Below are positions 1 to 64,000 of a stretch of DNA of 64,000 nucleotides, one piece after another. The notes under the pieces are model-generated. The model made no database searches, was not told the origin of the DNA, and was given only the letters and a program-made list of their open reading frames with translations. This stretch comes from an uncultured Rhodospirillales bacterium. GTDB lineage: Bacteria > Pseudomonadota > Alphaproteobacteria > CAAGCB01 > CAG-977. The position numbers and the translations under genes were made by a program. Numbering within the stretch: position 1 is the stretch's first letter; each line of letters opens with the position of its first letter. The stretch spans positions 95,492-159,491 of the forward strand of contig CACYSU010000003.1 of the NCBI GenBank assembly GCA_902777205.1. The letters are read 5' to 3'.

Positions 1-54
1 TCGCACAACGGCATCAAACAGATCAACGCTTTGGACTGGCTGTTGCAAAAATGA
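1..54 (+). CDS. 3' end of an upstream gene (possibly AAA+/DUF4143-type ATP-binding protein), partial
   Basis: Frame 1 reads SHNGIKQINALDWLLQK*; a GI..IN..DWLL ending resembles that family's C-terminus. Confidence 0.4.
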   Translation, partial: SHNGIKQINALDWLLQK

Positions 55-144
55 AATTTGCCCGAAAAATAGCGGTTTAACTCGATTTTAATTCAACTTG
101 TTCGGAGATCGAATTAAAATGAGTTAGATGCGAGTTAAAATGAG

Positions 145-735
145 TTAGGGGGTAATGCCTTCCGCTCGTAAAATATTCTCAATGATTATATGCATATTCG
201 TATAAGGATCGTCGCCAAGGTTAAATTTAAACCCTTTTGCGTTTTGGATTGCACGCTTCAATCCAATGCGTCCTTCGACCGTTTCAAAAATATTCGGCAT
301 TTTTTTCAACCGATCCAACGATAAACTCTGTCCCGTTTGTTTGTTGATTTGACTTGCTAAAAAATCGCCGCATTCTTGCGAGTTGGCAAAGCTTCGGTTT
401 GTTTTAAAAAAGTGCAGCAGCAACCAGTATTCATAACACGGAGCGGACACGGCGGCGTTGTATTTTTCGGCATTTGTTTTAAAGCTTTCCATGGACATGT
501 CGTCTTTGTCAAACAAGATGTAGCCTTTTTTGACGTTTTCCTTGCCTCTTTTTCGCACTTCTTCTTTCAAACGTCTGTCCAAACCGGCAGGCGTTCTATA
601 ATCCGCGGTGCAGGCTCTGATATTTATATTCAGCGCTCTGCCCAATCCTTCCAAATAATATCTGGACGATTTTGAATCTTCACAGCAGAAAAGGTAAATT
701 TTTCGCTCTTGTCTGGGAGTGTGCGGTCTGGGCAT
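145..735 (-). CDS. rloB: RloB-family protein
   Basis: Start MPRPHT at 735; motifs FCCEDSKS, LFDKD, SAPCYEYWLLLHF, PYTNMH; directly downstream of an AAA_21 ATPase. Confidence 0.8.
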   Translation of the reverse strand: MPRPHTPRQERKIYLFCCEDSKSSRYYLEGLGRALNINIRACTADYRTPAGLDRRLKEEVRKRGKENVKKGYILFDKDDMSMESFKTNAEKYNAAVSAPCYEYWLLLHFFKTNRSFANSQECGDFLASQINKQTGQSLSLDRLKKMPNIFETVEGRIGLKRAIQNAKGFKFNLGDDPYTNMHIIIENILRAEGITP

Positions 736-737
736 TT

Positions 738-2003
738 TTACAGCTCCGGCACATTTGGAACGGCACCGTACACGCCATTGATGTAAGCTTTGTAAAATCC
801 TTCCTTTTTGCGTTCGCTGAAATCGCTTAGCGGATAAAGTTCCGTATAAAACCCGTTCTCTTTTGATGTGAACCAAATTTGATCGCGCGTCAACGTCTCG
901 CCGTCCATTAAATAATGGGCGTGGGACGTAAAAATCAGCTGCGCTTTGGTGTTGTTTTTGTTAAACAGGTTCACCAAATTGTGCACCAAATAAGGGTGTA
1001 GCGATTCATCAAGTTCGTCGATAAATAAAACTTTCCCGTTTTGCAGCACGTCCAAAACGGAATCGGAAATCGCCAGATACATTTTCGTTCCTTCGGATTC
1101 CGTTTGAGCCAAAGGAGTTTCTTTCGTTTCCCCGTCTTCCGTTTTATGATACGTTTTTGCTTCAATAGGGTGGATTTTGTCAAAAAACTCTTTTTTTTCA
1201 GTTTCGTTGATCTCTTCTTTGAAATCAAACTGTTTGAAAAATTCATCCAACGGGGGTGTTTTTACGGATATATCCTCCAAACCGAGATCGGCGTTTCTTG
1301 TAAATTCGATAATGTCTTTACGGCAATTTGCATCATCAGCCATCTTACGCAGAACAGATGAAAAATAACCGGATTTTTCACCGATAATGACAACGTCTTT
1401 TCTGAAAAACTCATAAATATCCCGTACTTCTTCCCTGTCCGTGTTTCTATTGTTGATTAAATCCGACAAAAAAACGCGTTGCGGGATCAATTCCGTGCTC
1501 CATGCTTTTTTAATGCCTTTGGACAAATCAAAAGCGTACGTTCCGTCTTCTTTCCGTTCTCTGGCAAAGATGCACTTTTGCCGTTTTGTGCCTTTTTCGG
1601 AAAAATCGCAAAAAGATGCGCTTTCCTTAACGACAATGCCGTTTAATAAGCAAATTTCATAATCATACAGTTTGCAATTTTTTAAAAATTTTATTTTTAG
1701 GCAAGTCGGTTTTTTATCATAACCTTTCGCAAACAGATAGTAATCGGAAGCCAGTTTGTCGTCGCTTTTTGCCGACGCTCCCGTGCTTAAAATAATTTTA
1801 AGGTATCCAAGGGCTTTCAACACGTTCGTTTTGCCCGAAGCGTTTGCTCCGAAAATGCCGGAAGTTTTGTAGACATACGGCACTTTTTGAAAACCGGTTT
1901 CCATCAAATTGGCTTTTCCGCCGTTTTTGGATGCCGGTTCCATTGAAAACACGACTTCGTCTTTGAACGACCGAAAGTTTGAGATTTTAACTTCAACGAG
2001 CAT
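738..2003 (-). CDS. AAA_21/RloA-like ATPase
   Basis: MLVEVKISNFRSFK start, Walker A GANASGKT, ESEGT signature, Walker B LFIDELDESLHP, QLIFTSH, C-terminal YINGVYGAVP. Confidence 0.85.
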   Translation of the reverse strand: MLVEVKISNFRSFKDEVVFSMEPASKNGGKANLMETGFQKVPYVYKTSGIFGANASGKTNVLKALGYLKIILSTGASAKSDDKLASDYYLFAKGYDKKPTCLKIKFLKNCKLYDYEICLLNGIVVKESASFCDFSEKGTKRQKCIFARERKEDGTYAFDLSKGIKKAWSTELIPQRVFLSDLINNRNTDREEVRDIYEFFRKDVVIIGEKSGYFSSVLRKMADDANCRKDIIEFTRNADLGLEDISVKTPPLDEFFKQFDFKEEINETEKKEFFDKIHPIEAKTYHKTEDGETKETPLAQTESEGTKMYLAISDSVLDVLQNGKVLFIDELDESLHPYLVHNLVNLFNKNNTKAQLIFTSHAHYLMDGETLTRDQIWFTSKENGFYTELYPLSDFSERKKEGFYKAYINGVYGAVPNVPEL

Positions 2004-2220
2004 TTCACACCATTCCTTGAAGATTTTTTGCAAAGAATGTTATTTTATACGCATAAAAATTTAAAAAAGTCAAAAAAATTATGATTATAAACTTTTGCCG
2101 GAGCGAAATTTTAAAACGCAGTTTCGCTCTAAAAAGCCCCAAAAAGCTCCGAAAAGACATTCGGGGCTTTTTGCGTAGGGGGATAGACTTTTCCCGAACA
2201 AAACGCGGGAGGAAGAACGC

Positions 2221-2403
2221 ATGGTCGGGAAAGTCAACAAGATCAAGCAGAGTTATCTGGATTTGGAAAGGGTGGAGGCATTGCAACGGCGGCTGGAAGA
2301 GGCTCTGCCGAACGACAGCGGATTGCGGCTGGACGCGATGATCGCGCTTGCGGTGCTGAAAGACTGCTTTAAATGCGGCTTTGTGGAAAGGGTTGGGGAA
2401 TGA
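2221..2403 (+). CDS. Small hypothetical protein heading the T4SS block
   Basis: 60 aa; GGAGGA RBS; stop overlaps the virB8 ATG (ATGA). Confidence 0.55.
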   Translation: MVGKVNKIKQSYLDLERVEALQRRLEEALPNDSGLRLDAMIALAVLKDCFKCGFVERVGE

Positions 2404-3077
2404 ATGTGGAAGAACCGACGCTTGACCAGCCCGCGACAAACAGCGCGAGTTATCTGCGCCGATTGGAAAAGTCGGTCGCGGTGTTAAGCAAAATCGCGGG
2501 GGCGAGCGTGTTTGCGACCGTTGGCAGTTTTTGCGCGGTGCTGGCTTTGCTGCCGTTGAAACAGACGGAAACCGTGTTCGTGTCGATGACGAACGGCGCG
2601 CAAATCGTGCGTCTGCTGCCCGAACAAATCGACCGTTCAACCTTGGAACAGTATGTCCGCTCCACTTTGACCGAGTATGTGGAAAAGCGGGAAACAATCA
2701 ACTTTGTGGACGACGACGAGCGGTTCAAATGGGTGCAGACGTTCACCCACCCGCAATGGTTCAGACTGTTCGCGGAACACATGAGTTCGGGCAATCCCGA
2801 CAGTCCGCTGGTTTATTACGCCAAAAACGAACTGACGCGGGACGTGTTTGTGCAGAGCTTGGAACAAATCCCCGACGCGGACGACGTGTGGCGGGCGGAG
2901 TATGTCGCGACCGACCGCAAAAGCGGCGTGAAAGTCCGGACGAAAACTTTTGTCGCGACGTTCAAAGCGCGCTTGGCTGGCATAGAGGCGAGCGCCGCGA
3001 AAACCGGAATCAACCCGTTCGGCTTGATCGTGGAAAACTACGCCGTATCGGTCAAAGGCGATCCGAAAGGAGAATAA
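2400..3077 (+). CDS. virB8: VirB8-family T4SS protein
   Basis: Single TM followed by LLPLKQ; EYVEKRE; C-terminal INPFGLIVENY motif; precedes virB9. Confidence 0.85.
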   Translation: MNVEEPTLDQPATNSASYLRRLEKSVAVLSKIAGASVFATVGSFCAVLALLPLKQTETVFVSMTNGAQIVRLLPEQIDRSTLEQYVRSTLTEYVEKRETINFVDDDERFKWVQTFTHPQWFRLFAEHMSSGNPDSPLVYYAKNELTRDVFVQSLEQIPDADDVWRAEYVATDRKSGVKVRTKTFVATFKARLAGIEASAAKTGINPFGLIVENYAVSVKGDPKGE

Positions 3078-3080
3078 ACG

Positions 3081-3956
3081 ATGAAACGGATACTTTTTTT
3101 AATCGCGCTGACAACGGCGGGAGCGGCAAACGCCGCAACGCTTGCGCCCGAACCGCGAGAACTGCTGAAAAGCATTGACGCGGTGCTGGGCGAGGTTCCG
3201 CCGGAACCGGCGACGCAAAAGGCATGGGAAAAGCAAAAGACGGAAACGAAAGCGGGAAACAAAGTGTTCGTCTGGGGACGCGGGCGGACGTTCAAGGTCA
3301 GATTGCGCGAAGGCATGGGAACGGTGTTCAAACTGCCCGACTGGGACGTTATCGACCAGTCGGTTCTGGCGGACGGCGTGAACTTCCGCCAAAAAGAAAT
3401 GAACAACAAGGCGATGCTGTACGTCGAAGCCTTGACGGCTGGCGCGGACACGAGCCTGACGGTCGTCGGACGGTCGGGGAACATCTATAACTTTTATCTG
3501 GCAAGTCAGGGCGTCCGATCGGAAACAATCAGCGATCAGGTCGTGTATGTGGACGCGCCGGTGCCGAGCGTGAAAAGCTTTTTTGCGACGGAAACGGACT
3601 TGAAGCGCAAGGAAAGCGTCGAAAGCTTGGCGACTTTGACGCGAAGCGGCGGAAAAACGTGGCTGAACGAATTGAAGTTCGATCCGACGAAGATCAGACA
3701 CGACGTCGAAATGCGCGGGGATAAAACAATCGCGCCCGTTTTGTCGTTCAGGGACGAACGGTTCACCTATCTGGATTACGGGGCGGATAACGAGGGCAAA
3801 GTCCTGCCCGTCGCGTATCAGGTGGTCGATCGGGTGGATCAGCCCGTCAACGTGCGCAAATCGCCGGACGGGCGGTATCTGGTGGTGGAAACAATCAATC
3901 CGATAACGCTTCGGTACGGAGAGAAAACGGTATGCTTAAAACGGCAATCGTCCTGA
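3081..3956 (+). CDS. virB9: VirB9/TrbG-family T4SS protein
   Basis: Signal peptide; TSLTVVGRSGNIYNFYL; FRDERFTYLDY; ITLRYGEKTVCL. Confidence 0.85.
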   Translation: MKRILFLIALTTAGAANAATLAPEPRELLKSIDAVLGEVPPEPATQKAWEKQKTETKAGNKVFVWGRGRTFKVRLREGMGTVFKLPDWDVIDQSVLADGVNFRQKEMNNKAMLYVEALTAGADTSLTVVGRSGNIYNFYLASQGVRSETISDQVVYVDAPVPSVKSFFATETDLKRKESVESLATLTRSGGKTWLNELKFDPTKIRHDVEMRGDKTIAPVLSFRDERFTYLDYGADNEGKVLPVAYQVVDRVDQPVNVRKSPDGRYLVVETINPITLRYGEKTVCLKRQSS

Positions 3957-4942
3957 CGCTGCTGCTGACGGGGTGCGACAAGAAAGCGGCGGAACAAAAG
4001 CCCGTTCCCATTACGGTGAAATACCCCGCCGATTATTTTACGGTGCTGCCCGATCCGCCGAAACCTCCCGTTGTCGTGGTGGAAAAGGAAGTCGAAAAAC
4101 GCGCCGAGGAAAAAGCGAAACGGATCATCGCCGCCGAACGCGCGAAGGAAAAGCGAGCCGAGCAAAAGAAAGGGGAGCGGCTGGATAAACAAGCTTTGTT
4201 GAAAGCGAGATTCGCGCTGAAACGGGCGGCGAGAACGGCGGCGGGCGGAACGTTTTTAAACGGGGTGCGGGAAGAGGCAAAAACGGAACGGCGGGAAACC
4301 GCGTCGGTTCAGCCGCCGCCGCGGGACAAAGCTTACGCCGCGCCGAACATCACGAGTTCGTATCCGGTGGACAGGTCTTTCATTTTAACGGAAGACAGGA
4401 CGATACCCGCCGTTCTGCTGGACGGGATCAACACGCAAATCGCGGGGACGGTTCGGGCGTATGTGTCCGAAGACGTGTTCGGCGCGTCGGGACGGTTCAA
4501 GCTGTTGGAAAAGGGCGACGTGGTCATCGGCAAGTACCAGCCGACGAAAAAGGTCGGGGACACGCGGGTGGAAATCGCGTTTTACCGCATTATCCGCGCG
4601 GCTGACGGGGCGGAGGTTTATTCGTCTGGTGCGGCGTTCGCGTACGCGGCGGACAAAATGGGGCGCACGGGATTGGTCGGCGATGTGGACAACAGGAACT
4701 GGGAACGCTACGGCTTGGCGTTCAGCACTTCCCTTATCGGCGGCATTGCGGGATTAGGTAAAGCGAAAGTGGACGGCGACGAATACGAGGAGTTTTGGAA
4801 CCGTCTGTCCGACAACACGACCGAGATCACGACCAAGATTTTGGAACAAACAATGAGCATCGCGCCCGTAATCACCATCGCGCAGGGCGAACCGATTTTA
4901 ATCCGCTTGGCGAGCGACATCACATTGAAGCGGGAGCGTTGA
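3932..4942 (+). CDS. virB10: VirB10/TrbI-family T4SS protein with lipobox-like N-terminus
   Basis: IPAVLLDGINTQIAG..RAYVSEDVF, DKMGRTGLVGDVDNR, IAPVITIAQGEPI; N-terminal LLTGC. Confidence 0.9.
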   Translation: MLKTAIVLTLLLTGCDKKAAEQKPVPITVKYPADYFTVLPDPPKPPVVVVEKEVEKRAEEKAKRIIAAERAKEKRAEQKKGERLDKQALLKARFALKRAARTAAGGTFLNGVREEAKTERRETASVQPPPRDKAYAAPNITSSYPVDRSFILTEDRTIPAVLLDGINTQIAGTVRAYVSEDVFGASGRFKLLEKGDVVIGKYQPTKKVGDTRVEIAFYRIIRAADGAEVYSSGAAFAYAADKMGRTGLVGDVDNRNWERYGLAFSTSLIGGIAGLGKAKVDGDEYEEFWNRLSDNTTEITTKILEQTMSIAPVITIAQGEPILIRLASDITLKRER

Positions 4943-5085
4943 TGAAGCGGCTGATCGGGCGGTGTTTTTGGGTAATCGCGATTTACTGTTTTGAACGAAG
5001 CGGCGCGGCGGCGTCGGTTTGCCTTGAACCCGACGAAACCCAAACAATCAGGCAGCTATGGAGACAGAGCAATGACGTATTATAG
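4942..5085 (+). CDS. Short ORF with signal-peptide-like N-terminus, possibly truncated
   Basis: ATG overlaps virB10 stop; MKRLIGRCFWVIAIYCF...; ends 4 nt from the convergent toxin stop. Confidence 0.3.
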   Translation: MKRLIGRCFWVIAIYCFERSGAAASVCLEPDETQTIRQLWRQSNDVL

Positions 5086-5089
5086 ACGG

Positions 5090-5356
5090 CTAAAACAAAT
5101 CATCATGCGAACCCGTTGCGACCAAAACGACTTCGGTGTCCGTTGCGCGGTAGATCAACAGCCAGTCAGGCTTGATATGGCATTCGCGGTAGTTTTGCCA
5201 GTTGCCTTTCAAAGAATGGTCTTTGAACTTGCCGGGAAGAGGTTCGCCGTTCGCAAGTTTTTGCAGTACCAGTTCAAACGTTTTGACGTCAGGGTGCTTT
5301 TTAAGCAGGGCTTTGAACTGGTTTTTGAACGGGTTGTCATAAACGATGCGCTTCAT
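5090..5356 (-). CDS. yafQ: YafQ-family mRNA interferase toxin
   Basis: KDHSLKGNWQNYRECHIKPDWLLIY, ATGSHDDLF. Confidence 0.93.
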   Translation of the reverse strand: MKRIVYDNPFKNQFKALLKKHPDVKTFELVLQKLANGEPLPGKFKDHSLKGNWQNYRECHIKPDWLLIYRATDTEVVLVATGSHDDLF

Positions 5357-5643
5357 TCGCCGTCCTTCATCAAATCCGCCAAAGCGTCATCGACGGAATC
5401 GAAGCGGTTAAAATCCGCGGTATCGCCCGCCAAGTATTGTTCGGCACGGTTCAGGGCGCGGGTTAAGGACGGATTGGGGCGTTCAGCCAAAGACGGGCGG
5501 AACGGCAAACCGCGGCTGACGCGGACTTGGCTGATGAACATGCGGATACCGTCGCTGAGGCTGATGCCGAGTTCGTTCAAAATAGATTCGGCTTCGCGTT
5601 TGGCGGTTTCGTCCACACGGGCTTGAATAACGGTATTGGGCAT
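5353..5643 (-). CDS. dinJ: RelB/DinJ-family antitoxin
   Basis: IQARVDETAKREAESILNELGISLSDGIRMF..GLPF; overlaps the toxin start; GGAGG RBS. Confidence 0.9.
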   Translation of the reverse strand: MPNTVIQARVDETAKREAESILNELGISLSDGIRMFISQVRVSRGLPFRPSLAERPNPSLTRALNRAEQYLAGDTADFNRFDSVDDALADLMKDGE

Positions 5644-5665
5644 GACGCACCTCCTTAATGATAAA

Positions 5666-5694
5666 ATTGTAGTTTGAATGAAGTTGTTTGTCAA
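5666..5694 (-). promoter_or_regulatory. Sigma70-type promoter of the TA operon
   Basis: Minus strand TTGACA (5689-5694), 17 nt spacer, TACAAT (5666-5671). Confidence 0.75.
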
Positions 5695-5726
5695 TACAAA
5701 TACATCTTTTTTGCAAGGAAACGAAT

Positions 5727-7703
5727 ATGAGAAAACGGCAGCAAAAACACAAACGGATAAAATGGATTATCGCTTTGACGGCGGCGGCGATTGCGTTCAG
5801 GTGTCTGGCGCAGGAAGCGGCGCAAACCTTTGACGTACTGATCGCGGCGGAAACGGCGGTTGAGAATGGCGGAACGGTCGCGGCGGGATTGACGCTTTTG
5901 CAGCCGGAAACGGCGCTGAACCTGAACGGCGTGGAACTGACGGGATATTTTGAGGATAAAGCCGCCGTGTTCGACGGAGCGCGGAACACGGAAAACGGCA
6001 AATCCGTCGGATTGCCCGAACCGTACAAAGCGGACACCGGCGGCGCGGCTGTTCTGGAACAAAACAAGCTCTTAACCGTCGAGGGCGACAAGGCGAAACT
6101 GCTGTCCTTGCTGCCTTTGCTGTTCGACGCGGAACAGGCTGTCGGAACCGAACGGGAGCAAACGCGCCCGTCCTTTCCGACCCTGTCCGAACGCGCCGAA
6201 CGGGACGATGCGGAAACCTACGATTCTTCGGCGATTGCCGTGAACGAACAACAGGACGAGGTCGCCTTCACGCTTGCCGAATGTCCCGTGCGCGTAGATT
6301 GGGACAACAATGTCGTCGTGTATCAAAGCGAGGTCGTCAAATCCGTCAACGGACAAGAGGTTGAACGGCAGGGCTGTCAGGATTCCGACTTTCCGATTGA
6401 CATTTTGCGGGCGTATTCCCTTTGCGCCGATGATGTTGTTTTGGCGGACAAGAAAGCCTTTAAAATGTACAAGCCGTACTTTCCGGACAAGGGCGAGCAG
6501 AAGTTTTTAAAAGAATGCACCCGCGACGAAGAGCAAGCCTTTGACATCAAGGAAAGCCTTGACTGCCTGCCGCAAATCGACATGAACGGCAAAAAGGTTT
6601 TGGAACAATCGTATTTGTACTATACGGACGACACCGACCGCGCCGTTACGGTGTCCGAGTGTCAGACAAGGGACACGACAAGAACGTTCGATCTGCGCTT
6701 TACTTACGACACTTGTTCAATCCGCGTTGACGGGGAAAAGAACGTCGCCTATCAGCAGGGCAAGTACGTTTATGACAGGGACGGACAAAGCGTTGACGTG
6801 ACCGCGTGTCAGGACGGCGACAAAACGTATCCGATCGCGGACGAGTTCTGTTATTATCGGGACAACCTTGCCGCCAAGAAAGCCGTCAGATACGAGCGCA
6901 AAAAGGTGAACACCGTGAGCGGACTGCATTACTTGACTGATTGTCAGCCCGTATCGCAAACCGACATTTTGGAAACGTTTGACGGGTGCGAGGGATTGCA
7001 CAAGGACGATTTTACGGCGGGGTTCTCTTACGGGTACAGCCGGTATTACTACGTCAACGACAAAAACGCGCGCGTGTATCTGACCAAGTGCGAACCGAAC
7101 GCTTCGACCTATCAGCATCAGGCGGTTATTGAAGACTGGCAGCCCGATTTTGAAACGATGAAAGCGACGTCGCTTATCGCGTATTACATCGATCTGCCGT
7201 CGGGGCGGATTAAAATAGCGGACGCGGCAATTACCAAAGACAGTATCGCCGTTCCTTTGGCAAAACAGTCCGAACGGGTCGTCAAAACCGACGAATACGC
7301 GGACGCGGGGTGCTGGCGGAACTTCAAACAAGTGCTTTTGGAAACGTATCTGCTGCCGAACGGGCAAACGGTCGAACGAAAAACGCCGATGACGGAGGTC
7401 TTGCCCGTTTATCTGTGCAAGAACGACGATCAGACGGAAACGGGGAGTTATTGCGCCCGCCGCAACTGTTCTGGCATTGCCTGCGCCGTGTTCGGCAGAT
7501 ACAGGATTTACACGGCGACGTATTCCAGAACGCGCGGCGTTCACGCGGGAACGGGGGCGAAGGTCTGTTCGGCGTGGACGCAAACGGCGATCAGTTCGAA
7601 AAAGTCGAAAACGTGCGACAAATCCAAACCGTGCGGGGAAAAATACGTTTTAAGCGGAACGTGCGACGACGGACAGGCGGTGCCCGATGTGCCGTGCCGA
7701 TAA
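5727..7703 (+). CDS. Exported Cys-rich repeat protein (possible mating-pair adhesin)
   Basis: Basic N-terminus plus hydrophobic segment; 6-7 tandem ~45-50 aa units with paired Cys; Cys-rich C-terminus; overlaps virB11. Confidence 0.75.
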   Translation: MRKRQQKHKRIKWIIALTAAAIAFRCLAQEAAQTFDVLIAAETAVENGGTVAAGLTLLQPETALNLNGVELTGYFEDKAAVFDGARNTENGKSVGLPEPYKADTGGAAVLEQNKLLTVEGDKAKLLSLLPLLFDAEQAVGTEREQTRPSFPTLSERAERDDAETYDSSAIAVNEQQDEVAFTLAECPVRVDWDNNVVVYQSEVVKSVNGQEVERQGCQDSDFPIDILRAYSLCADDVVLADKKAFKMYKPYFPDKGEQKFLKECTRDEEQAFDIKESLDCLPQIDMNGKKVLEQSYLYYTDDTDRAVTVSECQTRDTTRTFDLRFTYDTCSIRVDGEKNVAYQQGKYVYDRDGQSVDVTACQDGDKTYPIADEFCYYRDNLAAKKAVRYERKKVNTVSGLHYLTDCQPVSQTDILETFDGCEGLHKDDFTAGFSYGYSRYYYVNDKNARVYLTKCEPNASTYQHQAVIEDWQPDFETMKATSLIAYYIDLPSGRIKIADAAITKDSIAVPLAKQSERVVKTDEYADAGCWRNFKQVLLETYLLPNGQTVERKTPMTEVLPVYLCKNDDQTETGSYCARRNCSGIACAVFGRYRIYTATYSRTRGVHAGTGAKVCSAWTQTAISSKKSKTCDKSKPCGEKYVLSGTCDDGQAVPDVPCR

Positions 7704-8631
7704 CGCCGCTTTGAAAAACGCCCTGCGCCCGTTGGAGCCGTACTTGGAGCTGACGGGAACGAACGAGGTCATTGTCAATCGGGAAAACGAGGTTGTATTG
7801 GAAACGGCTTCCGGTTGGGAGTTCGTTCCGGATAAAAACATCACGAAAGAGATGTTCCTGTCCGTCGGTCGCATTCTTGCCAACCGCGCGGGAACGGACT
7901 TTGACGCGCATCCGTACTTGGGGGCGGAGCTGCCGGACGGGCATCGTCTGCACTTGTGCATGGGGACGACGGTTGAAAGCGGGCTGTGCGTCGCTGTGCG
8001 TTTAAAACGGGCGAGAAACCTGACGATAGAGAACTTTCTGACCGAAAAATCCTTTGCGCCGAAGCCGGAAATGACGTTCGACTTTGCGGACGTGCCGAAC
8101 AGTCTGCGCCGGCTGGTTTTGGAAAAGCGCAACATTCTGATCAGCGGCGCGACGGGTTCGGGCAAGACGAACCTGTTAAACGTGCTGTTGAAACACGTTC
8201 CCGAAACCGACCGCTTTTTAACGATGGAAGACGTGCGCGAGCTGGACACGAGCCATTTGAAAAACACGGTTCACTTTGTCCTGCCTGATAATGGAGCTGA
8301 AACGGAAATCTCTCAAAACGATGTCATAGATGCGATGATGAGGTTACGTCCAGACAGAATTGCATGCGGAGAATTAAGAAGCCGGAACACTTGGACATTA
8401 CTTTCTTTACTGAACAACGGACATGGAGGTTGCATGACAACAATCCATGCCGGTTCACCGCTTCATGCGATCAGCAAGGTCGTGACGAACGCCATGACCG
8501 GCGACAAGTGCGTGGACAAGGACGTTATGGAAAAGATCGTTCGGGATTGTCTGGATTGCGTCATTCAAATCAAAGTGTCCGAGGGTGAACGCTATATCGC
8601 GGATATTGCTTTAAGAGGAAAAGACTACTAG
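7687..8631 (+). CDS. virB11: VirB11 T4SS ATPase
   Basis: GATGSGKT, MEDVRE, MRLRPDRIACGELR, GHGGCMTTIHA. Confidence 0.92.
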   Translation: MCRADNAALKNALRPLEPYLELTGTNEVIVNRENEVVLETASGWEFVPDKNITKEMFLSVGRILANRAGTDFDAHPYLGAELPDGHRLHLCMGTTVESGLCVAVRLKRARNLTIENFLTEKSFAPKPEMTFDFADVPNSLRRLVLEKRNILISGATGSGKTNLLNVLLKHVPETDRFLTMEDVRELDTSHLKNTVHFVLPDNGAETEISQNDVIDAMMRLRPDRIACGELRSRNTWTLLSLLNNGHGGCMTTIHAGSPLHAISKVVTNAMTGDKCVDKDVMEKIVRDCLDCVIQIKVSEGERYIADIALRGKDY

Positions 8632-8661
8632 CCGTAGGGGCAAAGTTTTAAGGAGTGGAAA

Positions 8662-10389
8662 ATGACGCCGTGGAGTGAGGTCAGACAAACGCAACAGCGC
8701 GTTTTGTTGTGCGGGATTGTTTTGTGCGTTCTGTGCGCCGTGTACGGCGGCGCCGTGCGGGACGGCAAAGTGTTCGCCGCTTGTTTGCGTTATGCACGCG
8801 CCGTTGTGATCAATACTGATTTTGCGGGCGTCGATTGGCAAAAGTTCGGTATCGGGGCAAGCGGGTTTTTGTTGCTTGCCGCGTTGACGCTTTGGGCGGC
8901 GTATGCCTGTTTTATCGCAAAGGAATCCGCTTACGGCGAAGCGCGGTTTGCGACCGCGTCCGACCTGAAACGCATGAGGCTGACCGATCGAAAGAACGCT
9001 TCCGGCGTGATTGTGGGCAAGGTCGGTCGGAAACTGCTTTCCCCGACCTGTTTGCGGCACGGCATCGCGCTTGCCCCGACGCGAAGCGGCAAAACGGCGG
9101 GGTTTGTGATGCCGACGGCTTTGTCGTTCAAAGGGTCGCTGATTATCGCCGATCCGAAAGGCGAGCTGGAAACTCTGCTTGCCGAGCCGTTGAAAAAAGC
9201 GGGCAAGACCGTGTACGCGCTTGACTGGTCGGACGAAAAGGCGAAAGACGCTTGGAACCCGCTGTCGTTAAAGGTGTTCCCATCCGTTTTTTCCTCTTTC
9301 GGCAAAGCGGAACGGCAGGCGGAGCGCATTGCCGCGATGCTGGTCGGGCAGAAAGGGCAGTCGGAAGATCACTGGGAGGCAAACGCCAAAAAGCACATCG
9401 CGGCGCTGATTTTGTTTGCCGTGTATCTGGCGGAAATTGCGGAACAACGGCTTGATCCGAACAATCCCGCGACCATTGCCGACTATGAAACCTACCGCGA
9501 ACCGCACTTATCCCGCGTGTTCGGGTTTGTCGCCAAAGACGTTGATGTGCAGACGCTGCTTTCAAAAGGGGCGGAGGCGGTCAACTCCGCCAAGGACAAC
9601 CTGCGCGACCTGCTTCGTTTTGCGGCGGAGGTCGGCGCGCCGCAGCGGATTTTAACAGACCTTGCGTCTTGGGCGAACGCGCCCGACAACGAAGCGGGAT
9701 CGCATACGACGACGTTTTTGTCAAAGCTTCAAATCTGGCGCAGTCGGGCGGTCAAAGGCGCGACAAGGGAATGTTCGTTTGAATGGCAGGATTTGCGCGA
9801 CACGCCGTCCGTCGTGTTTATCAAGTTCCCGCAGCAAGACGCGCAGTCTTTGGGCGTGCTGACGGCTTTGTTCTTTGAAACGTTCTTCGGCTGGGCTTTG
9901 GACGTTCCGAAAAAGCCTGACGAGTGTCCGATCGCGATCCTTGCCGACGAGTTCGCCAGTCTGCCCAAGATCAACCTGATGACAGACTTTCTGTCCAAAG
10001 GCGCGGGCATGGGCGCGGTCGTGTGGCTGATTGTGCAGGACTTCGCGCAGATTAAAGCGACCTACGGCGACAAGGCGTTTGAAACCATCAAAACGAACTG
10101 CTCGTATCTGTTGGTCTATGCGCAGAACAATTACGCCACGCAAAAGGAATTGGCGGAAATGGTCGGCAAGGCGACCCGCAAGCGCAAAAGCGTCAGCAAA
10201 TCGGGCAAAGGCGGCGTGTCCGTGTCGGAAAACGACGAAGGACTGGACTTGATTCCCGTCGCCGACTGGGGCGCGATTCCGTTCGGGCGGCACGTTTTGT
10301 TGTGTCAGAACTTCCTGACCCGCCCCGTTTGGTGCAAAACGCCCCTGTACTTTAAGGAAAAACGATTTACGGAGATGCTCCATGGCTGA
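8662..10389 (+). CDS. virD4: VirD4/TraG type IV coupling protein
   Basis: Two N-terminal TMs, YGEARFA, APTRSGKT, DPKGE, ADEFASL, IVQDFAQI. Confidence 0.92.
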   Translation: MTPWSEVRQTQQRVLLCGIVLCVLCAVYGGAVRDGKVFAACLRYARAVVINTDFAGVDWQKFGIGASGFLLLAALTLWAAYACFIAKESAYGEARFATASDLKRMRLTDRKNASGVIVGKVGRKLLSPTCLRHGIALAPTRSGKTAGFVMPTALSFKGSLIIADPKGELETLLAEPLKKAGKTVYALDWSDEKAKDAWNPLSLKVFPSVFSSFGKAERQAERIAAMLVGQKGQSEDHWEANAKKHIAALILFAVYLAEIAEQRLDPNNPATIADYETYREPHLSRVFGFVAKDVDVQTLLSKGAEAVNSAKDNLRDLLRFAAEVGAPQRILTDLASWANAPDNEAGSHTTTFLSKLQIWRSRAVKGATRECSFEWQDLRDTPSVVFIKFPQQDAQSLGVLTALFFETFFGWALDVPKKPDECPIAILADEFASLPKINLMTDFLSKGAGMGAVVWLIVQDFAQIKATYGDKAFETIKTNCSYLLVYAQNNYATQKELAEMVGKATRKRKSVSKSGKGGVSVSENDEGLDLIPVADWGAIPFGRHVLLCQNFLTRPVWCKTPLYFKEKRFTEMLHG

Positions 10390-11317
10390 ACTTTCCTGCT
10401 ATTCCTGCGCCATATTCGACGCGTTCAACCAAAAAACGCTTTCTTTCTCGCAAGCGTTCTTCGACGCCGTAACGCCCGAGCTGAAAACGCTGCTGTCGTA
10501 TCTGTTCACGCTTTGGATTGTTTACCGTCTGTGCGAAATGCTGCTCGGCAAGCCCGAAAACCCGCAAAACCTGATAAAAGAGTTCATCGACCTTTCGATT
10601 GCGACGGCTCTGTTGCAGAGTTTTGAATACTGGGGCGGCGTTTGCTTTTGGATTTACAACTTCGGCATGGACTTGGGCGTGCGCGTCCTGCGCATCACGT
10701 CGGAGGGGCAAACCGCCGTTCAGGCGTCGTCTTCGGGCGTCGCTGTTCTGCTGACCCATGTGGAAAACAGCTTTGCCCCCGTGCTGGACAAGCTGGGCGT
10801 GATGATGAGCGACATCTCTTGGACAAGCTTGAAGCTGGCAATCGCCGTCGTTCCCGTCGCCGTCATTTACTTTCTGCTGTTGTGGCGGATATTCGCCAGC
10901 CTGTTCAACGTGTTCGTGCAGTTGTTCGCCGTCGCTTTGCTTGCGCCCGTTCTGAGCGCGTTCTACGCCCTGCCGCCCGTCAAATCCGCCATGTTCGCGG
11001 CGCTGCGTCTGCTGCTGATGAACGCGGTGCAGATTGTGCTCACCTGCGGCACGATCGGCATCGTTTTAGCGTATCTGAACAGCCTTTCCCTGTTCCAAGA
11101 CCAAAACGTCGCCGTCGAGGTCGGCACCGTCGGCTATATGCAGATGCTCTTCACCGGCGCGCTCCTCTGGGGTGCCTACGGCATCATCATCGGCACGCCG
11201 TCCCAAATCCTGAACGTCGGGAACGTCATTGACGCAAATCCCGTCCTGACCTTTATCGGGCGTATTCCAAACCGAATCGTTTCTATGACTAAATATGCCG
11301 TTTCAAAAACTAAATAG
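10382..11317 (+). CDS. virB6: VirB6/TrbL-like polytopic membrane protein
   Basis: About five hydrophobic segments; overlaps virD4; T4SS context. Confidence 0.65.
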   Translation: MAELSCYSCAIFDAFNQKTLSFSQAFFDAVTPELKTLLSYLFTLWIVYRLCEMLLGKPENPQNLIKEFIDLSIATALLQSFEYWGGVCFWIYNFGMDLGVRVLRITSEGQTAVQASSSGVAVLLTHVENSFAPVLDKLGVMMSDISWTSLKLAIAVVPVAVIYFLLLWRIFASLFNVFVQLFAVALLAPVLSAFYALPPVKSAMFAALRLLLMNAVQIVLTCGTIGIVLAYLNSLSLFQDQNVAVEVGTVGYMQMLFTGALLWGAYGIIIGTPSQILNVGNVIDANPVLTFIGRIPNRIVSMTKYAVSKTK

Positions 11318-11331
11318 AGGAGCATTGAACA

Positions 11332-11928
11332 ATGACGGTATATGGTTATTTAAGAGTGTCAACGGATAAACAGGACTGCGACAATCAGAAAATCGGTGTG
11401 GAGGCTTTGGCGGAAAAACTCGGACTGCCGATCGAAAGCTGGATTGTTGACAACGGCGTGTCCGGAACGAAAGAACCCGAAAAACGACAGTTGGGCAAAT
11501 TACTGAAAAAAATCAAATCCGGCGATGTCATCATCTGTTCCGAATTATCCCGTTTGGGGCGCAAGTTGTTTATGGTCATTTCGATTCTTGAACACTGTAT
11601 GAAAATCGGCGCAAAAGTGCTGACCGTCAAAGACGGTTACGAATTGGGCGATAACGTTCAAAGCAAGGTTCTTGCTTTTGCATTCGGACTTGTCGCCGAG
11701 TTGGAACGGGATATGATCAGCAAACGCACGAAAGAAGCTTTGTCACGTGTCAAAGCGCAAGGCCGTTCCATCGGACGTCCCAAGGGCAGAAAAAACATCA
11801 AACACATTTGGAGCGGCAAGGAAAAACAAATCAACCGCTTACTAAAGCTTGGCGTCGGAAAAACGAAAATCGCCCGCATGACGGGGATGAGCCTCAACTC
11901 CGTCTATTCTTTTCTGAAGCAACGGTAA
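11332..11928 (+). CDS. Serine recombinase/invertase, Mpi-like
   Basis: YGYLRVSTDKQ (catalytic Ser), SELSRLGR, LGDNVQSKVLAFAFGLVAELERDMISKRTKEAL, GRPKG, C-terminal HTH. Confidence 0.9.
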   Translation: MTVYGYLRVSTDKQDCDNQKIGVEALAEKLGLPIESWIVDNGVSGTKEPEKRQLGKLLKKIKSGDVIICSELSRLGRKLFMVISILEHCMKIGAKVLTVKDGYELGDNVQSKVLAFAFGLVAELERDMISKRTKEALSRVKAQGRSIGRPKGRKNIKHIWSGKEKQINRLLKLGVGKTKIARMTGMSLNSVYSFLKQR

Positions 11929-12138
11929 AACAAAGACTTTTTCTGTTTGATATTGCGGAAAAAACGACCCTTTTTCTTGGTTATACCAATTTGCCTTTTT
12001 TAGCAATAACTATTTTCAAAAATCCTTTAACCGTCTTGTTTTTTTGAAAGCCCCGCTGTCCCGAATGTTTGAAGAAAAAAGGGTGAATATTTGAGTGAAC
12101 TTTTTCACGCAAAAAAGAACGGGAACAGTTACAGGCAA

Positions 12139-12726
12139 ATGATTTACGCGTTTGTGCAGGACGGTCAGAGTATCGAGATTCTCAGGCAACAATGGGAATC
12201 GCTCTCTTCTTATGCGCAAAGTCGGGCTTTAACCATTGATAAATGGCTCGATTCGACTTCTTTCAATCCGGAACTGTTCAAAGCAAAGGACGTCCTTCTT
12301 TTGGAAAAAACATTCCGTTTGGGCAAAGATATTCGCACGATCACTGCGATCATGCAGGAATTGTTGCAAAAAGGCGTCATTATTTGTTCCTGCGAAGACG
12401 ATCTGAAGTTCGGCGAAGATTCCGCTTCGTCAAAAGCGATGGCCCATATGCTCGGTGTCGTAACGGACATTGTGGAGGAGCTGCGCTCCCGTTTAACAAA
12501 AGAGGCCATGACTTCGCGGAAACTGGCGGGACAGAAATTAGGGCGTCCGCGCGGCAGAAAGAACAACAATCATAAATTGGACGTCAAAAAGAATGAAATC
12601 CGGAAATTGCTCCGGTCGGGAAAGACGGAACCAGAAATCTGCCGGTTGCTGAACATACCTCGCTCCACTTTATTCGTATATGTCAAAGACCACCCCGAAT
12701 TAAAACCGGAGGCGCTCAATGCCTAA
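12139..12726 (+). CDS. Serine-recombinase paralog lacking the catalytic motif (possible DNA-binding regulator)
   Basis: MIYAFVQDG replaces YxRVS; retains RLGK, TKEAM..G.KLGRPRG and HTH; overlaps the next gene. Alternative TTG start at 12091. Confidence 0.75.
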   Translation: MIYAFVQDGQSIEILRQQWESLSSYAQSRALTIDKWLDSTSFNPELFKAKDVLLLEKTFRLGKDIRTITAIMQELLQKGVIICSCEDDLKFGEDSASSKAMAHMLGVVTDIVEELRSRLTKEAMTSRKLAGQKLGRPRGRKNNNHKLDVKKNEIRKLLRSGKTEPEICRLLNIPRSTLFVYVKDHPELKPEALNA

Positions 12727-13579
12727 GGTTTCTGTTTTATTGCCGGTGTATAACACGGCGGAAACGCATCTGCGGGAATGTATCGAAGGGATACTCGGTC
12801 AGACGTTTGGCGACTTTGAACTGATCATCGTGAACGACGCTTCGACGGACGGCAATGTGGAACGCGTTGTGAAAAGCTATGACGACCCGCGCATCCGTTA
12901 TTATTCAAACGAAAAGAATCTGGGCATTTCGGAAACGCGCAACCGGCTGATAGAACTGGCGCAAGGGGAATATCTGGCGGTGCACGATCACGACGACGTG
13001 TCTTTGCCGGAACGGTTCGCAAAGCAAGTCGAATATCTGGACGCTCACCCCGAAGTCGGAGTTTTGGGCACGGCTCATATCGAGATTCCGAAAAACAAAA
13101 CGGTTGTTCACCCTCTGACAAGCGAAGAAATCGAAGAAGCTTTGATGTACGACTGTCCGTTGATCCACCCGTCGGTGATGATGCGCAAAAGCGTATTGGT
13201 TGAAACGGGCGTCCGATATGACAAGGATTATTTCCCGACGGAAGACTACAATCTGTATCTGCATCTGATCGGCAAGACGCAGTTTGCCAATCTACCGGAA
13301 GTGTTGTTCAAGTACCGCAAGCACGACGGCAACACGACGAACAGAGAAACGAAGCGGATACGGGAAATCGAGCGTCGTGTATTTGCGTATCTGGAATCGG
13401 AACATCCGGAGCTGTGGCGCAAAGCGCAGGCAAACCACGTCAATGTAACGAAAATCAAGCTGTTCGGCGTTCCGGTGATGAAAGTCAAACATTTCCAGAC
13501 GACGACAAACTATTACCTGTTCGGTTTCATCCCCGTCGCGTCGGTGTATTCCAAAATCACCGCGAAAGGCAGGCTGTAA
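12719..13579 (+). CDS. Glycosyltransferase family 2
   Basis: VSVLLPVYN, NDASTD, DHDDVS, HPSVMMR, EDY. Confidence 0.92.
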   Translation: MPKVSVLLPVYNTAETHLRECIEGILGQTFGDFELIIVNDASTDGNVERVVKSYDDPRIRYYSNEKNLGISETRNRLIELAQGEYLAVHDHDDVSLPERFAKQVEYLDAHPEVGVLGTAHIEIPKNKTVVHPLTSEEIEEALMYDCPLIHPSVMMRKSVLVETGVRYDKDYFPTEDYNLYLHLIGKTQFANLPEVLFKYRKHDGNTTNRETKRIREIERRVFAYLESEHPELWRKAQANHVNVTKIKLFGVPVMKVKHFQTTTNYYLFGFIPVASVYSKITAKGRL

Positions 13580-13580
13580 G

Positions 13581-14501
13581 ATGAATCTAAGCCTTACCCA
13601 CAGTCTTTACCGTTACGCCCGCCTTAAGTTCAACAACGCGTTGATCCGCGTTTTGTTCCGCAACAAACAGCCGCGGAAGAAGTATTTTCTGGCGGTGTGC
13701 GCGATTTTCAAGAACGAAGGCAAGTTTTTCATCGAATGGCTGAACTATTATCTGTTGGCGGGCGTCGATCACTTTTACCTGTACAACAATTTTTCCGACG
13801 ACAATTATCGGGAATTGTTACAGCCCTATATCGATAAAGGCTTTATAACGCTGATCGACTGGCCCGTTCCGTTCGGTCAGGCGAGCGCGTATCAGAACTG
13901 CGTCGAAACATACGCGAACGAAGCGAACTGGATCGGATTTCTGGACTTGGACGAATTCGTCGTTCCTTATGAAACGAAAGACATCAAACAGTGGCTGTCG
14001 CGGTACAATAAATTCCCGCTTGTTTCCTGTTACTGGAAGATGTTTTCCTCCGGCGGGATAATGAACGAAGACACGACAAAGCTGATTACGGAACAGTTTT
14101 TCGTGTGCGGCGACTTTATGTCGTATAAAAGCTTTTTGAACACGAAGTTCGTCGGTTGGTTGAGTAAAAAGAACAAATCGCCTCATTTCTGGCGTTTCAA
14201 GTTCTTCGGCCGCGTCTGCGCGGAAGACCCGTTGTACTATTCGGAACTGACGAAGAAACCGCGTCATATTCACGCGCAGATCAACCACTATTACTGCAAA
14301 AGCTACGAATACTTTTACAACAAGAAAATCAAGAACGGCAGTCTGTCTGAAAAAATCGATCTGTCGATGAAAACCTTTTTCGATATCGATTCCTTGGCGG
14401 ATCATTCCGACTACAGAATTTTCAAATATCTGGTTCAACTGAAAACATTCGATTTGGACGAATTTTGCGTCGAACGCGCTGAACGGGCGGGTGAGCCATG
14501 A
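13581..14501 (+). CDS. Glycosyltransferase family 92/DUF23-like
   Basis: AVCAIFKNE, GVDHFYLYNN.S.D, WIGFLDLDEF, INHYYCKS. Confidence 0.8.
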   Translation: MNLSLTHSLYRYARLKFNNALIRVLFRNKQPRKKYFLAVCAIFKNEGKFFIEWLNYYLLAGVDHFYLYNNFSDDNYRELLQPYIDKGFITLIDWPVPFGQASAYQNCVETYANEANWIGFLDLDEFVVPYETKDIKQWLSRYNKFPLVSCYWKMFSSGGIMNEDTTKLITEQFFVCGDFMSYKSFLNTKFVGWLSKKNKSPHFWRFKFFGRVCAEDPLYYSELTKKPRHIHAQINHYYCKSYEYFYNKKIKNGSLSEKIDLSMKTFFDIDSLADHSDYRIFKYLVQLKTFDLDEFCVERAERAGEP

Positions 14502-15466
14502 TTTTGGTGATGGGCGGCGCGGGCTACATCGGTTCGCATACGGTAAAATACTTGTTGGCGCACGGGCAAAGTTGCGTTGTCGCCGACAATCTCTCCTGCG
14601 GTCATCGGGAAGCCGTTGACGAACGCGCGGGCTTCATGTTAGCCGATCTGGCGGACAAAGACAGTCTGCGCAAAGTGTTTGAAACGTATCCGATAGAGGC
14701 CGTCATTCACTTCGCCGCGTTCACTTATGTGGGCGAAAGCGTGCGGGATCCGAAAAAATACTACCGCAACAACGTTGCCGGCACGCTGAACCTGTTGGAC
14801 GCGATGCTGGAACACGACGTGAAGAAAATTGTTTTTTCCAGCACTTGCGCGACGTACGGCGAACCGCTTTACACGCCGATCGACGAACAGCACGCTCAAA
14901 ACCCGATCAATCCGTACGGCCGCACAAAGCTGATGATCGAACAGATATTCCGCGATTACGCGAAAGCGTACGGCTTGAAATACATCGCGCTGAGGTACTT
15001 TAACGCGGCGGGATGTTCGGCGGACGGCAGCATCGGGGAAAGCCACGATCCGGAAACGCACCTGATCCCGCTTGTCTTGCAGGCGATACAAGGCAAACGT
15101 CCCGACATCAAAGTGTTCGGAACGGATTACGACACGCCGGACGGGACGTGCATCCGCGACTATATCCACGTCGAAGATCTGGCGCAGGCACACTGGCAGG
15201 CTGTTCAGAAACTCGACGATTACAGCGGATACCTGAATCTCGGGACGGGCGTCGGCACGTCGGTGATGGAAATCATCAAAGCGGCGGAAAAAGTCAGCGG
15301 GAAAACCTGCTCCGTAACACTGGCCGCCAGACGCGAAGGCGATCCCGCCAAACTATTCGCCGACAACAAAAAAGCCAAACAGGTCCTGAACTGGAATCCT
15401 GTTTACACAAGCGTCGAAGACATCGTCAAAACTGCTTGGACTTGGGAAAACAACCGGAGATTCTGA
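14498..15466 (+). CDS. galE: UDP-glucose 4-epimerase
   Basis: GGAGYIGSH, HFAAFTYVGES, YGRTK, DGTCIRDYIHV. Confidence 0.93.
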   Translation: MILVMGGAGYIGSHTVKYLLAHGQSCVVADNLSCGHREAVDERAGFMLADLADKDSLRKVFETYPIEAVIHFAAFTYVGESVRDPKKYYRNNVAGTLNLLDAMLEHDVKKIVFSSTCATYGEPLYTPIDEQHAQNPINPYGRTKLMIEQIFRDYAKAYGLKYIALRYFNAAGCSADGSIGESHDPETHLIPLVLQAIQGKRPDIKVFGTDYDTPDGTCIRDYIHVEDLAQAHWQAVQKLDDYSGYLNLGTGVGTSVMEIIKAAEKVSGKTCSVTLAARREGDPAKLFADNKKAKQVLNWNPVYTSVEDIVKTAWTWENNRRF

Positions 15467-17244
15467 TGCCAGGTATTCGTCAACGCCTTATGAACACGCA
15501 GATGCTCGGGAACTATCGCAAGATGTACCCGTACGTTCGCCCGTATTGGGTACGCGCGGTGTTGGCGGTATTGATTACAATCCCCATCGGATCGTTTGAC
15601 GCGTTGACGGCGTGGATATTGAAGCCGTACATGGACGTTGTTCTTGTGGAAAAGCAGGTTCACGCCGTATCTCTGATGCCGTTGGTGATTGTTATCGGCA
15701 GTTTGTTGCAAAGCTTGTGCAATTACGGCGCGACGTATTTGAACACTTGGGTCGGTCAGAAGATTACGATGGGTATGAAACGCGACCTGTATAAAAAGCT
15801 GTTGCATTGCGATCCCGCGTTTTTTGATCACACGTCTTCGGGCAACGTAATCATGCAATTTTCCACATGCGCCGAAAGCGCGTGCAGCGGTCTTTTGGCT
15901 AATTTAAAACTGTTTACGACACGTGTTTTTTCATCGATATCTTTAATCGGCGTTCTGTTCTGGAACAGTTGGCAGTTATCCATCGTCGCTTTGATTTTTA
16001 TGTTCGGCGCTTTGCTGCCGTTAGCCAGCGTACGCAAACGCATTAAAAGCCTGATGAGCAGACAGATCGGCGGAATATCTGCGATTACGACGCACTATAA
16101 CGAAACGTTTTCGGGTAACCGCATCATTGCGTCCTATAACTTGCAACAGCGCGAAGAACAGCGGTTCAATAAAGACTTGAACGATATGTTCAAAATCCAA
16201 ATCAAAATGGTTCAAAAGACGGGTATTTTGTCTCCGATGATACACTTCATCGTTTCTTTGGGGATAGCCGGCGCCATTTGGTTGGGAAGCTATCTGATTG
16301 TGACGCAACAAATCTCCAGCGGTAATTTTGTGTCGTTCATTGCGGCTCTGTTGATGCTTTATACGCCGATAAAAGGATTGGGCAACAGTTATACGTCCGT
16401 ACAAATGTCGTTCATGATGATGGATCAGGTGTTCAACACGCTAGCTTCCGTTCCGTCCGTTCGCAACGTTGACAATCCCGTTCATATGGACGGCGTTCGC
16501 AAATCGATCGAATACAAAAACGTCGGATTTGAATATCTGGCGGAGCGCCCTGTTTTAAAGGATGTTTCCGCTACGCTTGAAATCGGCAAGATGTACGCTT
16601 TTGTAGGGAACTCCGGCGGCGGCAAATCGACGTTTGTCAGCTTGCTTCCCCGCTTTTACGACATTCAACACGGAGAAATCCTGATAGACGGCGTCAACGT
16701 GAAGAACATCGATTTGTTCGATTTGCGCGAGAATATCGCCGTTGTGTTCCAAGACAACTTTTTATTCAGCGGCACGATCCGCGAAAACATTTTGCTGGGC
16801 AAGACGGATTACACTCAAGAACAACTGGACGAAGCGATAAAGAGCGCATGTTTGACGGACTTTGTTCAAACGTTGGACAAAGGACTGGATACGCAAATCG
16901 GGGAACGCGGCGTATTGCTGTCAGGCGGTCAAAAACAGCGCGTTGCGATTGCTCGCGCGTTCATGAAGGACGCTCCGATTGTGATTTTGGATGAAGCGAC
17001 TTCCGCTTTGGACAACAAATCCGAAGCCGTCGTTCAGCAAGCCATCGATAATTTGATGAAAAACCGGACGGTTCTGGTCATCGCGCATCGACTTTCGACG
17101 GTCAAAAACGCGGACAAAATCTTTGTCATCAACGAAGGCCGCATCGTCGAACAGGGCGATCATGAAGAACTGTTGGCATTAAAAGGCGAATATGCGGCCC
17201 TGTATGAAATGCAGTTCAAAACCAAAAAGGAAAACGCGGCATGA
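15466..17244 (+). CDS. MsbA-like ABC exporter (TMD+NBD), lipid/glycolipid flippase
   Basis: Six-TM N-terminus, GNSGGGKST, LSGGQKQR, ILDEATSALD, IAHRLST. Confidence 0.9.
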   Translation: MPGIRQRLMNTQMLGNYRKMYPYVRPYWVRAVLAVLITIPIGSFDALTAWILKPYMDVVLVEKQVHAVSLMPLVIVIGSLLQSLCNYGATYLNTWVGQKITMGMKRDLYKKLLHCDPAFFDHTSSGNVIMQFSTCAESACSGLLANLKLFTTRVFSSISLIGVLFWNSWQLSIVALIFMFGALLPLASVRKRIKSLMSRQIGGISAITTHYNETFSGNRIIASYNLQQREEQRFNKDLNDMFKIQIKMVQKTGILSPMIHFIVSLGIAGAIWLGSYLIVTQQISSGNFVSFIAALLMLYTPIKGLGNSYTSVQMSFMMMDQVFNTLASVPSVRNVDNPVHMDGVRKSIEYKNVGFEYLAERPVLKDVSATLEIGKMYAFVGNSGGGKSTFVSLLPRFYDIQHGEILIDGVNVKNIDLFDLRENIAVVFQDNFLFSGTIRENILLGKTDYTQEQLDEAIKSACLTDFVQTLDKGLDTQIGERGVLLSGGQKQRVAIARAFMKDAPIVILDEATSALDNKSEAVVQQAIDNLMKNRTVLVIAHRLSTVKNADKIFVINEGRIVEQGDHEELLALKGEYAALYEMQFKTKKENAA

Positions 17245-17417
17245 GAAATACAAATACAGAAAGAAAGCTCATGCTCTTCAACACCCTTTATGAACGGGGA
17301 GTTCCGTCCATGTCCAGGGTTCAATGCCTAAAAGACGGAAAAATGAACAAAATACATTTTTTAGCATCTTCCCGTTCGCTTGATTTAAACGGAGGTTTTT
17401 ATGATTTCGTTTCTTGA
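17241..17417 (+). CDS. Possible 58-aa ORF bridging the ABC exporter and the aminotransferase
   Basis: ATG overlaps the ABC stop (ATGA) and reads open ([13 protein letters not shown]...) into the next gene's start; no recognisable motif. Confidence 0.25.
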
Positions 17418-18489
17418 TTTAGCAAAAGTGAATAACCGCTTCCGTTCGGAAATCGACGCCCGTTTCGCCCGTATTCTGGACAAGGGGTGGTATTTGCAGG
17501 GCGAAGAAAACGAAAGTTTTTCCAAGCATTTTGCCGAATACTGCGGCACAAAGTATGCCGTAGGGGTTGCGAACGGATTGGACGCGTTAAATCTGATCAT
17601 CCGTGCGCACGGGTTCGGCACCGGCGACGAAATCATTGTTCCGTCAAACACTTATATCGCGACAATTCTGGCCATTTCGGAAAACGGTTGCACGCCCGTG
17701 TTGGTCGAACCGGATATTCATACATACAACATCGATCCCGACAAGATTGAAGCGGCGATAACGCCGAAAACAAAAGCGATTATGGTCGTCCACCTGTACG
17801 GACAAGCCGTTCAAATGCAAAAAGTTTGGGAAATTGCCGGGAAACACGGTCTGAAAGTGTTTGAGGACTGCGCACAGGCGCACGGAGCCTTATATCAGGG
17901 AATTCGTGTCGGCAATCTGTCGGACGCGGGAGCGTTTTCGTTTTATCCGGGGAAGAACCTCGGCTGTATGGGCGACGGCGGCGCGGTTACGACGAACGAC
18001 GAAAAACTGTATCAAAAAATCAAAGCCCTAGCGAACTATGGTTCCGACCGCAAGTATCACCATATTTACAAAGGAACGAACAGCCGTTTGGACGAACTGC
18101 AGGCGGCGGTGCTGGACGTGAAACTGCCTCATCTGGACGCGGACAACGCCAGACGGCGCGAAATTGCGACATATTACCGTAAAAACATCACCAATCCGAA
18201 AATCATTCTGCCGGAAACGTACAGTGAAGACGCCGCGGTGTGGCACGTTTTTGCCGTCAGAACGGAAGAACGCGACCGTTTTCAGCAATATCTGACGGAC
18301 AACAGTGTGCAGACGATCATCCACTACCCTACCCCTCCGCACAAACAGGATGCTTATCGGGAATGGAATAACCGTTCCTATCCGATCGCGGAAGAAATCC
18401 ACAGAACCATTATTTCCCTGCCGATGTCGCCGGTGCTGACCGACGATGAAGTCAAACAAGTTACGGAGATTGTCAATGCCTACCGATGA
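17401..18489 (+). CDS. fdtB: DegT/DnrJ PLP aminotransferase (FdtB/QdtB-like dTDP-3-amino-sugar transaminase)
   Basis: [37 protein letters not shown]; clustered with fdtA. Confidence 0.85.
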
Positions 18490-19369
18490 CCTGATTTCCG
18501 TAACGATACCGGCTTACAACCACGAAAAATATGTCGAGGAATGCATCCGTTCGATTATGGCGCAGACGTATCAAAACATTGAACTGCTGATCATTGACGA
18601 CGGGTCGAAAGACGGTACTTTCGTCAAAATGCGGGAATTGAAGCCGGAATGCGAAAAGCGCTTTGTCCGCGTCGTTATGGAAACGCAGGAAAATCACGGC
18701 GTTTATTATACCGGAAACAAACTTTTCGCAATGGCAAACGGAAAGTACATCTATGCGATCGCTTCGGACGATGTTGCCAAACCGGACGCGATAGAAAAGC
18801 TTCACGCTTTTCTGGCGGAAAATCCGGATTATGTTCTGGCTGTCGGCGACGATGAGATCATCAACGGCAATTCGGAACGCGTTTACTGGGGCAAGGATCG
18901 GAAAATCGTTCCGGAAAGCGAAGCCCTTTACAGAACGTTCGGCGAAGATATGCACTTGAACGAACCGGACAACAAACATCCCGATTTCGGAAGTTATGCG
19001 GATTTATTAAAGGGCAACTATATTCCGAACGGGTATTTGTATTCTCGTCGGGCGATGGCGGAATCCGAACCGCCGGTCGAAGGGATTTTGCTGGAAGACT
19101 GGTTTATGCATATCCGCCTGTGCAAAAAGGGAAAATACAAATATATTCCGGAAATTTTATTTTCCTACCGCTGGCACGAAACAAACACCGTTTCCAATCC
19201 CGCATTCAAGGCGAAATCGTTGGAAATTTTCCGCCAGATTTACGAACACGAAAAAGAATACTGCTTTACGCACGGCTATAAGAAACAGTGGAAACGCCAA
19301 TGGTGCAAACATTTCGGCTGGCGTGCAAAGTGGAAAAAACTGCGCGATTTCATCAGGGGGAAGAAATGA
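18476..19369 (+). CDS. Glycosyltransferase family 2
   Basis: [27 protein letters not shown]. Confidence 0.88.
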
Positions 19370-19770
19370 CGGCGAACGTATCATTGATTCGTTTCCAAGT
19401 TCACGGCGACGACCGCGGTTCGCTGATCGCGTTGGAAAACGGACACAACCTGCCGTTTGACGTCAAACGCGTGTACTACATTTTCGGCACGAAAGCCGAT
19501 GTACCCCGCGGATTTCACGCGCACCGCCGGTTAAAGCAGGTTTTGGTGGCAATGTCCGGCAGCGTCACCGTGAAAACCGAACACAACGGCAAAATCGAAA
19601 CGCATCTGCTGAACCGTTCCGACGAAGGATTGCTGATCGAAGGGCTGGTCTGGCGTGAAATGCACGACTTTTCCCCCGATTGTGTGCTGTTGGTTCTGGC
19701 GGACGAATACTATAACGAAAGCGATTACATCAGGGATTATGAGTTGTTTAAAAAGGAAGAATCCAGATGA
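19366..19770 (+). CDS. fdtA: Sugar 3,4-ketoisomerase (FdtA/QdtA cupin)
   Basis: GDDRGSLIALE, RGFHAH, WREMHDFS. Confidence 0.9.
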   Translation: MTANVSLIRFQVHGDDRGSLIALENGHNLPFDVKRVYYIFGTKADVPRGFHAHRRLKQVLVAMSGSVTVKTEHNGKIETHLLNRSDEGLLIEGLVWREMHDFSPDCVLLVLADEYYNESDYIRDYELFKKEESR

Positions 19771-20303
19771 TAAAAAACACACATGATTTTAAACCGCTCG
19801 AAGGAAAATACGTCAATTTACGCGAAGTCGAACTTGACGACGCGGCGTTTATTCTTGCATTGCGCTGCGATGAAAAAAAGTCCCGCTTTTTGCATAAAAC
19901 GGAAAACAATCTGGAAAAACAGATCGAATACCTGAAACATTATAAAACGCTGGATAACGAATGGTATTTCATCATTGAAAACAAACAACACGAACCGTTG
20001 GGAACAAGCAGGATTTACGATGTCCGCGGATCTCAATACACCGGCGGCAGTTGGTTGATGAAGGACGGGGCCTTGCCGGAAGAAACGCTGGAAGGGGTTT
20101 TGCTGGGACGGCAAATGGCCTTTGAAACGATCTGTTTCGAAAAGGATTGTTACGATGTTCGTAAAGCCAATAAAAAAGTCGTTCGTTTCCATAAAATGTG
20201 CGGAGCGAAAATCGTTGAGGAAAATGACATCGATTATTTTTTTGAAATGACCAGAGACGTTTTTGAGAAAGTGAAGCCGCGGCTTTACGCGATGTTGGGA
20301 TAA
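19767..20303 (+). CDS. GNAT N-acyltransferase (RimJ-like), likely amino-sugar N-acylation
   Basis: VNLREVELDDAAFILALR, GSWLMK, DVRKANKKVVRFH; follows fdtA. Confidence 0.75.
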   Translation: MIKNTHDFKPLEGKYVNLREVELDDAAFILALRCDEKKSRFLHKTENNLEKQIEYLKHYKTLDNEWYFIIENKQHEPLGTSRIYDVRGSQYTGGSWLMKDGALPEETLEGVLLGRQMAFETICFEKDCYDVRKANKKVVRFHKMCGAKIVEENDIDYFFEMTRDVFEKVKPRLYAMLG

Positions 20304-20313
20304 GGAAAAAAAG

Positions 20314-21048
20314 ATGGTTTCATTTTCTTCGGATCAACGTTTCATTGTTACGGGAGCTTCTTCCGGAATCGGACGGGGTGTCGCATTGTTATTGAATGAA
20401 TTAGGCGCTACGGTAATCGGAATCGCTCGCAATCAAAAACGGTTGGAAGCGATGAAGGCCAAAGCAAAATATCCCGAACACGTCTTTTTGGAACAAAAAG
20501 ATTTAGCTGAAGATATGGAAGGCTTGCCTGCGTATGTCAAAGCGTTGAAAGACAAATACGGCAAGTTTTCCGGTATGGCTTATTGTGCCGGAAGCGTTCC
20601 TATTCAGCCTTTGGCGGCAACAGATTATAATGCCTTGCTTGAAACGTTGAATATTAATTATATCGCTCCCGTTCTTGCGGCGAAGGGGGTGGCGGATAAA
20701 AGGAACAATATTGGCGCAGGGACGTCTATGGTTTTTATTTCTTCCGCGTCTTCTTTGATTTCGGATAAAGGACATTTGACGTATGCGGGAAGCAAAGCCG
20801 CTTTGTGCGCTTCCGTTCGATCTATGGCAAAAGAATACGCGAAAAACAGAATTAGAATGAACTGCATTTTGCCGACCAATATTAAAACGGAAAAATCGCC
20901 GCAGGAATACATTGATTCACAAATAGCCTCTTATCCAATGGGCTTTGGAGAACCGATCGATGTCGCGAATTTGGCCGCGTTTTTACTGTCTTCGGAAGCA
21001 TCGTGGATTACGGGACAGAATTATATTTTGGACTGTGCGAGTTTTTAG
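20314..21048 (+). CDS. SDR oxidoreductase (FabG-like)
   Basis: TGASSGIG, YAGSKAAL, WITGQ. Confidence 0.88.
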   Translation: MVSFSSDQRFIVTGASSGIGRGVALLLNELGATVIGIARNQKRLEAMKAKAKYPEHVFLEQKDLAEDMEGLPAYVKALKDKYGKFSGMAYCAGSVPIQPLAATDYNALLETLNINYIAPVLAAKGVADKRNNIGAGTSMVFISSASSLISDKGHLTYAGSKAALCASVRSMAKEYAKNRIRMNCILPTNIKTEKSPQEYIDSQIASYPMGFGEPIDVANLAAFLLSSEASWITGQNYILDCASF

Positions 21049-21058
21049 GGGACGGCAA

Positions 21059-22189
21059 ATGGCAACAGCATCATTTAAAAATACGCGGATGATAGGTATT
21101 AAAACGGTTGTTCCGGAACATTGCGTCAATATAGACGACGAACTGCGGTATTTCGAAAATAACCCGAAAAAGCTTTCCCGAGCTAAAAAAATGATGGGAT
21201 ACGGCCGCAGATATATTGCTGACGACAACACAACCGTTACGGATATGGCGGTCGATGCAGCCGAAATACTAATGGCTGAAATGAAAATCAATCGCGATGA
21301 AATCGATTTACTGATTTTCGTCAATCAAAATCCCGATTATCCGCGCCCGAGTGATGTATGTTTGGCGCACGGACGTTTAAATTTAAAGAAAGCGTGTACT
21401 TCTCTTCAAATCAATTTGGGGTGTTCCGGATATGTCCATGCGTTAATGACGGCGGCCGGATTGATGTCTTCGGGGGCATTTAAGCTCTGTCTGCTTTTAT
21501 GCGGAGACAATCCGGCACACGATATTTCCGTTGATAACAGGAAAATCGCTCCCGTATTCGGGGATGCCGTTTCGGCAACGCTTTTAAAATATGATTGCAA
21601 TGCGCCGGAATCGTTTTTTGTAACGGGAACGAACGGAAAAAAATGGGATAAAATCATTCATCCGTTCGGCGGTCAAGCTCTCCCGTTCAAAAAGGAGGAT
21701 TTCGATTTTCGGATTCATGATGAAGCAGGCAATGTCTGGACGGCGGAACAGGGACTGATGAAAGGCGAAGATGTCTTTAATTTCACGATGGATGTTGCTC
21801 CCGCATTATTGAACGACACGATGAAAGCAGCAAATTGGACAGCAGAAGATGTGGATTTGTTTGCAATTCATCAAGCGAATAAACAAATTGTAGAAGCGAT
21901 TGTTTTTAAGGCGGAAATCCCTGCACAAAAAGCTCCTGTCGAAACGTTTTCACGGTATGCGAACAATTCGGTCAATTCCGTTGCAACCGTATTGTGCGAT
22001 CAAAAAAGAGATTTGAAAAAAGTCGTTCTTTGTTCTTTCGGCATCGGACTTTCGTGGGGCGGAGCCGCACTTGATTTATCTGGAATGTATAACGGCGGGA
22101 TTTCAACTTACATTTCCCCGAAAGCGAAACCGACGCGTGAACAACAAATTCAACACTGGATTAACTACTTTAAAGGAGACGAAAAATGA
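21059..22189 (+). CDS. Ketoacyl-ACP synthase III-like (FabH family)
   Basis: LGCSGY (Cys), HQAN (His), YANNS (Asn), FGIGLSWG. Confidence 0.88.
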   Translation: MATASFKNTRMIGIKTVVPEHCVNIDDELRYFENNPKKLSRAKKMMGYGRRYIADDNTTVTDMAVDAAEILMAEMKINRDEIDLLIFVNQNPDYPRPSDVCLAHGRLNLKKACTSLQINLGCSGYVHALMTAAGLMSSGAFKLCLLLCGDNPAHDISVDNRKIAPVFGDAVSATLLKYDCNAPESFFVTGTNGKKWDKIIHPFGGQALPFKKEDFDFRIHDEAGNVWTAEQGLMKGEDVFNFTMDVAPALLNDTMKAANWTAEDVDLFAIHQANKQIVEAIVFKAEIPAQKAPVETFSRYANNSVNSVATVLCDQKRDLKKVVLCSFGIGLSWGGAALDLSGMYNGGISTYISPKAKPTREQQIQHWINYFKGDEK

Positions 22190-22404
22190 CGAACGAAGAA
22201 TTTTTAACGGAAATGCAGGACGTTTTGCAGACGGAAGAAGAATTGTCTATGGACACCGTTCTGGATGATTTGGATGAATGGGATTCTCTGTCCGTTATGG
22301 CGACGATGGCGTTTTTGGAAAAGTCTTTCGGCATCAAGACGACAATGAAAGATTATCACGAAATGAAAACAATCGGCGATATCGCTAAAAAAGCGGGACT
22401 GTAA
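22186..22404 (+). CDS. Acyl carrier protein
   Basis: 72 aa, acidic, WDSL phosphopantetheine Ser motif. Confidence 0.88.
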   Translation: MTNEEFLTEMQDVLQTEEELSMDTVLDDLDEWDSLSVMATMAFLEKSFGIKTTMKDYHEMKTIGDIAKKAGL

Positions 22405-22406
22405 AG

Positions 22407-22817
22407 ATGATCAAAGGATTGCACCATATCGGCATAGCTTCCCGTAATATTGCGAAGGATACCGCGTTTTTTGAAACGTTTGGGTATCATCCGCAAAGTC
22501 CCGAACGTGAGGATGTTCAGGCGGATATCCGTGTGCAATTTCTGTCTGCCGGAAATCAGCCGGATTTGGAGCTTGTCGCCAATTTAAGCAAAGAGGGACC
22601 GGTGTCCCCTCATTTGCAGGCGCGGCGGAAAATTTTTCATTTTGCATACGAAACAGATGATATCGAAGCGGATGCGCAAAAAATGATTGACGAGCAAAAC
22701 GCTTCTTTTCTGGTTCCCATAACGCAGGTTGAGGACGGTTCGTCAAACATCAAAGCGTGGTGCTATTTGATGTTTCGCAACATGATGATTGTCGAACTGG
22801 TAGAGCTGAAAGGATAA
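22407..22817 (+). CDS. VOC/glyoxalase family protein (methylmalonyl-CoA epimerase-like)
   Basis: LHHIGIA, LELV, FHFAYETDDI, IVELVE. Confidence 0.8.
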   Translation: MIKGLHHIGIASRNIAKDTAFFETFGYHPQSPEREDVQADIRVQFLSAGNQPDLELVANLSKEGPVSPHLQARRKIFHFAYETDDIEADAQKMIDEQNASFLVPITQVEDGSSNIKAWCYLMFRNMMIVELVELKG

Positions 22818-22820
22818 AAT

Positions 22821-23561
22821 ATGTCTGAATTTAAAAACGAACAGATATTTGTCGTAACAGGAGCTTCTTCAGGTATCGGTCAAGCTGTTGCGTGGAAATT
22901 GATCAAAGAAGGAGCGTCTGTTATCGGCGTAGACCGGAATATGGACGGCTTGCAGGCTTCTAAACAACAGGCTGAATGTCCGGACAGATTTTTTTGCGAA
23001 CAAAAAAATCTGGCGGAAGACGTTGCCTCTTTGCCTGATTTTATATCGGCATTAAAGGATAAATACGGCAAACTGCAAGGTGTTGCCTGTTGCGCGGGAA
23101 TAACGGAAATGAGACCGTTGCGCGCATTGGATATCGACCAGATGAAGCGTCTGTTCGACATCAATTATTATGCGCCGATATTTTTAGCAAAAGGCTTCGT
23201 TGACAAACGCGTCAACAACGGCAGCGGCTCCTCTTTCGTTTCGATTGCCTCCATTGCCAGCAAAAGTCCGGCAAAAGCGGTCATTACCTATTCGGGATCA
23301 AAAGCGGCATTGGCAATATCCATGGTTGCTATCGCCAAAGAATATGCTTCCAAGGGGATACGTTTTAATACTGTTTCCCCTTCTGACATTGATACGCCGA
23401 TGACACAGAAGATTCCTGAAATTATGGACAAGGTTCGTGATTTTTATCCGATGGGATTCGGAAAACCGGAAGATGTCGCCAATGTTGTTTCATTTTTGCT
23501 GTCCGATCGGGCAAAATGGATTACGGGACAAAACTACGTTATCGACTGCGCCAGCAGATAA
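22821..23561 (+). CDS. SDR oxidoreductase, paralog of 20314-21048
   Basis: TGASSGIG, YSGSKAAL, YPMGFG, WITGQNY. Confidence 0.88.
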   Translation: MSEFKNEQIFVVTGASSGIGQAVAWKLIKEGASVIGVDRNMDGLQASKQQAECPDRFFCEQKNLAEDVASLPDFISALKDKYGKLQGVACCAGITEMRPLRALDIDQMKRLFDINYYAPIFLAKGFVDKRVNNGSGSSFVSIASIASKSPAKAVITYSGSKAALAISMVAIAKEYASKGIRFNTVSPSDIDTPMTQKIPEIMDKVRDFYPMGFGKPEDVANVVSFLLSDRAKWITGQNYVIDCASR

Positions 23562-23573
23562 TCGGGGGAGACT

Positions 23574-24716
23574 ATGCCGAAGTCAAAGTTCAATCACGTT
23601 AAAATCTGCGGTATCACGGCTGTTGTTCCGGAACAATTCATCAATATCGACGATGAAATAGAGTTTTTCAACAACGACATTAAATTGTTGGAACGCAATA
23701 AAAAGATTCTGGGACTGGGCAAACGTCATGTTGCCGACGACCGCACGACGAATTGCGATTTGTGCGAAGCGGCGGCTCGCGATTTGATTGACGCTTTGAA
23801 TGTCGACAAAGATACGATTGATGCGTTAATTGTTGTTTCCGCATCGCATGATTACCACTATCCGGCATCGGCGTGCGTGCTTCACGGCCGATTGGATTTG
23901 AATGAAGAATGTTCCTGTTTTGATGTGTCGGGTTTGGCGTGTTCGGCGTATGTCCACGGACTGTGGCTGGCTCATTCTTTGATTTCCGGCGGAGCGGCAA
24001 AAAAATGCCTTTTATTAACGGGTGATATTGTTTCACGTCATTCCGACCGACGTAACAGAAACTCGAATATGCTGTTCGGCGATGCCGGAACGGCGACACT
24101 TTTTGAATATACGGAAGAAGAAAACACTGCGTATTTTTATACGGGAACGCGCGGCAAAGGGTGGGACGCTCTGATAGCTCCCGCCGGCGGATATGACTTG
24201 CCCGTCCGTGAAGATATCGCTTCGCTGGAGTATACCGACGGGACGGGGAACGTCTGGCATTTATGGGACGATATCATGAAAGGGATGGAGGTTTTCAAGT
24301 TCACGACCGATGTCGGACCGCGGGGGATTCAGGAAATCCTTTCTTATGCCGGAAAGACGGTGGAGGATATCGATTATTTTGCTTTTCATCAGGCGAACAA
24401 GCAAATTGTCAGAACGGTTGCGATGTATGCCAAACTGCCCAAAGACAAATTTTCGACAGAGACCTTTTCACAATATGGCAACTGCAGTTCGGCGTCCGTT
24501 ACGACGGACATTTGCCGGCAGCTGAAGGCAAAAGAAGCAAAGACCGTATGCTTGGCAACTTTCGGCGTGGGGTTGTCATGGGGCTTCGGCATATTGAATT
24601 TCGATAAAGCGTATGTCGGCGGAATACGGCTGTATAAAACGCCGGAAAGCAAAATGTCGCGCGAAGAAAAAATCAAATACTGGGTGAACTATTTCAGGGA
24701 TGGAAACAATGCTTGA
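23574..24716 (+). CDS. Ketoacyl-ACP synthase III-like (FabH family), paralog of 21059-22189
   Basis: LACSAY, HQAN, YGNCSS, FGVGLSWG. Confidence 0.88.
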   Translation: MPKSKFNHVKICGITAVVPEQFINIDDEIEFFNNDIKLLERNKKILGLGKRHVADDRTTNCDLCEAAARDLIDALNVDKDTIDALIVVSASHDYHYPASACVLHGRLDLNEECSCFDVSGLACSAYVHGLWLAHSLISGGAAKKCLLLTGDIVSRHSDRRNRNSNMLFGDAGTATLFEYTEEENTAYFYTGTRGKGWDALIAPAGGYDLPVREDIASLEYTDGTGNVWHLWDDIMKGMEVFKFTTDVGPRGIQEILSYAGKTVEDIDYFAFHQANKQIVRTVAMYAKLPKDKFSTETFSQYGNCSSASVTTDICRQLKAKEAKTVCLATFGVGLSWGFGILNFDKAYVGGIRLYKTPESKMSREEKIKYWVNYFRDGNNA

Positions 24717-25446
24717 AGGAAAGAATGTTTTAATTACGGGAACGAACCGCGGTATCGGACAAGCGATTTTAAAAGAATGCGCCGCCAACGGAGCTTCGGT
24801 TTGGGCTCACGCCAGAAAAGAAACGCCGGAATTTGTCAGTCTCTTAAACGAAGTGTCCGAGCAATACCCCGCTGAAATCCGTCCTGTTTATTTTGATATG
24901 ACTGATAAGGACGCAATGAAAAAAGCGGTGATGGAAATCCGTTCTTCGAAATTGCCTGTTGACGCTTTGATCAATAATGCCGGAATGATGCACAACGCAT
25001 CGTTTCAGATGTCGTCTGAAAAAGCTTTGCGCGATGTTTTCGAAGTTAATTTCTTTGCGACTTTTTTATTGACGCAGTATATCGCCAACTTAATGGTGCG
25101 CCAAAAACACGGTAGTATCGTTACCGTTTCATCAATGGGCGCTTTGGACGGCAATCCGGGGAAAGCCGTTTACGGTGCATCCAAAGCAGCTTTGGTTACG
25201 ATGTCCCGCGTAATAGCTAATGAACTGGGAACTCAGGGTGTTCGTTCAAACTGTATCGCTCCCGGGGTGATAGAAACGGACATTTTGCAAACAATGCCCG
25301 AAAGCGAACTGCTGAAAGCAAAAGAATTGACGCCGATGAAAAGGACGGGATTGCCTGACGAAGTTGCGTCCGTCGCCGTATTTTTAGCATCAGACAAATC
25401 TTCGTTTATCAACGGTCAGGTTATTCGGGTGGATGGAGGATTATAA
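24700..25446 (+). CDS. 3-oxoacyl-ACP reductase (FabG-like)
   Basis: TGTNRGIG, NNAG, YGASKAAL, INGQVIRVDGG; start may be 24709. Confidence 0.88.
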   Translation: METMLEGKNVLITGTNRGIGQAILKECAANGASVWAHARKETPEFVSLLNEVSEQYPAEIRPVYFDMTDKDAMKKAVMEIRSSKLPVDALINNAGMMHNASFQMSSEKALRDVFEVNFFATFLLTQYIANLMVRQKHGSIVTVSSMGALDGNPGKAVYGASKAALVTMSRVIANELGTQGVRSNCIAPGVIETDILQTMPESELLKAKELTPMKRTGLPDEVASVAVFLASDKSSFINGQVIRVDGGL

Positions 25447-26256
25447 ATGCAGGATTTAGCAAGACATTCACAAAATATCAGAAGAAAAATTATAGAAACA
25501 GCAGGAACAAGATTTTCTGCACACTTTGGTGGAAGTCTTTCATCCGTGGATGTTTTGAGTGCTTTATTTGGAAAAATTATGAATATTTCCGCCGAAAAAG
25601 CGACTGATCCAAATCGGGACCGTTTTATTTTAAGTAAAGGGCATTGCGCTTTAGGGCTATATGCGGCTTTAAATGAATTCGGTTTCATCAGTGATGAGGA
25701 TTTAAGCACATTCGATAAAGATGCGGGATCTTTCCCGACGCATTGCGTCCAATCTTGCGAGAAAGGAATAGAAATATCAAGCGGTTCATTGGGGTTGGGG
25801 CTGTCAATGGCTGTTGGCATTGCATTGGCGTTAAAAGCTAAAAAATCTTCCGCAAAGGTTTATGTTCTTTGCGGGAACGGCGAAGCAAACGAAGGTATTT
25901 TTTGGGAAGCCGTTATGTTTGCCGGCGTTTCGGAACTGAATAATCTGATTTTAATTCTTGATAATAACAAGATGCAAAACGATGGTTTTTCGAAAGAAGT
26001 GATGGATATTAAAAATTGGGATGAACGTTTGAAAGCTTTTGGCTGGAATATTTGTAATGTTGACGGACATAATTTGGAAGCTTTGATAAATCAGTTGAAA
26101 ACGCCTTCTGCAAAGGAGCCTTTAGCGATTATTGCCAGTACGGTTAAAGGAAAAGGCGTTACGTTTATGGAAAATAACCCGGAATGGCACCATAACAAAC
26201 TTTCCCCGGAACAATATGAAAAAGCTTTGTCTGAAGTTTCGAAAACAGGAGAATGA
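25447..26256 (+). CDS. Transketolase N-terminal (TPP-binding) subunit
   Basis: HFGGSLS, DRFILSKGH, GSLGLGLS, GNGEANEG..WEA, DGHN. Confidence 0.9.
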   Translation: MQDLARHSQNIRRKIIETAGTRFSAHFGGSLSSVDVLSALFGKIMNISAEKATDPNRDRFILSKGHCALGLYAALNEFGFISDEDLSTFDKDAGSFPTHCVQSCEKGIEISSGSLGLGLSMAVGIALALKAKKSSAKVYVLCGNGEANEGIFWEAVMFAGVSELNNLILILDNNKMQNDGFSKEVMDIKNWDERLKAFGWNICNVDGHNLEALINQLKTPSAKEPLAIIASTVKGKGVTFMENNPEWHHNKLSPEQYEKALSEVSKTGE

Positions 26257-26257
26257 A

Positions 26258-27232
26258 ATGCTTGTGGATAATTCTTTTATTCAAAATTTATCTTTACTTG
26301 GATCTCGAGGAACGTTCGGACTGGCTTTAAAGGATATTGAGCCGCGTCGGGAAGATTTAAGAGTGGTGGTGGCAGATGTTAAAACTTCCGCTAAATTGGT
26401 CGATTTTGAAAAACAGGCTCCATCGAAACTGATTAATGTCGGTATTGCCGAACAAAATATGATAGGGATTGCCGCCGGATTAGCACATGAAGGATATACC
26501 GTTTTTACTTCGACTTTTGCGCCTTTTGCTTCCATGCGTTGTTTTGAAATGCTTCGGACTCAGCTGGGATATATGAATCTTAATGTTAAAATTGCCGGTT
26601 TGTTAAGCGGTGTAACGGGCGGCTTGTTCGGAAATACGCATTACGGTTTGGAGGATATAGCGATACTCCGGACAATTCCCAATATGACGGTTTTATCTCC
26701 GGCGGATTGTTTGGAAACATATAAAGCCGTTCTTGCGGCATCCGAAATCAAAGGACCGGTATATATCCGTCTGACGGGAGATCGCGGAACGCCAGCGTTG
26801 TATAAAGAAGATTTTGAATATGAAATCGGAAAAGCCAATATTTTAGCACAAGGAAATGATGTCGCCATTATTGGAACAGGTACGATTTTAAGTGAGGCGA
26901 TGAGAGCCTTAAGAGGATTGAAAAAGTATGACATCTCTGCGACTGTAGTTGATATGCATACGATCAAACCGTTGGATACGACAACATTGGATCAGCTTTT
27001 TGCTACACATAAATTGATCGTTACGCTTGAAGAACATACCGTTGTCGGCGGATTAGGCAGTGCAGTCGCCGAATATAAAGCAACTAAAATCAATGTTCCG
27101 CCACAGATGATTTTAGGAATACAGGACAGTTTTCCGAAAGCGGCTTCAACGGCATTTATTTTAAATCAAAACGGGTTGTCGGCTCCTCGGATTGCGGAAC
27201 GGATTGTTCAGAAATATCAGGAACTTTTTTAA
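26258..27232 (+). CDS. Transketolase C-terminal subunit
   Basis: NVGIAEQNM, GNTHYGLED, DMHTIKPLD, EEHTVVGGLGS. Confidence 0.9.
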   Translation: MLVDNSFIQNLSLLGSRGTFGLALKDIEPRREDLRVVVADVKTSAKLVDFEKQAPSKLINVGIAEQNMIGIAAGLAHEGYTVFTSTFAPFASMRCFEMLRTQLGYMNLNVKIAGLLSGVTGGLFGNTHYGLEDIAILRTIPNMTVLSPADCLETYKAVLAASEIKGPVYIRLTGDRGTPALYKEDFEYEIGKANILAQGNDVAIIGTGTILSEAMRALRGLKKYDISATVVDMHTIKPLDTTTLDQLFATHKLIVTLEEHTVVGGLGSAVAEYKATKINVPPQMILGIQDSFPKAASTAFILNQNGLSAPRIAERIVQKYQELF

Positions 27233-27244
27233 CAGGAGAAAGAA

Positions 27245-27487
27245 ATGTCTGAAAATTTAGAAAAATACACGAACGCATTTTGTCAGGCTTTTGACATCGA
27301 CGCGGACACGGCGAAAGGCTTGAAGTTTCAGGCGATCGACGCTTGGGATTCCGTCGGGCACATGGGCTTGGTCGCACAGATCGAGGAAGCGTTCGACATT
27401 ATGTTGGAACCCGACGACATCGTCGATTTGAACAGCTATGAAAAAGGAAAAGAGATCCTTGCCAAATACAATGTGGAATTTGCTTGA
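27245..27487 (+). CDS. Acyl carrier protein
   Basis: 80 aa, WDSVGHM motif. Confidence 0.88.
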   Translation: MSENLEKYTNAFCQAFDIDADTAKGLKFQAIDAWDSVGHMGLVAQIEEAFDIMLEPDDIVDLNSYEKGKEILAKYNVEFA

Positions 27488-28871
27488 GTTTAAAGACAAC
27501 ACGGCCGTTGTGACGGAAGACGGGGAAACGTTTTCCTACGCGCGGCTGAGCGAGGAAACGGAAGCGTTGGCGGCTGTCATACCCGCCCGCTGTCTGGTTT
27601 TCAATTTGTGTTCGAATACGATCGGTTCTCTGATCGGGTATGTGTCGTTTCTAAATCACGGCATTGTGCCGCTGATGCTGGACGAACACATTGACCGCGA
27701 ACTGCTGGATAATTTCTTGACGCTTTACAAGCCGGATTATCTCTGGCTGCCGAGTGATAAGACGGCGGAATTCAAAGGCGAAGCCGTCTATGCTTCCAAC
27801 GGCTACACGTTGCTGAAGCGGGCGGACGAACACGCTTATCCTTTGTACGGGGAACTGGCATTGTTGCTGACGACTTCGGGATCGACCGGATCGCCGAAAT
27901 TCGTGCGTCAGAGCTATAAGAACATTCAAGCGAACACCCGTTCGATCGTCGAATATCTGGAAATCGGCGAAACGGAACGCGCGATCACGACTTTGCCGAT
28001 GAACTACACCTACGGATTGTCGATCGTCAATACGCATCTGGCGGCGGGGGCGACGCTTCTGCTGACGCGCAAGACGTTGATGCAACGCGAATTCTGGGAC
28101 TTTTTCACACAGCAAAAGGCGACCTCTTTCGGCGGCGTCCCCTACACTTACGAGATGCTGGACAAGCTGATGTTCTTCCGCCGCAAGCTGCCCGATTTGC
28201 GCACGATGACGCAGGCGGGGGGCAAGATTCTGCCCGAACTGCACAAAAAGTTCGCCGAATACGCCGGACGCGAAGGCAAACGCTTTGTCGTGATGTACGG
28301 ACAAGCGGAAGCGACGGCGCGCATGGCGTATCTGCCCGCGGCTAAGGCTTTGGAAAAATGCGGCGCGATGGGGATCGCCATCCCCGGCGGCAAGTTCGAT
28401 CTGATCGATGCGGACGGCGGCAGGATCACAACGCCCGAAACGGTCGGGGAACTGGTCTATACGGGCGACAACGTAACGTTGGGCTATGCCGTTTGCGGTG
28501 AAGATCTGGCCAAAGGCGACGAACGCGGCGGCGTGTTGCAGACGGGCGATATGGCGAAGTTCGACGCGGACGGATATTTTTACATCGTCGGGCGCAAAAA
28601 GCGGTTTTTGAAAATCTTCGGCAACCGCGTGAATCTGGACGAAACGGAACGTCTGATCAAAGCGCATTATCCCGATTTTGAATGCGCCTGCGCGGGCGTT
28701 GACGACGCGATGAAAATCTTTGTTACCGATGAAACGAAAATCAAGGAAGTGCAGGCTTTCGTCGCGGAAAAAACGCATCTGAACTTTACGGCGTTCCACG
28801 TCAAATATTTGCCCGAAATCCCGAAGAACGACGCGGGCAAGACCCTTTATGCGGAGCTGAACGAACGATGA
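27471..28871 (+). CDS. AMP-dependent acyl ligase (adenylate-forming enzyme)
   Basis: TTSGSTGSPK, MYGQAE, TGDMA, GRKKRFLKIFGNRV, PKNDAGK. Confidence 0.9.
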   Translation: MWNLLEFKDNTAVVTEDGETFSYARLSEETEALAAVIPARCLVFNLCSNTIGSLIGYVSFLNHGIVPLMLDEHIDRELLDNFLTLYKPDYLWLPSDKTAEFKGEAVYASNGYTLLKRADEHAYPLYGELALLLTTSGSTGSPKFVRQSYKNIQANTRSIVEYLEIGETERAITTLPMNYTYGLSIVNTHLAAGATLLLTRKTLMQREFWDFFTQQKATSFGGVPYTYEMLDKLMFFRRKLPDLRTMTQAGGKILPELHKKFAEYAGREGKRFVVMYGQAEATARMAYLPAAKALEKCGAMGIAIPGGKFDLIDADGGRITTPETVGELVYTGDNVTLGYAVCGEDLAKGDERGGVLQTGDMAKFDADGYFYIVGRKKRFLKIFGNRVNLDETERLIKAHYPDFECACAGVDDAMKIFVTDETKIKEVQAFVAEKTHLNFTAFHVKYLPEIPKNDAGKTLYAELNER

Positions 28872-29458
28872 CGGAAACGGACAGATACATTGTCGCGCCA
28901 ACCGATGCCGCAAACGAAATCCGTATGCAGCGGAACGGCTTTTTCTTTGCCGACCGCACGGTGAAAACGACGATCGGGCTGTCCAAAATCGCGGTCGATT
29001 TGGACAGGTTCATCCGTTTGCCGATCATCGAAACGACGGATTTTAAAGACGATGTTTTGCGCATTGCCGTCGCTTCATTCGCCTATGACCGGCGTTTCCA
29101 CGTTCTGCCGGATTGTTCGACCGATGTTTCAAGCGTCGTTTTGAAAAAATGGGTTGAAGAGTTGGATACGTTTTTTGTCGCTTTGTTCAAGGAACGGCCT
29201 GTCGGTTTTCTGGCGTTGAAAGAAACGGCGCCGGACACGGTTTTCGTGCATCTGGCGGCGGTCGAGGAAAAATACAGAATGACGGGCGCGGCGATGGCTT
29301 TGTATGCGAACGCCTGCAAAATCGCCAAAGAGCGCGGTTATAAAAAACTGGAGGGGCGCGTCAGTACGCAAAACACGGCTGTAATGAACGTCTATACCGC
29401 TTTCGGCGCGACCTTTTCCGAACCGCAGGACATTTTTATCAAAGAGGGGGAGGCATGA
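28868..29458 (+). CDS. GNAT acyltransferase
   Basis: VHLAAVEEKYRMTG, NTAVMNVY..FG. Confidence 0.7.
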   Translation: MTETDRYIVAPTDAANEIRMQRNGFFFADRTVKTTIGLSKIAVDLDRFIRLPIIETTDFKDDVLRIAVASFAYDRRFHVLPDCSTDVSSVVLKKWVEELDTFFVALFKERPVGFLALKETAPDTVFVHLAAVEEKYRMTGAAMALYANACKIAKERGYKKLEGRVSTQNTAVMNVYTAFGATFSEPQDIFIKEGEA

Positions 29459-30531
29459 CGCTTGAGGACTTGTTTCAAATCGCGCCATATTCTTTGAACA
29501 AAGCCGAAAAGGATGCGGCTTTAAAGGATATTTTAAACGACCTGACACGCCGTCATTATGCGGCTTGCCCCGAATACGCGCGGATACTGGACGCGCTGAA
29601 GTTTGACACGGCGCAAAATCACGATTGTGCGGACTTGCCGTTTTTGCCCGTCCGGCTGTTCAAACAGTTCGAATTGCGCTCCGTCCCGAAAGAGGAAATC
29701 ACGAAAACGCTGACATCATCGGGAACGTCGGGGCAGGCGGTGTCCAAAATCTTTTTGAATGCGGACAATGTGCGTTCCCAAACCAAAACGCTGAACGAGA
29801 TTATTTCTTCTTTCATCGGCAAACAGCGTCTGCCGCTGTTGTTGCTGGATACGGAAATGATTAAAAAAGACCGTTCGATGTATTCGGCGCGCGGCGCGGG
29901 CATCATCGGATTTTCAATTTTCGGGCGCAACAGCACTTACGCGCTGGACGCCGAGATGAACATTGATGTCGACAAAGTCGCCGCTTTCTTCGATGAACAC
30001 AAAAACGAACCGATTTTGATGTTCGGCTACACCTATATGATCTGGCAGTTCGTCGTGCGCGCTTTGGAGGAAAAGAACATTTCCTTTAACGCTCAAAACG
30101 CCGTGTTGTTCCATATCGGCGGGTGGAAAAAGCTGAAAGATCAGGCGGTCGACGCGTTGGAATTCAACCGCCGCGTCCAAGGACGTCTGGGCAACGTCAA
30201 AGTGTATAACTATTACGGTATGGCGGAACAGTTGGGATCGGTCTTTGTCGAATGTGAACACGGGCATATGCATTGCTCGAACTATTCCGACGTGATCATT
30301 CGCCGCTCGAAAGACTTTTCCGAAGCGGAAATCGGCGAAAAGGGATTGATGGAATTGTTGTCCGTTTTGCCGGTCAGTTACCCCGGACACGTTCTGTTGA
30401 CCGAGGACGAAGGGGAAATTCTGGGCGTGGACGATTGTCCGTGCGGCAGAAAAGGCAAGTATTTTAAAATCCACGGGCGCATCAAGAGCGCTGAATTGAG
30501 AGGGTGCAGTGATACCTTTGAACGGCGTTGA
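29455..30531 (+). CDS. luxE: LuxE-like acyl-protein synthetase
   Basis: LPFLPVRLFK, SSGTSG, GGWKK, NYYGMAEQ, LLTEDEG, ELRGCSD. Confidence 0.88.
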   Translation: MTLEDLFQIAPYSLNKAEKDAALKDILNDLTRRHYAACPEYARILDALKFDTAQNHDCADLPFLPVRLFKQFELRSVPKEEITKTLTSSGTSGQAVSKIFLNADNVRSQTKTLNEIISSFIGKQRLPLLLLDTEMIKKDRSMYSARGAGIIGFSIFGRNSTYALDAEMNIDVDKVAAFFDEHKNEPILMFGYTYMIWQFVVRALEEKNISFNAQNAVLFHIGGWKKLKDQAVDALEFNRRVQGRLGNVKVYNYYGMAEQLGSVFVECEHGHMHCSNYSDVIIRRSKDFSEAEIGEKGLMELLSVLPVSYPGHVLLTEDEGEILGVDDCPCGRKGKYFKIHGRIKSAELRGCSDTFERR

Positions 30532-31690
30532 GTATGTGATCGGAACGGCGGATGTCGTCAATACGCCGATACGGGTGTATGACGATACGGCGTGCGCTTT
30601 TATCGCGGAGCTGTCGGCGGAAATTCTGAAATCCCCGTTGGCAAGGGCTTATCCGGATTTGTCGGCTTTGGCGTTTTGGGGACGCAAGGCGAACCTGCAA
30701 AAGCTGAAAGAAGCGTTCGGCGATACGGCGGGACGCCTGGGGCGCGGATTGTGCTTTCATATCGCGCCGTCCAACATTCCGGTGAATTTCGCGTTCACTT
30801 ATCTGTTCGGACTGCTGGCGGGAAACGCGAATATCGTCCGCCTGCCGTCGAAGACTTTCCCGCAGATCGACGCTTTGTGCGCTTTGATGAAAAAAACGCT
30901 GTCCGGATATCCCGAAATCGAAAAAAGGACGGCGTTCGTCCGCTATCCGCGCAGCGATGAAATCACCGCTGAATTTTGCAAACACGCCGACGCCCGTATG
31001 ATTTGGGGCGGTGATAAGACGATCGCCGCCGTCAAAGCCTGTCCGGCGTCCCCGCGCTGTGTCGATATCGCTTTTGCCGACAGATATTCTCTGGCGATCA
31101 TTGACGGCAAAGCGGTTTTGAACGCCGATGAAGCGCAGGTGAAACGGTTGGCGGAGAACTTCTATAACGACACGTGGCTGATGGATCAAAATGCGTGTTC
31201 TTCGCCGCAGATGATTCTGTGGCAAAATGACAGCAAAGCGGCGCGGGAAAAATTCTGGAACGCCGCTTTGGCGGTTGCGCGGGAAAAATACGCACTGCAA
31301 GATGCGGTCGCCGTTGACAAATACACGCTGTTCTGCACCGAAGTCGTCAGCAACGACAACGCGGAAAGCTTCACCCGCAACGGCAACCTGCTGTATCGGG
31401 AGGAGGTCAAAGCCCTGACGCCCGACATCATCAACCACCGCGGCAAAGGCGGATACTTCTTTGAACACGCTTTGACGGATTTAAGCGAACTTTGCGCCGT
31501 GATTACGGAAAAATTCCAGACAATCACTTACTTTGGTATTGACGCCGTCAAACTGCGCGAAGAACTGATTGCGGCGAACGTCCGCGGCATCGACCGCATC
31601 GTCCCCGCCGGTAAAGCGATGGATATCGACGTTATCTGGGACGGACACGATTTGGTCAGGGAATTGTCAAGGATTGTGAGTGTCGCATGA
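30509..31690 (+). CDS. luxC: LuxC-like acyl-CoA reductase
   Basis: GRGLCFHIAPSNIP, WGGDKTI, DQNACSSP (catalytic Cys), RIVPAG...WDG. Confidence 0.88.
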   Translation: MIPLNGVEYVIGTADVVNTPIRVYDDTACAFIAELSAEILKSPLARAYPDLSALAFWGRKANLQKLKEAFGDTAGRLGRGLCFHIAPSNIPVNFAFTYLFGLLAGNANIVRLPSKTFPQIDALCALMKKTLSGYPEIEKRTAFVRYPRSDEITAEFCKHADARMIWGGDKTIAAVKACPASPRCVDIAFADRYSLAIIDGKAVLNADEAQVKRLAENFYNDTWLMDQNACSSPQMILWQNDSKAAREKFWNAALAVAREKYALQDAVAVDKYTLFCTEVVSNDNAESFTRNGNLLYREEVKALTPDIINHRGKGGYFFEHALTDLSELCAVITEKFQTITYFGIDAVKLREELIAANVRGIDRIVPAGKAMDIDVIWDGHDLVRELSRIVSVA

Positions 31691-32811
31691 GGAATTTTAT
31701 GGCAAACGACCAAGATAACCACTTATATAATATAGACTTGTTAAGATTTCTGTTTTCATTGGTGATTATCAATCATCACCTTTTTGTAAAGCCATTTCTG
31801 TTTGTCACAATGAAAGGACAGATTCCTTTGTTGAACAGTATTTGGGCAAAATCTTTAAAAGGTTATCTCGGTGTGGAATTCTTTTTTATTCTGGCCGGAG
31901 TATGGCTGGGAAAAACGATTGAAAGCAATAATCTTGACATAAAAACTTTTGTTCAACGGAAAATCATACGTCTATGGCCTGTATTGGCATTTTCGATTTT
32001 ATGTTTTTGGATAGTGTCTTTATTCGGATTAACAAAATTCCAAAAATACAGTGACGTATTAAACCTGCTTTTTTTGCAAAGCAACGGTTTGACATTGAGC
32101 TTCGGGGATAATGAAACCGCCTGGTTTGTCTCCTGTCTTTTCTGGGTCAGCATTTTTTATTTTTCTTTGTATAAAACGATTCAAAGTAAATCGTTTTATT
32201 TTATTGTTTCTATGATTGTTTATTTTTGTTTTGTTTTAATGATAAACAATAAATCCGGTTCTTTTAACTGCCATCTGAAACCTGTGATCTTCTCTCTTTT
32301 TAATTTCGGAATGATACGTGCCGCCGCGGAAATCGGGTTGGGCATAGGTCTGTGGAAAATATTTTCAGCCTTATCGGAAAAAAATTCTGAGCCGTCATTA
32401 ACGTCGAAAATATTGTACGGAAGCGCTGAGCTGTTTTTACTTATTGTTATATTTAATAATTTGGCTTTCCGACATTTTAAATTCGCAAACGATTTGTTTT
32501 TAACGTTAGCCATTGCCGGTCTGATTCTGTTGTTTATGTTGAAACGCGGCGGATTATCATTGGCGTTAAATCAGAAATTCTTTGGAAAGCTTGGAGCTGT
32601 TTCATATTCAATATATATGATGCAGGAAGTTTTCTTTGTCTTTTTAGCAAAAGGACTTTCCGTTTATTACAACAAATTATTAACCGCTCCGGACAGCGTT
32701 ATTTTGACTGTTTATATCGGATGTTTGATTGCGCCTGTCTGTTTAGGGACGATTACCTATGCTCTCGTGGAAAAACAAAGTGTTATCAGGATGTTGAGGA
32801 GGAACAAATGA
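31687..32811 (+). CDS. Acyltransferase family 3 (OafA-like membrane O-acyltransferase)
   Basis: IDLLRF, GVEFFFILAG, RLWP, AWFVS, SYSIY; about 10 TMs; AT-rich. Confidence 0.85.
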   Translation: MRNFMANDQDNHLYNIDLLRFLFSLVIINHHLFVKPFLFVTMKGQIPLLNSIWAKSLKGYLGVEFFFILAGVWLGKTIESNNLDIKTFVQRKIIRLWPVLAFSILCFWIVSLFGLTKFQKYSDVLNLLFLQSNGLTLSFGDNETAWFVSCLFWVSIFYFSLYKTIQSKSFYFIVSMIVYFCFVLMINNKSGSFNCHLKPVIFSLFNFGMIRAAAEIGLGIGLWKIFSALSEKNSEPSLTSKILYGSAELFLLIVIFNNLAFRHFKFANDLFLTLAIAGLILLFMLKRGGLSLALNQKFFGKLGAVSYSIYMMQEVFFVFLAKGLSVYYNKLLTAPDSVILTVYIGCLIAPVCLGTITYALVEKQSVIRMLRRNK

Positions 32812-34254
32812 ACAAAAAACAAATACTCAAAAAGCCGGTGAAAAAAGTCTATTTTATGTTTCCCTGCTATGCTATTGGTGGGGGAGAATTACTAATTATC
32901 CGTATTATAGAGCATCTTCTTAAATACACGGACATTAAAGTCGGGATTATTGATTTTTCCGATGGAACACTGTATCGGACGTGTAAAAAGTTCTTTCCGG
33001 AAAATGATATCGAATATATCGAGTATCGTCAGTCTTCTTGGAACCTGGAGGACGATGCCGTCATTTTTACATCGGCGGATCATTTAGGATGCATCAAACC
33101 GCATACGGGGGAAAATGTGCGTATCAGCATTATCCTGTGGGAAAACGGTATTGCCTGGAAAACGTTGTTTGAAAAACGCAAAATCCCCGCTGTTTCCAAA
33201 CTGATAAATCAAAACGATGCAATGTGTTTTATGGATTACGGATGTTATACATCCGGTTGCCGACAGCTGAATCAAGTTTTCGAAAAAAACTATTTACCGA
33301 TTTTTTTCCAGAAGCCGGTTTATCAGCATTTCGATAAAAAGACTCCGGATAATGAAATTAATATGATCTGGCTTGGCAGGCTTTCAGAAGCAAAAGAGCA
33401 ATCTATTTATAATATAGTTGAAAACTTCTACAACTATAAGACGCAAAAAAAAGAAAGTATTTCACATTATCGGAAACGGAACGCAGGAACATATAATTAA
33501 AAAAAATCTGAAAAAATATGAAGATAAAATAAAATTTATTTTCACTGGCGTTATTACCGGTGATGCATTGTTTCAATATATACGGGAAAATGCTGATATT
33601 GGTGTCGCAATGGGAACATCGGCGTTGACGTTTGCGGCTTTAAAAATTCCGGTATTAATGGCACACGAACACCCCACGCCTTTCTTTTCCAATGAATTCG
33701 GATGGTTGTTTGATATGTATGATTATTGCACCGGATCGCCTGTCATAAAAGACGAATTTACATTGCCGATGTTTCAGAATCTTTCAAGTTTTGACCAACT
33801 GCTTGACGACATTACTTTAAACGGGAAAAAAGAGCCAATAGGCAAAAAATGTTTTCAATACTATGCAGACAAGCACAATGATTTGAAAAAAACGGCGCAA
33901 GCTTTCATAGATTGCGTCGGCAAAACGACATTGACCTATGAAATGTTGAAAAAAACATTAAAGTTCATGCCGTACGACGGAAGAGACGGATTAGAGATCT
34001 ATAGATACAATATTATGGGGCTTCCCTTTTTAAAGGTATTCTATCATGGATATACAAGACAATACTATATTTTCGGATTAAAGGTCTTTAAAAGAATATC
34101 GACGCCGCAATGTTTTAAATTTTATCTTTTTTTCATCAAGGTTTTTCAGATCAAACGATGGGGACGTTACTCTTTTCCGTCGACCACATCAGAGACCATT
34201 CGTGAAGAATGTAAAGACAAATACGCCATAAACGATCTTTATTATAACGAATAA
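32808..34254 (+). pseudogene. Glycosyltransferase-like gene split by a frameshift in an A8 tract
   Basis: ORFs 32808-33500 and 33418-34254 fuse (..NYKTQKKKVFHIIGNG..) if one A is removed from A8 at 33445-33452; GT-B-like motifs GGGEL, WLGRL, MGTSAL. Confidence 0.7.
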
Positions 34255-34265
34255 GGTAAAAAGTA

Positions 34266-35105
34266 ATGAAAACAAAATATGCAGTTTCTCTGGGCCTTGA
34301 TTGTGCTATGGCCGGTTTGCTGAAAGATGCCGGCGTGAGAGCTTTTTCCTCTCCATTCGACTGGCTTGACAGTTCAGATGCGAAAACCAGAGTTTCTCTG
34401 ATTGAAAGTGAATTCAAAGACTTTCTCAATATAGAGGATTTGGAACAAATCTTTATTGAAAATGATCCTCAGAGGGGGGGGATGGACAGGTATAGAAATA
34501 ATCGTACAAAACTCTGTTTCCATCATGATTTCAGAAGTGATTTGCCTTTTGAAGAGGCCTATAAAAAAGTGGCTGAAAAATATAACCGTAGAATTAAAAA
34601 TTTTTTAAATGTCTATCGCCAGGATTATAAAGTTACTTTATTTGTTCTGGATCGGTTTTCACAAATGGATGACCAAAGCATTAAAGATGTTTTTGACACG
34701 ATTAAACAGTATGTTGTTGTAATATCAAATTGTGATACTGTTGACAAAGATTCATATGTTCAAACAAAAATCACAGACCACATATTTCATTATAAGGTGA
34801 ACAACACTCCGACGGATGTAACGGAAGCTTTTCAAAAATTCAAAGGAAATATCCCCATTATAAAACAAATAATTTTACAGCACACTAAGAAGAGTAATTT
34901 TTTTGATAAAAAAACATATAAATGTTATAAATGGTTAAGGAAAAAACTGTCCGTATGTGTAGCTAAAAATGAAATGTCATTTTCAGACAAACTTTTATTT
35001 CGTATTTTTTGCTGTTTTCGAAAAAAAATTCTATTCACGCCTCTTGTTAAAGACAGAAAAGAGGATTTTTCATTATATGAATCTTTGATAAAGTTATGCA
35101 AATAA
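34266..35105 (+). CDS. DUF1796-family protein (putative papain-like)
   Basis: VSLGLDC, SSPFDWL, FHHDF, KYNRRIKNF; contains a G8 tract at 34474-34481. Confidence 0.75.
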   Translation: MKTKYAVSLGLDCAMAGLLKDAGVRAFSSPFDWLDSSDAKTRVSLIESEFKDFLNIEDLEQIFIENDPQRGGMDRYRNNRTKLCFHHDFRSDLPFEEAYKKVAEKYNRRIKNFLNVYRQDYKVTLFVLDRFSQMDDQSIKDVFDTIKQYVVVISNCDTVDKDSYVQTKITDHIFHYKVNNTPTDVTEAFQKFKGNIPIIKQIILQHTKKSNFFDKKTYKCYKWLRKKLSVCVAKNEMSFSDKLLFRIFCCFRKKILFTPLVKDRKEDFSLYESLIKLCK

Positions 35106-35146
35106 GGGTGCGTTACCGTATCAAGCGGTAACACACCCTTTTCTTT
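35104..35146. terminator. Intrinsic terminator between the convergent glycan operon and tail-fibre genes
   Basis: AAGGGTGcGTTACCG...CGGTAACaCACCCTT followed by TTCTTT. Confidence 0.75.
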
Positions 35147-35474
35147 ACGGTTCTTCGGGAAATTCGCAATGTTCCGGAAATCCGGATTGAAGAGGAATAT
35201 CCCGCAGAAACTGGCGGTAAGTTGCGTATTTTTCTTTCATTTCCGTTGTTACGGGATAATCGGGCAGCATATATTTGTCTGTTTCTTTCAACAGGAGATT
35301 CCGCCGTTGTCTTATGTCGACGGCCAGTTCTTCGGCACTTTTTCCAGGGAAATCGGCAAACTGAAGATTTCCCTGTTCATCGATCGCCAGCGTTTTTCCT
35401 TTTTCATTCGCTTCGACGGCTTTTTTTGCATACAACTCAGGATTTTCAAGAGAAAATTGATACAAAGTCTTCAT
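35145..35474 (-). CDS. Phage tail fibre assembly chaperone-like protein
   Basis: IRQRRNLLLKETDKYMLPDYP..YRQFLRDIP.Q.GFP....P..P motif. Confidence 0.85.
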   Translation of the reverse strand: MKTLYQFSLENPELYAKKAVEANEKGKTLAIDEQGNLQFADFPGKSAEELAVDIRQRRNLLLKETDKYMLPDYPVTTEMKEKYATYRQFLRDIPLQSGFPEHCEFPEEP

Positions 35475-35491
35475 GTCTTTTTCCTTTCTGA

Positions 35492-36409
35492 TTAATATCC
35501 GCAGGCATACCAGCTGGTCGAGGTATAATTTGACCCCGCCCAGGAAATAGACGAGTTTGTCTTCTCCGTAATGGAAACGCTCTGAACGCCGTATGAATTA
35601 TAAATCACCGGCGTTGATACCACGGTGTAATTTGTATTGGAAAATGGCTTTGGCCAGGTGAACGATGCCGTCGCCCCCACAAGACTGCCTCCTTGTTCGA
35701 TCCAGCCGTCGGACCAGACACGATACCAGCTTGAACCGTTGTGCCAGCTTTGGACAATCACTGCCGGAGTTGTTTCCGCGACAGCGGAAGTTCCCCATTT
35801 GGCGACGCCGTAAACAGTTTTTGATGCGTAGACATCCTTATCTGCTTTATTTGCTAGCGTGTTCGCCGCTTCCAGCGCTTTATCTGTTGCCAGTTGAGCC
35901 TGTTCGTCCGCTGTTCGAGCCGATAGAGCCGCGTTTCCGGCTTGTTGCTCGGCCAAGGCTAACATTTCACGCGCTGTTTCCGCATAGCCTGCCGTATCGG
36001 ACACGCTTTGCCTGATCGATGGAATTAGGCTTGTAGCGTCTGTATCCTCGAACACGTCCACCGTGACCGCGCGATCTGCCTGTTCTTTCAACTGCTGTAT
36101 TTGCATCGTCAGTTTGTCGAAATCGCGTTCCAGCGTTTCGGCCGGCAAAATCTCGTTTTCACGATAGTCCGTTTCCTGCGTCAACGGCACTTCGCGCATT
36201 ATCACGATTTGCGCATTTTCCTCCGGCGCCGTCGCAAAAACCATATTCCCGTTCGAAACGGTCCAATCCGTCCGTTCCGTCTGAATGTCATTCAAAAGTT
36301 GTCTGACCGTTAAATGCTCCTTTTCCAAAAAAGGAAACGGGATCGCAAATGTCGTCGCAACCCCGTTTCCGATATAATTCACTTTGTTGGTTGTCGTACT
36401 TACCGTCAT
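35492..36409 (-). CDS. Short phage tail fibre protein (T7 gp17-like N-terminus, gp53-like C-terminus)
   Basis: N-terminal YIGNG..TTFAIPFPFL...REVPLTQETDY..LERDFDKLTMQIQQL; Ala-rich coiled linker; C-terminal SWYRVWSDGWIEQGG..WYACGY; GAGGT RBS. Confidence 0.85.
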   Translation of the reverse strand: MTVSTTTNKVNYIGNGVATTFAIPFPFLEKEHLTVRQLLNDIQTERTDWTVSNGNMVFATAPEENAQIVIMREVPLTQETDYRENEILPAETLERDFDKLTMQIQQLKEQADRAVTVDVFEDTDATSLIPSIRQSVSDTAGYAETAREMLALAEQQAGNAALSARTADEQAQLATDKALEAANTLANKADKDVYASKTVYGVAKWGTSAVAETTPAVIVQSWHNGSSWYRVWSDGWIEQGGSLVGATASFTWPKPFSNTNYTVVSTPVIYNSYGVQSVSITEKTNSSISWAGSNYTSTSWYACGY

Positions 36410-36422
36410 TTTTACCTCAAAT

Positions 36423-36448
36423 AAAAAAAAGCAGGGATAATTCCCTGC
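36423..36448 (-). terminator. Intrinsic terminator just upstream of the tail fibre RBS
   Basis: Minus strand GCAGGGA-attA-TCCCTGC followed by T8. Confidence 0.75.
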
Positions 36449-36519
36449 CGGTTCACAATCAACACGCTTCTTAAGATATAACATATTGTTATTGTTTTTG
36501 TTAAAATGTCAAGCTGTTT

Positions 36520-37251
36520 TTACCTTTCCCGTTCCGCCGACCGTTCCGCCGATCTTCTCTGTTCGTGGAGTTCGCGAAGTTGCCGGATCGTTTTGTGCTT
36601 CCGCGGAATAACCATTTGCGTCAGAGAGAAATCTCTGTCCTGAAACCGCGTAGCTTGCATCTCCCAACCGAACTCTTTGGCAACTTCGACTTGGTGTTGC
36701 CGGAGCATTTGCAGTTGTGGCTTTTTGAGTTTCAGCCGCTCCCGTCCGTTCGACATTTTCAACAAAATGTGTCCGTGCGTTGCCGATTGATGTGTGTGAA
36801 CGGCGTATAAATACCGATACCCTCTTTCCGCGAAAGGTTCCATATACCGCTCAATAAACCGGTAGGCTTCGTCCTCGCTGACGTTCATTCTTTTGGGGAA
36901 CGATACGATCAGATGAACCATTGCGTTTCCATTTTTCCGCCGCTGTTCCAGATCATAAGCGTCTATTGTTTCGTTCAGTTTTTCGGTCGGGATCAGTCGC
37001 CGTTCGTCATCATAAACACGCGCGTCCTTTTCCATTCCCTCCGAACCGTGAGCGATATAATGAGCGATGTTCTTCGCTCCCGTCGGTGATTTCACATAGA
37101 ACGCGACTTTAACCATAGCTTCGGGCGGCGGCACTTTGAAAGAAAGCGTCGCCCTCTGTCTTGCGGGCGGCGAATAGTGAACCGGAAAGCGTTGCCGCGC
37201 GACGTATATTCCTCGGATATGTTCGTCCAACCAGTTCCGTTTATTCGCCAT
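36520..37251 (-). CDS. MOBP/VirD2-like relaxase (short, 243 aa)
   Basis: EAMVKV, HYIAH (catalytic Tyr), HLIVSFP, AVHTHQSATHGHILL (3H motif). Confidence 0.85.
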   Translation of the reverse strand: MANKRNWLDEHIRGIYVARQRFPVHYSPPARQRATLSFKVPPPEAMVKVAFYVKSPTGAKNIAHYIAHGSEGMEKDARVYDDERRLIPTEKLNETIDAYDLEQRRKNGNAMVHLIVSFPKRMNVSEDEAYRFIERYMEPFAERGYRYLYAVHTHQSATHGHILLKMSNGRERLKLKKPQLQMLRQHQVEVAKEFGWEMQATRFQDRDFSLTQMVIPRKHKTIRQLRELHEQRRSAERSAERER

Positions 37252-37585
37252 AATACGCCGCCAAAAGTTTGTTGATTTTATCCCGGAGCGCGTGAAGTTC
37301 GCGACAAGCCTGCTGTAAATCCCGCAAAGTTTTTTCTTCAAGGGATTGCTTTTTTATCAACGTCGTGTTCAAAGCGCGGACGGCTTGATTGGTGTTGACG
37401 CCGACCTTTCGGGCTTGTTCTTCGAGCTTTGTCAGCAGGAGGATTTCGTCATAGTGCGGGATCTTCATCTGATGAAGCCCCGCAAGAATGAACAACCGGA
37501 TCAGGCGGGACGGAGATTGTTTTTCGGCGACAAGCGCGTCCCAAATTTCTTTTTCTATTCTGAACGATTTAACAATAAGCCTCAT
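37241..37585 (-). CDS. mobC: MobC-like relaxosome accessory protein (RHH)
   Basis: KSFRI RHH-like start, RKVGVNTNQAVRALN; overlaps the relaxase start. Confidence 0.8.
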   Translation of the reverse strand: MRLIVKSFRIEKEIWDALVAEKQSPSRLIRLFILAGLHQMKIPHYDEILLLTKLEEQARKVGVNTNQAVRALNTTLIKKQSLEEKTLRDLQQACRELHALRDKINKLLAAYYGE

Positions 37586-37656
37586 TTCAGCCTCTCTGTT
37601 TTATCGTTCAAGCGTGTGTGACGGGTAAAATTTTACAGCTGTTTGAGTGTGATTTC

Positions 37657-37810
37657 AAGGGCGGGTTGGCGGGGCATTTTTCGCTCTTTTTGTATTACAA
37701 AAAGGCTATCCTGCAAAAAAGTAGCCCTCAAGAGCATCAATCCCTTGCGAATCAGCCTTAAAACGCCTCAAAACAGCCTCAAAACTGACCGCGCCCGCCC
37801 AACCGCCCTT
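37657..37810 (+). other. Origin of transfer (oriT) with MOBP-type nick site
   Basis: TATCCTG^C at 37707-37714 matches the RP4-type YATCCTG^Y consensus. It is preceded by the inverted repeat CTTTTTGTA-t-TACAAAAAG (37686-37704) and lies upstream of mobC. Confidence 0.8.
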
Positions 37811-37876
37811 TGTTGTAGGCTATTCAAACGGTGTCGCCGCGTGTGCGGCGACCGATTTTTTTCGGGGAATACGGCT

Positions 37877-38149
37877 CTATTCGGAGCCGTATTCTTTCTG
37901 TTTGTGATAGATTTTAGGGGCGATTTTTGTTTCAAAGTAAGCCTCGAAGGCTTCGTTGAGCAGGTGCTTTTCCATCGCAAAAAACACCTCCGAAAGCCAA
38001 CCGCTTTTTGCCAAAGTCTTTAATGCGGGCAAATCCTCTTCCGGAACGTCCCCGCCGTGTATGAAGTTAAACAGGGAAGTGTCAAACTTCACGTCGGCGC
38101 GTTCTTCAAAGTCTGGTAAAAACTCCTCTATTAAATCCCAATACAACAC
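37877..38149 (-). CDS. Small acidic hypothetical protein (leading region)
   Basis: 90 aa, GTG start with AGGGAGG RBS, D/E-rich. Confidence 0.7.
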   Translation of the reverse strand: MLYWDLIEEFLPDFEERADVKFDTSLFNFIHGGDVPEEDLPALKTLAKSGWLSEVFFAMEKHLLNEAFEAYFETKIAPKIYHKQKEYGSE

Positions 38150-38152
38150 TGT

Positions 38153-38566
38153 TCAGTCCTCCCTGATAGCCTGACCGACGGGGCAAGGCGTGAAAAACAA
38201 ATCCAATTCCGCAAGCTCCAAAAGTTCGTCAACGGAGATGTATCCGGCCTCGAAACCGTATCCGAAACTCGCCCAACCGAACGCCTGAATTTGCTTTTCG
38301 GCGGTGTCTTTTTCGACGATATGGGCATCATAAGAACCGACAAAATAGTGCAGTTGAGCCAAAGCGTTTTTGCCTTGTCCGTCCGTTTCATAGACTTGCG
38401 GCATCGTTTTTATTCGCTCGGCAAGGTTCAGGATAATGTCCGCGAACGCTCCGGCTTCTTCCGAGTGATACAGATTGTCAATGAGGGTTTGAGCCTGCCG
38501 AACCGGAATAAACGGTTTAAGGGTCGTTTTCATTTCGTTTAAGGCTTGGTCGAATTTATCAGTCAT
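38153..38566 (-). CDS. DUF2958-like protein
   Basis: ETDGQG..A..HYF, AFGW..G..EAGYISVDEL..ELDLFF.P; start MTDKFD with GAAGGAG RBS. Confidence 0.75.
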   Translation of the reverse strand: MTDKFDQALNEMKTTLKPFIPVRQAQTLIDNLYHSEEAGAFADIILNLAERIKTMPQVYETDGQGKNALAQLHYFVGSYDAHIVEKDTAEKQIQAFGWASFGYGFEAGYISVDELLELAELDLFFTPCPVGQAIRED

Positions 38567-38774
38567 ATTGAAAGCTCCTTCTCTGTAAAAAGCACTTGTT
38601 AAAGGGTTTTTGGCGTCGCGCCTGAAACCCTTACGAGGTGCTTCGTCGGGGAGAAGAAAGCGGATTGTCATTCCAAGAAAAACGGAGGGGGATCACCAGG
38701 CTTGCAACGACACCGGAGCGAAAGTCGGGGACACCGTTTTTCTTCCGTTAGGCGGAGGGAATTGACAATCAAGA
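38549..38774. repeat. Structured leading-region repeat, copy 1
   Basis: Near-identical to 40337-40565; two long hairpins; includes RBS and first 6 codons of the downstream gene. Confidence 0.92.
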
Positions 38775-38814
38775 CAGAAAAAAACAAACGACTTGGTAGA
38801 AACGACCTCTGTAT

Positions 38815-39120
38815 AAAAACGACTGAGCCGTTTTGCCCCGACGCGGTCTGAAAGATAGGCGACGGTTTGCCGTCCCTTATATCTCTTATGGGGTCATTAT
38901 AAGCATAGAGTTTTTTTACAAAGAAAAAACGAACCCGTCACCTGACCGTGACGGGTTCTGAAAGATGGGTGCGTAATGTGCCCCCTTTATCTCTTATGCA
39001 TTTATTATAAGCATAGAGTTTTTCTTTTACAAGTCTTTTCTATCTGATATATTCCCTTTGCCGCACATACGGCTGAAAGGGGGTGAATAATGTGACCACC
39101 CTTTATCTCAAAATGGCGGC
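38815..39120 (-). ncRNA. Three tandem sRNA-like hairpin units (putative)
   Basis: Plus-strand CTGAAAG at 38848, 38958 and 39073, each flanked by hairpins. Minus-strand TATAAT in two units, with TTGTAA-17-TATAAT at 39004-39032. An 11-bp stem plus U-tract lies at 38921-38958. Confidence 0.5.
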
Positions 39121-39177
39121 GTATTTGTTGTTGATAATAGCATTACTGCTTGAAGTCATCAATAAATAACAAAGCCT

Positions 39178-39215
39178 GCCCGTGATGGTCTGACCGCTGT
39201 CACGGGCGTTTTTTT
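39178..39215 (+). terminator. Terminator-like hairpin
   Basis: GCCCGTGA...TCACGGGC followed by GTTTTTTT. Confidence 0.5.
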
Positions 39216-39290
39216 CTATCCGTTCGGGCGCAACTGTGTTGTGGAGTGGTTGGGCGAACGGATCGGGCGGCGGAAACCCCGCCCGAATTT

Positions 39291-39452
39291 TTAGAAATAA
39301 TAGGTCGTCTTTTCCAAATCATCGCGCTTGTATCCCTGCGCGATCAGTTCGTAAAATTTCGACAGTTGGGCGGCTTTGCTGTCAAAGTCAAAATGTTCTT
39401 TTTCGTAGCCGTCCGCGCCGTAAACCGTCAGTCTGAAAAAAGCAATCTTCAT
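39291..39452 (-). CDS. Small hypothetical protein downstream of ardC
   Basis: 53 aa MKIAFFRLTV...; GAGGAGG RBS; followed by a GC hairpin at ~39263-39286. Confidence 0.65.
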   Translation of the reverse strand: MKIAFFRLTVYGADGYEKEHFDFDSKAAQLSKFYELIAQGYKRDDLEKTTYYF

Positions 39453-39481
39453 TGTTCTTCCTCCTCTTTTGAGGGAAGCGG

Positions 39482-40354
39482 TCAAGCCGCTTCCCGTCCG
39501 ATTTCCTGGAATGTCAGCAGATAGTCAAAAGCCTTTTGCGCTTCGGAGCAGGCTTTGAAAAACGCCTTTTTGTCGTTCTTCAAAACCTTGAGCCAAGATT
39601 TCAGATACGCAAGATTGTTTTTGCTGAATTGGTAGTCATAGCCCAAATATCCGGCGACAAATCCCGCGCCGATGTCGGCGATCAGTTCCTCAAAGGCGTA
39701 GGATTCATTTCCGAAATGGCCTTTCATATCCCGGTTTAAGCGGTTCTTGTGTCCGGTCGCGTGGATCGTTTCGTGCGCCAAAGTCGAAACGAAGCCCGTT
39801 TCCGTTTTGAAGTCTTTTCTTTCCGGCATTAAGACAACATTGTTTTTCGGGTCGTAGCCTGCCAAAGTCGCGCCGTAAAAATAAGTGATGTCCGTGTTTT
39901 CAAAGAACGCCATCACGTCCTTTTCAACGCTAAATTCGGCTTTTTCTATGTCTTCGCCGAATCCCTCGACTTGCGAACCGTTAAACACGGAATAAGCGCG
40001 GGCGACAAAAGCCTGATTTTCGACTTCTTCGATGTCGCCGGTTTCGGTGTTTTCGATTTCGCATTTATAGGAAAGAGGTTTCCAGAAAACGATGGTCGTG
40101 GCCTTTGAGCCTTTCTTGACCTGATAGCCTTTATCCTGCCATTGGCGATAAGTGCCCCAAACGGACGAAGAAAAACCGTTGAACAAAGCGGCAAAGTTCA
40201 AAATCAGAATGTTGATTCCGCGATACGCCTTTTTTGTCGTGATGTTCCGGGCAAAAGAGGAAATGAACGGCTTTTCCCATTCGCCCGAAAAGTTTTCCAA
40301 GCGTTCGATGATGGTGTTTGAAACGGTTTCGATGATGTCGAATTTATCAGTCAT
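39482..40354 (-). CDS. ardC: ArdC antirestriction/ssDNA-binding protein (DUF1738 + zincin-like)
   Basis: WEKPF, YRGINIL, WGTYRQW..G.QVKKG.K, YSVFN..Q, LAHETIHATGH, YAFEELIA, YLKSWL. Confidence 0.92.
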   Translation of the reverse strand: MTDKFDIIETVSNTIIERLENFSGEWEKPFISSFARNITTKKAYRGINILILNFAALFNGFSSSVWGTYRQWQDKGYQVKKGSKATTIVFWKPLSYKCEIENTETGDIEEVENQAFVARAYSVFNGSQVEGFGEDIEKAEFSVEKDVMAFFENTDITYFYGATLAGYDPKNNVVLMPERKDFKTETGFVSTLAHETIHATGHKNRLNRDMKGHFGNESYAFEELIADIGAGFVAGYLGYDYQFSKNNLAYLKSWLKVLKNDKKAFFKACSEAQKAFDYLLTFQEIGREAA

Positions 40355-40565
40355 TTTGAAAGTTCCTTCTCTGTAAAAAGCACTTGTTAAAGGGTTTTTG
40401 GCATCGCGCCTGAAACCCTTTCGAGGTGCTTCGTCGGAGAGAAGAAAGCGATTGTCATATTCCAAGAAAAACGGAGGGGTATCTCCCTCGGCTTGCAACG
40501 ACACCGGAGCGAAAGTCGGGGAAACCGTTTTTCTTCCGTTAGGCGGAGGGAATTGACAATCAAGA
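40337..40565. repeat. Structured leading-region repeat, copy 2
   Basis: Near-identical to 38549-38774; sits in front of ardC. Confidence 0.92.
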
Positions 40566-40590
40566 GAAAATCAAGGCTTAAAATATAATC

Positions 40591-40605
40591 GTTCTCTGTT
40601 TGTTC
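40591..40605 (+). promoter_or_regulatory. Alphaproteobacterial LexA (SOS) box
   Basis: GTTC-tctgttt-GTTC just after TATAAT (40584-40589), upstream of a Y-family polymerase. Confidence 0.8.
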
Positions 40606-40651
40606 TTGTTTTTAATCAACGAATCTGATAGTTTCGGATTCGGAGGAAAAT

Positions 40652-41920
40652 ATGCCGGACAAGACTTATTTGTGCATCGACCTGAAATCGTTTTACGCGT
40701 CCGTGGAATGCGTTGAACGCGGTCTTGATCCGTTTAAGACGAACCTTGTCGTCGCCGATCCCGCGCGGGGACGCGGCGGAATCTGCCTTGCGATCACTCC
40801 GGCGATGAAAGATTTGGGAATACATAACCGTTGCCGCATTTTTGAAATACCGAAAAACGTCAAATACATCACGGCTCTGCCGCGAATGAAACGGTATATG
40901 GAAGTGTCCGCGGACATTTACGGCACTTATCTGAACTTCGTCGCCCCGGACGACATTCACCCGTATTCGATTGACGAAGTGTTCATCGACGCGACCAATT
41001 ATCTGCACATCTATCATAAAACGCCGAAAGAAATGGCTGTAATGCTGATGAACGCCGTTATGGAGCGAACCGGAATATGCGCGACGGCGGGAATTGGAAC
41101 GAACCTTTTTCTGGCGAAAGTCGCTTTGGATATAACGGCAAAGCACGTTCCCGACCATATCGGATATTTGGATATTCCGGCGTTTGAACGGACGCTGTGG
41201 CATCACCGTCCGATAACGGATATTTGGAACATCGGGAGAGGAATAGCCTTCCGGTTGGAAAAATACGGCATTTACGATCTTTACGGCGTCGCCCATTGCG
41301 ACGAACGGCTTTTGTATAAAGAGTTCGGCGTCAACGCGGAGTTCCTGATCGACCACGCGCATGGGCTGGAACCGTGCGAAATCAGGGATATTCACGCTTA
41401 TAAATCCAAGACGAACTCCATATCGAACAGTCAAATCCTCTTTTCCGACTATACGTTCGGCGACGCTTTGATTTGCCTGAAAGAAATGGTCGATATGCTT
41501 TCCCTCGAACTGATTGAAAAGCATATGGTCGCTTCCGGCATCTCTCTGGGGGTCGGATATTCCCGTGATGTCGCGCCGTCAACCGGCGGCTCGGAGCGAC
41601 TGTCCGAACAGACGTCCTCTTATGATAAGCTCGTCAAAGAGTTTGAAAGCATTTATCGCCGAACGACGCGCAGGACAGCCCCCATACGCAAGCTGTCGAT
41701 CGCTTTCACAAACATCGTTGACGAAGATCACGCGACTTTACAGCCGGATTTGTTCTCTCAAAGGGAAGAAGACGAAAAAGAGCGCAAAATGCAGGAGGCT
41801 GTTTTGGCTATCAAGCAAAAATTCGGGAAGAACGCTCTGCTTCGGGGAATGAGTTATACGGAAAAAGCGACGGCGCGGGTCAGAAACAAACTGATCGGAG
41901 GACACAATGGCGGCGAGTAA
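40652..41920 (+). CDS. Y-family (UmuC/ImpB/UvrX-like) error-prone DNA polymerase
   Basis: CIDLKSFYASVEC, YSIDEVFID, GIGTNLFLAKVALD, C-terminal KFGKNALL..RNKLIGGH. Confidence 0.92.
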   Translation: MPDKTYLCIDLKSFYASVECVERGLDPFKTNLVVADPARGRGGICLAITPAMKDLGIHNRCRIFEIPKNVKYITALPRMKRYMEVSADIYGTYLNFVAPDDIHPYSIDEVFIDATNYLHIYHKTPKEMAVMLMNAVMERTGICATAGIGTNLFLAKVALDITAKHVPDHIGYLDIPAFERTLWHHRPITDIWNIGRGIAFRLEKYGIYDLYGVAHCDERLLYKEFGVNAEFLIDHAHGLEPCEIRDIHAYKSKTNSISNSQILFSDYTFGDALICLKEMVDMLSLELIEKHMVASGISLGVGYSRDVAPSTGGSERLSEQTSSYDKLVKEFESIYRRTTRRTAPIRKLSIAFTNIVDEDHATLQPDLFSQREEDEKERKMQEAVLAIKQKFGKNALLRGMSYTEKATARVRNKLIGGHNGGE

Positions 41921-42251
41921 AGAAGAACGGGCGCGTCAATTCCTGCCGTTCAACGCTTTGACAGGGTATTACCGGATGATTTTGGATCGACAGCGCGTTT
42001 CCGAATCGAAAAAAGAACTGTCCAAAGACGAAACGGAAGCCTTGTCCGAAAAGATAAAGAGCCTCCGGCGGCACGACCTTGTTTCCGTAACGTATTACGA
42101 CCAGGACGCTTACATCACAAAGACGGGGTTGATTACGGATATTGACCTTACGTTCCAAACGCTGACGGTCGTGAAAACCAAGATAGCGTTTCAGGACATT
42201 TTTGACGTGGAAACACGAAAAGACTTTGCGAAAGGGCTTGAAACGGGATAA
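41907..42251 (+). CDS. YolD-like protein
   Basis: ERARQFLPFNALTGY, VTYY..AYITKTG.I..ID; overlaps the polymerase. Confidence 0.85.
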   Translation: MAASKEERARQFLPFNALTGYYRMILDRQRVSESKKELSKDETEALSEKIKSLRRHDLVSVTYYDQDAYITKTGLITDIDLTFQTLTVVKTKIAFQDIFDVETRKDFAKGLETG

Positions 42252-42287
42252 TCTGCGCTTCTGTTTATATTTTTAAGGAGTTGCATT

Positions 42288-42560
42288 ATGAACAAAGCAG
42301 AATTGGTGGCTGAAATCGCGAAGAACACGGGTTTGACGAAAGTTGATTCCGAACGGGCGACGGAAGCCTTGTTGAATACGGTTGCCGCGACCTTGAAGAA
42401 AGGCGATGAAGTTCGTTTGGTCGGCTTTGGCACGTTCAGCGTCGCCAAACGCGCTGCGACCGAAGGTCGCAATCCGCGCACCGGTGCCACGATCAAGATT
42501 CCGGCTTCCAAACAGCCGAAGTTCAAAGCCGGTAAAGGTTTGAAAGACGCTTTGAACTAA
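42288..42560 (+). CDS. hup: HU family DNA-binding protein
   Basis: MNKAELV, VRLVGFGTF, GRNPRTG..IKIPA..PKFKAGK.LK. Confidence 0.95.
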   Translation: MNKAELVAEIAKNTGLTKVDSERATEALLNTVAATLKKGDEVRLVGFGTFSVAKRAATEGRNPRTGATIKIPASKQPKFKAGKGLKDALN

Positions 42561-42580
42561 AACCGGTTTCAAAAACAGAC

Positions 42581-42613
42581 AAAGGCGTGTCCGTTCGGAC
42601 GCGCCTTTTCTTT
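42581..42613 (+). terminator. Intrinsic terminator after HU
   Basis: AAAGGCGTGTCC-gttc-GGACGCGCCTTT followed by T-rich tail. Confidence 0.8.
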
Positions 42614-42799
42614 ATACCAGAACAATATTTCCCATTTTTCCATATTTTTCCCAAAGAACGACTCTGAAAAAAGACGCAGAAATGTTGGATTGTCGGAACA
42701 AATTTTCCGATATTTCCGATTTTTCCCTTATTCCGAAGTCAGAAAAGATGCGTTTTGAGCTTAAATTTTTCTATTAGAACGACATAAATGTCATTTTTT

Positions 42800-42821
42800 T
42801 GTTAGACACTTGTTAGACACT
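42800..42821. repeat. Tandem 11-bp direct repeat, candidate integrase arm-type sites
   Basis: TGTTAGACACT x2, about 70 bp inside the tRNA 3' end. Confidence 0.6.
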
Positions 42822-42859
42822 TCGCTTTTCAGAGGAATATAGCGTTTCCTTTGGACAAC

Positions 42860-42887
42860 AAAAAACCCGCAGTATTCTGCGGGTTTT
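42860..42887 (-). terminator. Terminator downstream of tRNA-Arg
   Basis: AAAACCCGCAG-tatt-CTGCGGGTTTT hairpin. Confidence 0.8.
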
Positions 42888-42890
42888 GAT

Positions 42891-42967
42891 TGGCGCGCCC
42901 AGGAGAATTCGAATCCCCAGCCTTCTGATCCGTAGTCAGATGCTCTATCCAGTTGAGCTATGGGCGC
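42891..42967 (-). tRNA. tRNA-Arg (anticodon ACG)
   Basis: GCGCCCATAGCTCAACTGGATAGAGCATCTGACT-ACG-GATCAGAAGGCTGGGGATTCGAATTCTCCTGGGCGCG-CCA, 77 nt cloverleaf. Confidence 0.97.
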
Positions 42968-43172
42968 TTAAGCAAGTGTGTATATACCGCTTTGGAATTC
43001 GGGTTGCAAGCTTTTTTTTCAAAAAAATGCGACTTTTTTACATTTTTGATAAAAATTCTTGCAAAACAGCGATTTGTCGTTACATTCTAAAAATTGCCCT
43101 TTTTTTGCCACGGCAAAGGACGGGCGGGGAAATTGTGCAGTTTTCTTAAACTTTTTTAAGGTGTTCAAAACC

Positions 43173-44309
43173 ATGTCCATTCTGAAAAGCCTTTCCTTGG
43201 CGGCCGCCCTGCTGACGTTTACCGGCTGCTCGTCGTCCACCAACTCTTACAATGACGATTATTTCGCCGACGATTTCGCCATGCAGCCGGCGCAGACGGA
43301 GCAGAACAGGCCGGCTTCCGCCCCCGCCGCGGCAAAGGCCGAATCGCCGCGCGCCGCCGTGAACACCGCCGCGCCCGCCGCCTATACGCCCAAGGCGCAG
43401 ATCGTTTCCGAAGTCAGCAAAAAGGTTGCCGCGATCGACGCGAAGCTGGCGCAGATTCAGGAAAACATCGGCAAAAACACCGGCGTGTTTCAGGCTTTGA
43501 AACAGAAAAGCGCGGAGGAATCCCGCAACTATTATGAATTCGTCGCCCGCATTTACGCGCGTTTGCAAAACGGCACGACGCCGGGGAACCCCGAATTGAC
43601 GGAAATGTGGAAACAGGCGTCCGCCCTGCTGACCGGATCGGACAAGAACATGGCCGAAACGGCGAAGCTGTCCAGCGAAACGCTGCGTTTGAAAAATGAA
43701 TTGGACGCCCTGCTGGACACGATTTCGGAAACGTTCCAGATTTCGGGCGCGATGGAAATCGACCATGAAAACCTCAAAGCGTTGGAAGACCGCGCCAACC
43801 AGACCACCGTTTCCTTGAACCGCCTGAGTTCCGACATCGCCGCGCAGATCGCCCGCCAGCAGCAGTATTTCAGCACGGAATCGCAGAACATCAACCAGCT
43901 GGGCACCGACATTCAAAACGGCGGTATGTCCGCCGGCCGCGCGCAGCCGTCCGTCAGCGTTCCCGCTTTGCCCGCGACGCTGATGTCGCCCGCGGCGCAG
44001 CTGCCCGAAGCCAATCTGGCCGGCCGCCGTCCGTTGATGGTGATCCGGTTCAACAAAAAGAACGTCGCCTATGAACAGGCGCTGTACAAAGCGGTCAAGG
44101 CGGCGTTGGACAAGCGTCCCAACACCGTTTTCGAGGTTGTCGCGGTCAGTCCGGCCAACGCCAAATCCGGCGAATTCGAGGCGGCGAAAAACGCCGACGC
44201 CGTGCGTAATTCCCTGACGGCCATGGGATTGCCCGACAGCCGGATCTATTCCTCTAAAACGAAAAGCGCCTCCATTCAAACGACGGAAGTGCATTTGTAT
44301 TTGAAATAA
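43173..44309 (+). CDS. Lipoprotein with coiled coil and possible OmpA-like C-terminus
   Basis: Lipobox LTFTGC; long helical region; C-terminal alpha/beta domain ending TEVHLYLK. Confidence 0.75.
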   Translation: MSILKSLSLAAALLTFTGCSSSTNSYNDDYFADDFAMQPAQTEQNRPASAPAAAKAESPRAAVNTAAPAAYTPKAQIVSEVSKKVAAIDAKLAQIQENIGKNTGVFQALKQKSAEESRNYYEFVARIYARLQNGTTPGNPELTEMWKQASALLTGSDKNMAETAKLSSETLRLKNELDALLDTISETFQISGAMEIDHENLKALEDRANQTTVSLNRLSSDIAAQIARQQQYFSTESQNINQLGTDIQNGGMSAGRAQPSVSVPALPATLMSPAAQLPEANLAGRRPLMVIRFNKKNVAYEQALYKAVKAALDKRPNTVFEVVAVSPANAKSGEFEAAKNADAVRNSLTAMGLPDSRIYSSKTKSASIQTTEVHLYLK

Positions 44310-44348
44310 GACGGGCTTTTTCCCGTTTCGGACGCGAAAGGATTCTTT

Positions 44349-45608
44349 GTGGCGGCACCGGCGGAACAACAACTGATCGACTCGCTGAAACGCATTGAAC
44401 CTGTCAAAGCGGTTTCAACGGCTTTGCTGATCAGGATATCCGCCCTGAACCCCGCGAATCGCACGCAAAACCACGTTCATATGACGCAAACCGCGTTGAA
44501 CGAACTGATCATCCGGTCGCAATCGTCCATGCACGTCATGGCCAACAACGACATCGTCATCGTCGGGCAGGGCGTCCCGCCCCGATATTTGACGGAAACC
44601 GTCGATTCCGTGCGCCGGATATTCCAATCCGACCCGTTCGCCGCCGCGCGTCCGAACGATTTCATCCGGATATTCCCGCTGAACCGCGATTTCGACGCGG
44701 TTATGGATTACGCGAAAAAAAGCTTGAACGCGCTGGAAAACCAGCATGAGGACAAGCGCGAAATTCCGTTGGCGCCCGAACATCTGGACGCTATTCTGCG
44801 CAACATCCAAGGGTTCAACATCCTGAAAATCATCCGCCGGCAGGAGGCTATCCGGATATCGAACGACGGCTTTACGTCGCTGTTTTTGGAATACTTCACG
44901 TCCATGGCCGATTTGAAAAAGGCGATCGCGCCGGATGTCGATGTGCTGTCCAACCGCTGGCTGTTCCAGCATTTAAGCGAAACGCTGGACAAGCGGATGC
45001 TGGGCATATCGCGGCAGCTGATCGCCCACACGCCGAAAGATTTGTCCCTGAACCTGAACATTTCGACCATTTTCACCCCCGCGTTTGAACAGTTCCTGTC
45101 GGAAATGCCCGAGGACGCTTCCGTCGTCGTCGAAGTCCAGCTGATGGACATCATCCAGAACACGCAAAACTACACGGTCGCCCGCGATTTGCTGCACGAG
45201 GCCGGACACCGTATCCTGATCGACGGTCTGCATCCGATTTCCTTTGAGTTTATGGATATGAACACGCTGCGGCCGGATCTGATGAAAATGAACTGGTCGC
45301 CCGCGTTGGCCAAAGGCGAACAGACCGAACGCCTGCAAGAGGTCGATCCCGAAAAAATCATTTTGATGCGCTGCGAGGACGAGGACGCCCTGCGTTGGGG
45401 GCTGACGCACGGCATCCACAATTATCAGGGGTATTTCATCGACGCTTTGACCGCGGCGAAGATTCGCAAAGGCTGCCCGAATCGCAAAGTTTGCCCCGCG
45501 TCGCGTTGCCGCACGGCGAAATCGGTCATCACCGGCGCGATGCGGGCGGAATGTCTGGCGCCGCAGCGGCTGGATCTGCCCGTCGAACACAGGGAGGCGC
45601 GCGCATGA
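44349..45608 (+). CDS. Degenerate EAL-like domain protein
   Basis: LSLNLNIST, VVEVQ, ILIDG, DLMKMNW, YQGYF; lacks EAL/DDFG. Confidence 0.7.
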   Translation: MAAPAEQQLIDSLKRIEPVKAVSTALLIRISALNPANRTQNHVHMTQTALNELIIRSQSSMHVMANNDIVIVGQGVPPRYLTETVDSVRRIFQSDPFAAARPNDFIRIFPLNRDFDAVMDYAKKSLNALENQHEDKREIPLAPEHLDAILRNIQGFNILKIIRRQEAIRISNDGFTSLFLEYFTSMADLKKAIAPDVDVLSNRWLFQHLSETLDKRMLGISRQLIAHTPKDLSLNLNISTIFTPAFEQFLSEMPEDASVVVEVQLMDIIQNTQNYTVARDLLHEAGHRILIDGLHPISFEFMDMNTLRPDLMKMNWSPALAKGEQTERLQEVDPEKIILMRCEDEDALRWGLTHGIHNYQGYFIDALTAAKIRKGCPNRKVCPASRCRTAKSVITGAMRAECLAPQRLDLPVEHREARA

Positions 45609-46828
45609 TCAATCAGGAGGAGGCTTTCCGCCGCTATCTGGCCGCCCCACAGCAAACGGGCGCCGAAATCACCGTTTTGCAGCTGAAGATTTCGCAGGTT
45701 GACGAAAACCTGCGCAAAGACAGTCTGCTGACCACGATTGTCAACAGCTTCGGCGATGTTCTGGAAGTGTACGGGCAGGCGTTTTGTTTGAAAAACGACG
45801 ACGTTTTCATCGTGTATTCGCCCAAGGTCAACGAAAACACCGTGCGCGCCGCGCTGATCCGGACATGGATGCATTTTTCCGACGATCCGAAAACGGCGAA
45901 CGCGGCGGAAACGCTGGAACGCAAATACGTTCTGCCCGCGGACGCGGACGCGCTGACGTTTGAAATCGCGCGAATCGGCAACGGCCCCTCGCGCACGTTG
46001 GGCGAAAAGAAAGAGCGCAAGAAATTCGTCGCGCCGCCTGTTTTCGATAAAAAGCACCTGCTGTTCACGCCGGAAATGCTGGCGCGCGTGACAAAGGCTT
46101 TGCAGAACACAGACTTTTCCAACATGATCCGGCGGCAGAACGTCTGCGTTTTGCTGGAGGACGCGCGGCCGCAGCCTTTGTTTGAAGAGGTGTTCGTGTC
46201 CATCGCCGATTTGGGCGAATCCATTTTGCCGGGGGTGTCGCTGACGGCGACGCCGTGGCTGTTCCAAGACCTGACCGAAACGCTGGACAAGCGCGTTCTC
46301 AGCAGCGTGTCGCGCCACGACGACGGCGCGTTTACGCACGATTTTTCGCTGAACCTGAACATTTCGACCATCTTGTCCGAGGAATTCCGAGAATTCGACA
46401 GCAACATCCGGTCGTCCGTGAAAAACACGGTCGTTTTGGAATTGCAGCCGATCGACATTTTCAGCGATTTGCGTTCCTATCTGTCCGCCCGCGACTACGC
46501 CCAAAATCTGGGGTACAAGATATGCATCGACGGCGTGACGCACAAAACGCTGCGCTTCATCGACCGTGAACGGCTGGGCGCGGATTACGTCAAGCTGACG
46601 TGGAACGCCGATCTGCCTTTCGCGCTGCAAGAGGACGCGGAGCTGGACGAACGGCTGGAAAACATCGGGGCGAACCGCGCGATTTTGTGCCGCGTTGACG
46701 ACGAGGAAGCTCTGCTGGTCGCCAAAAAATACGGCATCACCCTGTTTCAGGGGCGCTACATCCAGCATTTGATGTCCGACAACCCGCGCAACCGCCGCGT
46801 CGGAACGACGCTGCTGCGCAAATACTGA
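45605..46828 (+). CDS. Degenerate EAL-like domain protein, paralog of the preceding gene
   Basis: WLFQDLTETLDKR, FSLNLNIST, ICIDG, DYVKL, FQGRY. Confidence 0.72.
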   Translation: MINQEEAFRRYLAAPQQTGAEITVLQLKISQVDENLRKDSLLTTIVNSFGDVLEVYGQAFCLKNDDVFIVYSPKVNENTVRAALIRTWMHFSDDPKTANAAETLERKYVLPADADALTFEIARIGNGPSRTLGEKKERKKFVAPPVFDKKHLLFTPEMLARVTKALQNTDFSNMIRRQNVCVLLEDARPQPLFEEVFVSIADLGESILPGVSLTATPWLFQDLTETLDKRVLSSVSRHDDGAFTHDFSLNLNISTILSEEFREFDSNIRSSVKNTVVLELQPIDIFSDLRSYLSARDYAQNLGYKICIDGVTHKTLRFIDRERLGADYVKLTWNADLPFALQEDAELDERLENIGANRAILCRVDDEEALLVAKKYGITLFQGRYIQHLMSDNPRNRRVGTTLLRKY

Positions 46829-46849
46829 TCAACGAAAGGGAGGGCGGCC

Positions 46850-47755
46850 ATGTGGCATTGTCTGTCCGGCAATCGGGAATACGGGCCTTTTTCCGATGAC
46901 GAGGCGTCGCGTTTCATCCAATCGCATCCCGATTGTCTGGTTTGGCGCGACGGAATGCCCGAATGGGTGCCCGCCGGCCGGTTCGCCGCGTTGAACGGCG
47001 CGGAAAACGATATGCCGTCCGCGGGCGCGTTGTTCGATTCGGGGCTGGATTTCCGAATCCTCGGCGACGATATGCAGTACGTCGAAATCACTTTGGGCGA
47101 AGGCGAATCCGTCATCGCGGAACCCGGCGCGATGCTGTACAAGGACAACAACGTTTCGCTGGACGCCATGCTGGGGACGGCGAACGGCGGCCTTTTCGGC
47201 AAGCTGTTCGGCGCGGGCAAGCGCGTTTTGTCGGGGGAGCGGGCGTTTTTGACGGCGTTCACCAACACGATGCCGCGCCCGTCGCGGGTGGCTTTTTCCG
47301 CGCCCTATCCCGGAAAGATCATTCCCGTTTCCCTGTCCGGATTCGGCGGGGAGATCATCTGCCAGCGCGACAGTTTTCTGTGCGCGCAGGCCGATGTCGA
47401 TATCGGCGTCTATTTCCAGAAAAAGATCATGACCGCCTTGTTCGGCGGGCAGGGGTTCGTCATGCAGCGTCTGCGCGGCGACGGAGTCGTTTTCATCCAC
47501 GCGGGCGGCGCGATCGGCGAAATCGAATTGAAGGAATACGAGGCGCTGCAGGTCGATGTCGGCTGTCTGGTCGCGTTCCAGCCGTCGGTTCATTTCAACG
47601 TCACGGGGACGGGCAGTCTGAAATCCCAGATTTTCGGCGGTTCCGGCCTGTTTTTCGCGGATATGCGGGGGCCGGGAAAGGTTTGGGTGCAGTCCCTGCC
47701 GTTCGCGCGGCTGGCGCAAAGATTCGCCGACCGGATCGTCCCGCGGCGAAAATAA
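46850..47755 (+). CDS. GYF_2 (DUF4339) + AIM24 (TIGR00266) family protein
   Basis: N-terminal EYGPF..LVWRDGMPEWVP; GDDMQYVEITL..E.VIAEPGAM; GPGKVWVQSLPF. Confidence 0.85.
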   Translation: MWHCLSGNREYGPFSDDEASRFIQSHPDCLVWRDGMPEWVPAGRFAALNGAENDMPSAGALFDSGLDFRILGDDMQYVEITLGEGESVIAEPGAMLYKDNNVSLDAMLGTANGGLFGKLFGAGKRVLSGERAFLTAFTNTMPRPSRVAFSAPYPGKIIPVSLSGFGGEIICQRDSFLCAQADVDIGVYFQKKIMTALFGGQGFVMQRLRGDGVVFIHAGGAIGEIELKEYEALQVDVGCLVAFQPSVHFNVTGTGSLKSQIFGGSGLFFADMRGPGKVWVQSLPFARLAQRFADRIVPRRK

Positions 47756-47874
47756 ATGGCGGAATGTTAAATAATCTGTTGACAAATCCGTGATTATCCG
47801 CCTATAAAAGGCTCTCACTAAAGCGGAAAAGGGTTTTCTGCTTTTTGTTATGAATTTCTAAGATGGTGAAGAAA

Positions 47875-48174
47875 ATGTTCGCAGTTATTAAGACAGGCGG
47901 CAAACAGTACAAGGTCGCAAAGGATGATACGATCGTCGTTGAAAAGCTCAATGCGGAGATCGGCTCTACTGTGACATTTGACAATGTGCTCGCCCTTGAT
48001 GAAAAAATCGGCACGCCCAACATCGCCGGTGCCAAAGTATCCGCCAAGGTCGTCAAACAGACCCGCGACGATACCGTTGTCGTTTTCAAAAAGAAACGCC
48101 GTCAGGGCTATCGCCGTAAAAACGGCCATCGTCAGTATATCTCGATCGTCAAGATCACGGATATCGCCGAATAA
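47875..48174 (+). CDS. rplU: 50S ribosomal protein L21
   Basis: [24 protein letters not shown]. Confidence 0.97.
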
Positions 48175-48200
48175 TTTACTTTAGGTAAAGGAGATCTACC

Positions 48201-50696
<2,496 letters not shown>

Positions 50697-50697
50697 A

Positions 50698-51945
50698 ATG
50701 AAAGAATTGATGCTTTCCATGGGCAAAAAGGCCAAGGCGGCCGCCCGCGTTCTGGCAACGGCGGCGCCCGAACTGAAAAACAAAGCTTTGACCGCGGCCG
50801 CGCGGGCGATCCGTGACGAATCGGACGCGGTTTTGGCGGCGAACAAAGCCGATATGGACGCTTTGTCCCCCGAAACGTCGCCCGCGATGCGCGACCGTTT
50901 GCTGTTGACGCCCGAACGCGTCGAAGCGATGGCGAAGGGCGTTGACGAAATCGCCGCCTTGCCCGATCCCGTCGGCCGCGTGCTGGCCGAATGGACGCGC
51001 CCGAACGGGCTGCGGATTTCCCGCGTGGCCGTTCCGCTGGGCGTGATCGGCGTCATTTACGAAAGCCGCCCGAACGTCACCGCCGACGCGGGCGCGCTGT
51101 GTTTCAAATCCGGCAACGCCGTCATTCTGCGCGGCGGATCGGAAAGCTTTCATTCGTCGTCGAAAATCGCGGAATTGCTGCATAAAGGGCTGGAATCCGC
51201 CGGATTGCCCGCCGACTGCATCCAATTCGTGCCGACGACGGATCGCGCCGCCGTGGGCGAAATGCTGAAGCTGGACGAATACATTGACGTTATCGTTCCG
51301 CGCGGCGGCAAATCGCTGATTCAGCGCATCACGAACGAAAGCCGGATTCCGCTGTTCAAACATTTGAACGGCATCTGCCACACCTACATTCACGAATCCG
51401 CCGATCCGGCCATGGCGGTCAAGGTCGTTTTGAACGCGAAAATGCGGCGCACGGGAACGTGCAATTCGACCGAAACGGTATTGTGCGACTCGGCCGTTTC
51501 CCAAACGATTCTGCCCGCCGTCATCGACACTTTGATCAACGCGGGATGCGAAGTGCGCGGCGACGAGGCGGCGCAATCCCTTGACGCCCGCGTCACGCCC
51601 GCGACGGCGGAGGATTGGGACACGGAATACCTCGCCCCGATCGTGTCGGTGCGCGTCGTCAAAGACATTGACGAAGCGATCGACCACATCGCACGGCACA
51701 GTTCGCATCACACGGAATCCATTTTGGCCGGCGACGGCGCGGCGGCGGAAAAGTTCCTGAACGCCGTGGACAGCTCGGTCGTGATGGTGAACGCTTCGAC
51801 GCAATTCTGCGACGGCGGCGAATTCGGCATGGGGGCGGAAATCGGCATCGCGACCGGCCGTCTGCACGCCCGCGGGCCGATCGGCGCGGAACAGTTGACA
51901 ACCTTTAAATATCAGGTGCGCGGTGCCGGTCAGATACGTCCGTAA
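50698..51945 (+). CDS. proA: Gamma-glutamyl phosphate reductase
   Basis: VPLGVIGVIYESRPNVT, CNSTE, NASTQFCDGGEFGMGAEIG. Confidence 0.96.
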   Translation: MKELMLSMGKKAKAAARVLATAAPELKNKALTAAARAIRDESDAVLAANKADMDALSPETSPAMRDRLLLTPERVEAMAKGVDEIAALPDPVGRVLAEWTRPNGLRISRVAVPLGVIGVIYESRPNVTADAGALCFKSGNAVILRGGSESFHSSSKIAELLHKGLESAGLPADCIQFVPTTDRAAVGEMLKLDEYIDVIVPRGGKSLIQRITNESRIPLFKHLNGICHTYIHESADPAMAVKVVLNAKMRRTGTCNSTETVLCDSAVSQTILPAVIDTLINAGCEVRGDEAAQSLDARVTPATAEDWDTEYLAPIVSVRVVKDIDEAIDHIARHSSHHTESILAGDGAAAEKFLNAVDSSVVMVNASTQFCDGGEFGMGAEIGIATGRLHARGPIGAEQLTTFKYQVRGAGQIRP

Positions 51946-52522
51946 AACAGTCGGCCTGCTGGGCGGGTCGTTCAACCCCGCGCACGACGGCCACCGGTAC
52001 ATCAGCCTGCAGGCCTTGAAACTGCTGGGCGTGGACGAGGTGTGGTGGCTGGTGTCGCCCTTGAATCCGCTGAAAGAGGCCAAGGACATGGCTTCTTACG
52101 ACCGGCGCGTCGCGATCGCGGAACAGGTGTCGAACCACCCCCGCATCAAGGTTTCCCGCATCGAACAGGAAATCGGCACGCGCTATACGGCCGACACGCT
52201 GGAAAAATTGCGGGAACTTTACCCCGACACGGCGTTCGTGTGGCTGATGGGGGCGGACAATTTGACACAATTTCACCGCTGGTACAAATGGCGGTCGATC
52301 ATGCGCGCGGTTCCTATTGCCGTTTTCGCCAGAAAAAACTATGCTCTGAGGGCGCTGCACGGCAAGGCGGCGCGTCTGTACCGCCTGTACCGCCAAGACC
52401 CGCAAAACGCGCGCGATCTGGCCTTTACAAAGCCGCCGGCGTGGGTGTTTTTGCCGATTCGCAAACATCCGGCGTCGTCCACGGAAATTCGCAACAAAGG
52501 ATTATTCAAAACAGGAGAATGA
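51923..52522 (+). CDS. nadD: Nicotinate-nucleotide adenylyltransferase
   Basis: GGSFNPAHDGH, WLMGADNL, SSTEIR. Confidence 0.95.
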   Translation: MPVRYVRKTVGLLGGSFNPAHDGHRYISLQALKLLGVDEVWWLVSPLNPLKEAKDMASYDRRVAIAEQVSNHPRIKVSRIEQEIGTRYTADTLEKLRELYPDTAFVWLMGADNLTQFHRWYKWRSIMRAVPIAVFARKNYALRALHGKAARLYRLYRQDPQNARDLAFTKPPAWVFLPIRKHPASSTEIRNKGLFKTGE

Positions 52523-52525
52523 GTT

Positions 52526-53077
52526 ATGCCCGTTAAAAAGTCTGAAACCGCAACGGAAAAAGCCAAGAAAACGACCAAAACGGTGAAAGCCGTCAAGGCC
52601 GATACGGAAAAAAAGGCCGCCAAAGCCGCTAAAAAGGAAATCAAGAAAACCGTCAAAAAAACGGTCAAAAAGATCCTGAAGGCCAAGGAAAAGAATGAAA
52701 AGCTGCTGAAAAAAGCCGCGAAGCCCAAGGAAAACGCCGAAGAACGCAAAATCGTCGATCTGATCGTCAAAACGCTGGAAAGCGGCAAGGGCGAAGACAT
52801 CGTCGTCATCAACCTGACGGGCAAAACCGCGATCGCCGACTATCTGGTCGTCGCGACCGGCCGCGCGCCGCGCCATGTCACGGCTTTGGCCGAACAGGTG
52901 CAGCTGCGCCTGAAAAAAACGGGCGTTCCCGCGTCGATCGAAGGCGAAGATGTCGGCGATTGGGTGATCGTGGACGCGGGCGACGTGATCGTTCACGTTT
53001 TCCATCCCGAAACGCGCGAACTCTATTGCATTGAAGAGCTGTGGGGCGAAGAAACGCCGCGCCGTTTGAAAAAGTAA
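52526..53077 (+). CDS. rsfS: Ribosome silencing factor with Lys/Ala-rich N-terminal extension
   Basis: KGEDIVVI, ADYLVVATG..RHV, WVIVDAGDVIVHVF..RELY..EELW. Confidence 0.92.
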   Translation: MPVKKSETATEKAKKTTKTVKAVKADTEKKAAKAAKKEIKKTVKKTVKKILKAKEKNEKLLKKAAKPKENAEERKIVDLIVKTLESGKGEDIVVINLTGKTAIADYLVVATGRAPRHVTALAEQVQLRLKKTGVPASIEGEDVGDWVIVDAGDVIVHVFHPETRELYCIEELWGEETPRRLKK

Positions 53078-53535
53078 TGGACATTGTCATCGCCTGCATC
53101 GGGCATATGAAATCGGGGCCGGAGCTGGATCTGTTGTCAAAGTACGTCAAACAGACGCGCTGGAACGTCGCCGTGCGCGAATTTGAAGACAAGAAATCCG
53201 GTTCCGCCCTTGAACGCAAAAAGCGCGAGGGCGAATTGCTGCTGTCCGCCGTTCCCGCGGGGGCGAAAATCGTCGTTTTGGACGAACGCGGCAAAATGAC
53301 GGGATCGGAGGCGTTCGCGCATAAACTGGGCGCGTGGCAGGATGCGGGCGTTCCGGCCGTCGCCTTTTTGATCGGCGGCGCGGACGGGCATACGGACGAA
53401 GTCAGGCGGCGGGCGGATTACCTGCTGGCGTTCGGGGAAATGACGTGGCCGCATATGTTGGTGCGCGTGATGCTGAGCGAACAGATTTACCGCGCCAAAA
53501 CGATTTTGGACGGCCATCCGTACCACCGCGCGTAA
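53077..53535 (+). CDS. rlmH: 23S rRNA pseudouridine-1915 methyltransferase
   Basis: LDERGK, FLIGGADG, TWPHMLVRVMLSEQIYRA..GHPYHR. Confidence 0.95.
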   Translation: MDIVIACIGHMKSGPELDLLSKYVKQTRWNVAVREFEDKKSGSALERKKREGELLLSAVPAGAKIVVLDERGKMTGSEAFAHKLGAWQDAGVPAVAFLIGGADGHTDEVRRRADYLLAFGEMTWPHMLVRVMLSEQIYRAKTILDGHPYHRA

Positions 53536-53551
53536 TACGCGATCGGCCAAA

Positions 53552-53582
53552 GAAAAACCCCGCGCCGGAACACGGGGTTTTT
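53552..53582. terminator. Bidirectional terminator
   Basis: AAAAACCCCG...CGGGGTTTTT between convergent genes. Confidence 0.75.
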
Positions 53583-53598
53583 AAATGCTTGCGTTTTT

Positions 53599-54567
53599 TT
53601 AAACGGAATCGGGTTCGCGGAACAGGGGCTTCCCTTGGAACATACGCGCGGATTGCGATTCCATCAACGTTCCCAAAGAGATTTGGCGGTCGCGGATGCT
53701 GACGCGCAGCTGGTCGGCCGCCGTCGGATCGGGGTTGGCGAACGCGAACCGGACTTCGGGGAACATGGTTTTGATGCCCTGCAATTTCTGGTGGATGACG
53801 CCCAAAATGCCGCGTCCCAGCAGGTCGGCCGCCAATTCTTCGCTCAGATCCGCGCTCATCGCGTATTTGATGACGGAGTTCAGCGCGTCTTCGACGCTGT
53901 TGGCGTGAATCGTCGATAACACCAAATGGCCGGAGGTCGCCGCGCGCAGAATCTGGCTGGCGCAGTCGGGGGTGCGGATCTCGCCCACCAGAATGTAGCG
54001 CGGACGGCAACGCAGGGCGGATTTCAGCGATTCGCCCCAATCGTTGTTGTCGGGTTCGGTTTGTTTGCACATTCCCAAACCGCCGCGCTTGGATTGGTAA
54101 ATCCCGTCCAAAGGCATTTCGGGAGGGTCTTCGATCGTATAGGCGTATCCGCCCTCGCGTTCCAAAAACTTGCGCATCAGGCAGGAAATGGATGTCGTTT
54201 TCCCCGCGCCGGTGGGACCCGCCCACAAAATCAATCCGGATTCGCGGTTCAGCGAAATCAGGTGGTTCGTGACGGCCTCGGGCAATCCCAGCCGCGCGAC
54301 ATCCGGCGTTTTGCGCGGCATCCGGCGGGCGGAATACATGATGCCCGTCAGGGTCGCGACGCGTTCGACGCGGTACATGGTGGAACCGTAGGCCATGGAA
54401 TAGCTCGACCGGCCGGTGTAGGAACGTTCCAGCGCGTCGTGAAATTCCTTGGCGTCATCGACTTCCAGCACTTTCAGCCCGAAACGGGTTTCGCCGTCGT
54501 GGACGTACAGGATGTCTTCGGGCGTGTACCAAATGTCTGAAAAAAGTTGTTCGTCAATCGTAGCCAT
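53599..54567 (-). CDS. PilT/DotB-like secretion ATPase
   Basis: GPTGAGKTT, TIEDPPE, LVGEIR, GHLVLSTIHAN. Confidence 0.85.
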   Translation of the reverse strand: MATIDEQLFSDIWYTPEDILYVHDGETRFGLKVLEVDDAKEFHDALERSYTGRSSYSMAYGSTMYRVERVATLTGIMYSARRMPRKTPDVARLGLPEAVTNHLISLNRESGLILWAGPTGAGKTTSISCLMRKFLEREGGYAYTIEDPPEMPLDGIYQSKRGGLGMCKQTEPDNNDWGESLKSALRCRPRYILVGEIRTPDCASQILRAATSGHLVLSTIHANSVEDALNSVIKYAMSADLSEELAADLLGRGILGVIHQKLQGIKTMFPEVRFAFANPDPTAADQLRVSIRDRQISLGTLMESQSARMFQGKPLFREPDSV

Positions 54568-54630
54568 ATTTTCAATCCGGTTGATATATCTGAAAAAATA
54601 TAAATCGAAAAAGGGTGAAAATGCAAGCGT

Positions 54631-55434
54631 TTACATTATATCCGCGCTTTTGCGCCGCGTCAGGGCGGCAAAAGCGAACAGGACGGCGCAGGCGATTTCC
54701 ATCGACGGGGCGGCCGGTGTGTCGAAACAAATCGAGCACGCCAAGCCCGCGCAGACGCACAAAACGCCGGCGAAAGCGGCATAAACGGCCATTCTTTCGG
54801 GCGTTTTCGCGAAAAACCGCGCCGCGGCCGGCGGAATGATCAGCAGCGCCGACACCAGCAGCAATCCGGTCGTTTTCAGCGACAGCGCGACGAACAGCGC
54901 CGTCACCGTCATGAAAACGGCGGACTGGCGGCCGGTTGACACGTTTTCGGATCGCGCGACATCGGGCATCAGCGCGGTGAAAATCTGCTTTTTCCAGTTC
55001 ATTGCCAACAATACGGCGCACAACGATCCCGTCGCCGCGATGAAAACCAGATCCCCGTCCGTCACGGACAAAACGTCGCCGAACAGATAGGCGGTCAAAT
55101 CGGTGCGCACCTGCGGCATCAGGGACAGGCCGACGACGCCCGCGCACAAAGCCGTTTGTCCGATGATCAGCAGCAAAATGTCGGTGCCGATGATGAATTT
55201 GTCCGATATCGCGCCCAACAGCAAAGCCGTCAGGCACACGACGACGGCGACGCCGGCGTTCTGGCCGATCCCCAGCGCGATTCCCAGCAGCACGCCGGCC
55301 AGCGCGGAATGGGACAGCGTGTCGCTGAAAAACGCCATGCGCCGCCAAATCATCAAACATCCGACGGGACCCGCCAGAACGGCGGTGGCGACGGCGGCGG
55401 CCAAAGCGCGCAAAACAAAGGGTTCAGTCCACAT
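54631..55434 (-). CDS. znuB: Zinc ABC transporter permease
   Basis: WRRMAFFSDTLSHSALAG, YLFGDVL, LLIIPPAAAR. Confidence 0.9.
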   Translation of the reverse strand: MWTEPFVLRALAAAVATAVLAGPVGCLMIWRRMAFFSDTLSHSALAGVLLGIALGIGQNAGVAVVVCLTALLLGAISDKFIIGTDILLLIIGQTALCAGVVGLSLMPQVRTDLTAYLFGDVLSVTDGDLVFIAATGSLCAVLLAMNWKKQIFTALMPDVARSENVSTGRQSAVFMTVTALFVALSLKTTGLLLVSALLIIPPAAARFFAKTPERMAVYAAFAGVLCVCAGLACSICFDTPAAPSMEIACAVLFAFAALTRRKSADIM

Positions 55435-56179
55435 ATTCCACACTCCCGTCCGGCAAATGGCGGTGGTCGTGATGATGCCGGTACACGGCCAGTGCGGGGC
55501 GATCCCCGTACAAACGCCCGTATTCGGGCAGGCTGACGATTTCGTCGGGCGCGCCGCTGCAGCAGATGTGGCGGTTGACGCACAGCACCCGATGCGATCC
55601 CGCCATGACGATGTGCAAATCGTGCGACACCATGACGATCGCGCATTTTTCCGTTTGGTTCAGCGAATCCAGCAGGGCGTAGAACCGTTCTTCGCCGACG
55701 GGGTCGAGCCCCTGCGCCGGTTCGTCCAGAATCAGCAAATCGGGATGTTTCAGCAGCGTTCGCGCCAGCATGACGCGCTGGGTTTCCCCGCCGGACAGCG
55801 GATGCACGCTTTTATCCAGAAATTCGGGCGGCAATCCGGTCAGGTTCAGCGCGCCGGCCAGTTCGTCGTCGCCATAGTTCCTGTCCAGACACAAAAAACG
55901 GCGCACGGTGACGGGCATGGCGCGCGACAGGTTCGTTTTTTGCGGCACATAGCCGGTTTTCAGTCCCGCTTTGCGTTCGACGGCGCCTTTGTCGGGGCTC
56001 AGCACGCCCAGTATCACTTTCAGCAAGGTCGTCTTTCCCGCGCCGTTCGGGCCGATCAGCGTTAAAATCCGCCCCGCCGGAATGTCGAAAGAAATGTCTT
56101 CCAGCACGGTTTTGCCGCCCAGCGTGACGCCGACGTTTTTCAGTCGGACGAGAATGTCGTTTCGCGAATTGTCAAACAT
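55424..56179 (-). CDS. znuC: Zinc ABC transporter ATPase
   Basis: GPNGAGKT, LSGGETQR, ICCSG.P, C-terminal YRHHHDHRH. Confidence 0.92.
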   Translation of the reverse strand: MFDNSRNDILVRLKNVGVTLGGKTVLEDISFDIPAGRILTLIGPNGAGKTTLLKVILGVLSPDKGAVERKAGLKTGYVPQKTNLSRAMPVTVRRFLCLDRNYGDDELAGALNLTGLPPEFLDKSVHPLSGGETQRVMLARTLLKHPDLLILDEPAQGLDPVGEERFYALLDSLNQTEKCAIVMVSHDLHIVMAGSHRVLCVNRHICCSGAPDEIVSLPEYGRLYGDRPALAVYRHHHDHRHLPDGSVEYVD

Positions 56180-56252
56180 GATATCATCCGGTGTCAGGTC
56201 TTGTTTTTCCTGTCATAGCGTAATACACCTGAAAGGGAAAGGGGATAATTGA

Positions 56253-57137
56253 ATGCGCTTTGCCGTTCTTTCGTTCATATTGCTGATTTCCGCGCGGCCG
56301 GCCGCCGCCGTTCCGGCCGTCGTTGCGTCGATCGCGCCGGTTCATTCGGCCGCCGCGGCCGTCATGGACGGAATCGGCGTGCCCGAATTGCTGCTGAATC
56401 CCGCCGTTTCCGTACACGATTACCATTTGAAACCGTCGGATATGCGCCGTTTGTCGCGGGCGGACGTTTTGTTTTGGGGCGGCGCGCCGCTGGAATCTTT
56501 TTTGGAAAAGCCGATAGAGGCGGCCGGTTTGACGGACAAGAACGTCGCGCTGATGTCCGATTCGCGCTTGACAATTCTGCCCGCGCGCGGCGGCCGCGGG
56601 GCGACGGCGGACGGGCATTTCTGGCTGATGCCGGAAAATATGGCGCAGACGGCGCGGATCATCGCGGAAAAACTGGCCTCGCTGGATCCCGAAAACGCGG
56701 CGGCGTACAAAAAAAACGCCGAAGATTTCGCCCGACAAACGGCGGAGTTGGAAAAGGCCGGCCGTCAAAGACTGGCGCCTCTTGCGGGAACGCCTTACGT
56801 CACCTTTCACGACGCATATCAGTATTTTGAAAAAAGCTTCGGTTTGACGCCGGTCGGATCGGTGTACGTCGATTCGCACCACGCGTCCGGAATCGGCCGG
56901 ATGGCGGAGCTGCGTGAAAAAATGAGGCGGGCGGGGCGTTTATGCCTGTTTTCAGAACCGCAATTTTCTGATAAAGGTGAAAAGACCGTCGCGCAGGATC
57001 TGCCCGTCGCGACCGCGACGCTGGATCCGGTCGGGGCGGAATTGACGGCCGGAAAGGGATTTTACGGGGATTTGATGAACGCTTTGTTCGATTCGTTTGC
57101 CGGATGTTTTTCAAAATTGCGGGAACAAGAGGAGTGA
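56253..57137 (+). CDS. znuA: Zinc ABC transporter substrate-binding protein
   Basis: Signal peptide, SVHDY, GHFWL, FHDAYQYFE, CLFSEPQF; divergent from znuCB. Confidence 0.92.
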   Translation: MRFAVLSFILLISARPAAAVPAVVASIAPVHSAAAAVMDGIGVPELLLNPAVSVHDYHLKPSDMRRLSRADVLFWGGAPLESFLEKPIEAAGLTDKNVALMSDSRLTILPARGGRGATADGHFWLMPENMAQTARIIAEKLASLDPENAAAYKKNAEDFARQTAELEKAGRQRLAPLAGTPYVTFHDAYQYFEKSFGLTPVGSVYVDSHHASGIGRMAELREKMRRAGRLCLFSEPQFSDKGEKTVAQDLPVATATLDPVGAELTAGKGFYGDLMNALFDSFAGCFSKLREQEE

Positions 57138-57141
57138 TCCG

Positions 57142-58662
57142 GTGCGATTTTTCACGGTTTTGATCTGTTGCCTGTGTCTGGTTTCGCCCGCGGCCGCGCG
57201 GGACGGCATGGTGCAAAAAATCCGCTATCCCGTCGCGGCGGGGACGTTTTATCCGCGCGATCCCGTCGAACTGGCGAAAAAAACAAAGGATTTGATCGAC
57301 GCCGCCGACCGCCGGCTGCGCCTGCCCGCGTCCGAAATCCCCAAGGCGATCGTCGTTCCCCACAACCTGTTTTATTTTTCGGGCGACACGGCGGCGGCCG
57401 GATACGCGGCCTTGCGCCGGCTGAAACCGTTTGTCAAACGTGTCGTGCTGATCGGTTCGTCGCATCAGGGCAAATATTTCGGCATTTCGCTGTCGGGGGC
57501 GCGGTATTGGGAAATGCCCGACCGCCGGTTCGAGGTGGATCAAGAGCTGACGCAAAAGCTGATGAAAATTCAGGGCATCGACTTTGACGACGCCGCGCAC
57601 GAAGCCGAATCGTCGCTGGAAGTCCAGCTGCCTTTCGTTTCCGCCGTTTTCAGCAAGGACGTTAAAATCGTCCCCGTTCTGGTCGAAGACGCCAGCACGG
57701 AACAGATTTCCGATTTGATGGACGCCGTTTGGGGCGGGCCCGAAACCGTCGTGATCGTTTCGACGGATATGGCGGCGGGCAAGGACGCGGCAAAGGTCGC
57801 GGCCGATGTTTCCGACACGGCGAAACTGATGGAACGCGAAGAGTATTCCAAAATCAGAAAACGGCATTTCTGCGCCTCTTTGCCGGTCGTCGGGCTGCTG
57901 GCGTATGTTCGGGAAAACGGTTTTTCCGTGCAGACGATCGAAACGGCGACCTCGGCGGACGCCGCGCTGAAAACGGACAAGACGGTCGGATTCGGCGCGT
58001 TCGGCGTTTACGAAACGGACGGCGGCGCGCAAACGGATCGGGTGCAGATGGAAAACGTTTTGCAGGCCAATCAGGAATCGCTGCTGCGCGTCGCGGCGCA
58101 GTCGATCGTGTCCGGTTTTGAACGCGGCCGCGCCCTGCGCGTGCGGGAAACGCGCTATCCCGAGGAATTGCGCCAGAAGGCGGCGACTTTCGTCAACATT
58201 TACTATAACGGCGCCCTGCGCGGCAGCGCGGGGTCGGAGGAACCGGACAGGTCGATACTGGACGATGTCGCCGAAAACGCCTACGCGGCAGCTTTTTCGG
58301 ATTTCCGGTTCATTCCGCTGACCGAGGAAGAATTTAAAAAGGCCGAAATCTCGATTTCCATTCTGACGCGGCCGACGCCCGTCCGTTTTGAAACCGAAGA
58401 GGAGCTGCTGGCCAAAATACAGCCGGAACGCGACGGGCTGATCCTGCGCGAACGGGCGAACAAAGCGCTGTTTTTGCCGCAGATCTGGCAGACTTTCCCG
58501 TCGCCGCGGGATTTTTTGGCGCATTTGAAACAAAAGGCCGGATTGTCCATGGATTACACATCGCCGACGCTGAAAGTGTACCGTTTCGACGTGATCGACA
58601 TCAACAGCGGCGATTTGGAGGATCCGGCGTCGATCTGGCTGCCGAAAGGGGGAAAACGATGA
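57142..58662 (+). CDS. Memo (AmmeMemoRadiSam B) - AMMECR1 (A) fusion with signal-like N-terminus
   Basis: RYPVAAGTFYP, SLEVQLPF, ATFV..GALRGS.G, AAFSD.RF, ALFLPQIW. Confidence 0.85.
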   Translation: MRFFTVLICCLCLVSPAAARDGMVQKIRYPVAAGTFYPRDPVELAKKTKDLIDAADRRLRLPASEIPKAIVVPHNLFYFSGDTAAAGYAALRRLKPFVKRVVLIGSSHQGKYFGISLSGARYWEMPDRRFEVDQELTQKLMKIQGIDFDDAAHEAESSLEVQLPFVSAVFSKDVKIVPVLVEDASTEQISDLMDAVWGGPETVVIVSTDMAAGKDAAKVAADVSDTAKLMEREEYSKIRKRHFCASLPVVGLLAYVRENGFSVQTIETATSADAALKTDKTVGFGAFGVYETDGGAQTDRVQMENVLQANQESLLRVAAQSIVSGFERGRALRVRETRYPEELRQKAATFVNIYYNGALRGSAGSEEPDRSILDDVAENAYAAAFSDFRFIPLTEEEFKKAEISISILTRPTPVRFETEEELLAKIQPERDGLILRERANKALFLPQIWQTFPSPRDFLAHLKQKAGLSMDYTSPTLKVYRFDVIDINSGDLEDPASIWLPKGGKR

Positions 58663-59087
58663 AAATTCTGTGGGTGGTCGCCGGCGCGCTGGTGACGCCG
58701 GATTATCGGGTCTTGCTGTCCCGCCGTCCGGCCGGAAAGAACTTGGCCGGTTTTTGGGAATACCCCGGCGGGAAAATCGAATCCGGCGAAACGCCCGAAC
58801 AGGCGCTGTGCCGCGAATTGGCCGAGGAATTGCGGCTGGACATCAATCCGCGCGACCTGACCCCGCTGTCGTTCGCGTCGCACGATTACGACGCGTTTCA
58901 TTTGGTGATGCCGCTGTTCGTGTGCCGCAAATGGGCGGGCGAACCCGTCGGCGCCGAAGGGCAGGGCATCGAATTCGTTGACGCGAAAACGGTCGGCGAA
59001 GATCCGGAAAAACACCCCATGGCGCCCGCCGATGTCGTTTTGTCGGACGCTTTGCGCGCGTGGACGCGGCGGCAAACATCGCTTTAA
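58659..59087 (+). CDS. mutT: NUDIX 8-oxo-dGTP diphosphatase
   Basis: WEYPGGKIESGETPEQALCRELAEEL. Confidence 0.9.
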   Translation: MKILWVVAGALVTPDYRVLLSRRPAGKNLAGFWEYPGGKIESGETPEQALCRELAEELRLDINPRDLTPLSFASHDYDAFHLVMPLFVCRKWAGEPVGAEGQGIEFVDAKTVGEDPEKHPMAPADVVLSDALRAWTRRQTSL

Positions 59088-59153
59088 AAAAAATTGATTG
59101 GCCGTGGACGGTGGTATATATTGTTTAAAACTTTTGATATTCGGATTTGAACA

Positions 59154-59729
59154 ATGACGGAAAAAACTCATTCAACTTTTATGCAAAGACTGCCGAACTA
59201 TCTGACGTTCATGCGCATTCTGGTCATCCCCGGCGTTGTCGCGTCGTTTTCGTTCCCCGGAACGGCGGCGGCGTGGATCGGGTGCGGGCTGTTCATCGCG
59301 GCGTCGATCACCGATTATTTCGACGGCTATCTGGCGCGCAAGTTCAAAAGCACGTCTTCGCTGGGGCGGATTTTCGACCCGATCGCGGACAAACTGCTGG
59401 TCGCGGCGACGCTGTTGATGATGGCGGCTTATGACCGTTTGGGATATACGGGGCTGTGGCCGGCGGTCGTGATTTTGTGCCGCGAAGTGCTGGTTTCCGG
59501 ATTGCGCGAGTTTTTGGCGGAAATCCGGATCGGGCTGCCCGTCACGCGGCTGGCGAAATGGAAAACCGGCATTCAGATGACGGCGATCCCGATGCTGATG
59601 GTCGCCGATTTTTCGCCGTGGTTCTGCTATTTCGGCGAAGTCGGCGAAGTGCTGATCTGGGTGGCGGCTTTGCTGACCGTGATCACGGGGTACGATTACC
59701 TGCGCGCCGGTTTGAAACATTTGGATTGA
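59154..59729 (+). CDS. pgsA: CDP-diacylglycerol--glycerol-3-phosphate 3-phosphatidyltransferase
   Basis: LPNYLT..RI, TDYFDGYLAR..G..FDPIADKLL. Confidence 0.95.
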   Translation: MTEKTHSTFMQRLPNYLTFMRILVIPGVVASFSFPGTAAAWIGCGLFIAASITDYFDGYLARKFKSTSSLGRIFDPIADKLLVAATLLMMAAYDRLGYTGLWPAVVILCREVLVSGLREFLAEIRIGLPVTRLAKWKTGIQMTAIPMLMVADFSPWFCYFGEVGEVLIWVAALLTVITGYDYLRAGLKHLD

Positions 59730-59743
59730 TTTTTCCCATCCCT

Positions 59744-59772
59744 TAAAAAAAACCCCGTTTCGGGGCTTTTTC
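59744..59772. terminator. Bidirectional terminator
   Basis: A8-CCCCG-ttt-CGGGG-CTTTTT between pgsA and murJ. Confidence 0.7.
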
Positions 59773-61364
59773 TATACCTTTTTGCGCTTCAGCCGGTTTT
59801 TCAGCATTTGCAGATCGACGCCGCCGGAAACCAGAACGCAAACGGTGAAAACAACTCCGCCCGCCGCGATCAACGCGGTCAGCGTGCCGAATTTGATCAG
59901 CGCGTCGCCGCGCGTCCAACCGGGGAACACGACATCCGCCCGTCCGTTCAATCCGTAAACGACCGCCGTCATAACCGCGCCGGACAGGATGATGGAACGC
60001 GCGCGCCGCCAAAACAGGGCGTCCGTTTGGTGCAGGTGCCGCTTTCTGATCCGCCAGACGTACTGGGCGACGTTGATCCACGCGACAATTCCCGTCGCCA
60101 GCGCGATGCCGACATAGCCGAACGCGGGCAGAAAAGCGGCGCACAATCCGACGTACAGTCCCAACGCCCACGCGGCGATGCGCACGGGCGTGACGGTGTC
60201 GCCGCGCGCGTAAAACACGGGGGCGAGCGTCTTTGTCAGGATATAGGCGGGCAATCCGGCGGCGTAGGCGCACAGGGCGACAGCGGTTTTCGCGGTGGCC
60301 GTCGCGTCGAACGCGCCGCGTTCAAACAAAACGGCGATGACCGGTTCGGCCAGAACGATCAGCCCCGCCATGGACGGCACGGACGCCAGCAGGGCGAATT
60401 CCAGCGCGCGGTTCAAGCTGCGGCGCGCCTGATCCGTTTCGCCGGATTTCAGCTGACGGGTCAAAATGGGCAGCAAAGCCGTGCCGATCGCCGCGCCGAT
60501 GATGCCGACGGGCAGCTGGTACAGCCGGTTGGCGTAATACAGCCACGATACCGCGCCGGTCGTCAGGAACGACACGAACAGCGTGTCCAAAAACAGGTTG
60601 ATCTGGTAAATCCCCGATCCGAAAACCCCCGGCAGGATGCGTTTCATCAACAGCCGCAATTCGTCGGATCTGTTTTTCAAAACGCTTGACACGCCGCGCA
60701 GCCCCAGCGGCACGCCAGCGCGCCGCGTGTGCCAGACCAGCCAGACCAGCTGGAACACGCCGGCCGCGGTGACGCCGGCGGACAGCGCGTAGCCGTAATT
60801 GCCGCCGAACAGCGGCGTGAACGCGAACAGCGCGGCGATCATCGTCACGTTCAATAAAACGGGGGTCAGCGCGGCGGCGGCGAACCGTCCCATCGAATTT
60901 AAAACGCCGCTTTGCAGGGAATTCAGCGACACCAGCAGCAAATAGGGGAACGTGATGCGCGACATGACGACGGCCGCGTCGAATTTCGCGGGTTCTTCGA
61001 CGAATCCGGGGGCTTGGATCATGATGAACAGCGGCATGGCGGCTTCGGCGACGGCGGTGAACGCCAGCACGATGTAGAACAGGGCGGAAAAGGCCTCTTC
61101 GGCGAATCGGCGGGCGGATTCGCGGCCTTTGGATTCCAGCTGTTCGGAAAACAGCGGGACGAAAGCGACGTTGAACGCCCCTTCGGCGAACAGGCTGCGG
61201 AACAGGTTGGGCAGTTTGAACGCGACGAAAAACGCGTCGGCGACCATGCCCGCGCCCAAAAAGTTTGCGATCAGCAAATCGCGGACGAAACCCAGCACGC
61301 GGCTGACCATCGTCCAGCCGCCGACCGTCAGAATGGATTTAATTACCGAAAGGGGAGCTGCCAT
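59772..61364 (-). CDS. murJ: Lipid II flippase MurJ (MviN)
   Basis: SRVLGFVRD, AFKLPNLFRSLFAEGAF, YYANRLYQLP. Confidence 0.95.
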   Translation of the reverse strand: MAAPLSVIKSILTVGGWTMVSRVLGFVRDLLIANFLGAGMVADAFFVAFKLPNLFRSLFAEGAFNVAFVPLFSEQLESKGRESARRFAEEAFSALFYIVLAFTAVAEAAMPLFIMIQAPGFVEEPAKFDAAVVMSRITFPYLLLVSLNSLQSGVLNSMGRFAAAALTPVLLNVTMIAALFAFTPLFGGNYGYALSAGVTAAGVFQLVWLVWHTRRAGVPLGLRGVSSVLKNRSDELRLLMKRILPGVFGSGIYQINLFLDTLFVSFLTTGAVSWLYYANRLYQLPVGIIGAAIGTALLPILTRQLKSGETDQARRSLNRALEFALLASVPSMAGLIVLAEPVIAVLFERGAFDATATAKTAVALCAYAAGLPAYILTKTLAPVFYARGDTVTPVRIAAWALGLYVGLCAAFLPAFGYVGIALATGIVAWINVAQYVWRIRKRHLHQTDALFWRRARSIILSGAVMTAVVYGLNGRADVVFPGWTRGDALIKFGTLTALIAAGGVVFTVCVLVSGGVDLQMLKNRLKRKKV

Positions 61365-63843
61365 TGATTGTGTCCAGTAAAGCTGTTTTGATTTGTTGAA
61401 TTTTGTCGTCGCCGGTGATTTTTTTGCCGTCGCTGCCGGTGACATAGAATACGTCCACGATGCGCGAACCGTAAGTGTAAACGTGCGCCGAAACGATGTT
61501 CAGGTTCAGTTTCGTCATCGTGTGCGTGACGGCGTGCAGAAAACCGACGCAGTCCGTGCCGTTGATTTCGATCAGCGTGCAGGAATCCGACGCGGCGTTG
61601 TTGATGAAAACGCGCGGCGGACACCACAGCATGGCGGCGGCGGGCGTTTTTTCGCGCTTCATCCGCAGCTTTGATTCGATTCCGGCTTGGTCGGCGAATT
61701 GGATGCCGTTGATCAGGCGCGCGATTTTCTTTTCGGAATCCAGCGGCTTTTTTTCGTTCAAGAGGTTGGTTTCCTGAATCAGAAAAGTGTCCAGAGCCAT
61801 GCCGTTTTCCAATGTCGCGATTTGCGCTTCGACGACGGAAACGTCCTCCAACGCCATGGCGCCCGTGATTTCGGCGAACAGCCCGTCGTGGTCGGGGGCG
61901 AGGACGATGAATTCCGTCACGCACCGTTCCGGATCGGTCGCGACGGAAAAGGCGTACTGCCCCGCCGCCGCCTTCGCCGCCAATTTTGCCTGCGCGGGGG
62001 TCAGACCGCGCGCGCGGCCGCCCGCCCCCTGCATTTTTTCCAAAGCGAAGGTATATAGATCGCTCATCAGTTTCGCTTTGAACGAATTCCACACGTTCGG
62101 GCCGACGGCCTTGATGTCCGCGACGGTCAGCGCGTACAACAGCTTCAGCCGTTCGGGGCTTTGGACGACGGCGACGAAGTCGGCGACGGTTTTCGGGTCG
62201 AAAATGTCGCGGCGGAAAGCGGTCCGGCTCATCATCAGATGATGCCCGACCAGCCAGACCAGCGTTTCGCTGTCGTCCTTGTCCAATTCCAGATCGGCGG
62301 CGATTTTTTCGGTCAGCTCCGCGCCTTTGGCGGCGTGTTCGCCCCCCAATCCCTTGCCGATGTCGTGCAGCAGCGCGCCCAGATACAGGATCAGCCGCGA
62401 TTCCGGCATCCTTTCCGGTTCCGTTTGCGCCAGACAGCCGATCGTTTTCAACGTGTGTTCGTCGGTCGTGTAAACGTGGTACAGGTCGAATTGGACTTGG
62501 GCGACGATGTTTTGAAATTCGGGGATCAGGCATCCCAGAACGCCCGTTTCCGTCATTTGGCGCAGCGCGGTTTCCGGATTGTCCGACAGCAGAATCTCGA
62601 ACAGGGCGCGGCGGGCTTCGGGCGTTTTGCGGATCCGCCGCACCAGCTTCGCGTTATCGGCGATCAGTTGCAACGCGCGCGGGTTCAGCGATTTGCCCAG
62701 CCGCTGACGCCAAACGAACGCCAGCAGCAACGCTTGCGGATTTTCGTTGAAATGCAGGTGGTCTTTGAACGCGACGCGATCGTTGACCAGATAAAAATCG
62801 GACGTTTCGGATATGGCGGATGCCGTGGCCGCCCCCTTTAACGCGTCCGTGATCGCGACGATGATCTGCCCCGACAGTTCGCCGACGGTTTTGCAGATCA
62901 GGTAGTAATGCTTCATAAACCGTTCGACGGCGGCTTGTCCCGTGCGGCCGAAATACCCCATCCGTTCGGCGATGCGTTTTTGCGCGTCGAACGTCAGGAT
63001 GTCGCCCGCCCTGCCGTTTAAAAAATGCAGGTGGCACCGGACGGTCGCCAGAAAGCGGTGCGCTTTCAAAAATTTATGACAGGCGACGGGGCTCAGGACG
63101 CCCAGCGGGATCAAATCGGGCATATCGGTGATGCCGTACAGGTATTTCGCCAGCCAGAACAGCAGGTGCAGGTCGCGCAGGCCGCCGCGTCCCTCTTTGA
63201 CGTTGGGTTCCAGCATATATTTCGACAATCCCATGCGTTGGTACCGGCGCGCGCGTTCGTCCAGCTTCGCATCGACAAAGCCGCGGCCGTCGTCGGATTC
63301 GCGCATCGTTTCATAGCGGGCGCAAAAATCGTCGAACACGTTTCGATCGCCCCACACCATCCGGCTTTCCAGCAAATTGGTGCGGATGCTGGCGTCGCGG
63401 GCGGCCTGTTCCATACATTCGGCGGGCGTGCGCGCGGACGCGCCGACCTTCATCCCCGCGTCCCACAGCAGCGAAGTCATGAACGCGATCATTTCCTTGT
63501 TTTCCGGCGTTTCGGCGTCGAACAGGAACAAAACGTCCACGTCCGAATACGGGGCGAGTTCGCGCCGGCCGTACCCGCCCACGGCGACCAGAGCCGTTCC
63601 TTTTCCGACGTTCGGAAAAACGTCGCGGTTCAGGAAATCCATGGTGTCCGCCAGCATGGAATCCAGCCGTCCGGCGTTCAGGAACATGGCTTCCAGTCCG
63701 CTGTTCTGCGGCGCGTTCAACGCCCGTTCCATATCGGCCAAAGCCGCCGCGCGATGCTGTTTCAGCAGCGAAACGACGGCCTGTTTCCGATTATCGTCGC
63801 CGGTTTCGCGCCACGCCCGTTCCAAATCGGATGCCAACGTCAT
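61339..63843 (-). CDS. glnD: [Protein-PII] uridylyltransferase
   Basis: AVGGYGR.EL.P.SDVD, EPNVKEGRGGLRD, HD domain, two ACT domains. Confidence 0.95.
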   Translation of the reverse strand: MTLASDLERAWRETGDDNRKQAVVSLLKQHRAAALADMERALNAPQNSGLEAMFLNAGRLDSMLADTMDFLNRDVFPNVGKGTALVAVGGYGRRELAPYSDVDVLFLFDAETPENKEMIAFMTSLLWDAGMKVGASARTPAECMEQAARDASIRTNLLESRMVWGDRNVFDDFCARYETMRESDDGRGFVDAKLDERARRYQRMGLSKYMLEPNVKEGRGGLRDLHLLFWLAKYLYGITDMPDLIPLGVLSPVACHKFLKAHRFLATVRCHLHFLNGRAGDILTFDAQKRIAERMGYFGRTGQAAVERFMKHYYLICKTVGELSGQIIVAITDALKGAATASAISETSDFYLVNDRVAFKDHLHFNENPQALLLAFVWRQRLGKSLNPRALQLIADNAKLVRRIRKTPEARRALFEILLSDNPETALRQMTETGVLGCLIPEFQNIVAQVQFDLYHVYTTDEHTLKTIGCLAQTEPERMPESRLILYLGALLHDIGKGLGGEHAAKGAELTEKIAADLELDKDDSETLVWLVGHHLMMSRTAFRRDIFDPKTVADFVAVVQSPERLKLLYALTVADIKAVGPNVWNSFKAKLMSDLYTFALEKMQGAGGRARGLTPAQAKLAAKAAAGQYAFSVATDPERCVTEFIVLAPDHDGLFAEITGAMALEDVSVVEAQIATLENGMALDTFLIQETNLLNEKKPLDSEKKIARLINGIQFADQAGIESKLRMKREKTPAAAMLWCPPRVFINNAASDSCTLIEINGTDCVGFLHAVTHTMTKLNLNIVSAHVYTYGSRIVDVFYVTGSDGKKITGDDKIQQIKTALLDTINGSSPFGN

Positions 63844-64000
63844 TTCCGCTCTTCCGCCAGTTGTTTCAAACGGTAGAGTTCGTCCAGCGCCTCGCGCGGG
63901 GTCAGGTTGTCGGGCTGGATTTTTTTCAACGCCTCGACGACGGGGGAGGGCGCGGCGTTTTGTTCCGCCGCCTGCTGTTCCGTGTCGGCCTTTTTCTTGA
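63840..64000 (-). CDS. mutS: DNA mismatch repair protein MutS, C-terminal fragment (partial)
   Basis: Minus strand ...LKKIQPDNLTPREALDELYRLKQLAEERK*; stop overlaps the glnD ATG. Confidence 0.85.
   Translation of the reverse strand, partial: KKKADTEQQAAEQNAAPSPVVEALKKIQPDNLTPREALDELYRLKQLAEERK

Follow-up and report, generated by a model that had tools for sequence, protein, structure and literature searches.

Background

Capsule loci preceded by invertible promoters hold a central place in the biology of gut bacteria; to our knowledge, examples come chiefly from Bacteroides and now also from Akkermansia. The site motif of the Bacteroides invertase Mpi is ARACGTWCGT. The Hin/hix/fljBA system of Salmonella combines a cis-encoded small serine invertase with a promoter carried on invertible DNA, and the regulator FljA is co-expressed with the surface antigen. 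In the fim system of Escherichia coli, FimB and FimE are tyrosine recombinases, both of them active, and the expression of one depends on the orientation of the switch, which biases the direction of switching. Tn3/gamma-delta resolvase, finally, is a repressor of its own promoter.

The closest known system to the locus described here is that of Bacteroides, in which Mpi acts on invertible polysaccharide promoters and UpxY and UpxZ are encoded as regulators at the heads of the operons. As described for Bacteroides fragilis, Mpi flips 13 regions, and seven of these are polysaccharide (PS) promoters, and UpxY/UpxZ limit co-expression (PMC4747536, PMC10403206). The cps1 inverton of Akkermansia is reported to carry the inverted-repeat motif CGGATT..AATCCG and to occur in both orientations in vivo (PMC13343947); since the words 'recombinase' and 'invertase' are absent from the main text of that report, no recombinase paralog is described there in the cps1 operon. 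In the available text of the DeepInverton paper, Alphaproteobacteria are mentioned for their GC content only. Searches of the full-text literature on inactive, Ser-less or pseudo-recombinases and on phase variation returned no description of a conserved dead invertase paralog as a component of an inverton, and a search for invertons of Alphaproteobacteria likewise returned no such protein.

Here we analyse a locus from an uncultured Rhodospirillales bacterium in which an Mpi-like invertase and a paralog lacking catalytic residues stand on either side of a short intergenic segment, upstream of a glycan cluster. The window, by which we mean the whole stretch of 64,000 nucleotides analysed, contains the following features:

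11332-11928, plus strand: ORF1, intact Mpi-family small serine DNA invertase of 198 aa (PF00239, NF009949, Y6/R8/S10)
11955-11980, no strand, extent approximate: left crossover site, with outer half GCGGAAAAAACG, centre AC(C) and inner arm CCTTTTTCTT
11967-12084, no strand: invertible segment of 118 bp (L005/L006 comparison, X2 contig, L007 contig start)
11967-11978 and 12072-12084: inverted-repeat arms of the segment, ACCCTTTTTCTT (12 nt) and AAGAAAAAAGGGT (13 nt)
11980-12006, minus strand (leftward in the window): putative sigma70-like promoter in the segment, from a block conserved in 12 switches; -35 TTGCTA at 12001-12006 and -10 TATAAC at 11980-11985, with a 15-nt spacer (alternative TAACCA, 17 nt)
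12072-12097, no strand, extent approximate: right crossover site, the inner arm followed by GGT/GAATATTTGAG
12139-12726, plus strand: ORF2, predicted catalytically dead Mpi-family paralog ('pseudo-recombinase') of 195 aa, first gene behind the switch (Pfam, BLASTP, dN/dS, AF2/Foldseek)
12719-35105, plus strand: glycan/acyl-modification cluster (Pfam)

An Mpi-like invertase

ORF1 matched the Resolvase family PF00239 with an E-value of 1.2e-33 over profile positions 1-144 of 145, and contains the catalytic residues Y6, R8 and S10 (in MTVYGYLRVS) as well as an SRLGR motif. In the numbering of Tn3 resolvase, Y6, R8, S10, R68 and R71 are all present and are invariant across 17 aligned relatives. 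By far the best NCBIfam model was NF009949 ('master DNA invertase Mpi family serine-type recombinase'). The match spans profile positions 2-195 of 203 with a score of 247.5 bits, which narrowly misses the curated equivalog cut-off of 272 bits (a whole-protein score). Two other copies scored 258.8 bits (the invertase of C14, the second locus of the window genome) and 281.1 bits (a relative at L018, above the cut-off). With NF009949 as the best model and a score slightly below the equivalog line, 'Mpi-like' is the correct label; the first-pass annotation had used it on account of the segment GDNVQSKVLAFAFGL, which is indeed found in ORF1. Invertases of the ORF1 type had a median dN/dS of 0.057 (20 pairs).

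The arrangement of the invertase genes differs from the one in which a single master gene serves many distant loci: the window genome holds two invertase genes, each beside its own switch. The likeness to B. fragilis lies in the shared NCBIfam family, in the short segments flanked by inverted repeats, with their putative promoters, before multi-gene glycan loci and, as far as the B. fragilis system is described in the cited reports, in the occurrence of several loci per genome with regulators as the first genes of the operons. Unlike B. fragilis, however, the closer clade examined here encodes an invertase at each switch, the place of a NusG-like UpxY or a UpxZ as first gene is taken by a dead invertase paralog, the host is alphaproteobacterial, and ORF1 scores below the equivalog cut-off.

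A paralog without the catalytic residues

ORF2 aligned with ORF1 by BLASTP at 25% identity over 195 columns, and the E-value of 1e-22 places their paralogy far beyond chance. The open frame at 12091-12726 begins with TTG, and the start that is conserved among homologs (MIYAFVQD) is the ATG at 12139. PF00239 was recovered over profile positions 61-144 only (E-value 8.7e-9, 36.1 bits, against a gathering score of 23.3 bits), accompanied by a weak HTH_7 match. While ORF2 is a serine recombinase by this Pfam domain and by its fold, it lacks the nucleophilic Ser10, R8 and Y6; opposite these ORF1 residues the BLASTP alignment gives G, Q and F, respectively, within the motif IYAFVQDG. In addition, R77 of ORF1 (Tn3 R71) is replaced by K, R74 (Tn3 R68) is retained, and 13 residues are absent after the region equivalent to D36. 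Residues described as crucial for catalysis by Tn3 resolvase are Y6, R8, S10, D36, R68 and R71 (PMC2794168), and by that list four of the six are substituted in ORF2 (Y6, R8, S10 and R71).

What ORF2 retains is the long E-helix, a GRPRGRKN arm and the HTH. Its AF2 model (mean pLDDT 84.9) has an alpha/beta domain and a helix at residues 94-128; beyond these come a flexible arm and four short helices. The best Foldseek match was Tn3 resolvase bound to site III (5cy1, E-value 1e-8), followed by gamma-delta resolvase, Sin and Gin. By its sequence, ORF2 appears to be a relative of the recombinases by descent and no working member of the family; the dead copy is unable to cleave DNA, yet equipped to dimerise and to sit on DNA. 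Tn3/gamma-delta resolvase (5cy1, 1gdt), which has the same fold, offers a precedent for a non-catalytic, DNA-bound architectural or repressor role, although there one active protein does both jobs, whereas here a separate and permanently non-catalytic paralog is present. Prediction of a complex between ORF1 residues 1-145 and residues 1-132 of the dead copy gave a median score of 0.31, against a mark of 0.32. ORF2 belongs with neither UpxY (NusG/KOW-like) nor UpxZ, as Pfam assigns it to Resolvase and HTH families only.

These results agree with the initial description of an intact serine recombinase followed by a full-length paralog without the catalytic Arg and Ser, to which the loss of the Tyr can be added, and with its account of a retained E-helix, GRP arm and HTH and of an overlap with the first glycosyltransferase. 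The overlap measures 8 nt, between the ORF2 stop codon (12724-12726) and the start of a GT2 glycosyltransferase (ATG 12719). The cluster that begins there encodes GT2, GT92-like, epimerase, MsbA-type ABC exporter, DegT, a further GT2, FdtA, GNAT, SDR and KAS III products, together with ACP-like, transketolase-like (a pair), AMP-ligase, LuxE/LuxC and acyltransferase products. A gap in the cluster at 22189-22821 is occupied by small ORFs. On the other side, genes of a type IV secretion system (T4SS; VirB8/9/10/11, VirD4 and TrbL-like) stop 15 nt before ORF1, and a relaxase is encoded at 36520-37341.

Inversion of the intergenic segment

The 118-bp segment fills part of the 210-bp gap between ORF1 and ORF2, which we aligned with the equivalent gap of related public loci (designated L). 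The central stretch of L005 could not be aligned with those of L006, L008 or the window; its flanks were collinear, and the L005 segment matches, bar one base in an A-run, the reverse complement of the one in L006. It is likewise inverted relative to L008 and the window. Logan contigs from four public runs were also mapped on 11400-12700. A 451-nt contig of run X2 follows the plus strand over 11607-11966; it then changes to the opposite strand, which it reads from 12084 down to 11994. The joint falls after 11966, and 9 nt are compatible with both sides. The contig shows 36 differences in its first part and none in the inverted part, and those 36 differences indicate that its source is a related strain. 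Contigs of run X1 end at 11928-11968, and the public contig L007 starts precisely at the right boundary, GGTGAATATT; such ends are the expected behaviour of an assembler where a segment is present in two orientations.

The 118-bp segment inverts in nature, being found both ways round among nearly identical public assemblies and in one metagenome contig. Both orientations are known for three switch types: that of the window (the putative promoter described below pointing toward the dead gene in L005, L021 and L022 and away from it in the window, L006, L008, L009 and L020), that of L013 versus L030, and that of L033/L035 versus L034. While the inversion is visible at the level of the DNA, it is the adjacency of ORF1 that suggests it as the enzyme that flips the segment. 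The outer flanks are widely shared: AAACG/(A/T)CC on the left and GG(A/T)/GAAT on the right are each common to 10 of 12 switch types, and crossover probably takes place within ACC/GGT. An inverted-repeat scan of 10800-13200 had returned weak pairs only (e.g. 11926/12725 around ORF2, 12/15), and these were superseded by the arms from the comparison of loci. When the whole genome was searched by pattern for additional switches, only the two known ones had real inverted repeats; the other 24 matches had none.

The recombinase pair had been proposed to control the expression of surface glycans. That part of the proposal stands insofar as a DNA switch lies before the glycan cluster, and the link that it did not see is the candidate invertible promoter. 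The roles of repressor, directionality factor or inhibitor that it gave to the dead copy are conjectural. In being a phase-variable capsule or glycan locus of a gut bacterium other than Bacteroides, the locus resembles cps1 of Akkermansia as reported, although its inverted-repeat motif is different.

A putative promoter on the segment

Among 12 diverged switches placed in the same orientation, a single strongly conserved block adjoins one arm: a TTG, in which the TT never varies and the G is kept in 11 of the 12, then about 17 nt, then T-TA. An A/T-rich tract lies upstream of it. From its conservation we read this block as a sigma70-type promoter; a strict scan for the sigma70 consensus found no promoter in either orientation in the window and L005, so that the labels ON and OFF used here may be exchanged. 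As the putative promoter points leftward in the window, the operon would be OFF there, and the C14 locus would be ON.

In 18 loci the orientation of the block is away from the dead gene (the window, L006, L008, L009, L010, L011, L012, L013, L014, L016, L020, L023, L024, L026, L031, L034, L038 and L042) and toward it in six (L005, L021, L022, L030, L033 and L035), as well as in C14/L043, where the -35 is weaker, and in L046, counts that do not represent frequencies because the assemblies are consensus sequences and include duplicates (L008 and L020 are the same in both coding sequences). No orientation was called for 15 further loci, several of which are too short upstream, and L015/L036 hold remnants only. 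Provided that ORF1 flips the segment and that the block is the promoter, the dead copy and the cluster would be expressed in one orientation only. Contigs of the RNA run X15 overlap parts of ORF1 and ORF2 and none lies on the switch; they are sequences of relatives only and may reflect carry-over of DNA. In L017/L018, the DNA between a divergent invertase and the operon contains a promoter-like TTGCTA-N17-TATAAA and GAATATT, and a clear inverted repeat was not found there.

This arrangement recalls Salmonella Hin in its cis-encoded small serine invertase, its apparently invertible promoter and its ON-specific operon with a trans-regulator, the regulatory role being a proposal in the present case. 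Hin differs in that its gene lies within the invertible segment, whereas ORF1 lies outside, and FljA is unrelated to recombinases. The likeness to fim is that of paralogous recombinases encoded by an invertible promoter, one of them presumably expressed in an orientation-dependent manner; the second paralog here is inert, however, whereas FimB and FimE are both active tyrosine recombinases.

Conservation of the dead paralog and of its neighbours

A word-indexed search found 65 relatives of the dead copy at 43-96% identity, of which 25 were aligned, and R8 and S10 are absent from all 25. The Ser nucleophile is missing in homologs down to about 41% identity. In an exhaustive search of representatives, the dead copy recovered only six clusters with E <= 1e-30; a few others followed at 1e-25 to 1e-29, and after them generic recombinases set in. 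Across 28 species genomes of the order to which the window belongs, a high-scoring copy of the window's type (type A, see below) is present in 12, and other pseudo types occur in four more. Five of these genes of intermediate score were inspected, and none has the Ser. One of the five comes from G019, a genome with a type-A copy as well.

The dead copy is under purifying selection and shows no decay: its dN/dS has a median of 0.079 and a range of 0.04-0.19 (35 pairs, nine close orthologs), and its reading frame is intact in 38 public loci. Neutral decay, against which the first-pass annotation had proposed a dN/dS check, is excluded by these values.

Where the dead copy reaches 51% identity with its counterpart in the window, an invertase lies directly upstream, at about 210 bp, in all 15 evaluable loci (the window, L005, L006, L008, L010, L011, L012, L020-L024, L026, L027 and L037); the upstream DNA of four more loci of this clade is too short. 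The upstream invertases of the close clade are 68-98% identical to ORF1 over the matched stretch, three loci holding a partial gene. Beyond the pair, the genes vary between T4SS (window, L005 and L006), amidohydrolase, phage lysozyme, DUF3800 and RNase J-like (C14), which indicates that the pair travels with the switch and not with conjugation genes. In the distant clade (40-46% identity), an adjacent invertase was found in none of the 11 loci with at least 2.3 kb of upstream DNA. The switches of this clade (e.g. L013, L016, L033 and L038) nonetheless have the same outer flanks, AAACG/ACC ... GGT/GAAT, and 2-5 full-length Mpi-family genes are located elsewhere in the genomes, which makes action in trans plausible for the distant clade only. 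A conserved pairing of active and dead copies beside glycan loci, as originally suggested, thus holds in the closer clade and fails in the distant one, where the switch stands without an adjacent invertase.

The downstream neighbourhood is more uniform. A glycan-synthesis gene comes next on the same strand in 28 of the 30 public loci with downstream DNA (12 of 13 genome and 16 of 17 metagenome loci), and likewise in the window and at C14. These genes encode GT2, GT92, GT61, DegT, nucleotidyl-transferase or PMM. The exceptions are L018 and L039, where the next gene encodes a 279-aa protein of no family. In L017, L018 and L039 the dead copy is not beside a switch: it follows a giant glycosyltransferase gene, about 5 kb into the operon.

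Several types of pseudo-recombinase

Dead copies fall into types A, B, C and D, sometimes with two in tandem. Type B (YGYIRAE) is a second dead gene directly after the first in L008, L020, L021, L024 and L026, and other loci, behind a switch of their own, start with type D (YAGVHTY). At C14, the invertase is followed by a 120-bp switch, a paralog with the motif YGYVRLC, in which the Ser has become Cys, and then the N-terminus of a GT2 at the end of the contig.

The DNA-binding ends of these types are mosaic. The L027 protein is 60% identical to type A in its N-terminal part, whereas its C-terminal part has 81% identity with type B. Between types B and D, identity is 36% in the N-terminal part and 62% in the C-terminal part. 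The arm and HTH of the dead copy are just 31% identical to those of the adjacent invertase, such that the same half-sites are perhaps not recognised by the dead copy.

Possible roles of the dead paralog

The first product that is specific to the ON state is probably a non-catalytic DNA-binding regulator derived from a recombinase. In the mechanism that we propose, ORF1 would flip 11967-12084 by recombination between the inverted repeats, as in other phase-variation switches (invertons). A rightward promoter would then drive the dead paralog, translationally coupled to the first glycosyltransferase, and with it the glycan cluster, and the dead paralog would be produced in the ON state only. As an inert dimer on recombinase-type sites, which we infer to be what it binds, it could report the state of the switch back onto the invertons. 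It might lock the switch that it lies behind, and copies whose DNA-binding domains have been exchanged might act on the switch or the promoter of other glycan loci. We tentatively favour this reading as a whole, an Mpi-type inverton whose dead copy occupies recombinase-type sites at its own switch while copies with swapped ends do so at other loci, and we rate it a little short of an even chance. The several pseudo types and their mosaic DNA-binding ends count for action on such sites and at other loci, whereas a purely cross-locus role is weakened by the several genomes of the order with a single match at the score of the dead copy. Against the reading also stand the low identity of the arm and HTH to those of the adjacent invertase and the position deep in the operon in L017, L018 and L039. 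A more elaborate version, which we regard as somewhat doubtful, is a modular layer over the invertons in which pseudo-enzymes made only in the ON state, with exchangeable ends, sit on their own or rival crossover sites and produce a locking memory or mutual exclusion in the manner of UpxZ.

The inverton could also hold with the dead paralog serving as an ordinary transcription factor, for its own operon or for competing or unrelated surface genes, as FljA and UpxZ do. Its architecture, with its alpha/beta domain, long helix and HTH, is reminiscent of regulators of the NarL/FixJ type (at a weak Foldseek probability of 0.6), GerE/HTH_38 Pfam matches occur in some members of the dead-copy family, the HTH is strongly unlike that of the invertase, and some dead copies lie deep within operons. 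The paralog has nevertheless retained the GRPxGxxN minor-groove arm typical of binding to recombinase sites, its gene comes first after a switch in almost every case, and an operator motif of its own was not identified; we consider a plain transcription factor unlikely. Its best structural match, Tn3 resolvase at accessory site III, would instead suit an accessory or architectural subunit on which the inversion complex depends, comparable to the Fis-Hin enhancer or to resolvase at the accessory sites of res, and the right outer half-site (GAATATTT versus GAATTCCTTTG) is specific to clades among the dead copies, the left one being constant. If the invertible promoter is the sole one, however, cells in the OFF state would lack the protein, and switching from OFF to ON would have to be independent of it; moreover, invertases (2-5) outnumber dead copies (1-2) per genome. 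Such a subunit is accordingly an improbable role. The most conventional account would make ORF2 a functionless, decaying duplicate and ORF1 the resolvase of a neighbouring conjugative element, given the T4SS genes that end just before ORF1 and the relaxase beyond the cluster. This account is contradicted by the data on selection and context, and we give it hardly any credence: the dN/dS range and the intact frames speak against decay, the pair elsewhere adjoins genes as different as those for amidohydrolase, phage lysozyme, DUF3800 and an RNase J-like protein, and both the inverted repeats and the inversion map to the DNA between ORF1 and ORF2 and not to the ends of an element.

Implications

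These findings extend Mpi-type switching to uncultured Alphaproteobacteria of the gut and rumen, and add to it a component, a conserved and catalytically dead invertase paralog, that appears to be the ON-specific first gene of the operon. Should the proposed mechanism be true, the dead invertase would lend itself naturally to use in synthetic recombinase circuits. More generally, if this protein couples the state of the switch back to recombination or to rival loci, it would provide a simple and testable form of memory or mutual exclusion in switches based on DNA inversion.

Variation at the switch and in gene order

The invertible 118-bp segment (11967-12084), which lies between the Mpi-family invertase gene and its paralog without catalytic residues (the dead copy) and carries a sigma70-like promoter, has counterparts whose ends vary. 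A 92-nt contig from the public sequencing run X1 matches the window as far as 11968, midway through the left crossover site, and its remaining 51 nt found no match in either orientation of the segment, in the genome, or in the compared loci; this tail may represent another partner site, or the switch of another strain. Between two public loci with dead-copy homologs, L029 (2322-2442) and L013 (24-144), the invertible segment and right arm are the same, whereas the left arm and outer flank differ, the left end reading acgtatcc|ACCGTTTTCCTT in L029 and atttaacg|ACCGTTTGATTT in L013. The left site of L029 may be degenerate or exchanged. Only remnants of a switch are found upstream of the dead copies in L015 (5830-6000) and L036 (2330-2500), consisting of two boundaries, about 50 nt apart, that resemble GGT|GAAT, the right crossover-site boundary, together with a minus-strand sequence, TTGTAT-N17-TATACA, that looks like a promoter. 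The switch of these two loci may have decayed or become locked.

Three further loci (L017:1-6585, L018:191-6576, and L039) have a gene arrangement unlike that of the other dead-copy loci. Their order begins with an opposite-strand Mpi-family invertase, followed by a promoter-like TTGCTA-N17-TATAAA with a GAATATT motif, an RgpF-like gene, and a giant gene for a multi-GT protein of 1358-1593 aa, with the dead copy last, 15 nt past the multi-GT gene.

Invertases and dead copies in related genomes

Full-length Mpi-family invertase genes number 2-5 per genome in the five genomes that hold L014-L019, versus 1-2 dead copies, and this lineage probably has additional invertons that lack a dead paralog. 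One of these loci, L016 (CAVCSV010000002.1), is of the alphaproteobacterial-family type. Its contig belongs to a metagenome bin that bears the title Limosilactobacillus gorillae, probably through a binning error. Among more distant relatives, the proteins P0071 and P0078 share the loop deletion of the dead copies while retaining the catalytic residues R8 and S10 (Tn3 numbering; motifs GFVRVSKN and AYVRNSGK), and may be intermediates linking the active and dead forms.

Gene content in and around the glycan cluster

Conjugation genes lie on both sides of the glycan cluster (145-11317 and 36520-37341), and lipid-type chemistry is encoded in its second half (20314-32811).

Features in and around the glycan cluster
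Within 145-11317, upstream: VirB8, VirB9/CagX, VirB10/TrbI, VirB11, VirD4, and a TrbL-like gene
145-2033: AbiEii-like AAA/RloB pair
Within 20314-32811: three SDR and two KAS III genes
22186-22404: ACP-like ORF, 72 aa
Within 20314-32811: VOC-like ORF, split transketolase-like pair, AMP-ligase, and GNAT
Within 20314-32811: LuxE homolog, LuxC homolog, and Acyl_transf_3
36520-37341, minus strand, downstream: MobA/VirD2-type relaxase

Inside the cluster, GC content falls from about 0.55 to 0.35-0.50. The glycan locus may ride on an integrative conjugative element, or may have inserted into one. The lipid-type genes suggest that the cluster makes not a plain capsule but a glycolipid or an acylated glycan.

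Follow-up and report, generated by a model that had tools for sequence, protein, structure and literature searches.

The Fibre and Its Chaperone

The window analysed here, 64,000 nucleotides of contig CACYSU010000003.1 (C3) from an uncultured gut alphaproteobacterium (genome G000 in our comparisons), carries a tail-fibre gene (35492-36409, minus strand; 305 amino acids, ATG at 36409) and, directly downstream with a gap of 17 nt from the fibre stop, a gene for a fibre assembly chaperone, Phage_tail_APC (35145-35474, minus strand; 109 amino acids). Starting from an in-frame ATG further upstream, at 36484, the fibre would measure 330 amino acids; yet MT(V/I)S forms the start in 28 of 28 aligned relatives. 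The chaperone matches PF16778 (E 7.7e-21; 74.1 bits, above the 26.6 cut-off) and phrog_4912 (E 1e-18), and a homologue also lies 3' of the fibre at loci L028, L029, L031, L032, L034, L036, L042, and L043.

Alignment of the 28 relatives sets off a constant particle-docking domain with the start of the shaft (residues 1 to about 140), followed by an alanine-rich helix (about 140-195) and a swappable tip (about 196-305), the latter with a predicted receptor-binding function. The N-terminus narrowly misses the cut-off of PF03906, Phage_T7_tail (E 4.2e-5; 23.7 bits vs. 25.2), and residues 1-115 match phrog_1640 "tail protein" (E 2.3e-34), a match that by sequence indicates a docking domain. In the AF2 model (pLDDT 72.7; 77-90 over residues 11-70) this region apparently folds like the solved N-termini of podophage fibres: the best PDB match in Foldseek, at E 1.9e-5 and 33% identity, is 8ck1_B, which represents the N-terminal part of the Carin-1 tail fibre, and the T7 gp17 N-terminus (7boz_b, 7ey7_a), 7y22_e, and 9efk_AE are also among the matches. 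The tip falls below the cut-off of PF21882, Gp53-like_C (E 1.5e-4; 22.7 bits vs. 24.9); its modelled fold matches the R2 pyocin fibre (6ct8, E 2.1e-4), 6cl6_A, and AP22 gp53 (4mtm, E 8.1e-3), suggesting a lectin-like, receptor-binding knob at the C-terminus. The first-pass annotation, drawn from the letters of the window, had described an intact fibre of 305 residues with a T7 gp17-like N-terminus and a gp53-like tip, together with its chaperone, and the open reading frames, the PHROG and Pfam matches, and the folds bear this out.

The dN/dS check proposed at that stage indicates purifying selection on the fibre N-terminus (median 0.13). Its nearest relatives are the copies of G005 and G011 (86-88% over 140 residues), two genomes that carry the same conjugative element (ICE; see below); identity to the chromosomal copies of G000 reaches only 62-72% over the alignable parts, so that it may or may not fit the adaptor and nozzle of the present host. 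Overall, the N-terminus shares 71-88% identity with the family's own fibres versus 39-46% with prophage fibres, and IMG/VR returned no viral contig bearing it at more than 35% identity, and thus no close free phage there.

The Conjugative Element and Its Cargo

The pair belongs to the cargo of an ICE of about 56.6 kb (G000:C3:81717-138432; positions 1-42941 of the window) bounded by tRNA-Arg repeats: attR lies within tRNA-Arg at 42863-42941, and a 79-nt direct repeat, 94% identical, marks the other end (C3:81717-81794). Within the window the element comprises RloA/B, VirB8/9/10/11, VirD4, a TrbL-like gene, the cargo (11318-36519), a relaxase, MobC, ArdC, and ImpB/YolD; its integrase (C3:82612-83094) and VirB4 (C3:90404-90973) lie left of the window. 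It qualifies as an ICE in having a T4SS with a coupling protein, a relaxase, an integrase, and direct repeats that flank it at a tRNA. Phage genes were not found just left of the window; the DNA there holds VirB4 and the integrase instead. Nor did scans of 64 window ORFs with Pfam and of 31 with PHROGs reveal any capsid, portal, terminase, or lysin gene, in line with the initial reading.

As had also been recognised, the pair sits between the relaxase and a surface-glycan operon. Relaxase and MobC occupy 36520-37585 (minus strand), and 8 nt separate the stop codon of the relaxase (36520-37341; 273 amino acids; PF03432, E 1e-11) from the start of the fibre promoter. Truncation of the relaxase by insertion of the cargo was considered and rejected, the open frames of orthologues measuring 273-279 amino acids. 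In a cargo-free ICE of the same family (L229) the relaxase adjoins the TrbL-like and VirD4 genes, and G005 has the same ICE with another tip and other end genes. Adjacency of relaxase and fibre is seen again in G005 and twice in G011, and relaxases or their remnants lie upstream of fibres at G005:C14, G005:C15, G006:C20, G011:C77, and G011:C116. This proximity, like the lectin-like fold of the modelled tip, would suit a fibre that binds glycans outside any particle, as an ICE adhesin, a PilV-like recipient-recognition factor, or the soluble lectin entertained in the first-pass annotation. We consider such a role highly improbable: a signal peptide is not evident on reading the N-terminus (MTVSTTTNK...), the conserved part of the protein is its virion-docking domain, and most copies are distant from any ICE. 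A soluble lectin would also leave unexplained the selection on the docking N-terminus, as well as two observations described below: the promoter held in common with other loci, and one genome (G042) in which fibre, TerL, and nozzle are all missing together.

Fibres and Surface-Glycan Operons

The glycan operon (12719-35105, plus strand; 22 kb) converges on chaperone and fibre. By Pfam it contains GT2, GT92, an epimerase, an ABC exporter, DegT, FdtA, GNATs, SDR/KAS-III pairs, transketolase halves, an AMP-ligase, LuxE/LuxC, and Acyl_transf_3, the last, of an O-acyltransferase family, near the fibre (31687-32811); the operon ends in a low-GC block of three genes (32721-35105; GC 0.33-0.38 at 32-35 kb). 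At the cargo end away from the fibre are tandem serine-recombinase genes (11332-12726, plus strand). The first is invertase-like (11332-11928; PF00239, E 1.2e-33; phrog_125 "DNA invertase", E 2e-46); the second, its paralogue (12091-12726; PF00239, E 8.7e-9; phrog_125, E 3e-17), shows no serine at the catalytic position in a pairwise alignment. Recombinase homologues also flank the fibre-glycan units at L042 and L045. No convincing inverted repeats join the fibre (35-36.5 kb) to the recombinase end, and no alternative tip segment occurs in the window; the best inverted-repeat pair (29 nt, 83%) has its other arm within the glycan operon at 20.1 kb. A Gin-type invertase-switched fibre or a shufflon, with its inverted sites and alternative tips, is therefore not what we find here.

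In all 18 assessable loci, a fibre of this type is found where a glycan operon has its 3' end, in a non-random sample of 20 loci chosen for long contigs out of about 75 N-terminal matches. Beside glycan loci and relaxases, where a search for phage-free pairs had been suggested, fibres of this type do occur. Across loci, similarity of the tips correlates with similarity of the glycan flanks (Mantel rho 0.25, reached by 6 of 2000 permutations); the link is weak, and linkage alone is enough to produce such a correlation. A strict rule, whereby similar tips would accompany similar first neighbour genes, failed: no pair of loci was alike in both, 18 pairs were alike in the tip only and four in the neighbour only. 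L031 and L037 share 86% of the flank and have unlike tips.

The same correlation suits equally well a model in which the linked operon masks or alters the receptor of the particle's own fibre, sparing producers and their kin, so that weapon and shield would travel together. Acyl_transf_3 genes close to the fibre, here and at L028, L029, L035, and L036, are consistent with such seroconversion and self-avoidance, and there is a precedent in podophages such as P22, where O-antigen-modifying genes lie beside the tailspike gene. We nevertheless judge it unlikely, though worth weighing, since what lies next to the fibres is primary biosynthesis on a large scale (operons of 10-22 kb, with exporters) and not small modification cassettes, and a kin-avoiding particle equipped with capsid, portal, and TerL would have no obvious gain as a gene-transfer device. 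A seroconverting prophage module in the usual sense was likewise set aside: the unit lies outside any prophage, and the locus linked to it is a 22-kb biosynthesis operon.

Particle Genes across the Family

The fibre had been called an orphan, which holds for the window and not for the genome. On contig C13, G000 has a podovirus head-tail cluster composed of portal (phrog_332, E 1.7e-112), scaffold, capsid (phrog_3437, E 3.8e-81), adaptor (phrog_394, E 3.5e-53), nozzle (phrog_376, E 2.7e-191; PDB 8ck1_A "Tail Nozzle", E 1.7e-83), internal protein, and lysozyme/endolysin, and a fibre gene is absent from it; a TerL gene stands alone on C17 (C17:43003-44355; phrog_2, E 2.6e-26). Among solved structures, the fibre fold and the nozzle sequence find their best matches in chains B and A, respectively, of a single entry, 8ck1, the tail complex of Carin-1. 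Prediction of a complex of adaptor, nozzle, and fibre residues 1-135 scored 0.30 against a mark of 0.32, which speaks neither for nor against binding; the true interface would bring together twelve adaptor subunits, six of the nozzle, and trimeric fibres, in a 12:6:18 assembly. An 803-residue ORF had raised the idea of a nozzle-adaptor fusion in G000, which was rejected on account of a separate adaptor ORF of 185 residues overlapping in another frame. In G000, the genes on either side of TerL and of the C13 cluster are not of phage type (DUF6782 peptidase-like, DnaX, tRNA_edit), and PHROGs gave no replication or integrase matches among them. The capsid family of RcGTA (PF05065) has no match in this genome.

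Of the 28 genomes of the family, 26 have core TerL (76-97% identity) and 24 have core nozzle (58-95%); fibres of this type, with their constant N-terminus and swappable tips, occur in 26 of the 28, at one to eight per genome. G042 (96% complete) has no match to fibre, TerL, or nozzle queries, and G043 has prophage-type copies only. Core nozzle was also not found in G007 (95% complete) and G012 (89% complete), both with TerL and fibres, which counts against the model proposed below, as does the position of the T7-type large internal core proteins outside the conserved set, their copies of the C24 type being sporadic (6/28 genomes). Genes lying between cluster and fibres in genus g4 were tried as internal virion proteins and rejected, being the housekeeping genes tig-clpP-clpX-lon. 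The head-tail cluster is syntenic across genera g1 and g2, with flanking genes in common, and in G013 and G002 a fibre immediately follows TerL. Ratios of dN/dS are 0.07-0.11 for capsid, 0.09-0.25 for portal, and 0.03-0.09 for adaptor, beside 0.06-0.13 for a flanking housekeeping gene, which points to purifying selection on the cluster; given that dS is saturated (about 1 or more) in most pairs, most ratios in this analysis are rough. For the nozzle compared with that of G014, dN is 0.010 and dS 0.194. Judged by gene content, the set would thus have the properties of a gene transfer agent (GTA): head, tail, and packaging genes that appear conserved and chromosomally inherited, in G000 apparently with no replication, integration, or lysogeny module.

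A Shared Regulatory Cassette

Upstream of the fibre, on the minus strand, lies a promoter-like site (36478-36512) with -35 TTGACA (36512-36507), a 16-nt spacer, and -10 AACAAT (36490-36485), matching at 10 of 12 hexamer positions, and a palindrome of 6-3-6 form, ATAACA-ATA-TGTTAT (36492-36478), overlaps the -10. Between this promoter and the RBS/ATG is a GC-rich leader hairpin that resembles an intrinsic terminator (36422-36449, minus strand; eight pairs, five of them GC, with a T8 tail). Every aligned fibre gene has the same layout on its 5' side, as do TerL on C17 and the head-tail cluster on C13, and the full cassette of promoter, palindrome, and terminator stands upstream of 27/27 fibre genes. 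A PWM trained on 25 fibre upstreams, the window site excluded, detects seven sites of at least 25 bits (the threshold) in G000: the window fibre, the C8 and C9 fibres, TerL, the head-tail cluster, C24, and C5. The window fibre scores best in the genome (38.2 bits), with 29.5 for the cluster and 29.3 for TerL; the reversed genome gave one match, and five shuffles gave 0, 0, 0, 0, and 1. In other genomes the motif was recovered 5' of the cluster in six of six cases and 5' of TerL in two of two, and it is not present in the two true prophages that were examined. Accessory loci and main cluster thus appear to share regulatory sequence, as would be expected of co-regulated genes.

These observations bear on the remaining options of the first-pass annotation. 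One was a decoy: the ICE-borne fibre would load onto the tails of infecting podophages and spoil or redirect their progeny. True podophage prophages do exist in relatives (L215, L216), with a homologous fibre N-terminus (39-46%) and nozzle (33-40%), an RloA/RloB-type pair resides on the same ICE, and the N-terminus of the ICE fibre is of a type foreign to the host's chromosomal copies. On the other hand, the fibre family is chromosomal in 26/28 genomes with most copies off ICEs, the promoter cassette also stands at the host's head-tail cluster and TerL and in neither of the two prophages examined, and the N-terminus is far nearer to the fibres of the family than to those of prophages. A cluster devoid of its own fibre and a TerL, both conserved in the family and furnished with the promoter, operator, and terminator of the fibre, argue against an anti-phage decoy, which we regard as improbable. 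What stands of that option is the loading of podovirus-type tails, and perhaps their retargeting; the tails are most likely those of the cell itself.

The other option was a relic, or inert cargo, swept onto the ICE along with the glycan genes and without function there. Fibre copies can decay, as indicated by the chromosomal copy on C9 of G000, which, as assembled, is broken by a gap of ~40 nt relative to its G014 orthologue. In the window, however, both ORFs are intact, as are promoter, palindrome, hairpin, and RBS, which are top-scoring in the genome; the N-terminus evolves at a dN/dS of about 0.1, the adjacency to a relaxase recurs in G005 and G011, and a sheep-gut contig carries chaperone and tip with 13 differences in 900 nt. 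Together with the fibre-glycan layout of the 18 loci and the cargo-free ICE, the intact ORFs contradict a relic, and we hold this explanation to be quite improbable.

Proposed Model

We suggest, from sequence comparison, that fibre and chaperone are probably part of a glycan-plus-fibre unit captured by the ICE and able to plug into the regulon of a GTA-like particle. The particle system, derived from a podovirus and domesticated, would be kept by a whole family of uncultured gut Alphaproteobacteria with its parts scattered over the chromosome: head and tail encoded by the C13 cluster, packaging by the TerL of C17, and fibres by separate genes placed tail-to-tail with surface-glycan operons, the fibre with its chaperone forming a working accessory module. 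As all these loci carry one cassette, they should fire together, under one repressor and/or anti-terminator. The fibre would dock on the resident particle, particles would be made and carry DNA, and the tip may recognise the glycan made by the adjacent operon. Delivery targeted at kin is then a tentative reading, one that we favour over self-avoidance while holding it with some reserve.

The ICE appears to have taken up the full unit, from recombinase through glycan operon to chaperone and fibre, at a point that separates the T4SS genes from the relaxase. Because the whole unit is carried, conjugation would hand a recipient of this family a new surface glycan and a fibre pre-wired to its own particle regulon. 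That the ICE moves a matched pair of glycan operon and GTA fibre, the latter being expressed only when the recipient's regulon fires, is a more doubtful proposal, although a conceivable one. If it were so, a single conjugation event would give the cell a new label and its DNA-carrying particles a new address, and serotype-specific gene-exchange groups could be created or merged in gut Alphaproteobacteria by way of a transferable "who-I-share-DNA-with" code. More generally, our model would imply a previously undescribed, podovirus-derived, multi-locus particle system in widespread uncultured Alphaproteobacteria of gut and rumen, with targeting parts that are modular, tied to the coat genes of the cell, and able to move with a conjugative element. 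One locus would then link conjugation with particle-mediated transfer and with the switching of surface antigens, and how GTA producers choose their recipients would become directly testable. The shared promoter, palindrome, and leader terminator would provide a sequence handle for spotting parts of the system in metagenomes.

Comparison with Known Systems

Most of what is known about GTAs comes from cultured Alphaproteobacteria, and the GTAs concerned descend from siphoviruses. RcGTA and CcGTA are described as multi-locus systems of this class (Hynes et al. 2016, PMC5026251; Alim et al. 2023, PMC10218006), and the RcGTA tail fibre and head spike as binding capsular polysaccharide (Alim et al. 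2023, PMC10218006). The system proposed here resembles them, as they are described there, in its phage-derived structural genes kept by the host and in its fibre genes set away from the head-tail cluster. It differs in its ancestry, podovirus (T7/Carin-1-type portal, adaptor, and nozzle, gp17-type fibre) rather than HK97-type siphovirus, and in its fibres, which are multi-copy, have swappable tips, abut glycan operons, and in one case reside on an ICE. FpGTA of Faecalibacterium prausnitzii is presented as a gut GTA-like element, "most likely podovirus-like", that occupies two loci, the second of which encodes the fibre and the receptor-binding protein, and is termed the first GTA-like element of the gut and the first with podovirus-like morphology (PMC12946183, 2026). 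It is the only podovirus-like GTA that we found in the published texts consulted. FpGTA belongs to Firmicutes and comes with packaging and proteomic evidence, unlike the present, gene-based case; conversely, the paper's description of it reports neither glycan linkage nor carriage on an ICE (PMC12946183), both of which are present here.

The fibre itself is akin to those of T7 (gp17), Carin-1 (8ck1), AP22 (gp53), and R2 pyocin in having, as modelled, a docking fold, a helical shaft, and a lectin-like knob, with a chaperone gene downstream. Unlike podophage fibres, it is short (305 residues) and encoded outside a phage genome, on an ICE and at chromosomal glycan loci, and not beside tail genes. 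Seroconverting podophages and invertase-switched fibres are represented by the gtr-tailspike of P22, the Gin/G segment of Mu, and the shufflon of R64. The unit shares with these the linkage of a receptor-binding protein to glycan genes and the presence of an invertase-family recombinase (phrog_125); in contrast to them, it is located outside a prophage, has no inverted repeats between fibre and recombinase, and keeps its invertase 23.5 kb away.

Control of CcGTA involves a repressor, an activator, and an anti-terminator; the last binds an element located between the -35 and -10 boxes, and there are terminators for it to bypass (Tran and Le 2024, PMC11150451). Homologues of GafA carry the annotation DUF6456 (Sherlock and Fogg 2022, PMC9638019). 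Candidate regulators of the present cassette are encoded on C5, where an XRE repressor (L224:7656-8057) adjoins a protein of 152 amino acids (L224:8203-8661) with a weak match to the GafA-type DUF6456 (E 0.0026; 18.3 bits vs. a cut-off of 26.3); the 152-residue protein, not found in G042, G043, and G023, occurs in 25 of the 28 genomes.

A fibre family that stands beside glycan genes

The intact fibre and chaperone described in the first-pass annotation are exactly as claimed in our ORF calls: the tail fibre (305 aa) occupies 35492-36409 on the minus strand, its start set at 36409 because MT(V/I)S opens 28 of 28 aligned relatives, and the chaperone (109 aa; Phage_tail_APC, 74.1 bits) occupies 35145-35474 on the same strand. 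The absence of capsid, portal, terminase and lysin genes from the window likewise held, with none among 64 ORFs searched with Pfam or 31 with PHROGs. The fibre scores slightly below the Pfam cut-offs of PF03906 (23.7 bits; cut-off 25.2) and Gp53-like_C (22.7; cut-off 24.9), and its residues 1-115 match PHROG 1640 ("tail protein", E 2.3e-34). An AlphaFold2 model with the 28 relatives as input (pLDDT 72.7) matches best, among PDB entries, the phage Carin-1 fibre at its N-terminus (8ck1_B, E 1.9e-5, 33% identity), and after it T7 gp17 and other podophage fibres, likewise at the N-terminus; the predicted fold of the tip matches the R2 pyocin fibre and AP22 gp53.

The fibre query found matches in 24/24 genomes from its bacterial family (1-8 per genome), recorded as uncultured Alphaproteobacteria or Rhodospirillaceae of gut and rumen origin; of three further genomes, G041 also has matches, G043 only a prophage-type match of 42%, and G042 none. 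In the alignment, relatives of 282-316 aa share a conserved part from residue 1 to about 140 (53 invariant columns), followed by an Ala-rich helix (140-195) and C-terminal tips of about 110 residues that fall into mutually unrelated types. The proposed dN/dS check, run on the N-terminus, gave a median of 0.13 (24 of 27 pairs computable). Of about 75 N-terminal matches, we retrieved 20 loci, preferring those on long contigs. The suggested search for such pairs beside relaxases or glycan loci was positive on both counts: a relaxase adjoins in G005 and G011, and in all 18 loci that stop short of the contig ends the genes converging on the fibre or chaperone are glycan genes, among them glycosyltransferases, acyltransferases, NeuB, RgpF, heptose-pathway genes and a glycerophosphotransferase. 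The genome under study, G000, has two more copies, one beside a chromosomal glycan locus on contig C9, broken relative to its G014 orthologue by a gap of about 40 nt that is possibly an assembly artefact, and one running off the end of C8. The N-terminus of the fibre on the integrative conjugative element (ICE) is nearest to the copies in G005 and G011 (86-88% identity) and not to G000's own, so its fit to a G000 tail is only putative. Many separate gp53-like tips also occur in Gastranaerophilales MAGs and in three "viral" IMG/VR contigs of 200-290 kb (3300045988_152025, _152892 and _149940; L054-L115), which may be bacterial, with multi-copy fibre families of their own.

Putative particle genes with a shared upstream cassette

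Translated IMG/VR podophage contigs sharing the fibre N-terminus (at most 35% identity), searched against G000, matched contig C13. There a single-strand head-tail cluster comprises portal, scaffold-like gene, major capsid protein, adaptor (phrog_394), nozzle (phrog_376, E 2.7e-191; PDB 8ck1_A "Tail Nozzle", E 1.7e-83), small internal protein and endolysin, and has no fibre gene; the large terminase (TerL) stands alone on C17. Core-type nozzles occur in 24/28 family genomes (58-95% identity) and core-type TerL in 26/28 (76-97%), these being related genomes and not independent samples; G007, G012 and G043 have only prophage-type nozzle matches (32-34%), G043 has a 57% TerL copy, and searches of G042 matched neither gene. 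Genes flanking the cluster are common to genera g1 and g2, and large internal core proteins fall outside the conserved particle genes. In pairs with saturated dS, capsid gave a dN/dS of 0.07-0.11, portal 0.09-0.25, adaptor 0.03-0.09 and a flanking housekeeping gene 0.06-0.13; the sole unsaturated pair, the nozzles of G000 and G014, gave dN 0.010 and dS 0.194. An HK97-type capsid (PF05065) was not found in G000. Some relatives have prophages proper of the same lineage (L215, L216), in which a long fibre adjoins the nozzle.

Each of the 27 fibre genes studied is preceded by the same cassette, in which TTGACA and AACAAT stand 16 nt apart, a palindrome (ATAACA-N3-TGTTAT) overlaps the -10, and a GC hairpin with T-run, the RBS and the ATG come next. 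In the window it lies on the minus strand, promoter and palindrome at 36512-36478 and hairpin/T-run at 36449-36422. A weight matrix trained on 25 fibre upstreams from other genomes, the window left out, found seven G000 sites at a threshold of 25 bits: ahead of the window fibre (38.2) and the C8 and C9 fibres, on C24 and C5, immediately upstream of TerL (29.3), and upstream of the head-tail cluster (29.5); in the leaders of these last two the hairpin and T-run also precede the RBS. Reversed G000 gave one such site and five shuffles 0, 0, 0, 0 and 1. The motif recurs upstream of the head-tail cluster in 6/6 other genomes, with all four genera represented, and of TerL in 2/2, and was absent from the two prophages checked with the matrix.

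Motif and gene content mark C5:76094-79208 (L224:6094-9208) as a candidate control locus for the proposed particle regulon; there an XRE-type repressor gene is divergent from a gene for a 152-aa protein, with tandem motif copies in between; a 79-aa gene follows directly behind a further copy. The 152-aa protein is present in 25/28 genomes (not found in G042, G043 and G023) and resembles DUF6456 weakly (E 0.0026, below cut-off), the annotation carried by homologues of RcGTA GafA (excerpt of PMC9638019). In Caulobacter the anti-terminator GafZ is loaded at an element that sits between the -35 and the -10 (excerpt of PMC11150451). The layout of the C5 locus and cassette appears to resemble GafA/GafZ control, a likeness that we infer and not a demonstrated homology. 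Our literature search found FpGTA, of Faecalibacterium prausnitzii (PMC12946183), as the only podovirus-like gene transfer agent in print, and none for gut Alphaproteobacteria.

C24 (L218), a 14-kb contig with its motif copy at 3184-3212, holds genes for internal virion proteins, 87-95% identical to those of a G018 prophage, one of which occurs in 6/28 genomes, and a helicase/REase pair (DUF4011, AAA_11/12, MTES_1575). Directly upstream of the head-tail cluster is a putative DUF6782 metallopeptidase gene (L192:8146-9309), of a family with many paralogues in G000 and one near a G005 fibre locus (L032:10350-11465). In genus g4 (L211, G019:C19), histidine-kinase and 441-aa genes are inserted amid the head-tail structural genes (1852-3303), and tig-clpP-clpX-lon stands between the cluster and two fibre genes.

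The element, its cargo and possible tip exchange

The ICE runs in the window from RloB/RloA through VirB8/9/10, VirB11, VirD4, a TrbL-like gene and two serine-recombinase genes to the glycan operon (12719-35105, 22 kb), chaperone and fibre, relaxase, MobC, ArdC, ImpB/YolD and tRNA-Arg. At C3:81717-81794, next to an integrase, the last 79 nt of tRNA-Arg recur (94% identical), and VirB4 lies at C3:90.4 kb, from which we set the element at about 56.6 kb. The remaining phage genes that might have lain just left of the window are not there: the C3 sequence on that side holds integrase and VirB4 instead, with no phage-like gene found. In a G001 ICE of the same family (L229) the relaxase abuts the TrbL-like and VirD4 genes directly; therefore 11318-36519 is inserted cargo. 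A truncated relaxase was considered and rejected, orthologues having open frames of 273-279 aa. G005 carries the same ICE (backbone proteins 92-97% identical), the fibre still beside the relaxase, with a different tip (553 aa) and different terminal glycan genes. Relaxase-fibre adjacency occurs twice in G011, and relaxase remnants lie upstream of chromosomal fibres in G005:C15 and G006:C20.

Tip similarity correlates weakly with the shared 6.5-kb flank (Mantel rho 0.25, reached by 6 of 2000 permutations). Each of the three most similar tip pairs has over half of the flank in common; L031 and L037, with 86% of it in common, have unlike tips, and no locus pair combined a similar tip with a similar first neighbour. 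Physical linkage alone could give the correlation. We favour a reading in which the tip would match the host's own glycan and serve kin-targeted delivery; the RcGTA fibre binds capsule (excerpt of PMC10218006). The opposite, seroconversion-like logic may apply instead. A sheep-gut contig matches chaperone and fibre as far as 36214, with 13 differences over 900 nt, and diverges at about codon 65, and a second sequencing run breaks at the same place, which fits tip exchange by recombination inside the conserved 5' part. A sheep-gut contig skips the Acyl_transf_3 gene (31678-32850) and is nearly identical over the rest of the operon's end block (31687-35105), where GC falls to 33-38%; the operon is a mosaic at gene level.

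Tandem serine-recombinase genes (11332-12726, plus strand) open the cargo; the second product is 25% identical to the first and has no serine aligned at the catalytic position, and we could define no invertible segment. Between VirB4 on the left and VirB8, the ICE holds a candidate defence module, an RloB-like (PF13707) and AAA_21 ATPase pair (145-2033, minus strand), and an ATPase 75% identical to the latter adjoins a prophage in G012 (L216). The ORFs for ArdC and a 172-aa protein (phrog_5203) have near-identical openings of about 40 aa, ...DEAPRKGFRRDAKNPLTSAFYREG.F.MTDKFD (38550-38671 and 40380-40504, minus strand), probably a repeated, non-coding element of about 120 nt upstream of leading-region genes.

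Follow-up and report, generated by a model that had tools for sequence, protein, structure and literature searches.

Frpo1 and Frpo2 of plasmid F and ssi1-3 of ColIb-P9/pESBL form class 1 of the single-stranded DNA (ssDNA) promoters. They are non-coding, belong to the transferred strand of the leading region, precede establishment or anti-defence genes facing oriT, and adopt stable folds that rebuild promoter boxes. In ssDNA promoters, the -35 box is a duplex in non-template orientation and the -10 box, 16-18 nt away, is usually found within a stretch of mismatches. To our knowledge, every demonstrated case comes from an IncF or IncI plasmid of an enterobacterium. Frpo1 and Frpo2 are 92% identical and ~5 kb apart, as PMC9849209 states in its account of F. 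According to the portion of PMC12672017 that deals with them, class 2 (ardA/klcA) and class 3 (M.EcoGIX) of IncI1/IncF plasmids are unrelated hairpins acting as ssDNA promoters before anti-restriction genes, with start sites mapped by 5' RACE and activity validated in vivo. Large surveys detect ssDNA promoters by BLAST to five known sequences, as outlined in part of PMC11541004, and other lineages are therefore invisible to them.

Two further systems bear on the locus described here. The minus-strand origin of phage f1/M13 would be a precedent for a composite ssDNA promoter made of two hairpins. There, two adjacent ssDNA hairpins reportedly mimic the -35 and -10 boxes for the sigma-70 holoenzyme. 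However, that origin yields a short replication primer rather than an mRNA, belongs to a phage, has no link to a gene start and bears no sequence relation to our element. A portion of PMC7948647 treats the M13 origin as a promoter-like template. In addition, the Bacillus plasmid p576 faces the same problem of expressing ardC and establishment genes briefly after transfer. It solves it, in the sections of PMC6294495 on its regulation, with double-stranded DNA (dsDNA) sigma-A promoters and repressor operators (the Reg576-repressed promoters, including PardC576), together with a structured leader upstream of ardC, as here, that acts as RNA.

Here we report a duplicated element in a gut alphaproteobacterium, for which our computations cover repeats, folds, covariation, the strand and position relative to a nick motif, an invariant TTGAC confined to one arm and the distribution of the family. 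We consider it probable, from these sequence features, that the element is a promoter only while its DNA is single-stranded, that is, a functional analogue of Frpo from an unrelated sequence family.

Results

Two copies of the element in a predicted leading region

The coordinates of the features are collected in Table 1; they refer to the window, that is, the whole stretch of 64,000 nt analysed. Direct repeats of 114 nt (38549-38662/40337-40450, 96% identity), 28 nt (38670-38697/40459-40486, 93%) and 81 nt (38699-38779/40490-40570, 96%) make up the two copies. BLAST of the element against its own genome returned exactly two copies, the second matching over 233 nt at 93%. The original prediction of a near-identical pair, each copy fused to the ribosome binding site (RBS), start codon and MTDKFD codons of a different gene, is borne out (93-96% identity). 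Its coordinates were accurate to a few bases, the repeats ending ~5 nt later than proposed. At one end, copy 1 takes in the six initial codons of the 137-aa gene; at the other, it ends 9 nt beyond hairpin 2. An alignment of 27 copies loses its conservation abruptly at TTGACAATCAAGA, just beyond hairpin 2, and the sequences further upstream bear no relation to one another from copy to copy. All near-full copies in relatives (46/46 rows) adjoin ArdC or the 137-aa gene and are fused to the RBS and start codon.

Table 1 Features of the element and its surroundings (positions in the window)
Feature	Position	Strand	Basis
MobA/VirD2-type (MOBP-like) relaxase gene	36520-37341	-	Pfam
mobC-like gene	37241-37585	-	Pfam
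Predicted oriT core	37687-37714	+	Sequence; homologous in 6 relatives
90-aa ORF directly downstream of the 137-aa gene	37877-38149	-	ORF list
137-aa gene, DUF2958-like	38153-38566	-	MTDKFDQALNEM...; first six codons within the repeat
Element copy 1	38549-38779	+ (predicted T-strand)	Repeat families D1, D2, D4; own-genome BLAST
Hairpin 1, copy 1	38574-38661	+	DNA fold; pair counts on 29 copies
TAAAAA, candidate -10 (non-template sense)	38586-38591	+	Geometry from the predicted fold
Hairpin 2, copy 1	38663-38770	+	DNA fold; covariation on 33 sequences
TTGACA, candidate -35	38762-38767	+	Hairpin 2 3' arm, oriented toward the gene
ardC, 290 aa	39482-40354	-	Pfam PF08401, E = 1.1e-32; PF18818, E = 3.5e-36
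Element copy 2, upstream of ardC	40337-40570	+	Repeats and own-genome BLAST
Hairpin 1, copy 2	~40362-40449	+	
TAAAAA, copy 2	40374-40379	+	
Hairpin 2, copy 2	40450-40561	+	
TTGACA, copy 2	40553-40558	+	
umuC-like Y-family polymerase gene and yolD	40652-42251	+	Pfam IMS, IMS_C, YolD

The predicted oriT consists of an inverted repeat, TTTTTGTA-T-TACAAAAA (37687-37703), followed by GGCTATCCTG|C, where a match to YATCCTGY (37707-14) places the predicted nick between 37713 and 37714. We take YATCCTG|Y to be the nick consensus of the MOBP/RP4 literature. An inverted repeat, this motif within ~10 nt of it and a position upstream of the relaxase operon, which characterize MOBP-type origins, are found together here and support a putative oriT. 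The motif alone is weak, since it occurs 8 times in the window against 3.0 ± 1.6 expected, and the assignment rests on position and conservation. Homologous sequence, on the strand that matches the TTGAC orientation, is present in 7/7 loci that reach this region; among these seven, the inverted repeat shows compensatory substitutions, and the motif is an exact YATCCTGY in six and TTTCCTG in one.

At MOBP nick sites, a polarity rule sets the transferred strand. The + strand had been proposed to be the T-strand, and the nick motif TATCCTG|C with its inverted repeat, 860 nt 5' of copy 1, agrees with this. The two copies lie 0.86 and 2.6 kb 3' of the motif on this same strand. Because the motif is on the + strand, the strand that folds would be the one predicted to be transferred, and both genes would be templated by it. 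The element would hence occupy a leading region, with the transferred strand templating the downstream gene.

The mobC-like gene and the relaxase gene match Pfam PF19514, PF05713 and PF03432, and the relaxase matches the NCBIfam MobP1 relaxase at E = 5e-13, under the curated cut-off; both genes are predicted to enter the recipient last. The 137-aa protein had no Pfam or NCBIfam match; it matches phrog_5203 (E = 3.9e-17), and its nearest ESM Atlas clusters carry DUF2958 (score 0.95). The 90-aa ORF, whose product matched no family in Pfam, NCBIfam and phrog searches, is probably in the same operon, and its position is also occupied in relatives. ArdC combines an N-terminal ssDNA-binding domain with a zincin-like metallopeptidase domain. 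Divergent from ardC, the umuC-like gene and yolD form the far boundary of the leading-region island. The order oriT, leading genes facing oriT, umuC is also that of plasmid F, and published anti-defence islands have oriT at one end and umuCD at the other (PMC11541004). In relatives, the DNA between the copies encodes Shedu SduA, OLD/TOPRIM with a UvrD-like helicase, GmrSD or UvrD-like helicases, and the spacing from copy to copy ranges from 1.8 to 7 kb.

The predicted fold of the + strand

Folding of copy 1 as + strand DNA gave both hairpins as previously described, at -46.2 kcal/mol as compared to -30.6 ± 3.8 for 200 dinucleotide shuffles (z = -4.06; 0/200 shuffles equal it). With DNA parameters, copy 2 folds at -45.9 kcal/mol. 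The base stem of hairpin 1 pairs 38574-84 with 38650-61 and includes CTCCTT (38575-80), the complement of the Shine-Dalgarno sequence (SD). Above it, an internal loop, GTAAA (38585-89)/CGTCGG (38644-49), is followed by the upper and apical stems. Hairpin 2 has a base stem, GATTGTCA/TGACAATC, with one bulged T, then TTCC/GGAA, an A-tract stem (38675-85/38734-44) and, at its tip, a conserved apical core, GGAGGGGGATCACC ... TCGGGGACAC.

A choice between strands by folding energy was tried and rejected. The + strand is the more stable one in 27-28 of 29 copies, but shuffles show this to be an effect of base composition (z = -1.3 to +0.2 for the strand difference), and it is therefore uninformative on which strand folds.

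Covariation and the strand that folds

The original prediction called for covariation across homologs, and this is what the alignments contain. In hairpin 2, 14/34 pairs are changed on both sides among 33 sequences, a value reached by none of 500 shuffles and by no slid register; 96.7% of cells are paired, against 37-64% in slid registers. Over the whole element, 11/64 pairs show double changes, which 0/500 shuffles reach. The structure of the predicted transferred strand is hence maintained by selection.

Within this covarying stem, one arm is fixed. TTGAC is found on the 3' arm of hairpin 2 in 51/53 sequences (33/33 close and 18/20 distant copies), whereas its exact complement is present on the 5' arm in 9/53 only; the opposite arm drifts, and the pairs neighbouring TTGAC covary. 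As in the ssDNA promoter class, this would provide a duplex -35 box in non-template orientation.

The first alternative to be weighed is that the structure works as an mRNA 5' leader, with an upstream dsDNA promoter, a long 5' UTR and an SD sequestered by hairpin 1, and with temperature, a protein or a small RNA acting on the transcript to control translation of ArdC and the 137-aa protein. We regard this as unlikely, although it is the best of the alternatives. The sense RNA of the element does fold well (-75.3 kcal/mol, z = -3.71), with the SD inside the base stem of hairpin 1 in all variants. Covariation alone fails to separate DNA from RNA, and p576 is reported to have a structured leader before ardC that works as RNA (PMC6294495). 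On the other hand, the base-pair variation favours folding of the + strand over the mRNA. Mismatch cells in paired columns are G.T rather than A.C in a ratio of 52:13 in total (23:9 and 29:4), counts that come from related sequences and, for 29:4, from sequences aligned to a model that already had this orientation. In the base stem of hairpin 1, T.G pairs are the sole variation on the + strand (21 cells in 29 copies). These T.G pairs are A.C mismatches in the mRNA, so this variation counts for folding of the + strand; the natural variants of this stem weaken the RNA pairing and leave the DNA pairing intact. Furthermore, TTGAC is kept on the antisense 3' arm, whereas the 3' arm of the RNA drifts.

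A leader would also need a promoter, and no promoter is conserved with the element. A sigma-70 scan of the gene strand found no dsDNA promoter inside or beside either copy, and inspection by eye of the gene strand in distant relatives found none in or just upstream of the element. The claim that the promoter is absent from dsDNA is therefore upheld in the sense that no dsDNA promoter is conserved, since the conserved sequence ends where hairpin 2 has its base and the flanks differ between copies. Promoter-like sites are present on the gene strand 230-390 nt upstream of copy 1 (39032-39004 and 39162-39134), which the leader reading could use. Public sequencing data bear on the same point: four runs were compared with the element and contain relatives at 90-99% identity, as assembled contigs of low share that give neither starts nor strands, one run being labelled RNA. 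In that run, contigs of a relative extend through hairpin 2 and continue upstream into unrelated sequence. They may derive from carried-over DNA; if they are RNA, read-through transcripts exist.

Finally, membership of a catalogued RNA family found no backing. At E <= 1, an Rfam search of positions 30000-50000 of the window returned only a tRNA and, elsewhere, chance matches; seven related loci gave none at the element.

A candidate promoter spread over two hairpins

We now return to the ssDNA promoter. In the predicted structure, TAAAAA lies in the internal loop of hairpin 1 opposite CGTCGG, its first four bases being unpaired. Counting along the template gives 17 nt between TTGACA and this bubble, as originally predicted, and along the non-template path the distance is 15 nt. 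Among 29 copies of the close family, TAAAA is present in 29/29 and TAAAAA in 28/29. The candidate -10 is weak, with 4/6 matches and without T-7, and the non-template strand is discontinuous between the -35 and the -10.

The composite promoter of the original prediction thus stands in part: the TTGACA/bubble geometry and the stem hold, but the -10 is not conserved in distant relatives. There, an A-rich bulge is found in 7/20 only, and the -10 motif is absent or displaced. In GC-rich relatives, hairpins 1 and 2 are separated by a third one, with the loop GCCAATGA, so that the linear spacing is not conserved. For these relatives, we considered the third hairpin as a side branch, its loop as the open region, and a 3' purine tract paired with the SD complement; no such geometry suited all sequences. 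An UP-element role for the A-tract stem is not general either, because this stem, invariant in the close family, consists of GC pairs in distant relatives. An outward-facing dsDNA promoter that would use TTGAC was also discarded, with no -10 at 16-19 nt in either copy or in GC-rich relatives.

The second part of the original prediction was a translational lock, in which a longer read-through RNA would pair GCUUUCUUCUC with the SD, and a shorter RNA started on ssDNA would not. The read-through RNA is indeed predicted to bury the SD (P(unpaired) 0.01-0.06), in keeping also with the leader reading. The shorter RNA, however, remains partly paired (0.15-0.45 from the predicted start site), and the weakening of the RNA pairing by natural variants of the hairpin 1 base stem is a further limit on the lock. 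Taken together, the composite -10 and the lock are plausible in these models, both geometrically and thermodynamically.

Relatives of the element

A covariance model (R1) found homologues in five other alphaproteobacterial families in a sample of 150 genomes of the class, 5/5 immediately upstream of ArdC genes and on the antisense strand. Applied to 80 ArdC loci, R1 gave 26 matches, 24 of which lie 60-240 nt upstream and antisense. Similarly, CTTGAC is found upstream of ArdC on the antisense strand in 47/79 loci (116-229 nt) versus 12/79 on the sense strand; in some relatives it is replaced by CTTGCG. An exact-pattern scan of 185,579 species genomes returned 43 loci, 26 of them true by nhmmer and 17 due to chance, with no new lineage; new lineages were added by the covariance model.

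In the MOBP plasmid pHSL1, the core occurs three times, in every case before an operon that points at the relaxase; DUF3768 and DUF4942 are among the genes behind them. A Bryobacterales ArdC leader folds into a single long hairpin that combines TTGACG with a spacer stem of 18 nt and a bubble of unpaired bases, a layout that resembles the classical Frpo. Degenerate copies in the same bacterial family as the element (L029, L033, L034 and L104) are without TAAAA and are not followed by ArdC; the first three have no adjacent gene start.

These degenerate copies could be cited for a second alternative, in which the element is an sso/ssi-type initiation site where RNA polymerase or primase primes the complementary strand, gene expression being incidental. 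The presence, on the incoming strand, of hairpins that carry a -35-like box would be compatible with it. Single-strand origins of rolling-circle plasmids (ssoA and relatives) have conserved RSB and CS-6 motifs. Frpo itself has been described as both a promoter and a primer site (Masai and Arai 1997, cited in the relevant part of PMC12672017). But synthesis from the element would proceed in the direction of the nick, so that no more than the first 1-3 kb of the strand would be copied, the full copies are fused to gene starts, and each of the three pHSL1 copies precedes an operon. As the main function, priming is in our view more doubtful still than an RNA leader; it could be a side activity of the element.

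A third alternative, which we judge improbable, is a dsDNA regulatory region, where TTGAC/CAAG and the core would be repressor operators and the copies promoter-operator cassettes giving a transient zygotic induction like that of Reg576. Establishment genes under repressor control, an ardC among them, are known from p576 (PMC6294495), TTGA-N3-TCAA forms a small palindrome at the element boundary, and the sequence of the apical core is conserved across 47-73% GC, which suggests a factor-binding site and is left unexplained by the promoter model. Against it, the gene strand has no -10 at a workable distance, and neither the domain search nor the comparison with relatives found a conserved candidate repressor gene in the island. 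Moreover, the covariation reflects selection for intrastrand pairing, which an operator does not need. The view that the copies are recombination modules flanking a cargo hotspot, with defence cassettes exchanged by homologous recombination and structure secondary, fits the differing defence genes and the spacing between copies but is very improbable, as it accounts neither for covariation, invariant TTGAC and gene-start fusion nor for single copies upstream of ArdC in distant taxa; such a role would more naturally follow from the duplication.

Discussion

Under the ssDNA promoter reading, the island from oriT (37.7 kb) to umuC/yolD (42 kb) would be mobilised by conjugation, the + strand being nicked at TATCCTG|C and entering the recipient 5' end first. 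Once ~1.1 kb (copy 1) and ~2.9 kb (copy 2) had entered, hairpins 1 and 2 could fold. The base of hairpin 2 would then offer a duplex TTGACA as -35, its 3' arm having non-template polarity. Hairpin 1 would stack beneath hairpin 2 and supply, with its base stem, the spacer duplex and, with its internal loop, a pre-opened region that has T-12 and A-11 of TAAAAA on the non-template side. A sigma-70-type RNA polymerase of the host may bind this structure and start near 38637 (copy 1) or 40425 (copy 2). Transcription would proceed round hairpin 1 and then back toward the nick, so that the 137-aa gene, the 90-aa gene and ardC would be transcribed before a complementary strand exists. Conversion to dsDNA would remove the structure and the promoter with it, presumably leaving the element silent. 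As a secondary effect, a read-through RNA, which carries the SD complement, would fold as an RNA hairpin 1 with its SD buried.

A more far-reaching version of this model is put forward only tentatively. It would make the element a 215-nt cassette acting at two levels, with a stacked-helix ssDNA promoter (the -35 in one helix, a pre-opened -10 fork junction in the other) and an RNA lock on the RBS, both restricting expression to ssDNA for genes that take their RBS, start codon and six initial codons from the cassette, and it would make the family ancient, uncatalogued and a driver of ardC and other establishment genes over Alphaproteobacteria and beyond.

Like class 1 ssDNA promoters, the element is non-coding, lies in the predicted leading region on the predicted T-strand, folds stably with candidate promoter boxes and stands upstream of genes facing oriT; near-identical repeats before different genes are common to it and to Frpo1/Frpo2. 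In architecture, however, the two differ. Frpo2 of F is a single long imperfect hairpin of ~330 nt that ends ~50 nt from the RBS; in our calculations, the T-strand of its region folds at -118.6 kcal/mol (z = -6.25), and a strict promoter-box scan of both strands found no boxes. The element has two hairpins of ~200 nt in total with the RBS inside the structure, the -35 at the very base of one hairpin and the candidate -10 in its neighbour. It also resides in an integrated MOBP mobilisable island of a gut alphaproteobacterium, not in an enterobacterial conjugative plasmid. By sequence, it appears to lie outside class 1, for which part of PMC11541004 sets BLAST E < 1e-6 as the criterion of homology: blastn against 72,556 plasmid records, F (NC_002483) included, gave no match at E <= 1e-3. 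Classes 2 and 3, as far as their description in PMC12672017 goes, are large single stem-loops of enterobacterial plasmids and are set apart by this from the predicted multi-hairpin element. The difference from p576, as presented in part of PMC6294495, is that searches of the element and island found neither a dsDNA promoter nor a repressor.

The family provides an alignable and testable candidate for an ssDNA promoter in a different bacterial class, in small mobilisable islands and plasmids, and a hallmark with which to search for others: a covarying stem with CTTGAC antisense, 120-230 nt upstream of ardC. If the element is active, leading regions and the polarity of transfer would become annotatable from sequence in Alphaproteobacteria, and the genes behind its copies (DUF2958-like here, DUF3768 and DUF4942 in pHSL1) would be candidates for early establishment or anti-defence functions. 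It would also be a minimal system in which to study how RNA polymerase recognizes a promoter made of separate helices.

Two genes share a repeated double-hairpin start

The element, a repeat of about 230 nt, was found twice in the window by a repeat search, its copies matching in three blocks of 96%, 93% and 96% identity. A BLAST search of the whole assembly with the element returned exactly two copies (100% and 93%). The repeat takes in the start of both adjoining genes, from the ribosome-binding site (SD) through the ATG to the sixth codon (MTDKFD); these genes encode a 137-aa DUF2958-like protein and ArdC. At the other end, alignment of the copies showed that conservation stops a few bases past the base of hairpin 2 (TTGACAATCAAGA), the flanks further out being unrelated. 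As DNA, the + strand of the element folds at -46.2 kcal/mol, as compared to -30.6 ± 3.8 for shuffled sequences (z = -4.06); the sense RNA has a comparable fold (z = -3.71). Repeat search, BLAST and DNA fold therefore confirm the duplicated double hairpin, fused to two gene starts, of the original prediction. A sigma-70 scan of the gene strand gave no promoter within or adjoining either copy, and an Rfam search gave no family for the element in the window or in seven relatives.

Features of the element and of the surrounding island
Feature	Position	Strand	Context or evidence
Element copy 1	38549-38779		abuts the 137-aa gene; repeat search
Element copy 2	40337-40570		abuts ardC; repeat search
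Hairpin 1	38574-38661	+	DNA fold
Hairpin 2	38663-38770	+	DNA fold
137-aa ORF	38153-38566	minus
ArdC, 290 aa	39482-40354	minus	Pfam ArdcN, E = 1e-32; zincin-like peptidase domain, E = 4e-36
Predicted MOBP-type oriT	37687-37714	+	TTTTTGTA-T-TACAAAAA-GGCTATCCTG/CAAAA, between mobC and the 90-aa ORF
MobC-like gene and MobA/VirD2 (MOBP-like) relaxase	left of element	minus
umuC-like gene (divergent), yolD, HU gene, tRNA	right of element; tRNA 42894-42967

The ArdC encoded here begins with MTDKFDIIETV, the same N-terminus as that of distant relatives (MK-DVY--VT). Because these N-termini agree and the element is ArdC-associated across Alphaproteobacteria, copy 1 looks like a duplicate of the ArdC cassette, whose RBS, ATG and six codons would have been set before the DUF2958-like gene. 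Relatives of the latter elsewhere are of unknown function.

The + strand is predicted to be transferred

The predicted oriT consists of an inverted repeat followed by TATCCTG/C (the slash marks the nick), a match to YATCCTG/Y, the MOBP nick consensus. Taken alone, this match is weak, the YATCCTGY 8-mer having 8 matches in the window for 3.0 ± 1.6 expected. The region is homologous in six relatives, at a constant position with mobC on one side and the 90-aa gene on the other, and the inverted repeat varies by compensatory substitutions (TTTTCGTC-G-GACGAAAA, ATTTGTC-T-GACAAAC, TTGTC-C-GACAA). In 7/7 loci, one of them with TTTCCTG, it lies on the strand where the element reads TTGAC. Given the strand of the nick motif and the polarity of MOBP nicking, which sets the strand that is transferred, the + strand is predicted to enter the recipient 5' to 3' from 37714. 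This strand is also the template of the 90-aa, 137-aa and ardC genes. Likewise, ssb, psiB and other leading genes of plasmid F are directed at oriT and share the orientation of the tra genes. In one study (PMC11541004), anti-defence islands are bounded by oriT and umuCD, as is this island.

Other features of this region were observed. At 37795-37897, past oriT on the same strand, a block of very high conservation (ACCCGCCCAACCGCCCTTTGTTG ... GGTGTCGCCGCGTGTGCGGCGACC, with a T-run) is followed by a second, 15-bp hairpin; both hairpins near oriT resemble terminators on the + strand, near the 5' end of the predicted transferred strand. A second TATCCTGC, at 40132-40139 inside the ardC coding sequence, is kept in relatives and most likely reflects coding conservation rather than a nick site. 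The relaxase ORF as listed (36520-37585 region; 273 aa, TTG start) shares about 100 nt with the mobC-like ORF and is small compared with its family (275-342 aa in relatives); the true start is probably further downstream than the listed TTG. A phage tail-fibre-like gene and a tail assembly chaperone gene (35145-36484) adjoin the relaxase gene, and no integrase was seen from these tail genes to the tRNA.

Base changes point to a fold of DNA

The pairing of hairpin 2 is supported by covariation: among 33 sequences, both sides change in 14 of 34 pairs and 96.7% of the cells pair, while 0 of 500 shuffles and no slid register come close. Over the full element, 11 of 64 pairs change on both sides. 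The letters TTGAC are constant inside the covarying base stem of hairpin 2, where 51 of 53 sequences (the close family and 20 distant relatives) keep them on the 3' arm. The exact complement is found on the 5' arm in only 9 of the 53, a bulge, G.T or mismatch being tolerated at those positions. In paired columns, non-Watson-Crick cells are G.T rather than A.C by 23:9 in the close family and by 29:4 in distant relatives, the latter count being taken from an alignment that was fitted to a + strand model. In addition, the base stem of hairpin 1, which holds the SD complement, varies through T.G pairs alone (21 cells), all of which are A.C mismatches in the mRNA. The G.T bias, the one-sided constancy of TTGAC and the T.G-only SD stem point to the + strand, and not the mRNA, as the strand that folds. 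Folding energy was uninformative for the choice of strand, since the energy difference between strands is compositional.

A candidate promoter on the folded strand

Several independent computational lines support the reading of the element as an ssDNA promoter, and we consider it rather probable that this promoter exists only on the folded transferred strand. In hairpin 2, TTGACA is part of the 3' arm, at a distance of three base pairs from the base, and is oriented toward the gene; from there, a single unpaired G leads the template strand on into hairpin 1, by its 3' arm. Stacking of the two helices would let the base stem of hairpin 1, which comprises 3 + 7 bp and an AA bulge, act as the spacer duplex. 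In the DNA fold, this duplex ends in an internal loop 17 template nt from TTGACA, in which T-A-A-A is on the non-template strand and CGTCGG faces it on the template strand. Sigma-70 binds pre-opened fork junctions with T-12 and A-11. It could bind at the pre-opened TAAA fork, with a start about 7 nt further, near 38637, and the transcript would run round hairpin 1, via the SD, into the gene. We infer this stacking, polymerase recognition, start site and transcript route beyond the geometry of the fold.

TAAAA is present in 29/29 close-family copies. In GC-rich relatives, hairpins 1 and 2 are separated by a third one, whose loop (GCCAATGA) is conserved, and an A-rich bulge occupies the equivalent position in only 7 of 20. 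A single -10 geometry fitting all family members was sought and not found. Hence, TTGACA, the 17-nt spacing and the loop of the composite promoter first proposed stand in the window, but its -10 is not kept in GC-rich relatives; the -10 assignment is unproven and the weakest link of the promoter reading.

Related hairpins precede ArdC in distant bacteria

R1, a covariance model built from hairpin 2, was applied to 150 genomes sampled from Alphaproteobacteria and matched in five other families, each time directly upstream of ArdC on the antisense strand. Despite 59-73% GC, CTTGAC at the 3' base is common to these five distant matches, as is the apical core GGAGGGGGATCACCCG...CGGGGA. At the best 80 ArdC loci from 185,579 species genomes, R1 gave 26 matches in 25 loci, 24 of them antisense to ArdC and at 60-240 nt upstream. 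In a model-free count over the 250 nt upstream of ArdC, CTTGAC was antisense in 47 of 79 loci, where its distance to the start codon is 116-229 nt, and sense in 12 of 79, whereas inside the coding region (600 nt) the bias was reversed (10 antisense, 24 sense).

Related or analogous hairpins are present at planctomycete and acidobacterial ArdC loci. A leader of Bryobacterales type forms a single long hairpin, in which TTGACG, a spacer stem of 18 nt and an unpaired bubble make up a classical Frpo-like arrangement. The core was also found on named plasmids of Sphingobium, Brucella anthropi, Agrobacterium, Rhizobium, Thiothrix and Nitrosospira, in stretches without listed annotation. Three copies are found on Tardibacter plasmid pHSL1 (MOBP), where each precedes a relaxase-pointing operon, at 34-80 nt from its first gene, and the base motif is CTTGCG, not CTTGAC.

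Within the GC-rich ArdC leaders (loci L105-L184), ACTAG is invariant at the hairpin 1 base, and a small GGGGCC-GCA-GGCCCC hairpin precedes a purine-rich tract just past TTGAC; in L177, this tract forms pairs with the complement of the SD. In Chelativorans sp. J32 (L107, 2718-2834), ardC is followed by an ordinary ALIL pseudoknot, an IS3-family frameshift signal (Rfam RF01497, 106.7 bits).

Copies in the same bacterial family flank variable cargo

The element is present in 16 of the 28 genomes covered for the bacterial family; each of these has 1 to 5 matches at E <= 1e-5, and up to 7 at a looser threshold; blastn did not find it in the plasmid collection. All 46 of 46 near-full rows precede ArdC or the 137-aa gene. 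The island backbone reads relaxase, MobC, 90-aa, 137-aa, element, variable cargo, ArdC, element, umuC/yolD. In relatives, the cargo includes Shedu SduA, an OLD/TOPRIM ATPase with a UvrD-like helicase (Gabija-like), GmrSD and UvrD-like helicases.

The DNA between element copies (38780-39290 in the window; L047, L048, L049 and L050 elsewhere) is a cargo hotspot; in the window, its sole contents are short repeats and an ORF of 53 aa. A tandem array at 38840-39130 (repeat families D3 and D13) consists of two to three units, each about 108 nt long and carrying a minus-strand promoter-like site (TTGTAA-17-TATAAT, 39032-39004) and a terminator-like hairpin (38958-38931); the units may be small-RNA genes or leftovers of lost cargo. 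Divergent copies in the same bacterial family (L029, L033, L034 and L104) keep hairpin 2 intact, with a different hairpin 1 (CTTTCTCATCAAACC...), without TAAAA and without ArdC; the next start in L104 is located about 150 nt further along and is that of a small hydrophobic peptide (MTKQSLPTILLLALIFLL...). The alphaproteobacterial element is also carried, with an nhmmer score equal to that of locus L016, by a probably mis-binned contig (L080, CAVCSV010000029.1) whose title names Limosilactobacillus gorillae.

The translational lock may be a by-product

The base of hairpin 1 includes the SD complement, so an RNA with the element's 5' half would pair GCUUUCUUCUC with the SD. The predicted probability that the SD is unpaired is 0.01-0.06 in such RNAs and 0.15-0.45 in those whose 5' end is no more than 8 nt from the predicted start. 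The still unproven translational lock of the original prediction thus holds in silico for read-through RNA, but is not absolute, since a weak local hairpin still covers the SD in the shorter RNA. Moreover, natural T.G variants in the SD stem weaken the RNA helix and leave the DNA helix intact, which makes it plausible that the lock would be a by-product rather than a selected function. Read-through into copy 1 is conceivable, as promoter-like sites, with a terminator-like hairpin, lie 150-390 nt upstream of it on the gene strand.

Relation to known ssDNA promoters

The element resembles Frpo/ssi, the ssDNA promoters of IncF/IncI leading regions (PMC9849209, PMC11541004, PMC12672017), in placement and proposed function. 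By blastn, it falls outside the Frpo sequence family, and plasmid F has one hairpin of about 330 nt in our own fold, in contrast to two hairpins in the element. PMC12672017 describes three classes of validated ssDNA promoters, all in IncF/IncI plasmids. Our literature search found no description of the element family; the papers that mention both ArdC and ssDNA promoters concern Bacillus plasmids, with repressor-controlled dsDNA promoters. The interest of the element comes mainly from its family being broad, uncatalogued and directly testable.

Follow-up and report, generated by a model that had tools for sequence, protein, structure and literature searches.

Features of the locus

Three repeat units of approximately 110 nt, designated C, B and A, were identified on the minus strand between positions 38815 and 39120 of the window (the entire 64-kb stretch of DNA that was analysed), with direct-repeat start-to-start spacings of 108, 110 and 114 nt (families D1, D4 and D6). 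An earlier examination of this DNA, the sequence-only reading, had described these repeats, and their tandem arrangement was borne out. It had also placed them in non-coding DNA, which was found to be incorrect in part, as unit A is overlapped by a 25-codon ORF on the plus strand. The features identified are collected in Table 1.

Table 1. Predicted features of the locus, with positions in the window
Feature	Position	Strand	Signals and basis
Unit C, second antitoxin-like unit	38815..38901	-	Perfect -10 (38896-38901), displaced -35, weak terminator
Unit B, predicted antitoxin sRNA, ~72 nt	38925..38997	-	5' stem-loop and 11-bp terminator (38931-38958)
Unit B promoter	39004..39032	-	TTGTAA, 17 nt, TATAAT; promoter scan
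Promoter of the peptide (candidate toxin) gene	39026..39053	+	TTTACA, 16-nt spacer, TATATT, TG upstream; promoter scan; conserved in module alignments
Unit A of the sequence-only reading	39040..39120	-	Complement of peptide mRNA 5' hairpin, Shine-Dalgarno, start codon and first codons
Predicted peptide mRNA, ~155 nt	39060..39216	+	5' hairpin 39060-39073, Shine-Dalgarno 39076-39086, ORF, terminator
25-codon ORF, GTG start, hydrophobic peptide, candidate type I toxin	39092..39169	+	ORF reading, alignments
Promoter-like site within the ORF	39134..39162	-	TTGATG, 17 nt, TATTAT with TG; promoter scan
Intrinsic terminator of the peptide mRNA	39177..39216	+	13-bp stem (39177-39208), then T run; compensatory pairs in relatives

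The ORF is preceded by a strong, near-perfect Shine-Dalgarno sequence and opens with a weak start codon, being GTG here and TTG in most relatives. The start site of its mRNA was placed from the position of the -10 hexamer. Conservation of the DNA among relatives was found to extend past unit A into a plus-strand hairpin with a T run, and this terminator shows compensatory changes in an alignment of 20 relatives (alignment A3). The predicted mRNA helix that sequesters the Shine-Dalgarno sequence showed one-sided changes only when examined with RNAalifold. The anatomy of promoter, Shine-Dalgarno sequence, ORF and terminator was found to be repeated, initially in 15 and then in 27 distinct related modules.

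Thirty-two distinct versions of the peptide were collected. Alignment of 17 peptides (alignment A1) revealed a conserved core, YLKAxAY...LLE, and a basic C-terminus, with six invariant and four nearly invariant columns. A pooled pN/pS of 0.42 was obtained for the 19 C-terminal codons of 21 distinct ORFs, with pN being lower than pS in 205 of 210 ORF pairs, these pairs not being independent of each other. The peptide is conserved under purifying selection. Between K7 and E21 its hydrophobic core extends over only 13 residues, a short length for a membrane span. A two-codon ATG-TGA frame (39090-39095) overlaps the GTG start, with a similar three-codon frame (ATG-CAT-TGA) identified at locus L005, and this short frame may be a start-stop element affecting initiation.

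Among four sequencing runs compared, each in the form of assembled contigs, one metatranscriptome contig was found to span positions 39077-39269, being an assembled contig that carries no strand, ends or level. Two contigs of 151 nt, from a run that is probably of DNA and likewise giving no strand, ends or level, span 38914-39037 and 39052-39202.

On the opposite strand, the signals that the sequence-only reading had reported for the middle unit (B), a promoter with 17-nt spacing and an 11-bp terminator, were recovered at the same positions by promoter and terminator scans. The spacing between the -35 and -10 of the antitoxin promoter was 17-18 nt in 15/15 modules, with antitoxin terminators of several sequence types being found across the modules. 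These sRNA copies do not contain an ORF. The unit B promoter and the peptide promoter on the opposite strand share the base pairs of their -35 hexamers, and thus the two starts may compete. We know of no such arrangement of -35 hexamers in the TisB/IstR-1, ShoB/OhsC, ZorO/OrzO and DinQ/AgrB loci. The predicted starts of the unit B RNA and the peptide mRNA lie approximately 63 bp apart, back to back, making the two transcripts divergent and non-overlapping.

A promoter block of 15 nt is present in exactly two copies in the 64-kb window, both on the minus strand, at 38896-38910 (unit C) and 39004-39018 (unit B), where dinucleotide shuffles gave an expectation of 0.02 matches and 0/100 shuffles reached two. 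The third unit (A) had been said to lack this block, and the block is indeed absent from it; it does, however, carry a different minus-strand promoter-like site, situated within the ORF. Folding of the individual sRNAs, covering units A, B and C, gave for the minus strand of every unit a 5' stem-loop and a second hairpin, with Z-scores of -2.8 (C), -5.0 (B) and -1.9 (A). RNAalifold applied to the antitoxin alignment returned only four consensus pairs, because terminators of different types are misaligned in it. The proposal of independently promoted RNAs of approximately 75 nt is supported for unit B and probably for unit C, which look like separately promoted and terminated RNAs of approximately 72-75 nt, but not for unit A. 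Unit C possesses a -35 at the wrong distance and is not listed by the promoter scan. Among contigs from other samples (runs X3 and X4; 38824-39100), one carries a 34-nt deletion in the unit C terminator and another a different unit order.

An imperfect palindrome around the -10, likened previously to an operator, was confirmed to be present (38996-39020 in unit B and 38888-38912 in unit C), and in 23/27 related modules the antitoxin -10 likewise lies within an inverted repeat, with the symmetry being kept while the letters change. A protein operator was rejected at this position, as symmetry retained under changing sequence is more in keeping with a hairpin than with a site for a protein. A repeat array of a type III (ToxIN-like) system was also rejected, given that no toxin protein gene follows the array and that the units own their promoters.

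Complementarity between the predicted unit B RNA and the predicted peptide mRNA

The idea of a single family of three equal sRNAs was not upheld, as unit A belongs to the target, a gene on the opposite strand whose predicted mRNA encodes a small peptide. From the repeat alignment, unit A is the apparent template from which units B and C were copied, and these two units are best described as degenerate direct-repeat copies of the 5' end of the gene, in which the reading frame was lost and a promoter reading in the opposite direction was gained. Being copies of the 5' end that are transcribed oppositely, the RNAs of units B and C are predicted to be antisense in trans to the Shine-Dalgarno sequence, the start codon and the first codons. 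The suggestion of an antisense regulator thus appears to have named the right kind of function, with the unit B RNA being complementary to the Shine-Dalgarno and start region of the adjacent plus-strand peptide mRNA.

The duplex of the unit B RNA with the local mRNA was calculated at -51.3 kcal/mol, compared to a mean of -15.4 kcal/mol (sd 3.3, best -30.6) for 500 shuffles of unit B. When 27 toxins were compared, the best partner of B was its own, and the best target of B lies 60 nt away. The start-codon loop of the mRNA was found to be complementary to the loop of B in the predicted folds and in the duplex. CRISPR-like or anti-CRISPR repeat units were set aside as a description of the array, being made unnecessary by this local target.

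The comparison was extended to 27 distinct full modules with 19 distinct antitoxins, gathered from genomes and metagenomes, with near-identical or closely related modules inflating counts among the 27. The neighbouring antitoxin ranked best for its toxin in 19/27 modules, second in five, fourth in two and seventh in one. In the eight modules where the neighbour was not the best partner, one (F15) was clearly non-cognate. The mean duplex energy of cognate pairs was -47.1 kcal/mol, compared to -32.6 kcal/mol (sd 1.1) for permuted partners, a value that 0/10,000 permutations reached. [quoted passage not shown] Units A and B have a common origin, so that part of the cognate complementarity could stem from recent duplication or from gene conversion instead of selection for pairing. 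The stretch from the Shine-Dalgarno sequence to codon 7 was found to be hypervariable between modules, with constant flanks on either side.

Distribution, putative orphan antitoxins and a sister subfamily

Related stretches were identified by DNA search in 9 of 28 genomes of the same family, the genome of the window being counted among these. A pattern derived from the peptide, applied to one genome each of 185,579 species, matched 15 loci, of which 14 were true modules, all in metagenome-assembled genomes (MAGs) of uncultured Alphaproteobacteria, with the remaining one being a chance match in a gammaproteobacterial MAG. A profile of the peptide matched 14/28 genomes of the family (which makes up the whole order in the sample) and 0/397 sampled genomes of other alphaproteobacterial families, while all matches from metagenomes were true (17/17). 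Up to six matches were present per genome (G005). Among the genomes and metagenomes searched, one family of uncultured gut Alphaproteobacteria accounted for every occurrence of the module. No match to 38560-39480 was found among plasmids in a distant-mode search, and the promoter-plus-start pattern of units B and C had no exact match in viral contigs.

The module of the window is situated in a small island that adjoins housekeeping genes and also carries genes for ArdC, MobC, a Y-family polymerase and a short relaxase, as well as remnants of tail fibres. Across this island (35145-37585, 40652-42251), phage tail-fibre and tail-assembly-chaperone genes were observed together with a 273-aa relaxase accompanied by MobC, ArdC, and the Y-family polymerase accompanied by a YolD-like gene; the island was found to lack genes for type IV secretion. 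At other sites the neighbours are mixed, including Bro-N, Mob_Pre, Rha, phage lysozyme, SocA and VirB8 at some, and autotransporter, FadL, flagellin, nitroreductase, NUDIX and UbiA genes at others. The array had been assigned to a conjugative leading region, and the copy in the window does lie between the ArdC and MobC/relaxase genes; its relatives, however, were found as often beside ordinary chromosomal genes as beside those of mobile elements. A leader of approximately 250 nt (38566-38815) separates unit C from a 137-aa ORF of no assigned family and holds a perfect 11-nt inverted repeat (38675-38685 / 38734-38744). Metagenome contigs over this leader are many, short and variable, and the leader may serve as an oriT or as a regulatory RNA.

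Unit C was found to form a duplex of -34.8 kcal/mol with the local mRNA (rank 5/27), compared to -48.5 kcal/mol with a toxin of the L004 type from another genome. A recognition region of another specificity suggests that unit C is an orphan antitoxin. It is absent from L070, the closest relative of the module in the window. A comparable extra unit, with a full promoter, was identified at the metagenome loci L067 and L080, where the best partner is a foreign toxin (-44.7 compared to -28.0 kcal/mol for the local one), and at L013 a toxin of the sister subfamily described below is paired with a foreign antitoxin. Taken together, unit C, these extra units and the L013 pairing indicate that orphan antitoxins of foreign specificity recur. 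Either unit C remains from a module that has been lost, or its RNA serves to neutralise a toxin encoded by a related element.

A broader role for such orphans may be proposed, although we regard it as rather doubtful. The region from the Shine-Dalgarno sequence to codon 7 would serve as a hypervariable 'address' for many mutually exclusive toxin and antitoxin specificities in one bacterial family, and mobile elements would use orphan antitoxins, such as unit C and the second unit at L067/L080, as an RNA-based anti-addiction 'skeleton key' by which addiction modules on resident or rival elements are disarmed.

A second, diverged copy was identified in the same genome (contig C13:58020-58190; L053:1400-1640), between UbiA-like and deaminase/outer-membrane-protein genes. 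This copy was found by a weaker profile match, and similar loci with related peptides of 23-25 aa occur in other genomes. It encodes a 25-aa peptide of the E7/K21 type, with the antitoxin being located downstream in convergent orientation and sharing a bidirectional terminator. The antitoxin of this sister subfamily is also complementary to the Shine-Dalgarno and start region (-32.5 kcal/mol, compared to -15.5 with sd 3.1 when shuffled).

Positions 7 and 21 of the peptide (39110-39112 and 39152-39154) were found to be K/E in 25/32 and E/K in 7/32 distinct peptides and never K/K or E/E, using a regular expression that permitted all four charge combinations. K/E and E/K represent a swap between the two subfamilies, and since this was probably one evolutionary event the pattern is to be taken as a hint and not as a statistic. 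The 14 residues separating the two positions would fit an intermolecular salt bridge between antiparallel helices, by analogy with TisB. The swap also prompts the proposal, which we regard as rather doubtful in the same way as the 'skeleton key' role, that the peptide kills as a dimer of antiparallel molecules joined through K7-E21 salt bridges.

Recombinants between units A and B in which both promoters were lost together were found at seven places (L030, L026, L054, L041, L023, L052 and L057). In some cases the intact module is retained by another genome at the same chromosomal site, with L031 being intact where L030, L026 and L054 carry the deletion, and likewise L040 where L041 is deleted. 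For the site common to L031 and L030 the autotransporter flanks are shown, with the shared flanks of L026 and L054 being taken from sequence.

Relation to known systems and interpretation

A permissive Rfam scan of 37500-40500 produced eight matches at chance level, all far below their gathering scores, of which the best was ncr1175 (24.1 bits compared to a gathering score of 60, and on the wrong strand); no Rfam antitoxin-sRNA family was among the eight weak matches. That the units belong to no recognised RNA family, as had been stated from the sequence, was thus in agreement with this check, where no match attained a gathering score. The peptide matched no Pfam or NCBIfam family at E values up to 10 and nothing among PDB sequences, and three neighbouring small ORFs matched nothing in Pfam or NCBIfam. 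Among the papers returned by a search for type I systems in Alphaproteobacteria, none was found to concern such a system by its title or abstract opening. Supplementary tables by Fozo et al. from 2010 reportedly contain thousands of candidate ORFs and could hold relatives.

Described systems were compared using two sources (PMC4147584 and PMC8594479). Type I toxins are characterised by a short mRNA (150-400 nt) and a small, usually hydrophobic protein of 20-60 aa, with T1TAdb holding 24 families (PMC8594479). The mRNA predicted here, at approximately 155 nt, and its hydrophobic ORF of 25 aa, with coding constraint present, fall within these sizes.

The par system (Fst / RNA I - RNA II) of Enterococcus faecalis plasmid pAD1 resembles the module in its small hydrophobic peptide toxin. 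In par, the antitoxin pairs with the mRNA via 5' direct repeats and ribosome binding is blocked (PMC4147584), while the convergent layout of par with a shared terminator is that of the sister subfamily locus L053 (PMC4147584). The copy in the 64-kb window is divergent and not convergent, although pairing through direct repeats still holds, and its complementary stretch is one continuous run of approximately 35 nt, compared to the two short repeats of par. No Pfam family was matched, and hence no sequence relation to Fst was detected; in addition, the host is a Gram-negative alphaproteobacterium, whereas T1TAdb places Fst/RNAII among Gram-positive families (PMC8594479).

In gene order, the locus is similar to TisB/IstR-1, ShoB/OhsC, ZorO/OrzO and DinQ/AgrB of E. 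coli, where the antitoxin gene also lies 5' of the toxin, divergent and non-overlapping (PMC4147584, PMC8594479). The antitoxins of the TisB/IstR-1 group, however, pair in a long 5' UTR away from the translation start (PMC4147584), while the pairing predicted here covers the Shine-Dalgarno sequence and start codon. Two tandem homologous sRNAs, AgrA and AgrB, are present at the dinQ locus, of which only the better-matched one acts (PMC8594479), a situation that parallels units B and C.

The Ibs toxins of E. coli are very short and hydrophobic and occur in several copies per genome, with each antisense Sib RNA discriminating its own target via variable recognition regions, features that the module here shares. 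Sib RNAs lie exactly opposite the ibs ORF (PMC8594479), whereas the putative antitoxin here is a separate, non-overlapping copy. By its predicted mode of pairing, with direct repeats over the ribosome-binding site, the module resembles Fst/RNAII (PMC4147584, PMC8594479), and by sequence, as searched in Rfam, Pfam and NCBIfam, it belongs to none of the families compared.

Computation has shown the signals of the gene, the constraint on its coding sequence and a cognate complementarity that co-varies from locus to locus. The locus probably represents a family of type I toxin-antitoxin modules not described before, as judged against Rfam, Pfam, NCBIfam and PDB sequences, for which we infer transcription, toxicity, repression and any role in stabilising the element. 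Regarding the peptide, it is size, hydrophobicity and gene organisation, and these only, that suggest toxicity. The plus-strand gene would be a self-contained candidate toxin gene with a strong promoter, a 5' hairpin, a near-perfect Shine-Dalgarno sequence, a weak start and a terminator. The promoter whose -35 overlaps that of the toxin would drive divergent transcription of the unit B RNA of approximately 72 nt, the 5' domain of which is predicted to be complementary in trans to the Shine-Dalgarno sequence, start codon and first codons of the toxin mRNA. First contact would be made between the loop of B and the mRNA loop in which the start codon lies, this loop-loop step being presumed, and the duplex would then spread over the ribosome-binding site, so that translation would be blocked and cleavage probably triggered. 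Were unit B to be lost, the stable mRNA would be translated and the peptide would damage the inner membrane.

An unlikely but credible alternative is that the peptide is a regulated small membrane protein and no toxin, having a benign role (membrane modulator, exclusion factor or complex subunit), with unit B being an antisense translational regulator and no addiction or killing being involved. The gene signals, coding constraint and complementarity fit such a protein equally well, many copies reside at ordinary chromosomal sites, and toxicity is a property that we only infer. Against this, the weak start with a strong Shine-Dalgarno sequence, the dedicated and constitutive-looking antisense RNA over the ribosome-binding site, the diverged copies (up to six, in G005) and the hypervariable cognate regions are listed hallmarks of type I systems (PMC8594479, PMC4147584), and decay variants were found to drop both promoters together.

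It is quite improbable that the real antitoxin is instead a cis-antisense RNA, reading across unit A from the promoter-like site within the ORF (39162..39134), with units B and C being duplicated leftovers or the 3' part of a longer transcript. The TATA of the -10-like hexamer of this site depends on a rare isoleucine codon, ATA, at 39137-39139, which was used in 18/18 distinct ORFs compared to 12.4% of isoleucine codons genome-wide; the retention of this codon, along with the minus-strand site itself (TTGATG, 17 nt, TATTAT with TG) being listed by the promoter scan, makes a cis-antisense RNA possible. The -10 of unit B aligns with the position of this site, and unit A possesses no minus-strand terminator, so that an RNA initiated there would run into unit B. 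The -35-like hexamer, however, overlaps conserved codons, and its conservation may therefore come from coding. Furthermore, unit B has its own conserved -35, -10 and terminator in all modules and co-varies with the toxin, which would not be needed of a leftover, and in the convergent subfamily the antitoxin is placed elsewhere, with the only ORF examined there having ATC at the codon in question.

The original proposal, in which three independent sRNAs enter recipients early in conjugation and either act as decoys against host defence or regulate distant targets, is highly improbable. In its favour are the position of the copy in the window between the ArdC and MobC/relaxase genes, the sRNA-gene features of units B and C, and the lack of a good local partner for unit C. 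Against it, unit A encodes a peptide on the opposite strand, B finds its best target 60 nt away, relatives occur at chromosomal sites without transfer genes, and nothing points to decoys against defence systems. Single-stranded DNA signals, such as hairpin promoters or priming sites (Frpo/ssi-like) acting on the transferred strand, have next to no probability, for while hairpins conserved in structure and varying in sequence (including the -10 inverted repeat in 23/27 modules) and mobilisation genes near the copy in the window would suit them, they leave unexplained the purifying selection on the peptide, the cognate complementarity, the intrinsic terminators with T runs and the copies at chromosomal sites.

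For annotation, the label of non-coding DNA should be avoided for 38815-39120, and a single RNA family should not be used to model its three repeats. Type I systems are hard to find because their genes are tiny and rarely annotated. The dozens of natural cognate pairs provide a ready-made specificity table for RNA-RNA recognition, and one family is seen to use both divergent and convergent gene layouts. The orphan antitoxins, together with the natural deletion derivatives, show how modules decay and may compete. With this locus, uncultured gut Alphaproteobacteria gain a new family of peptides and a new family of predicted sRNAs.
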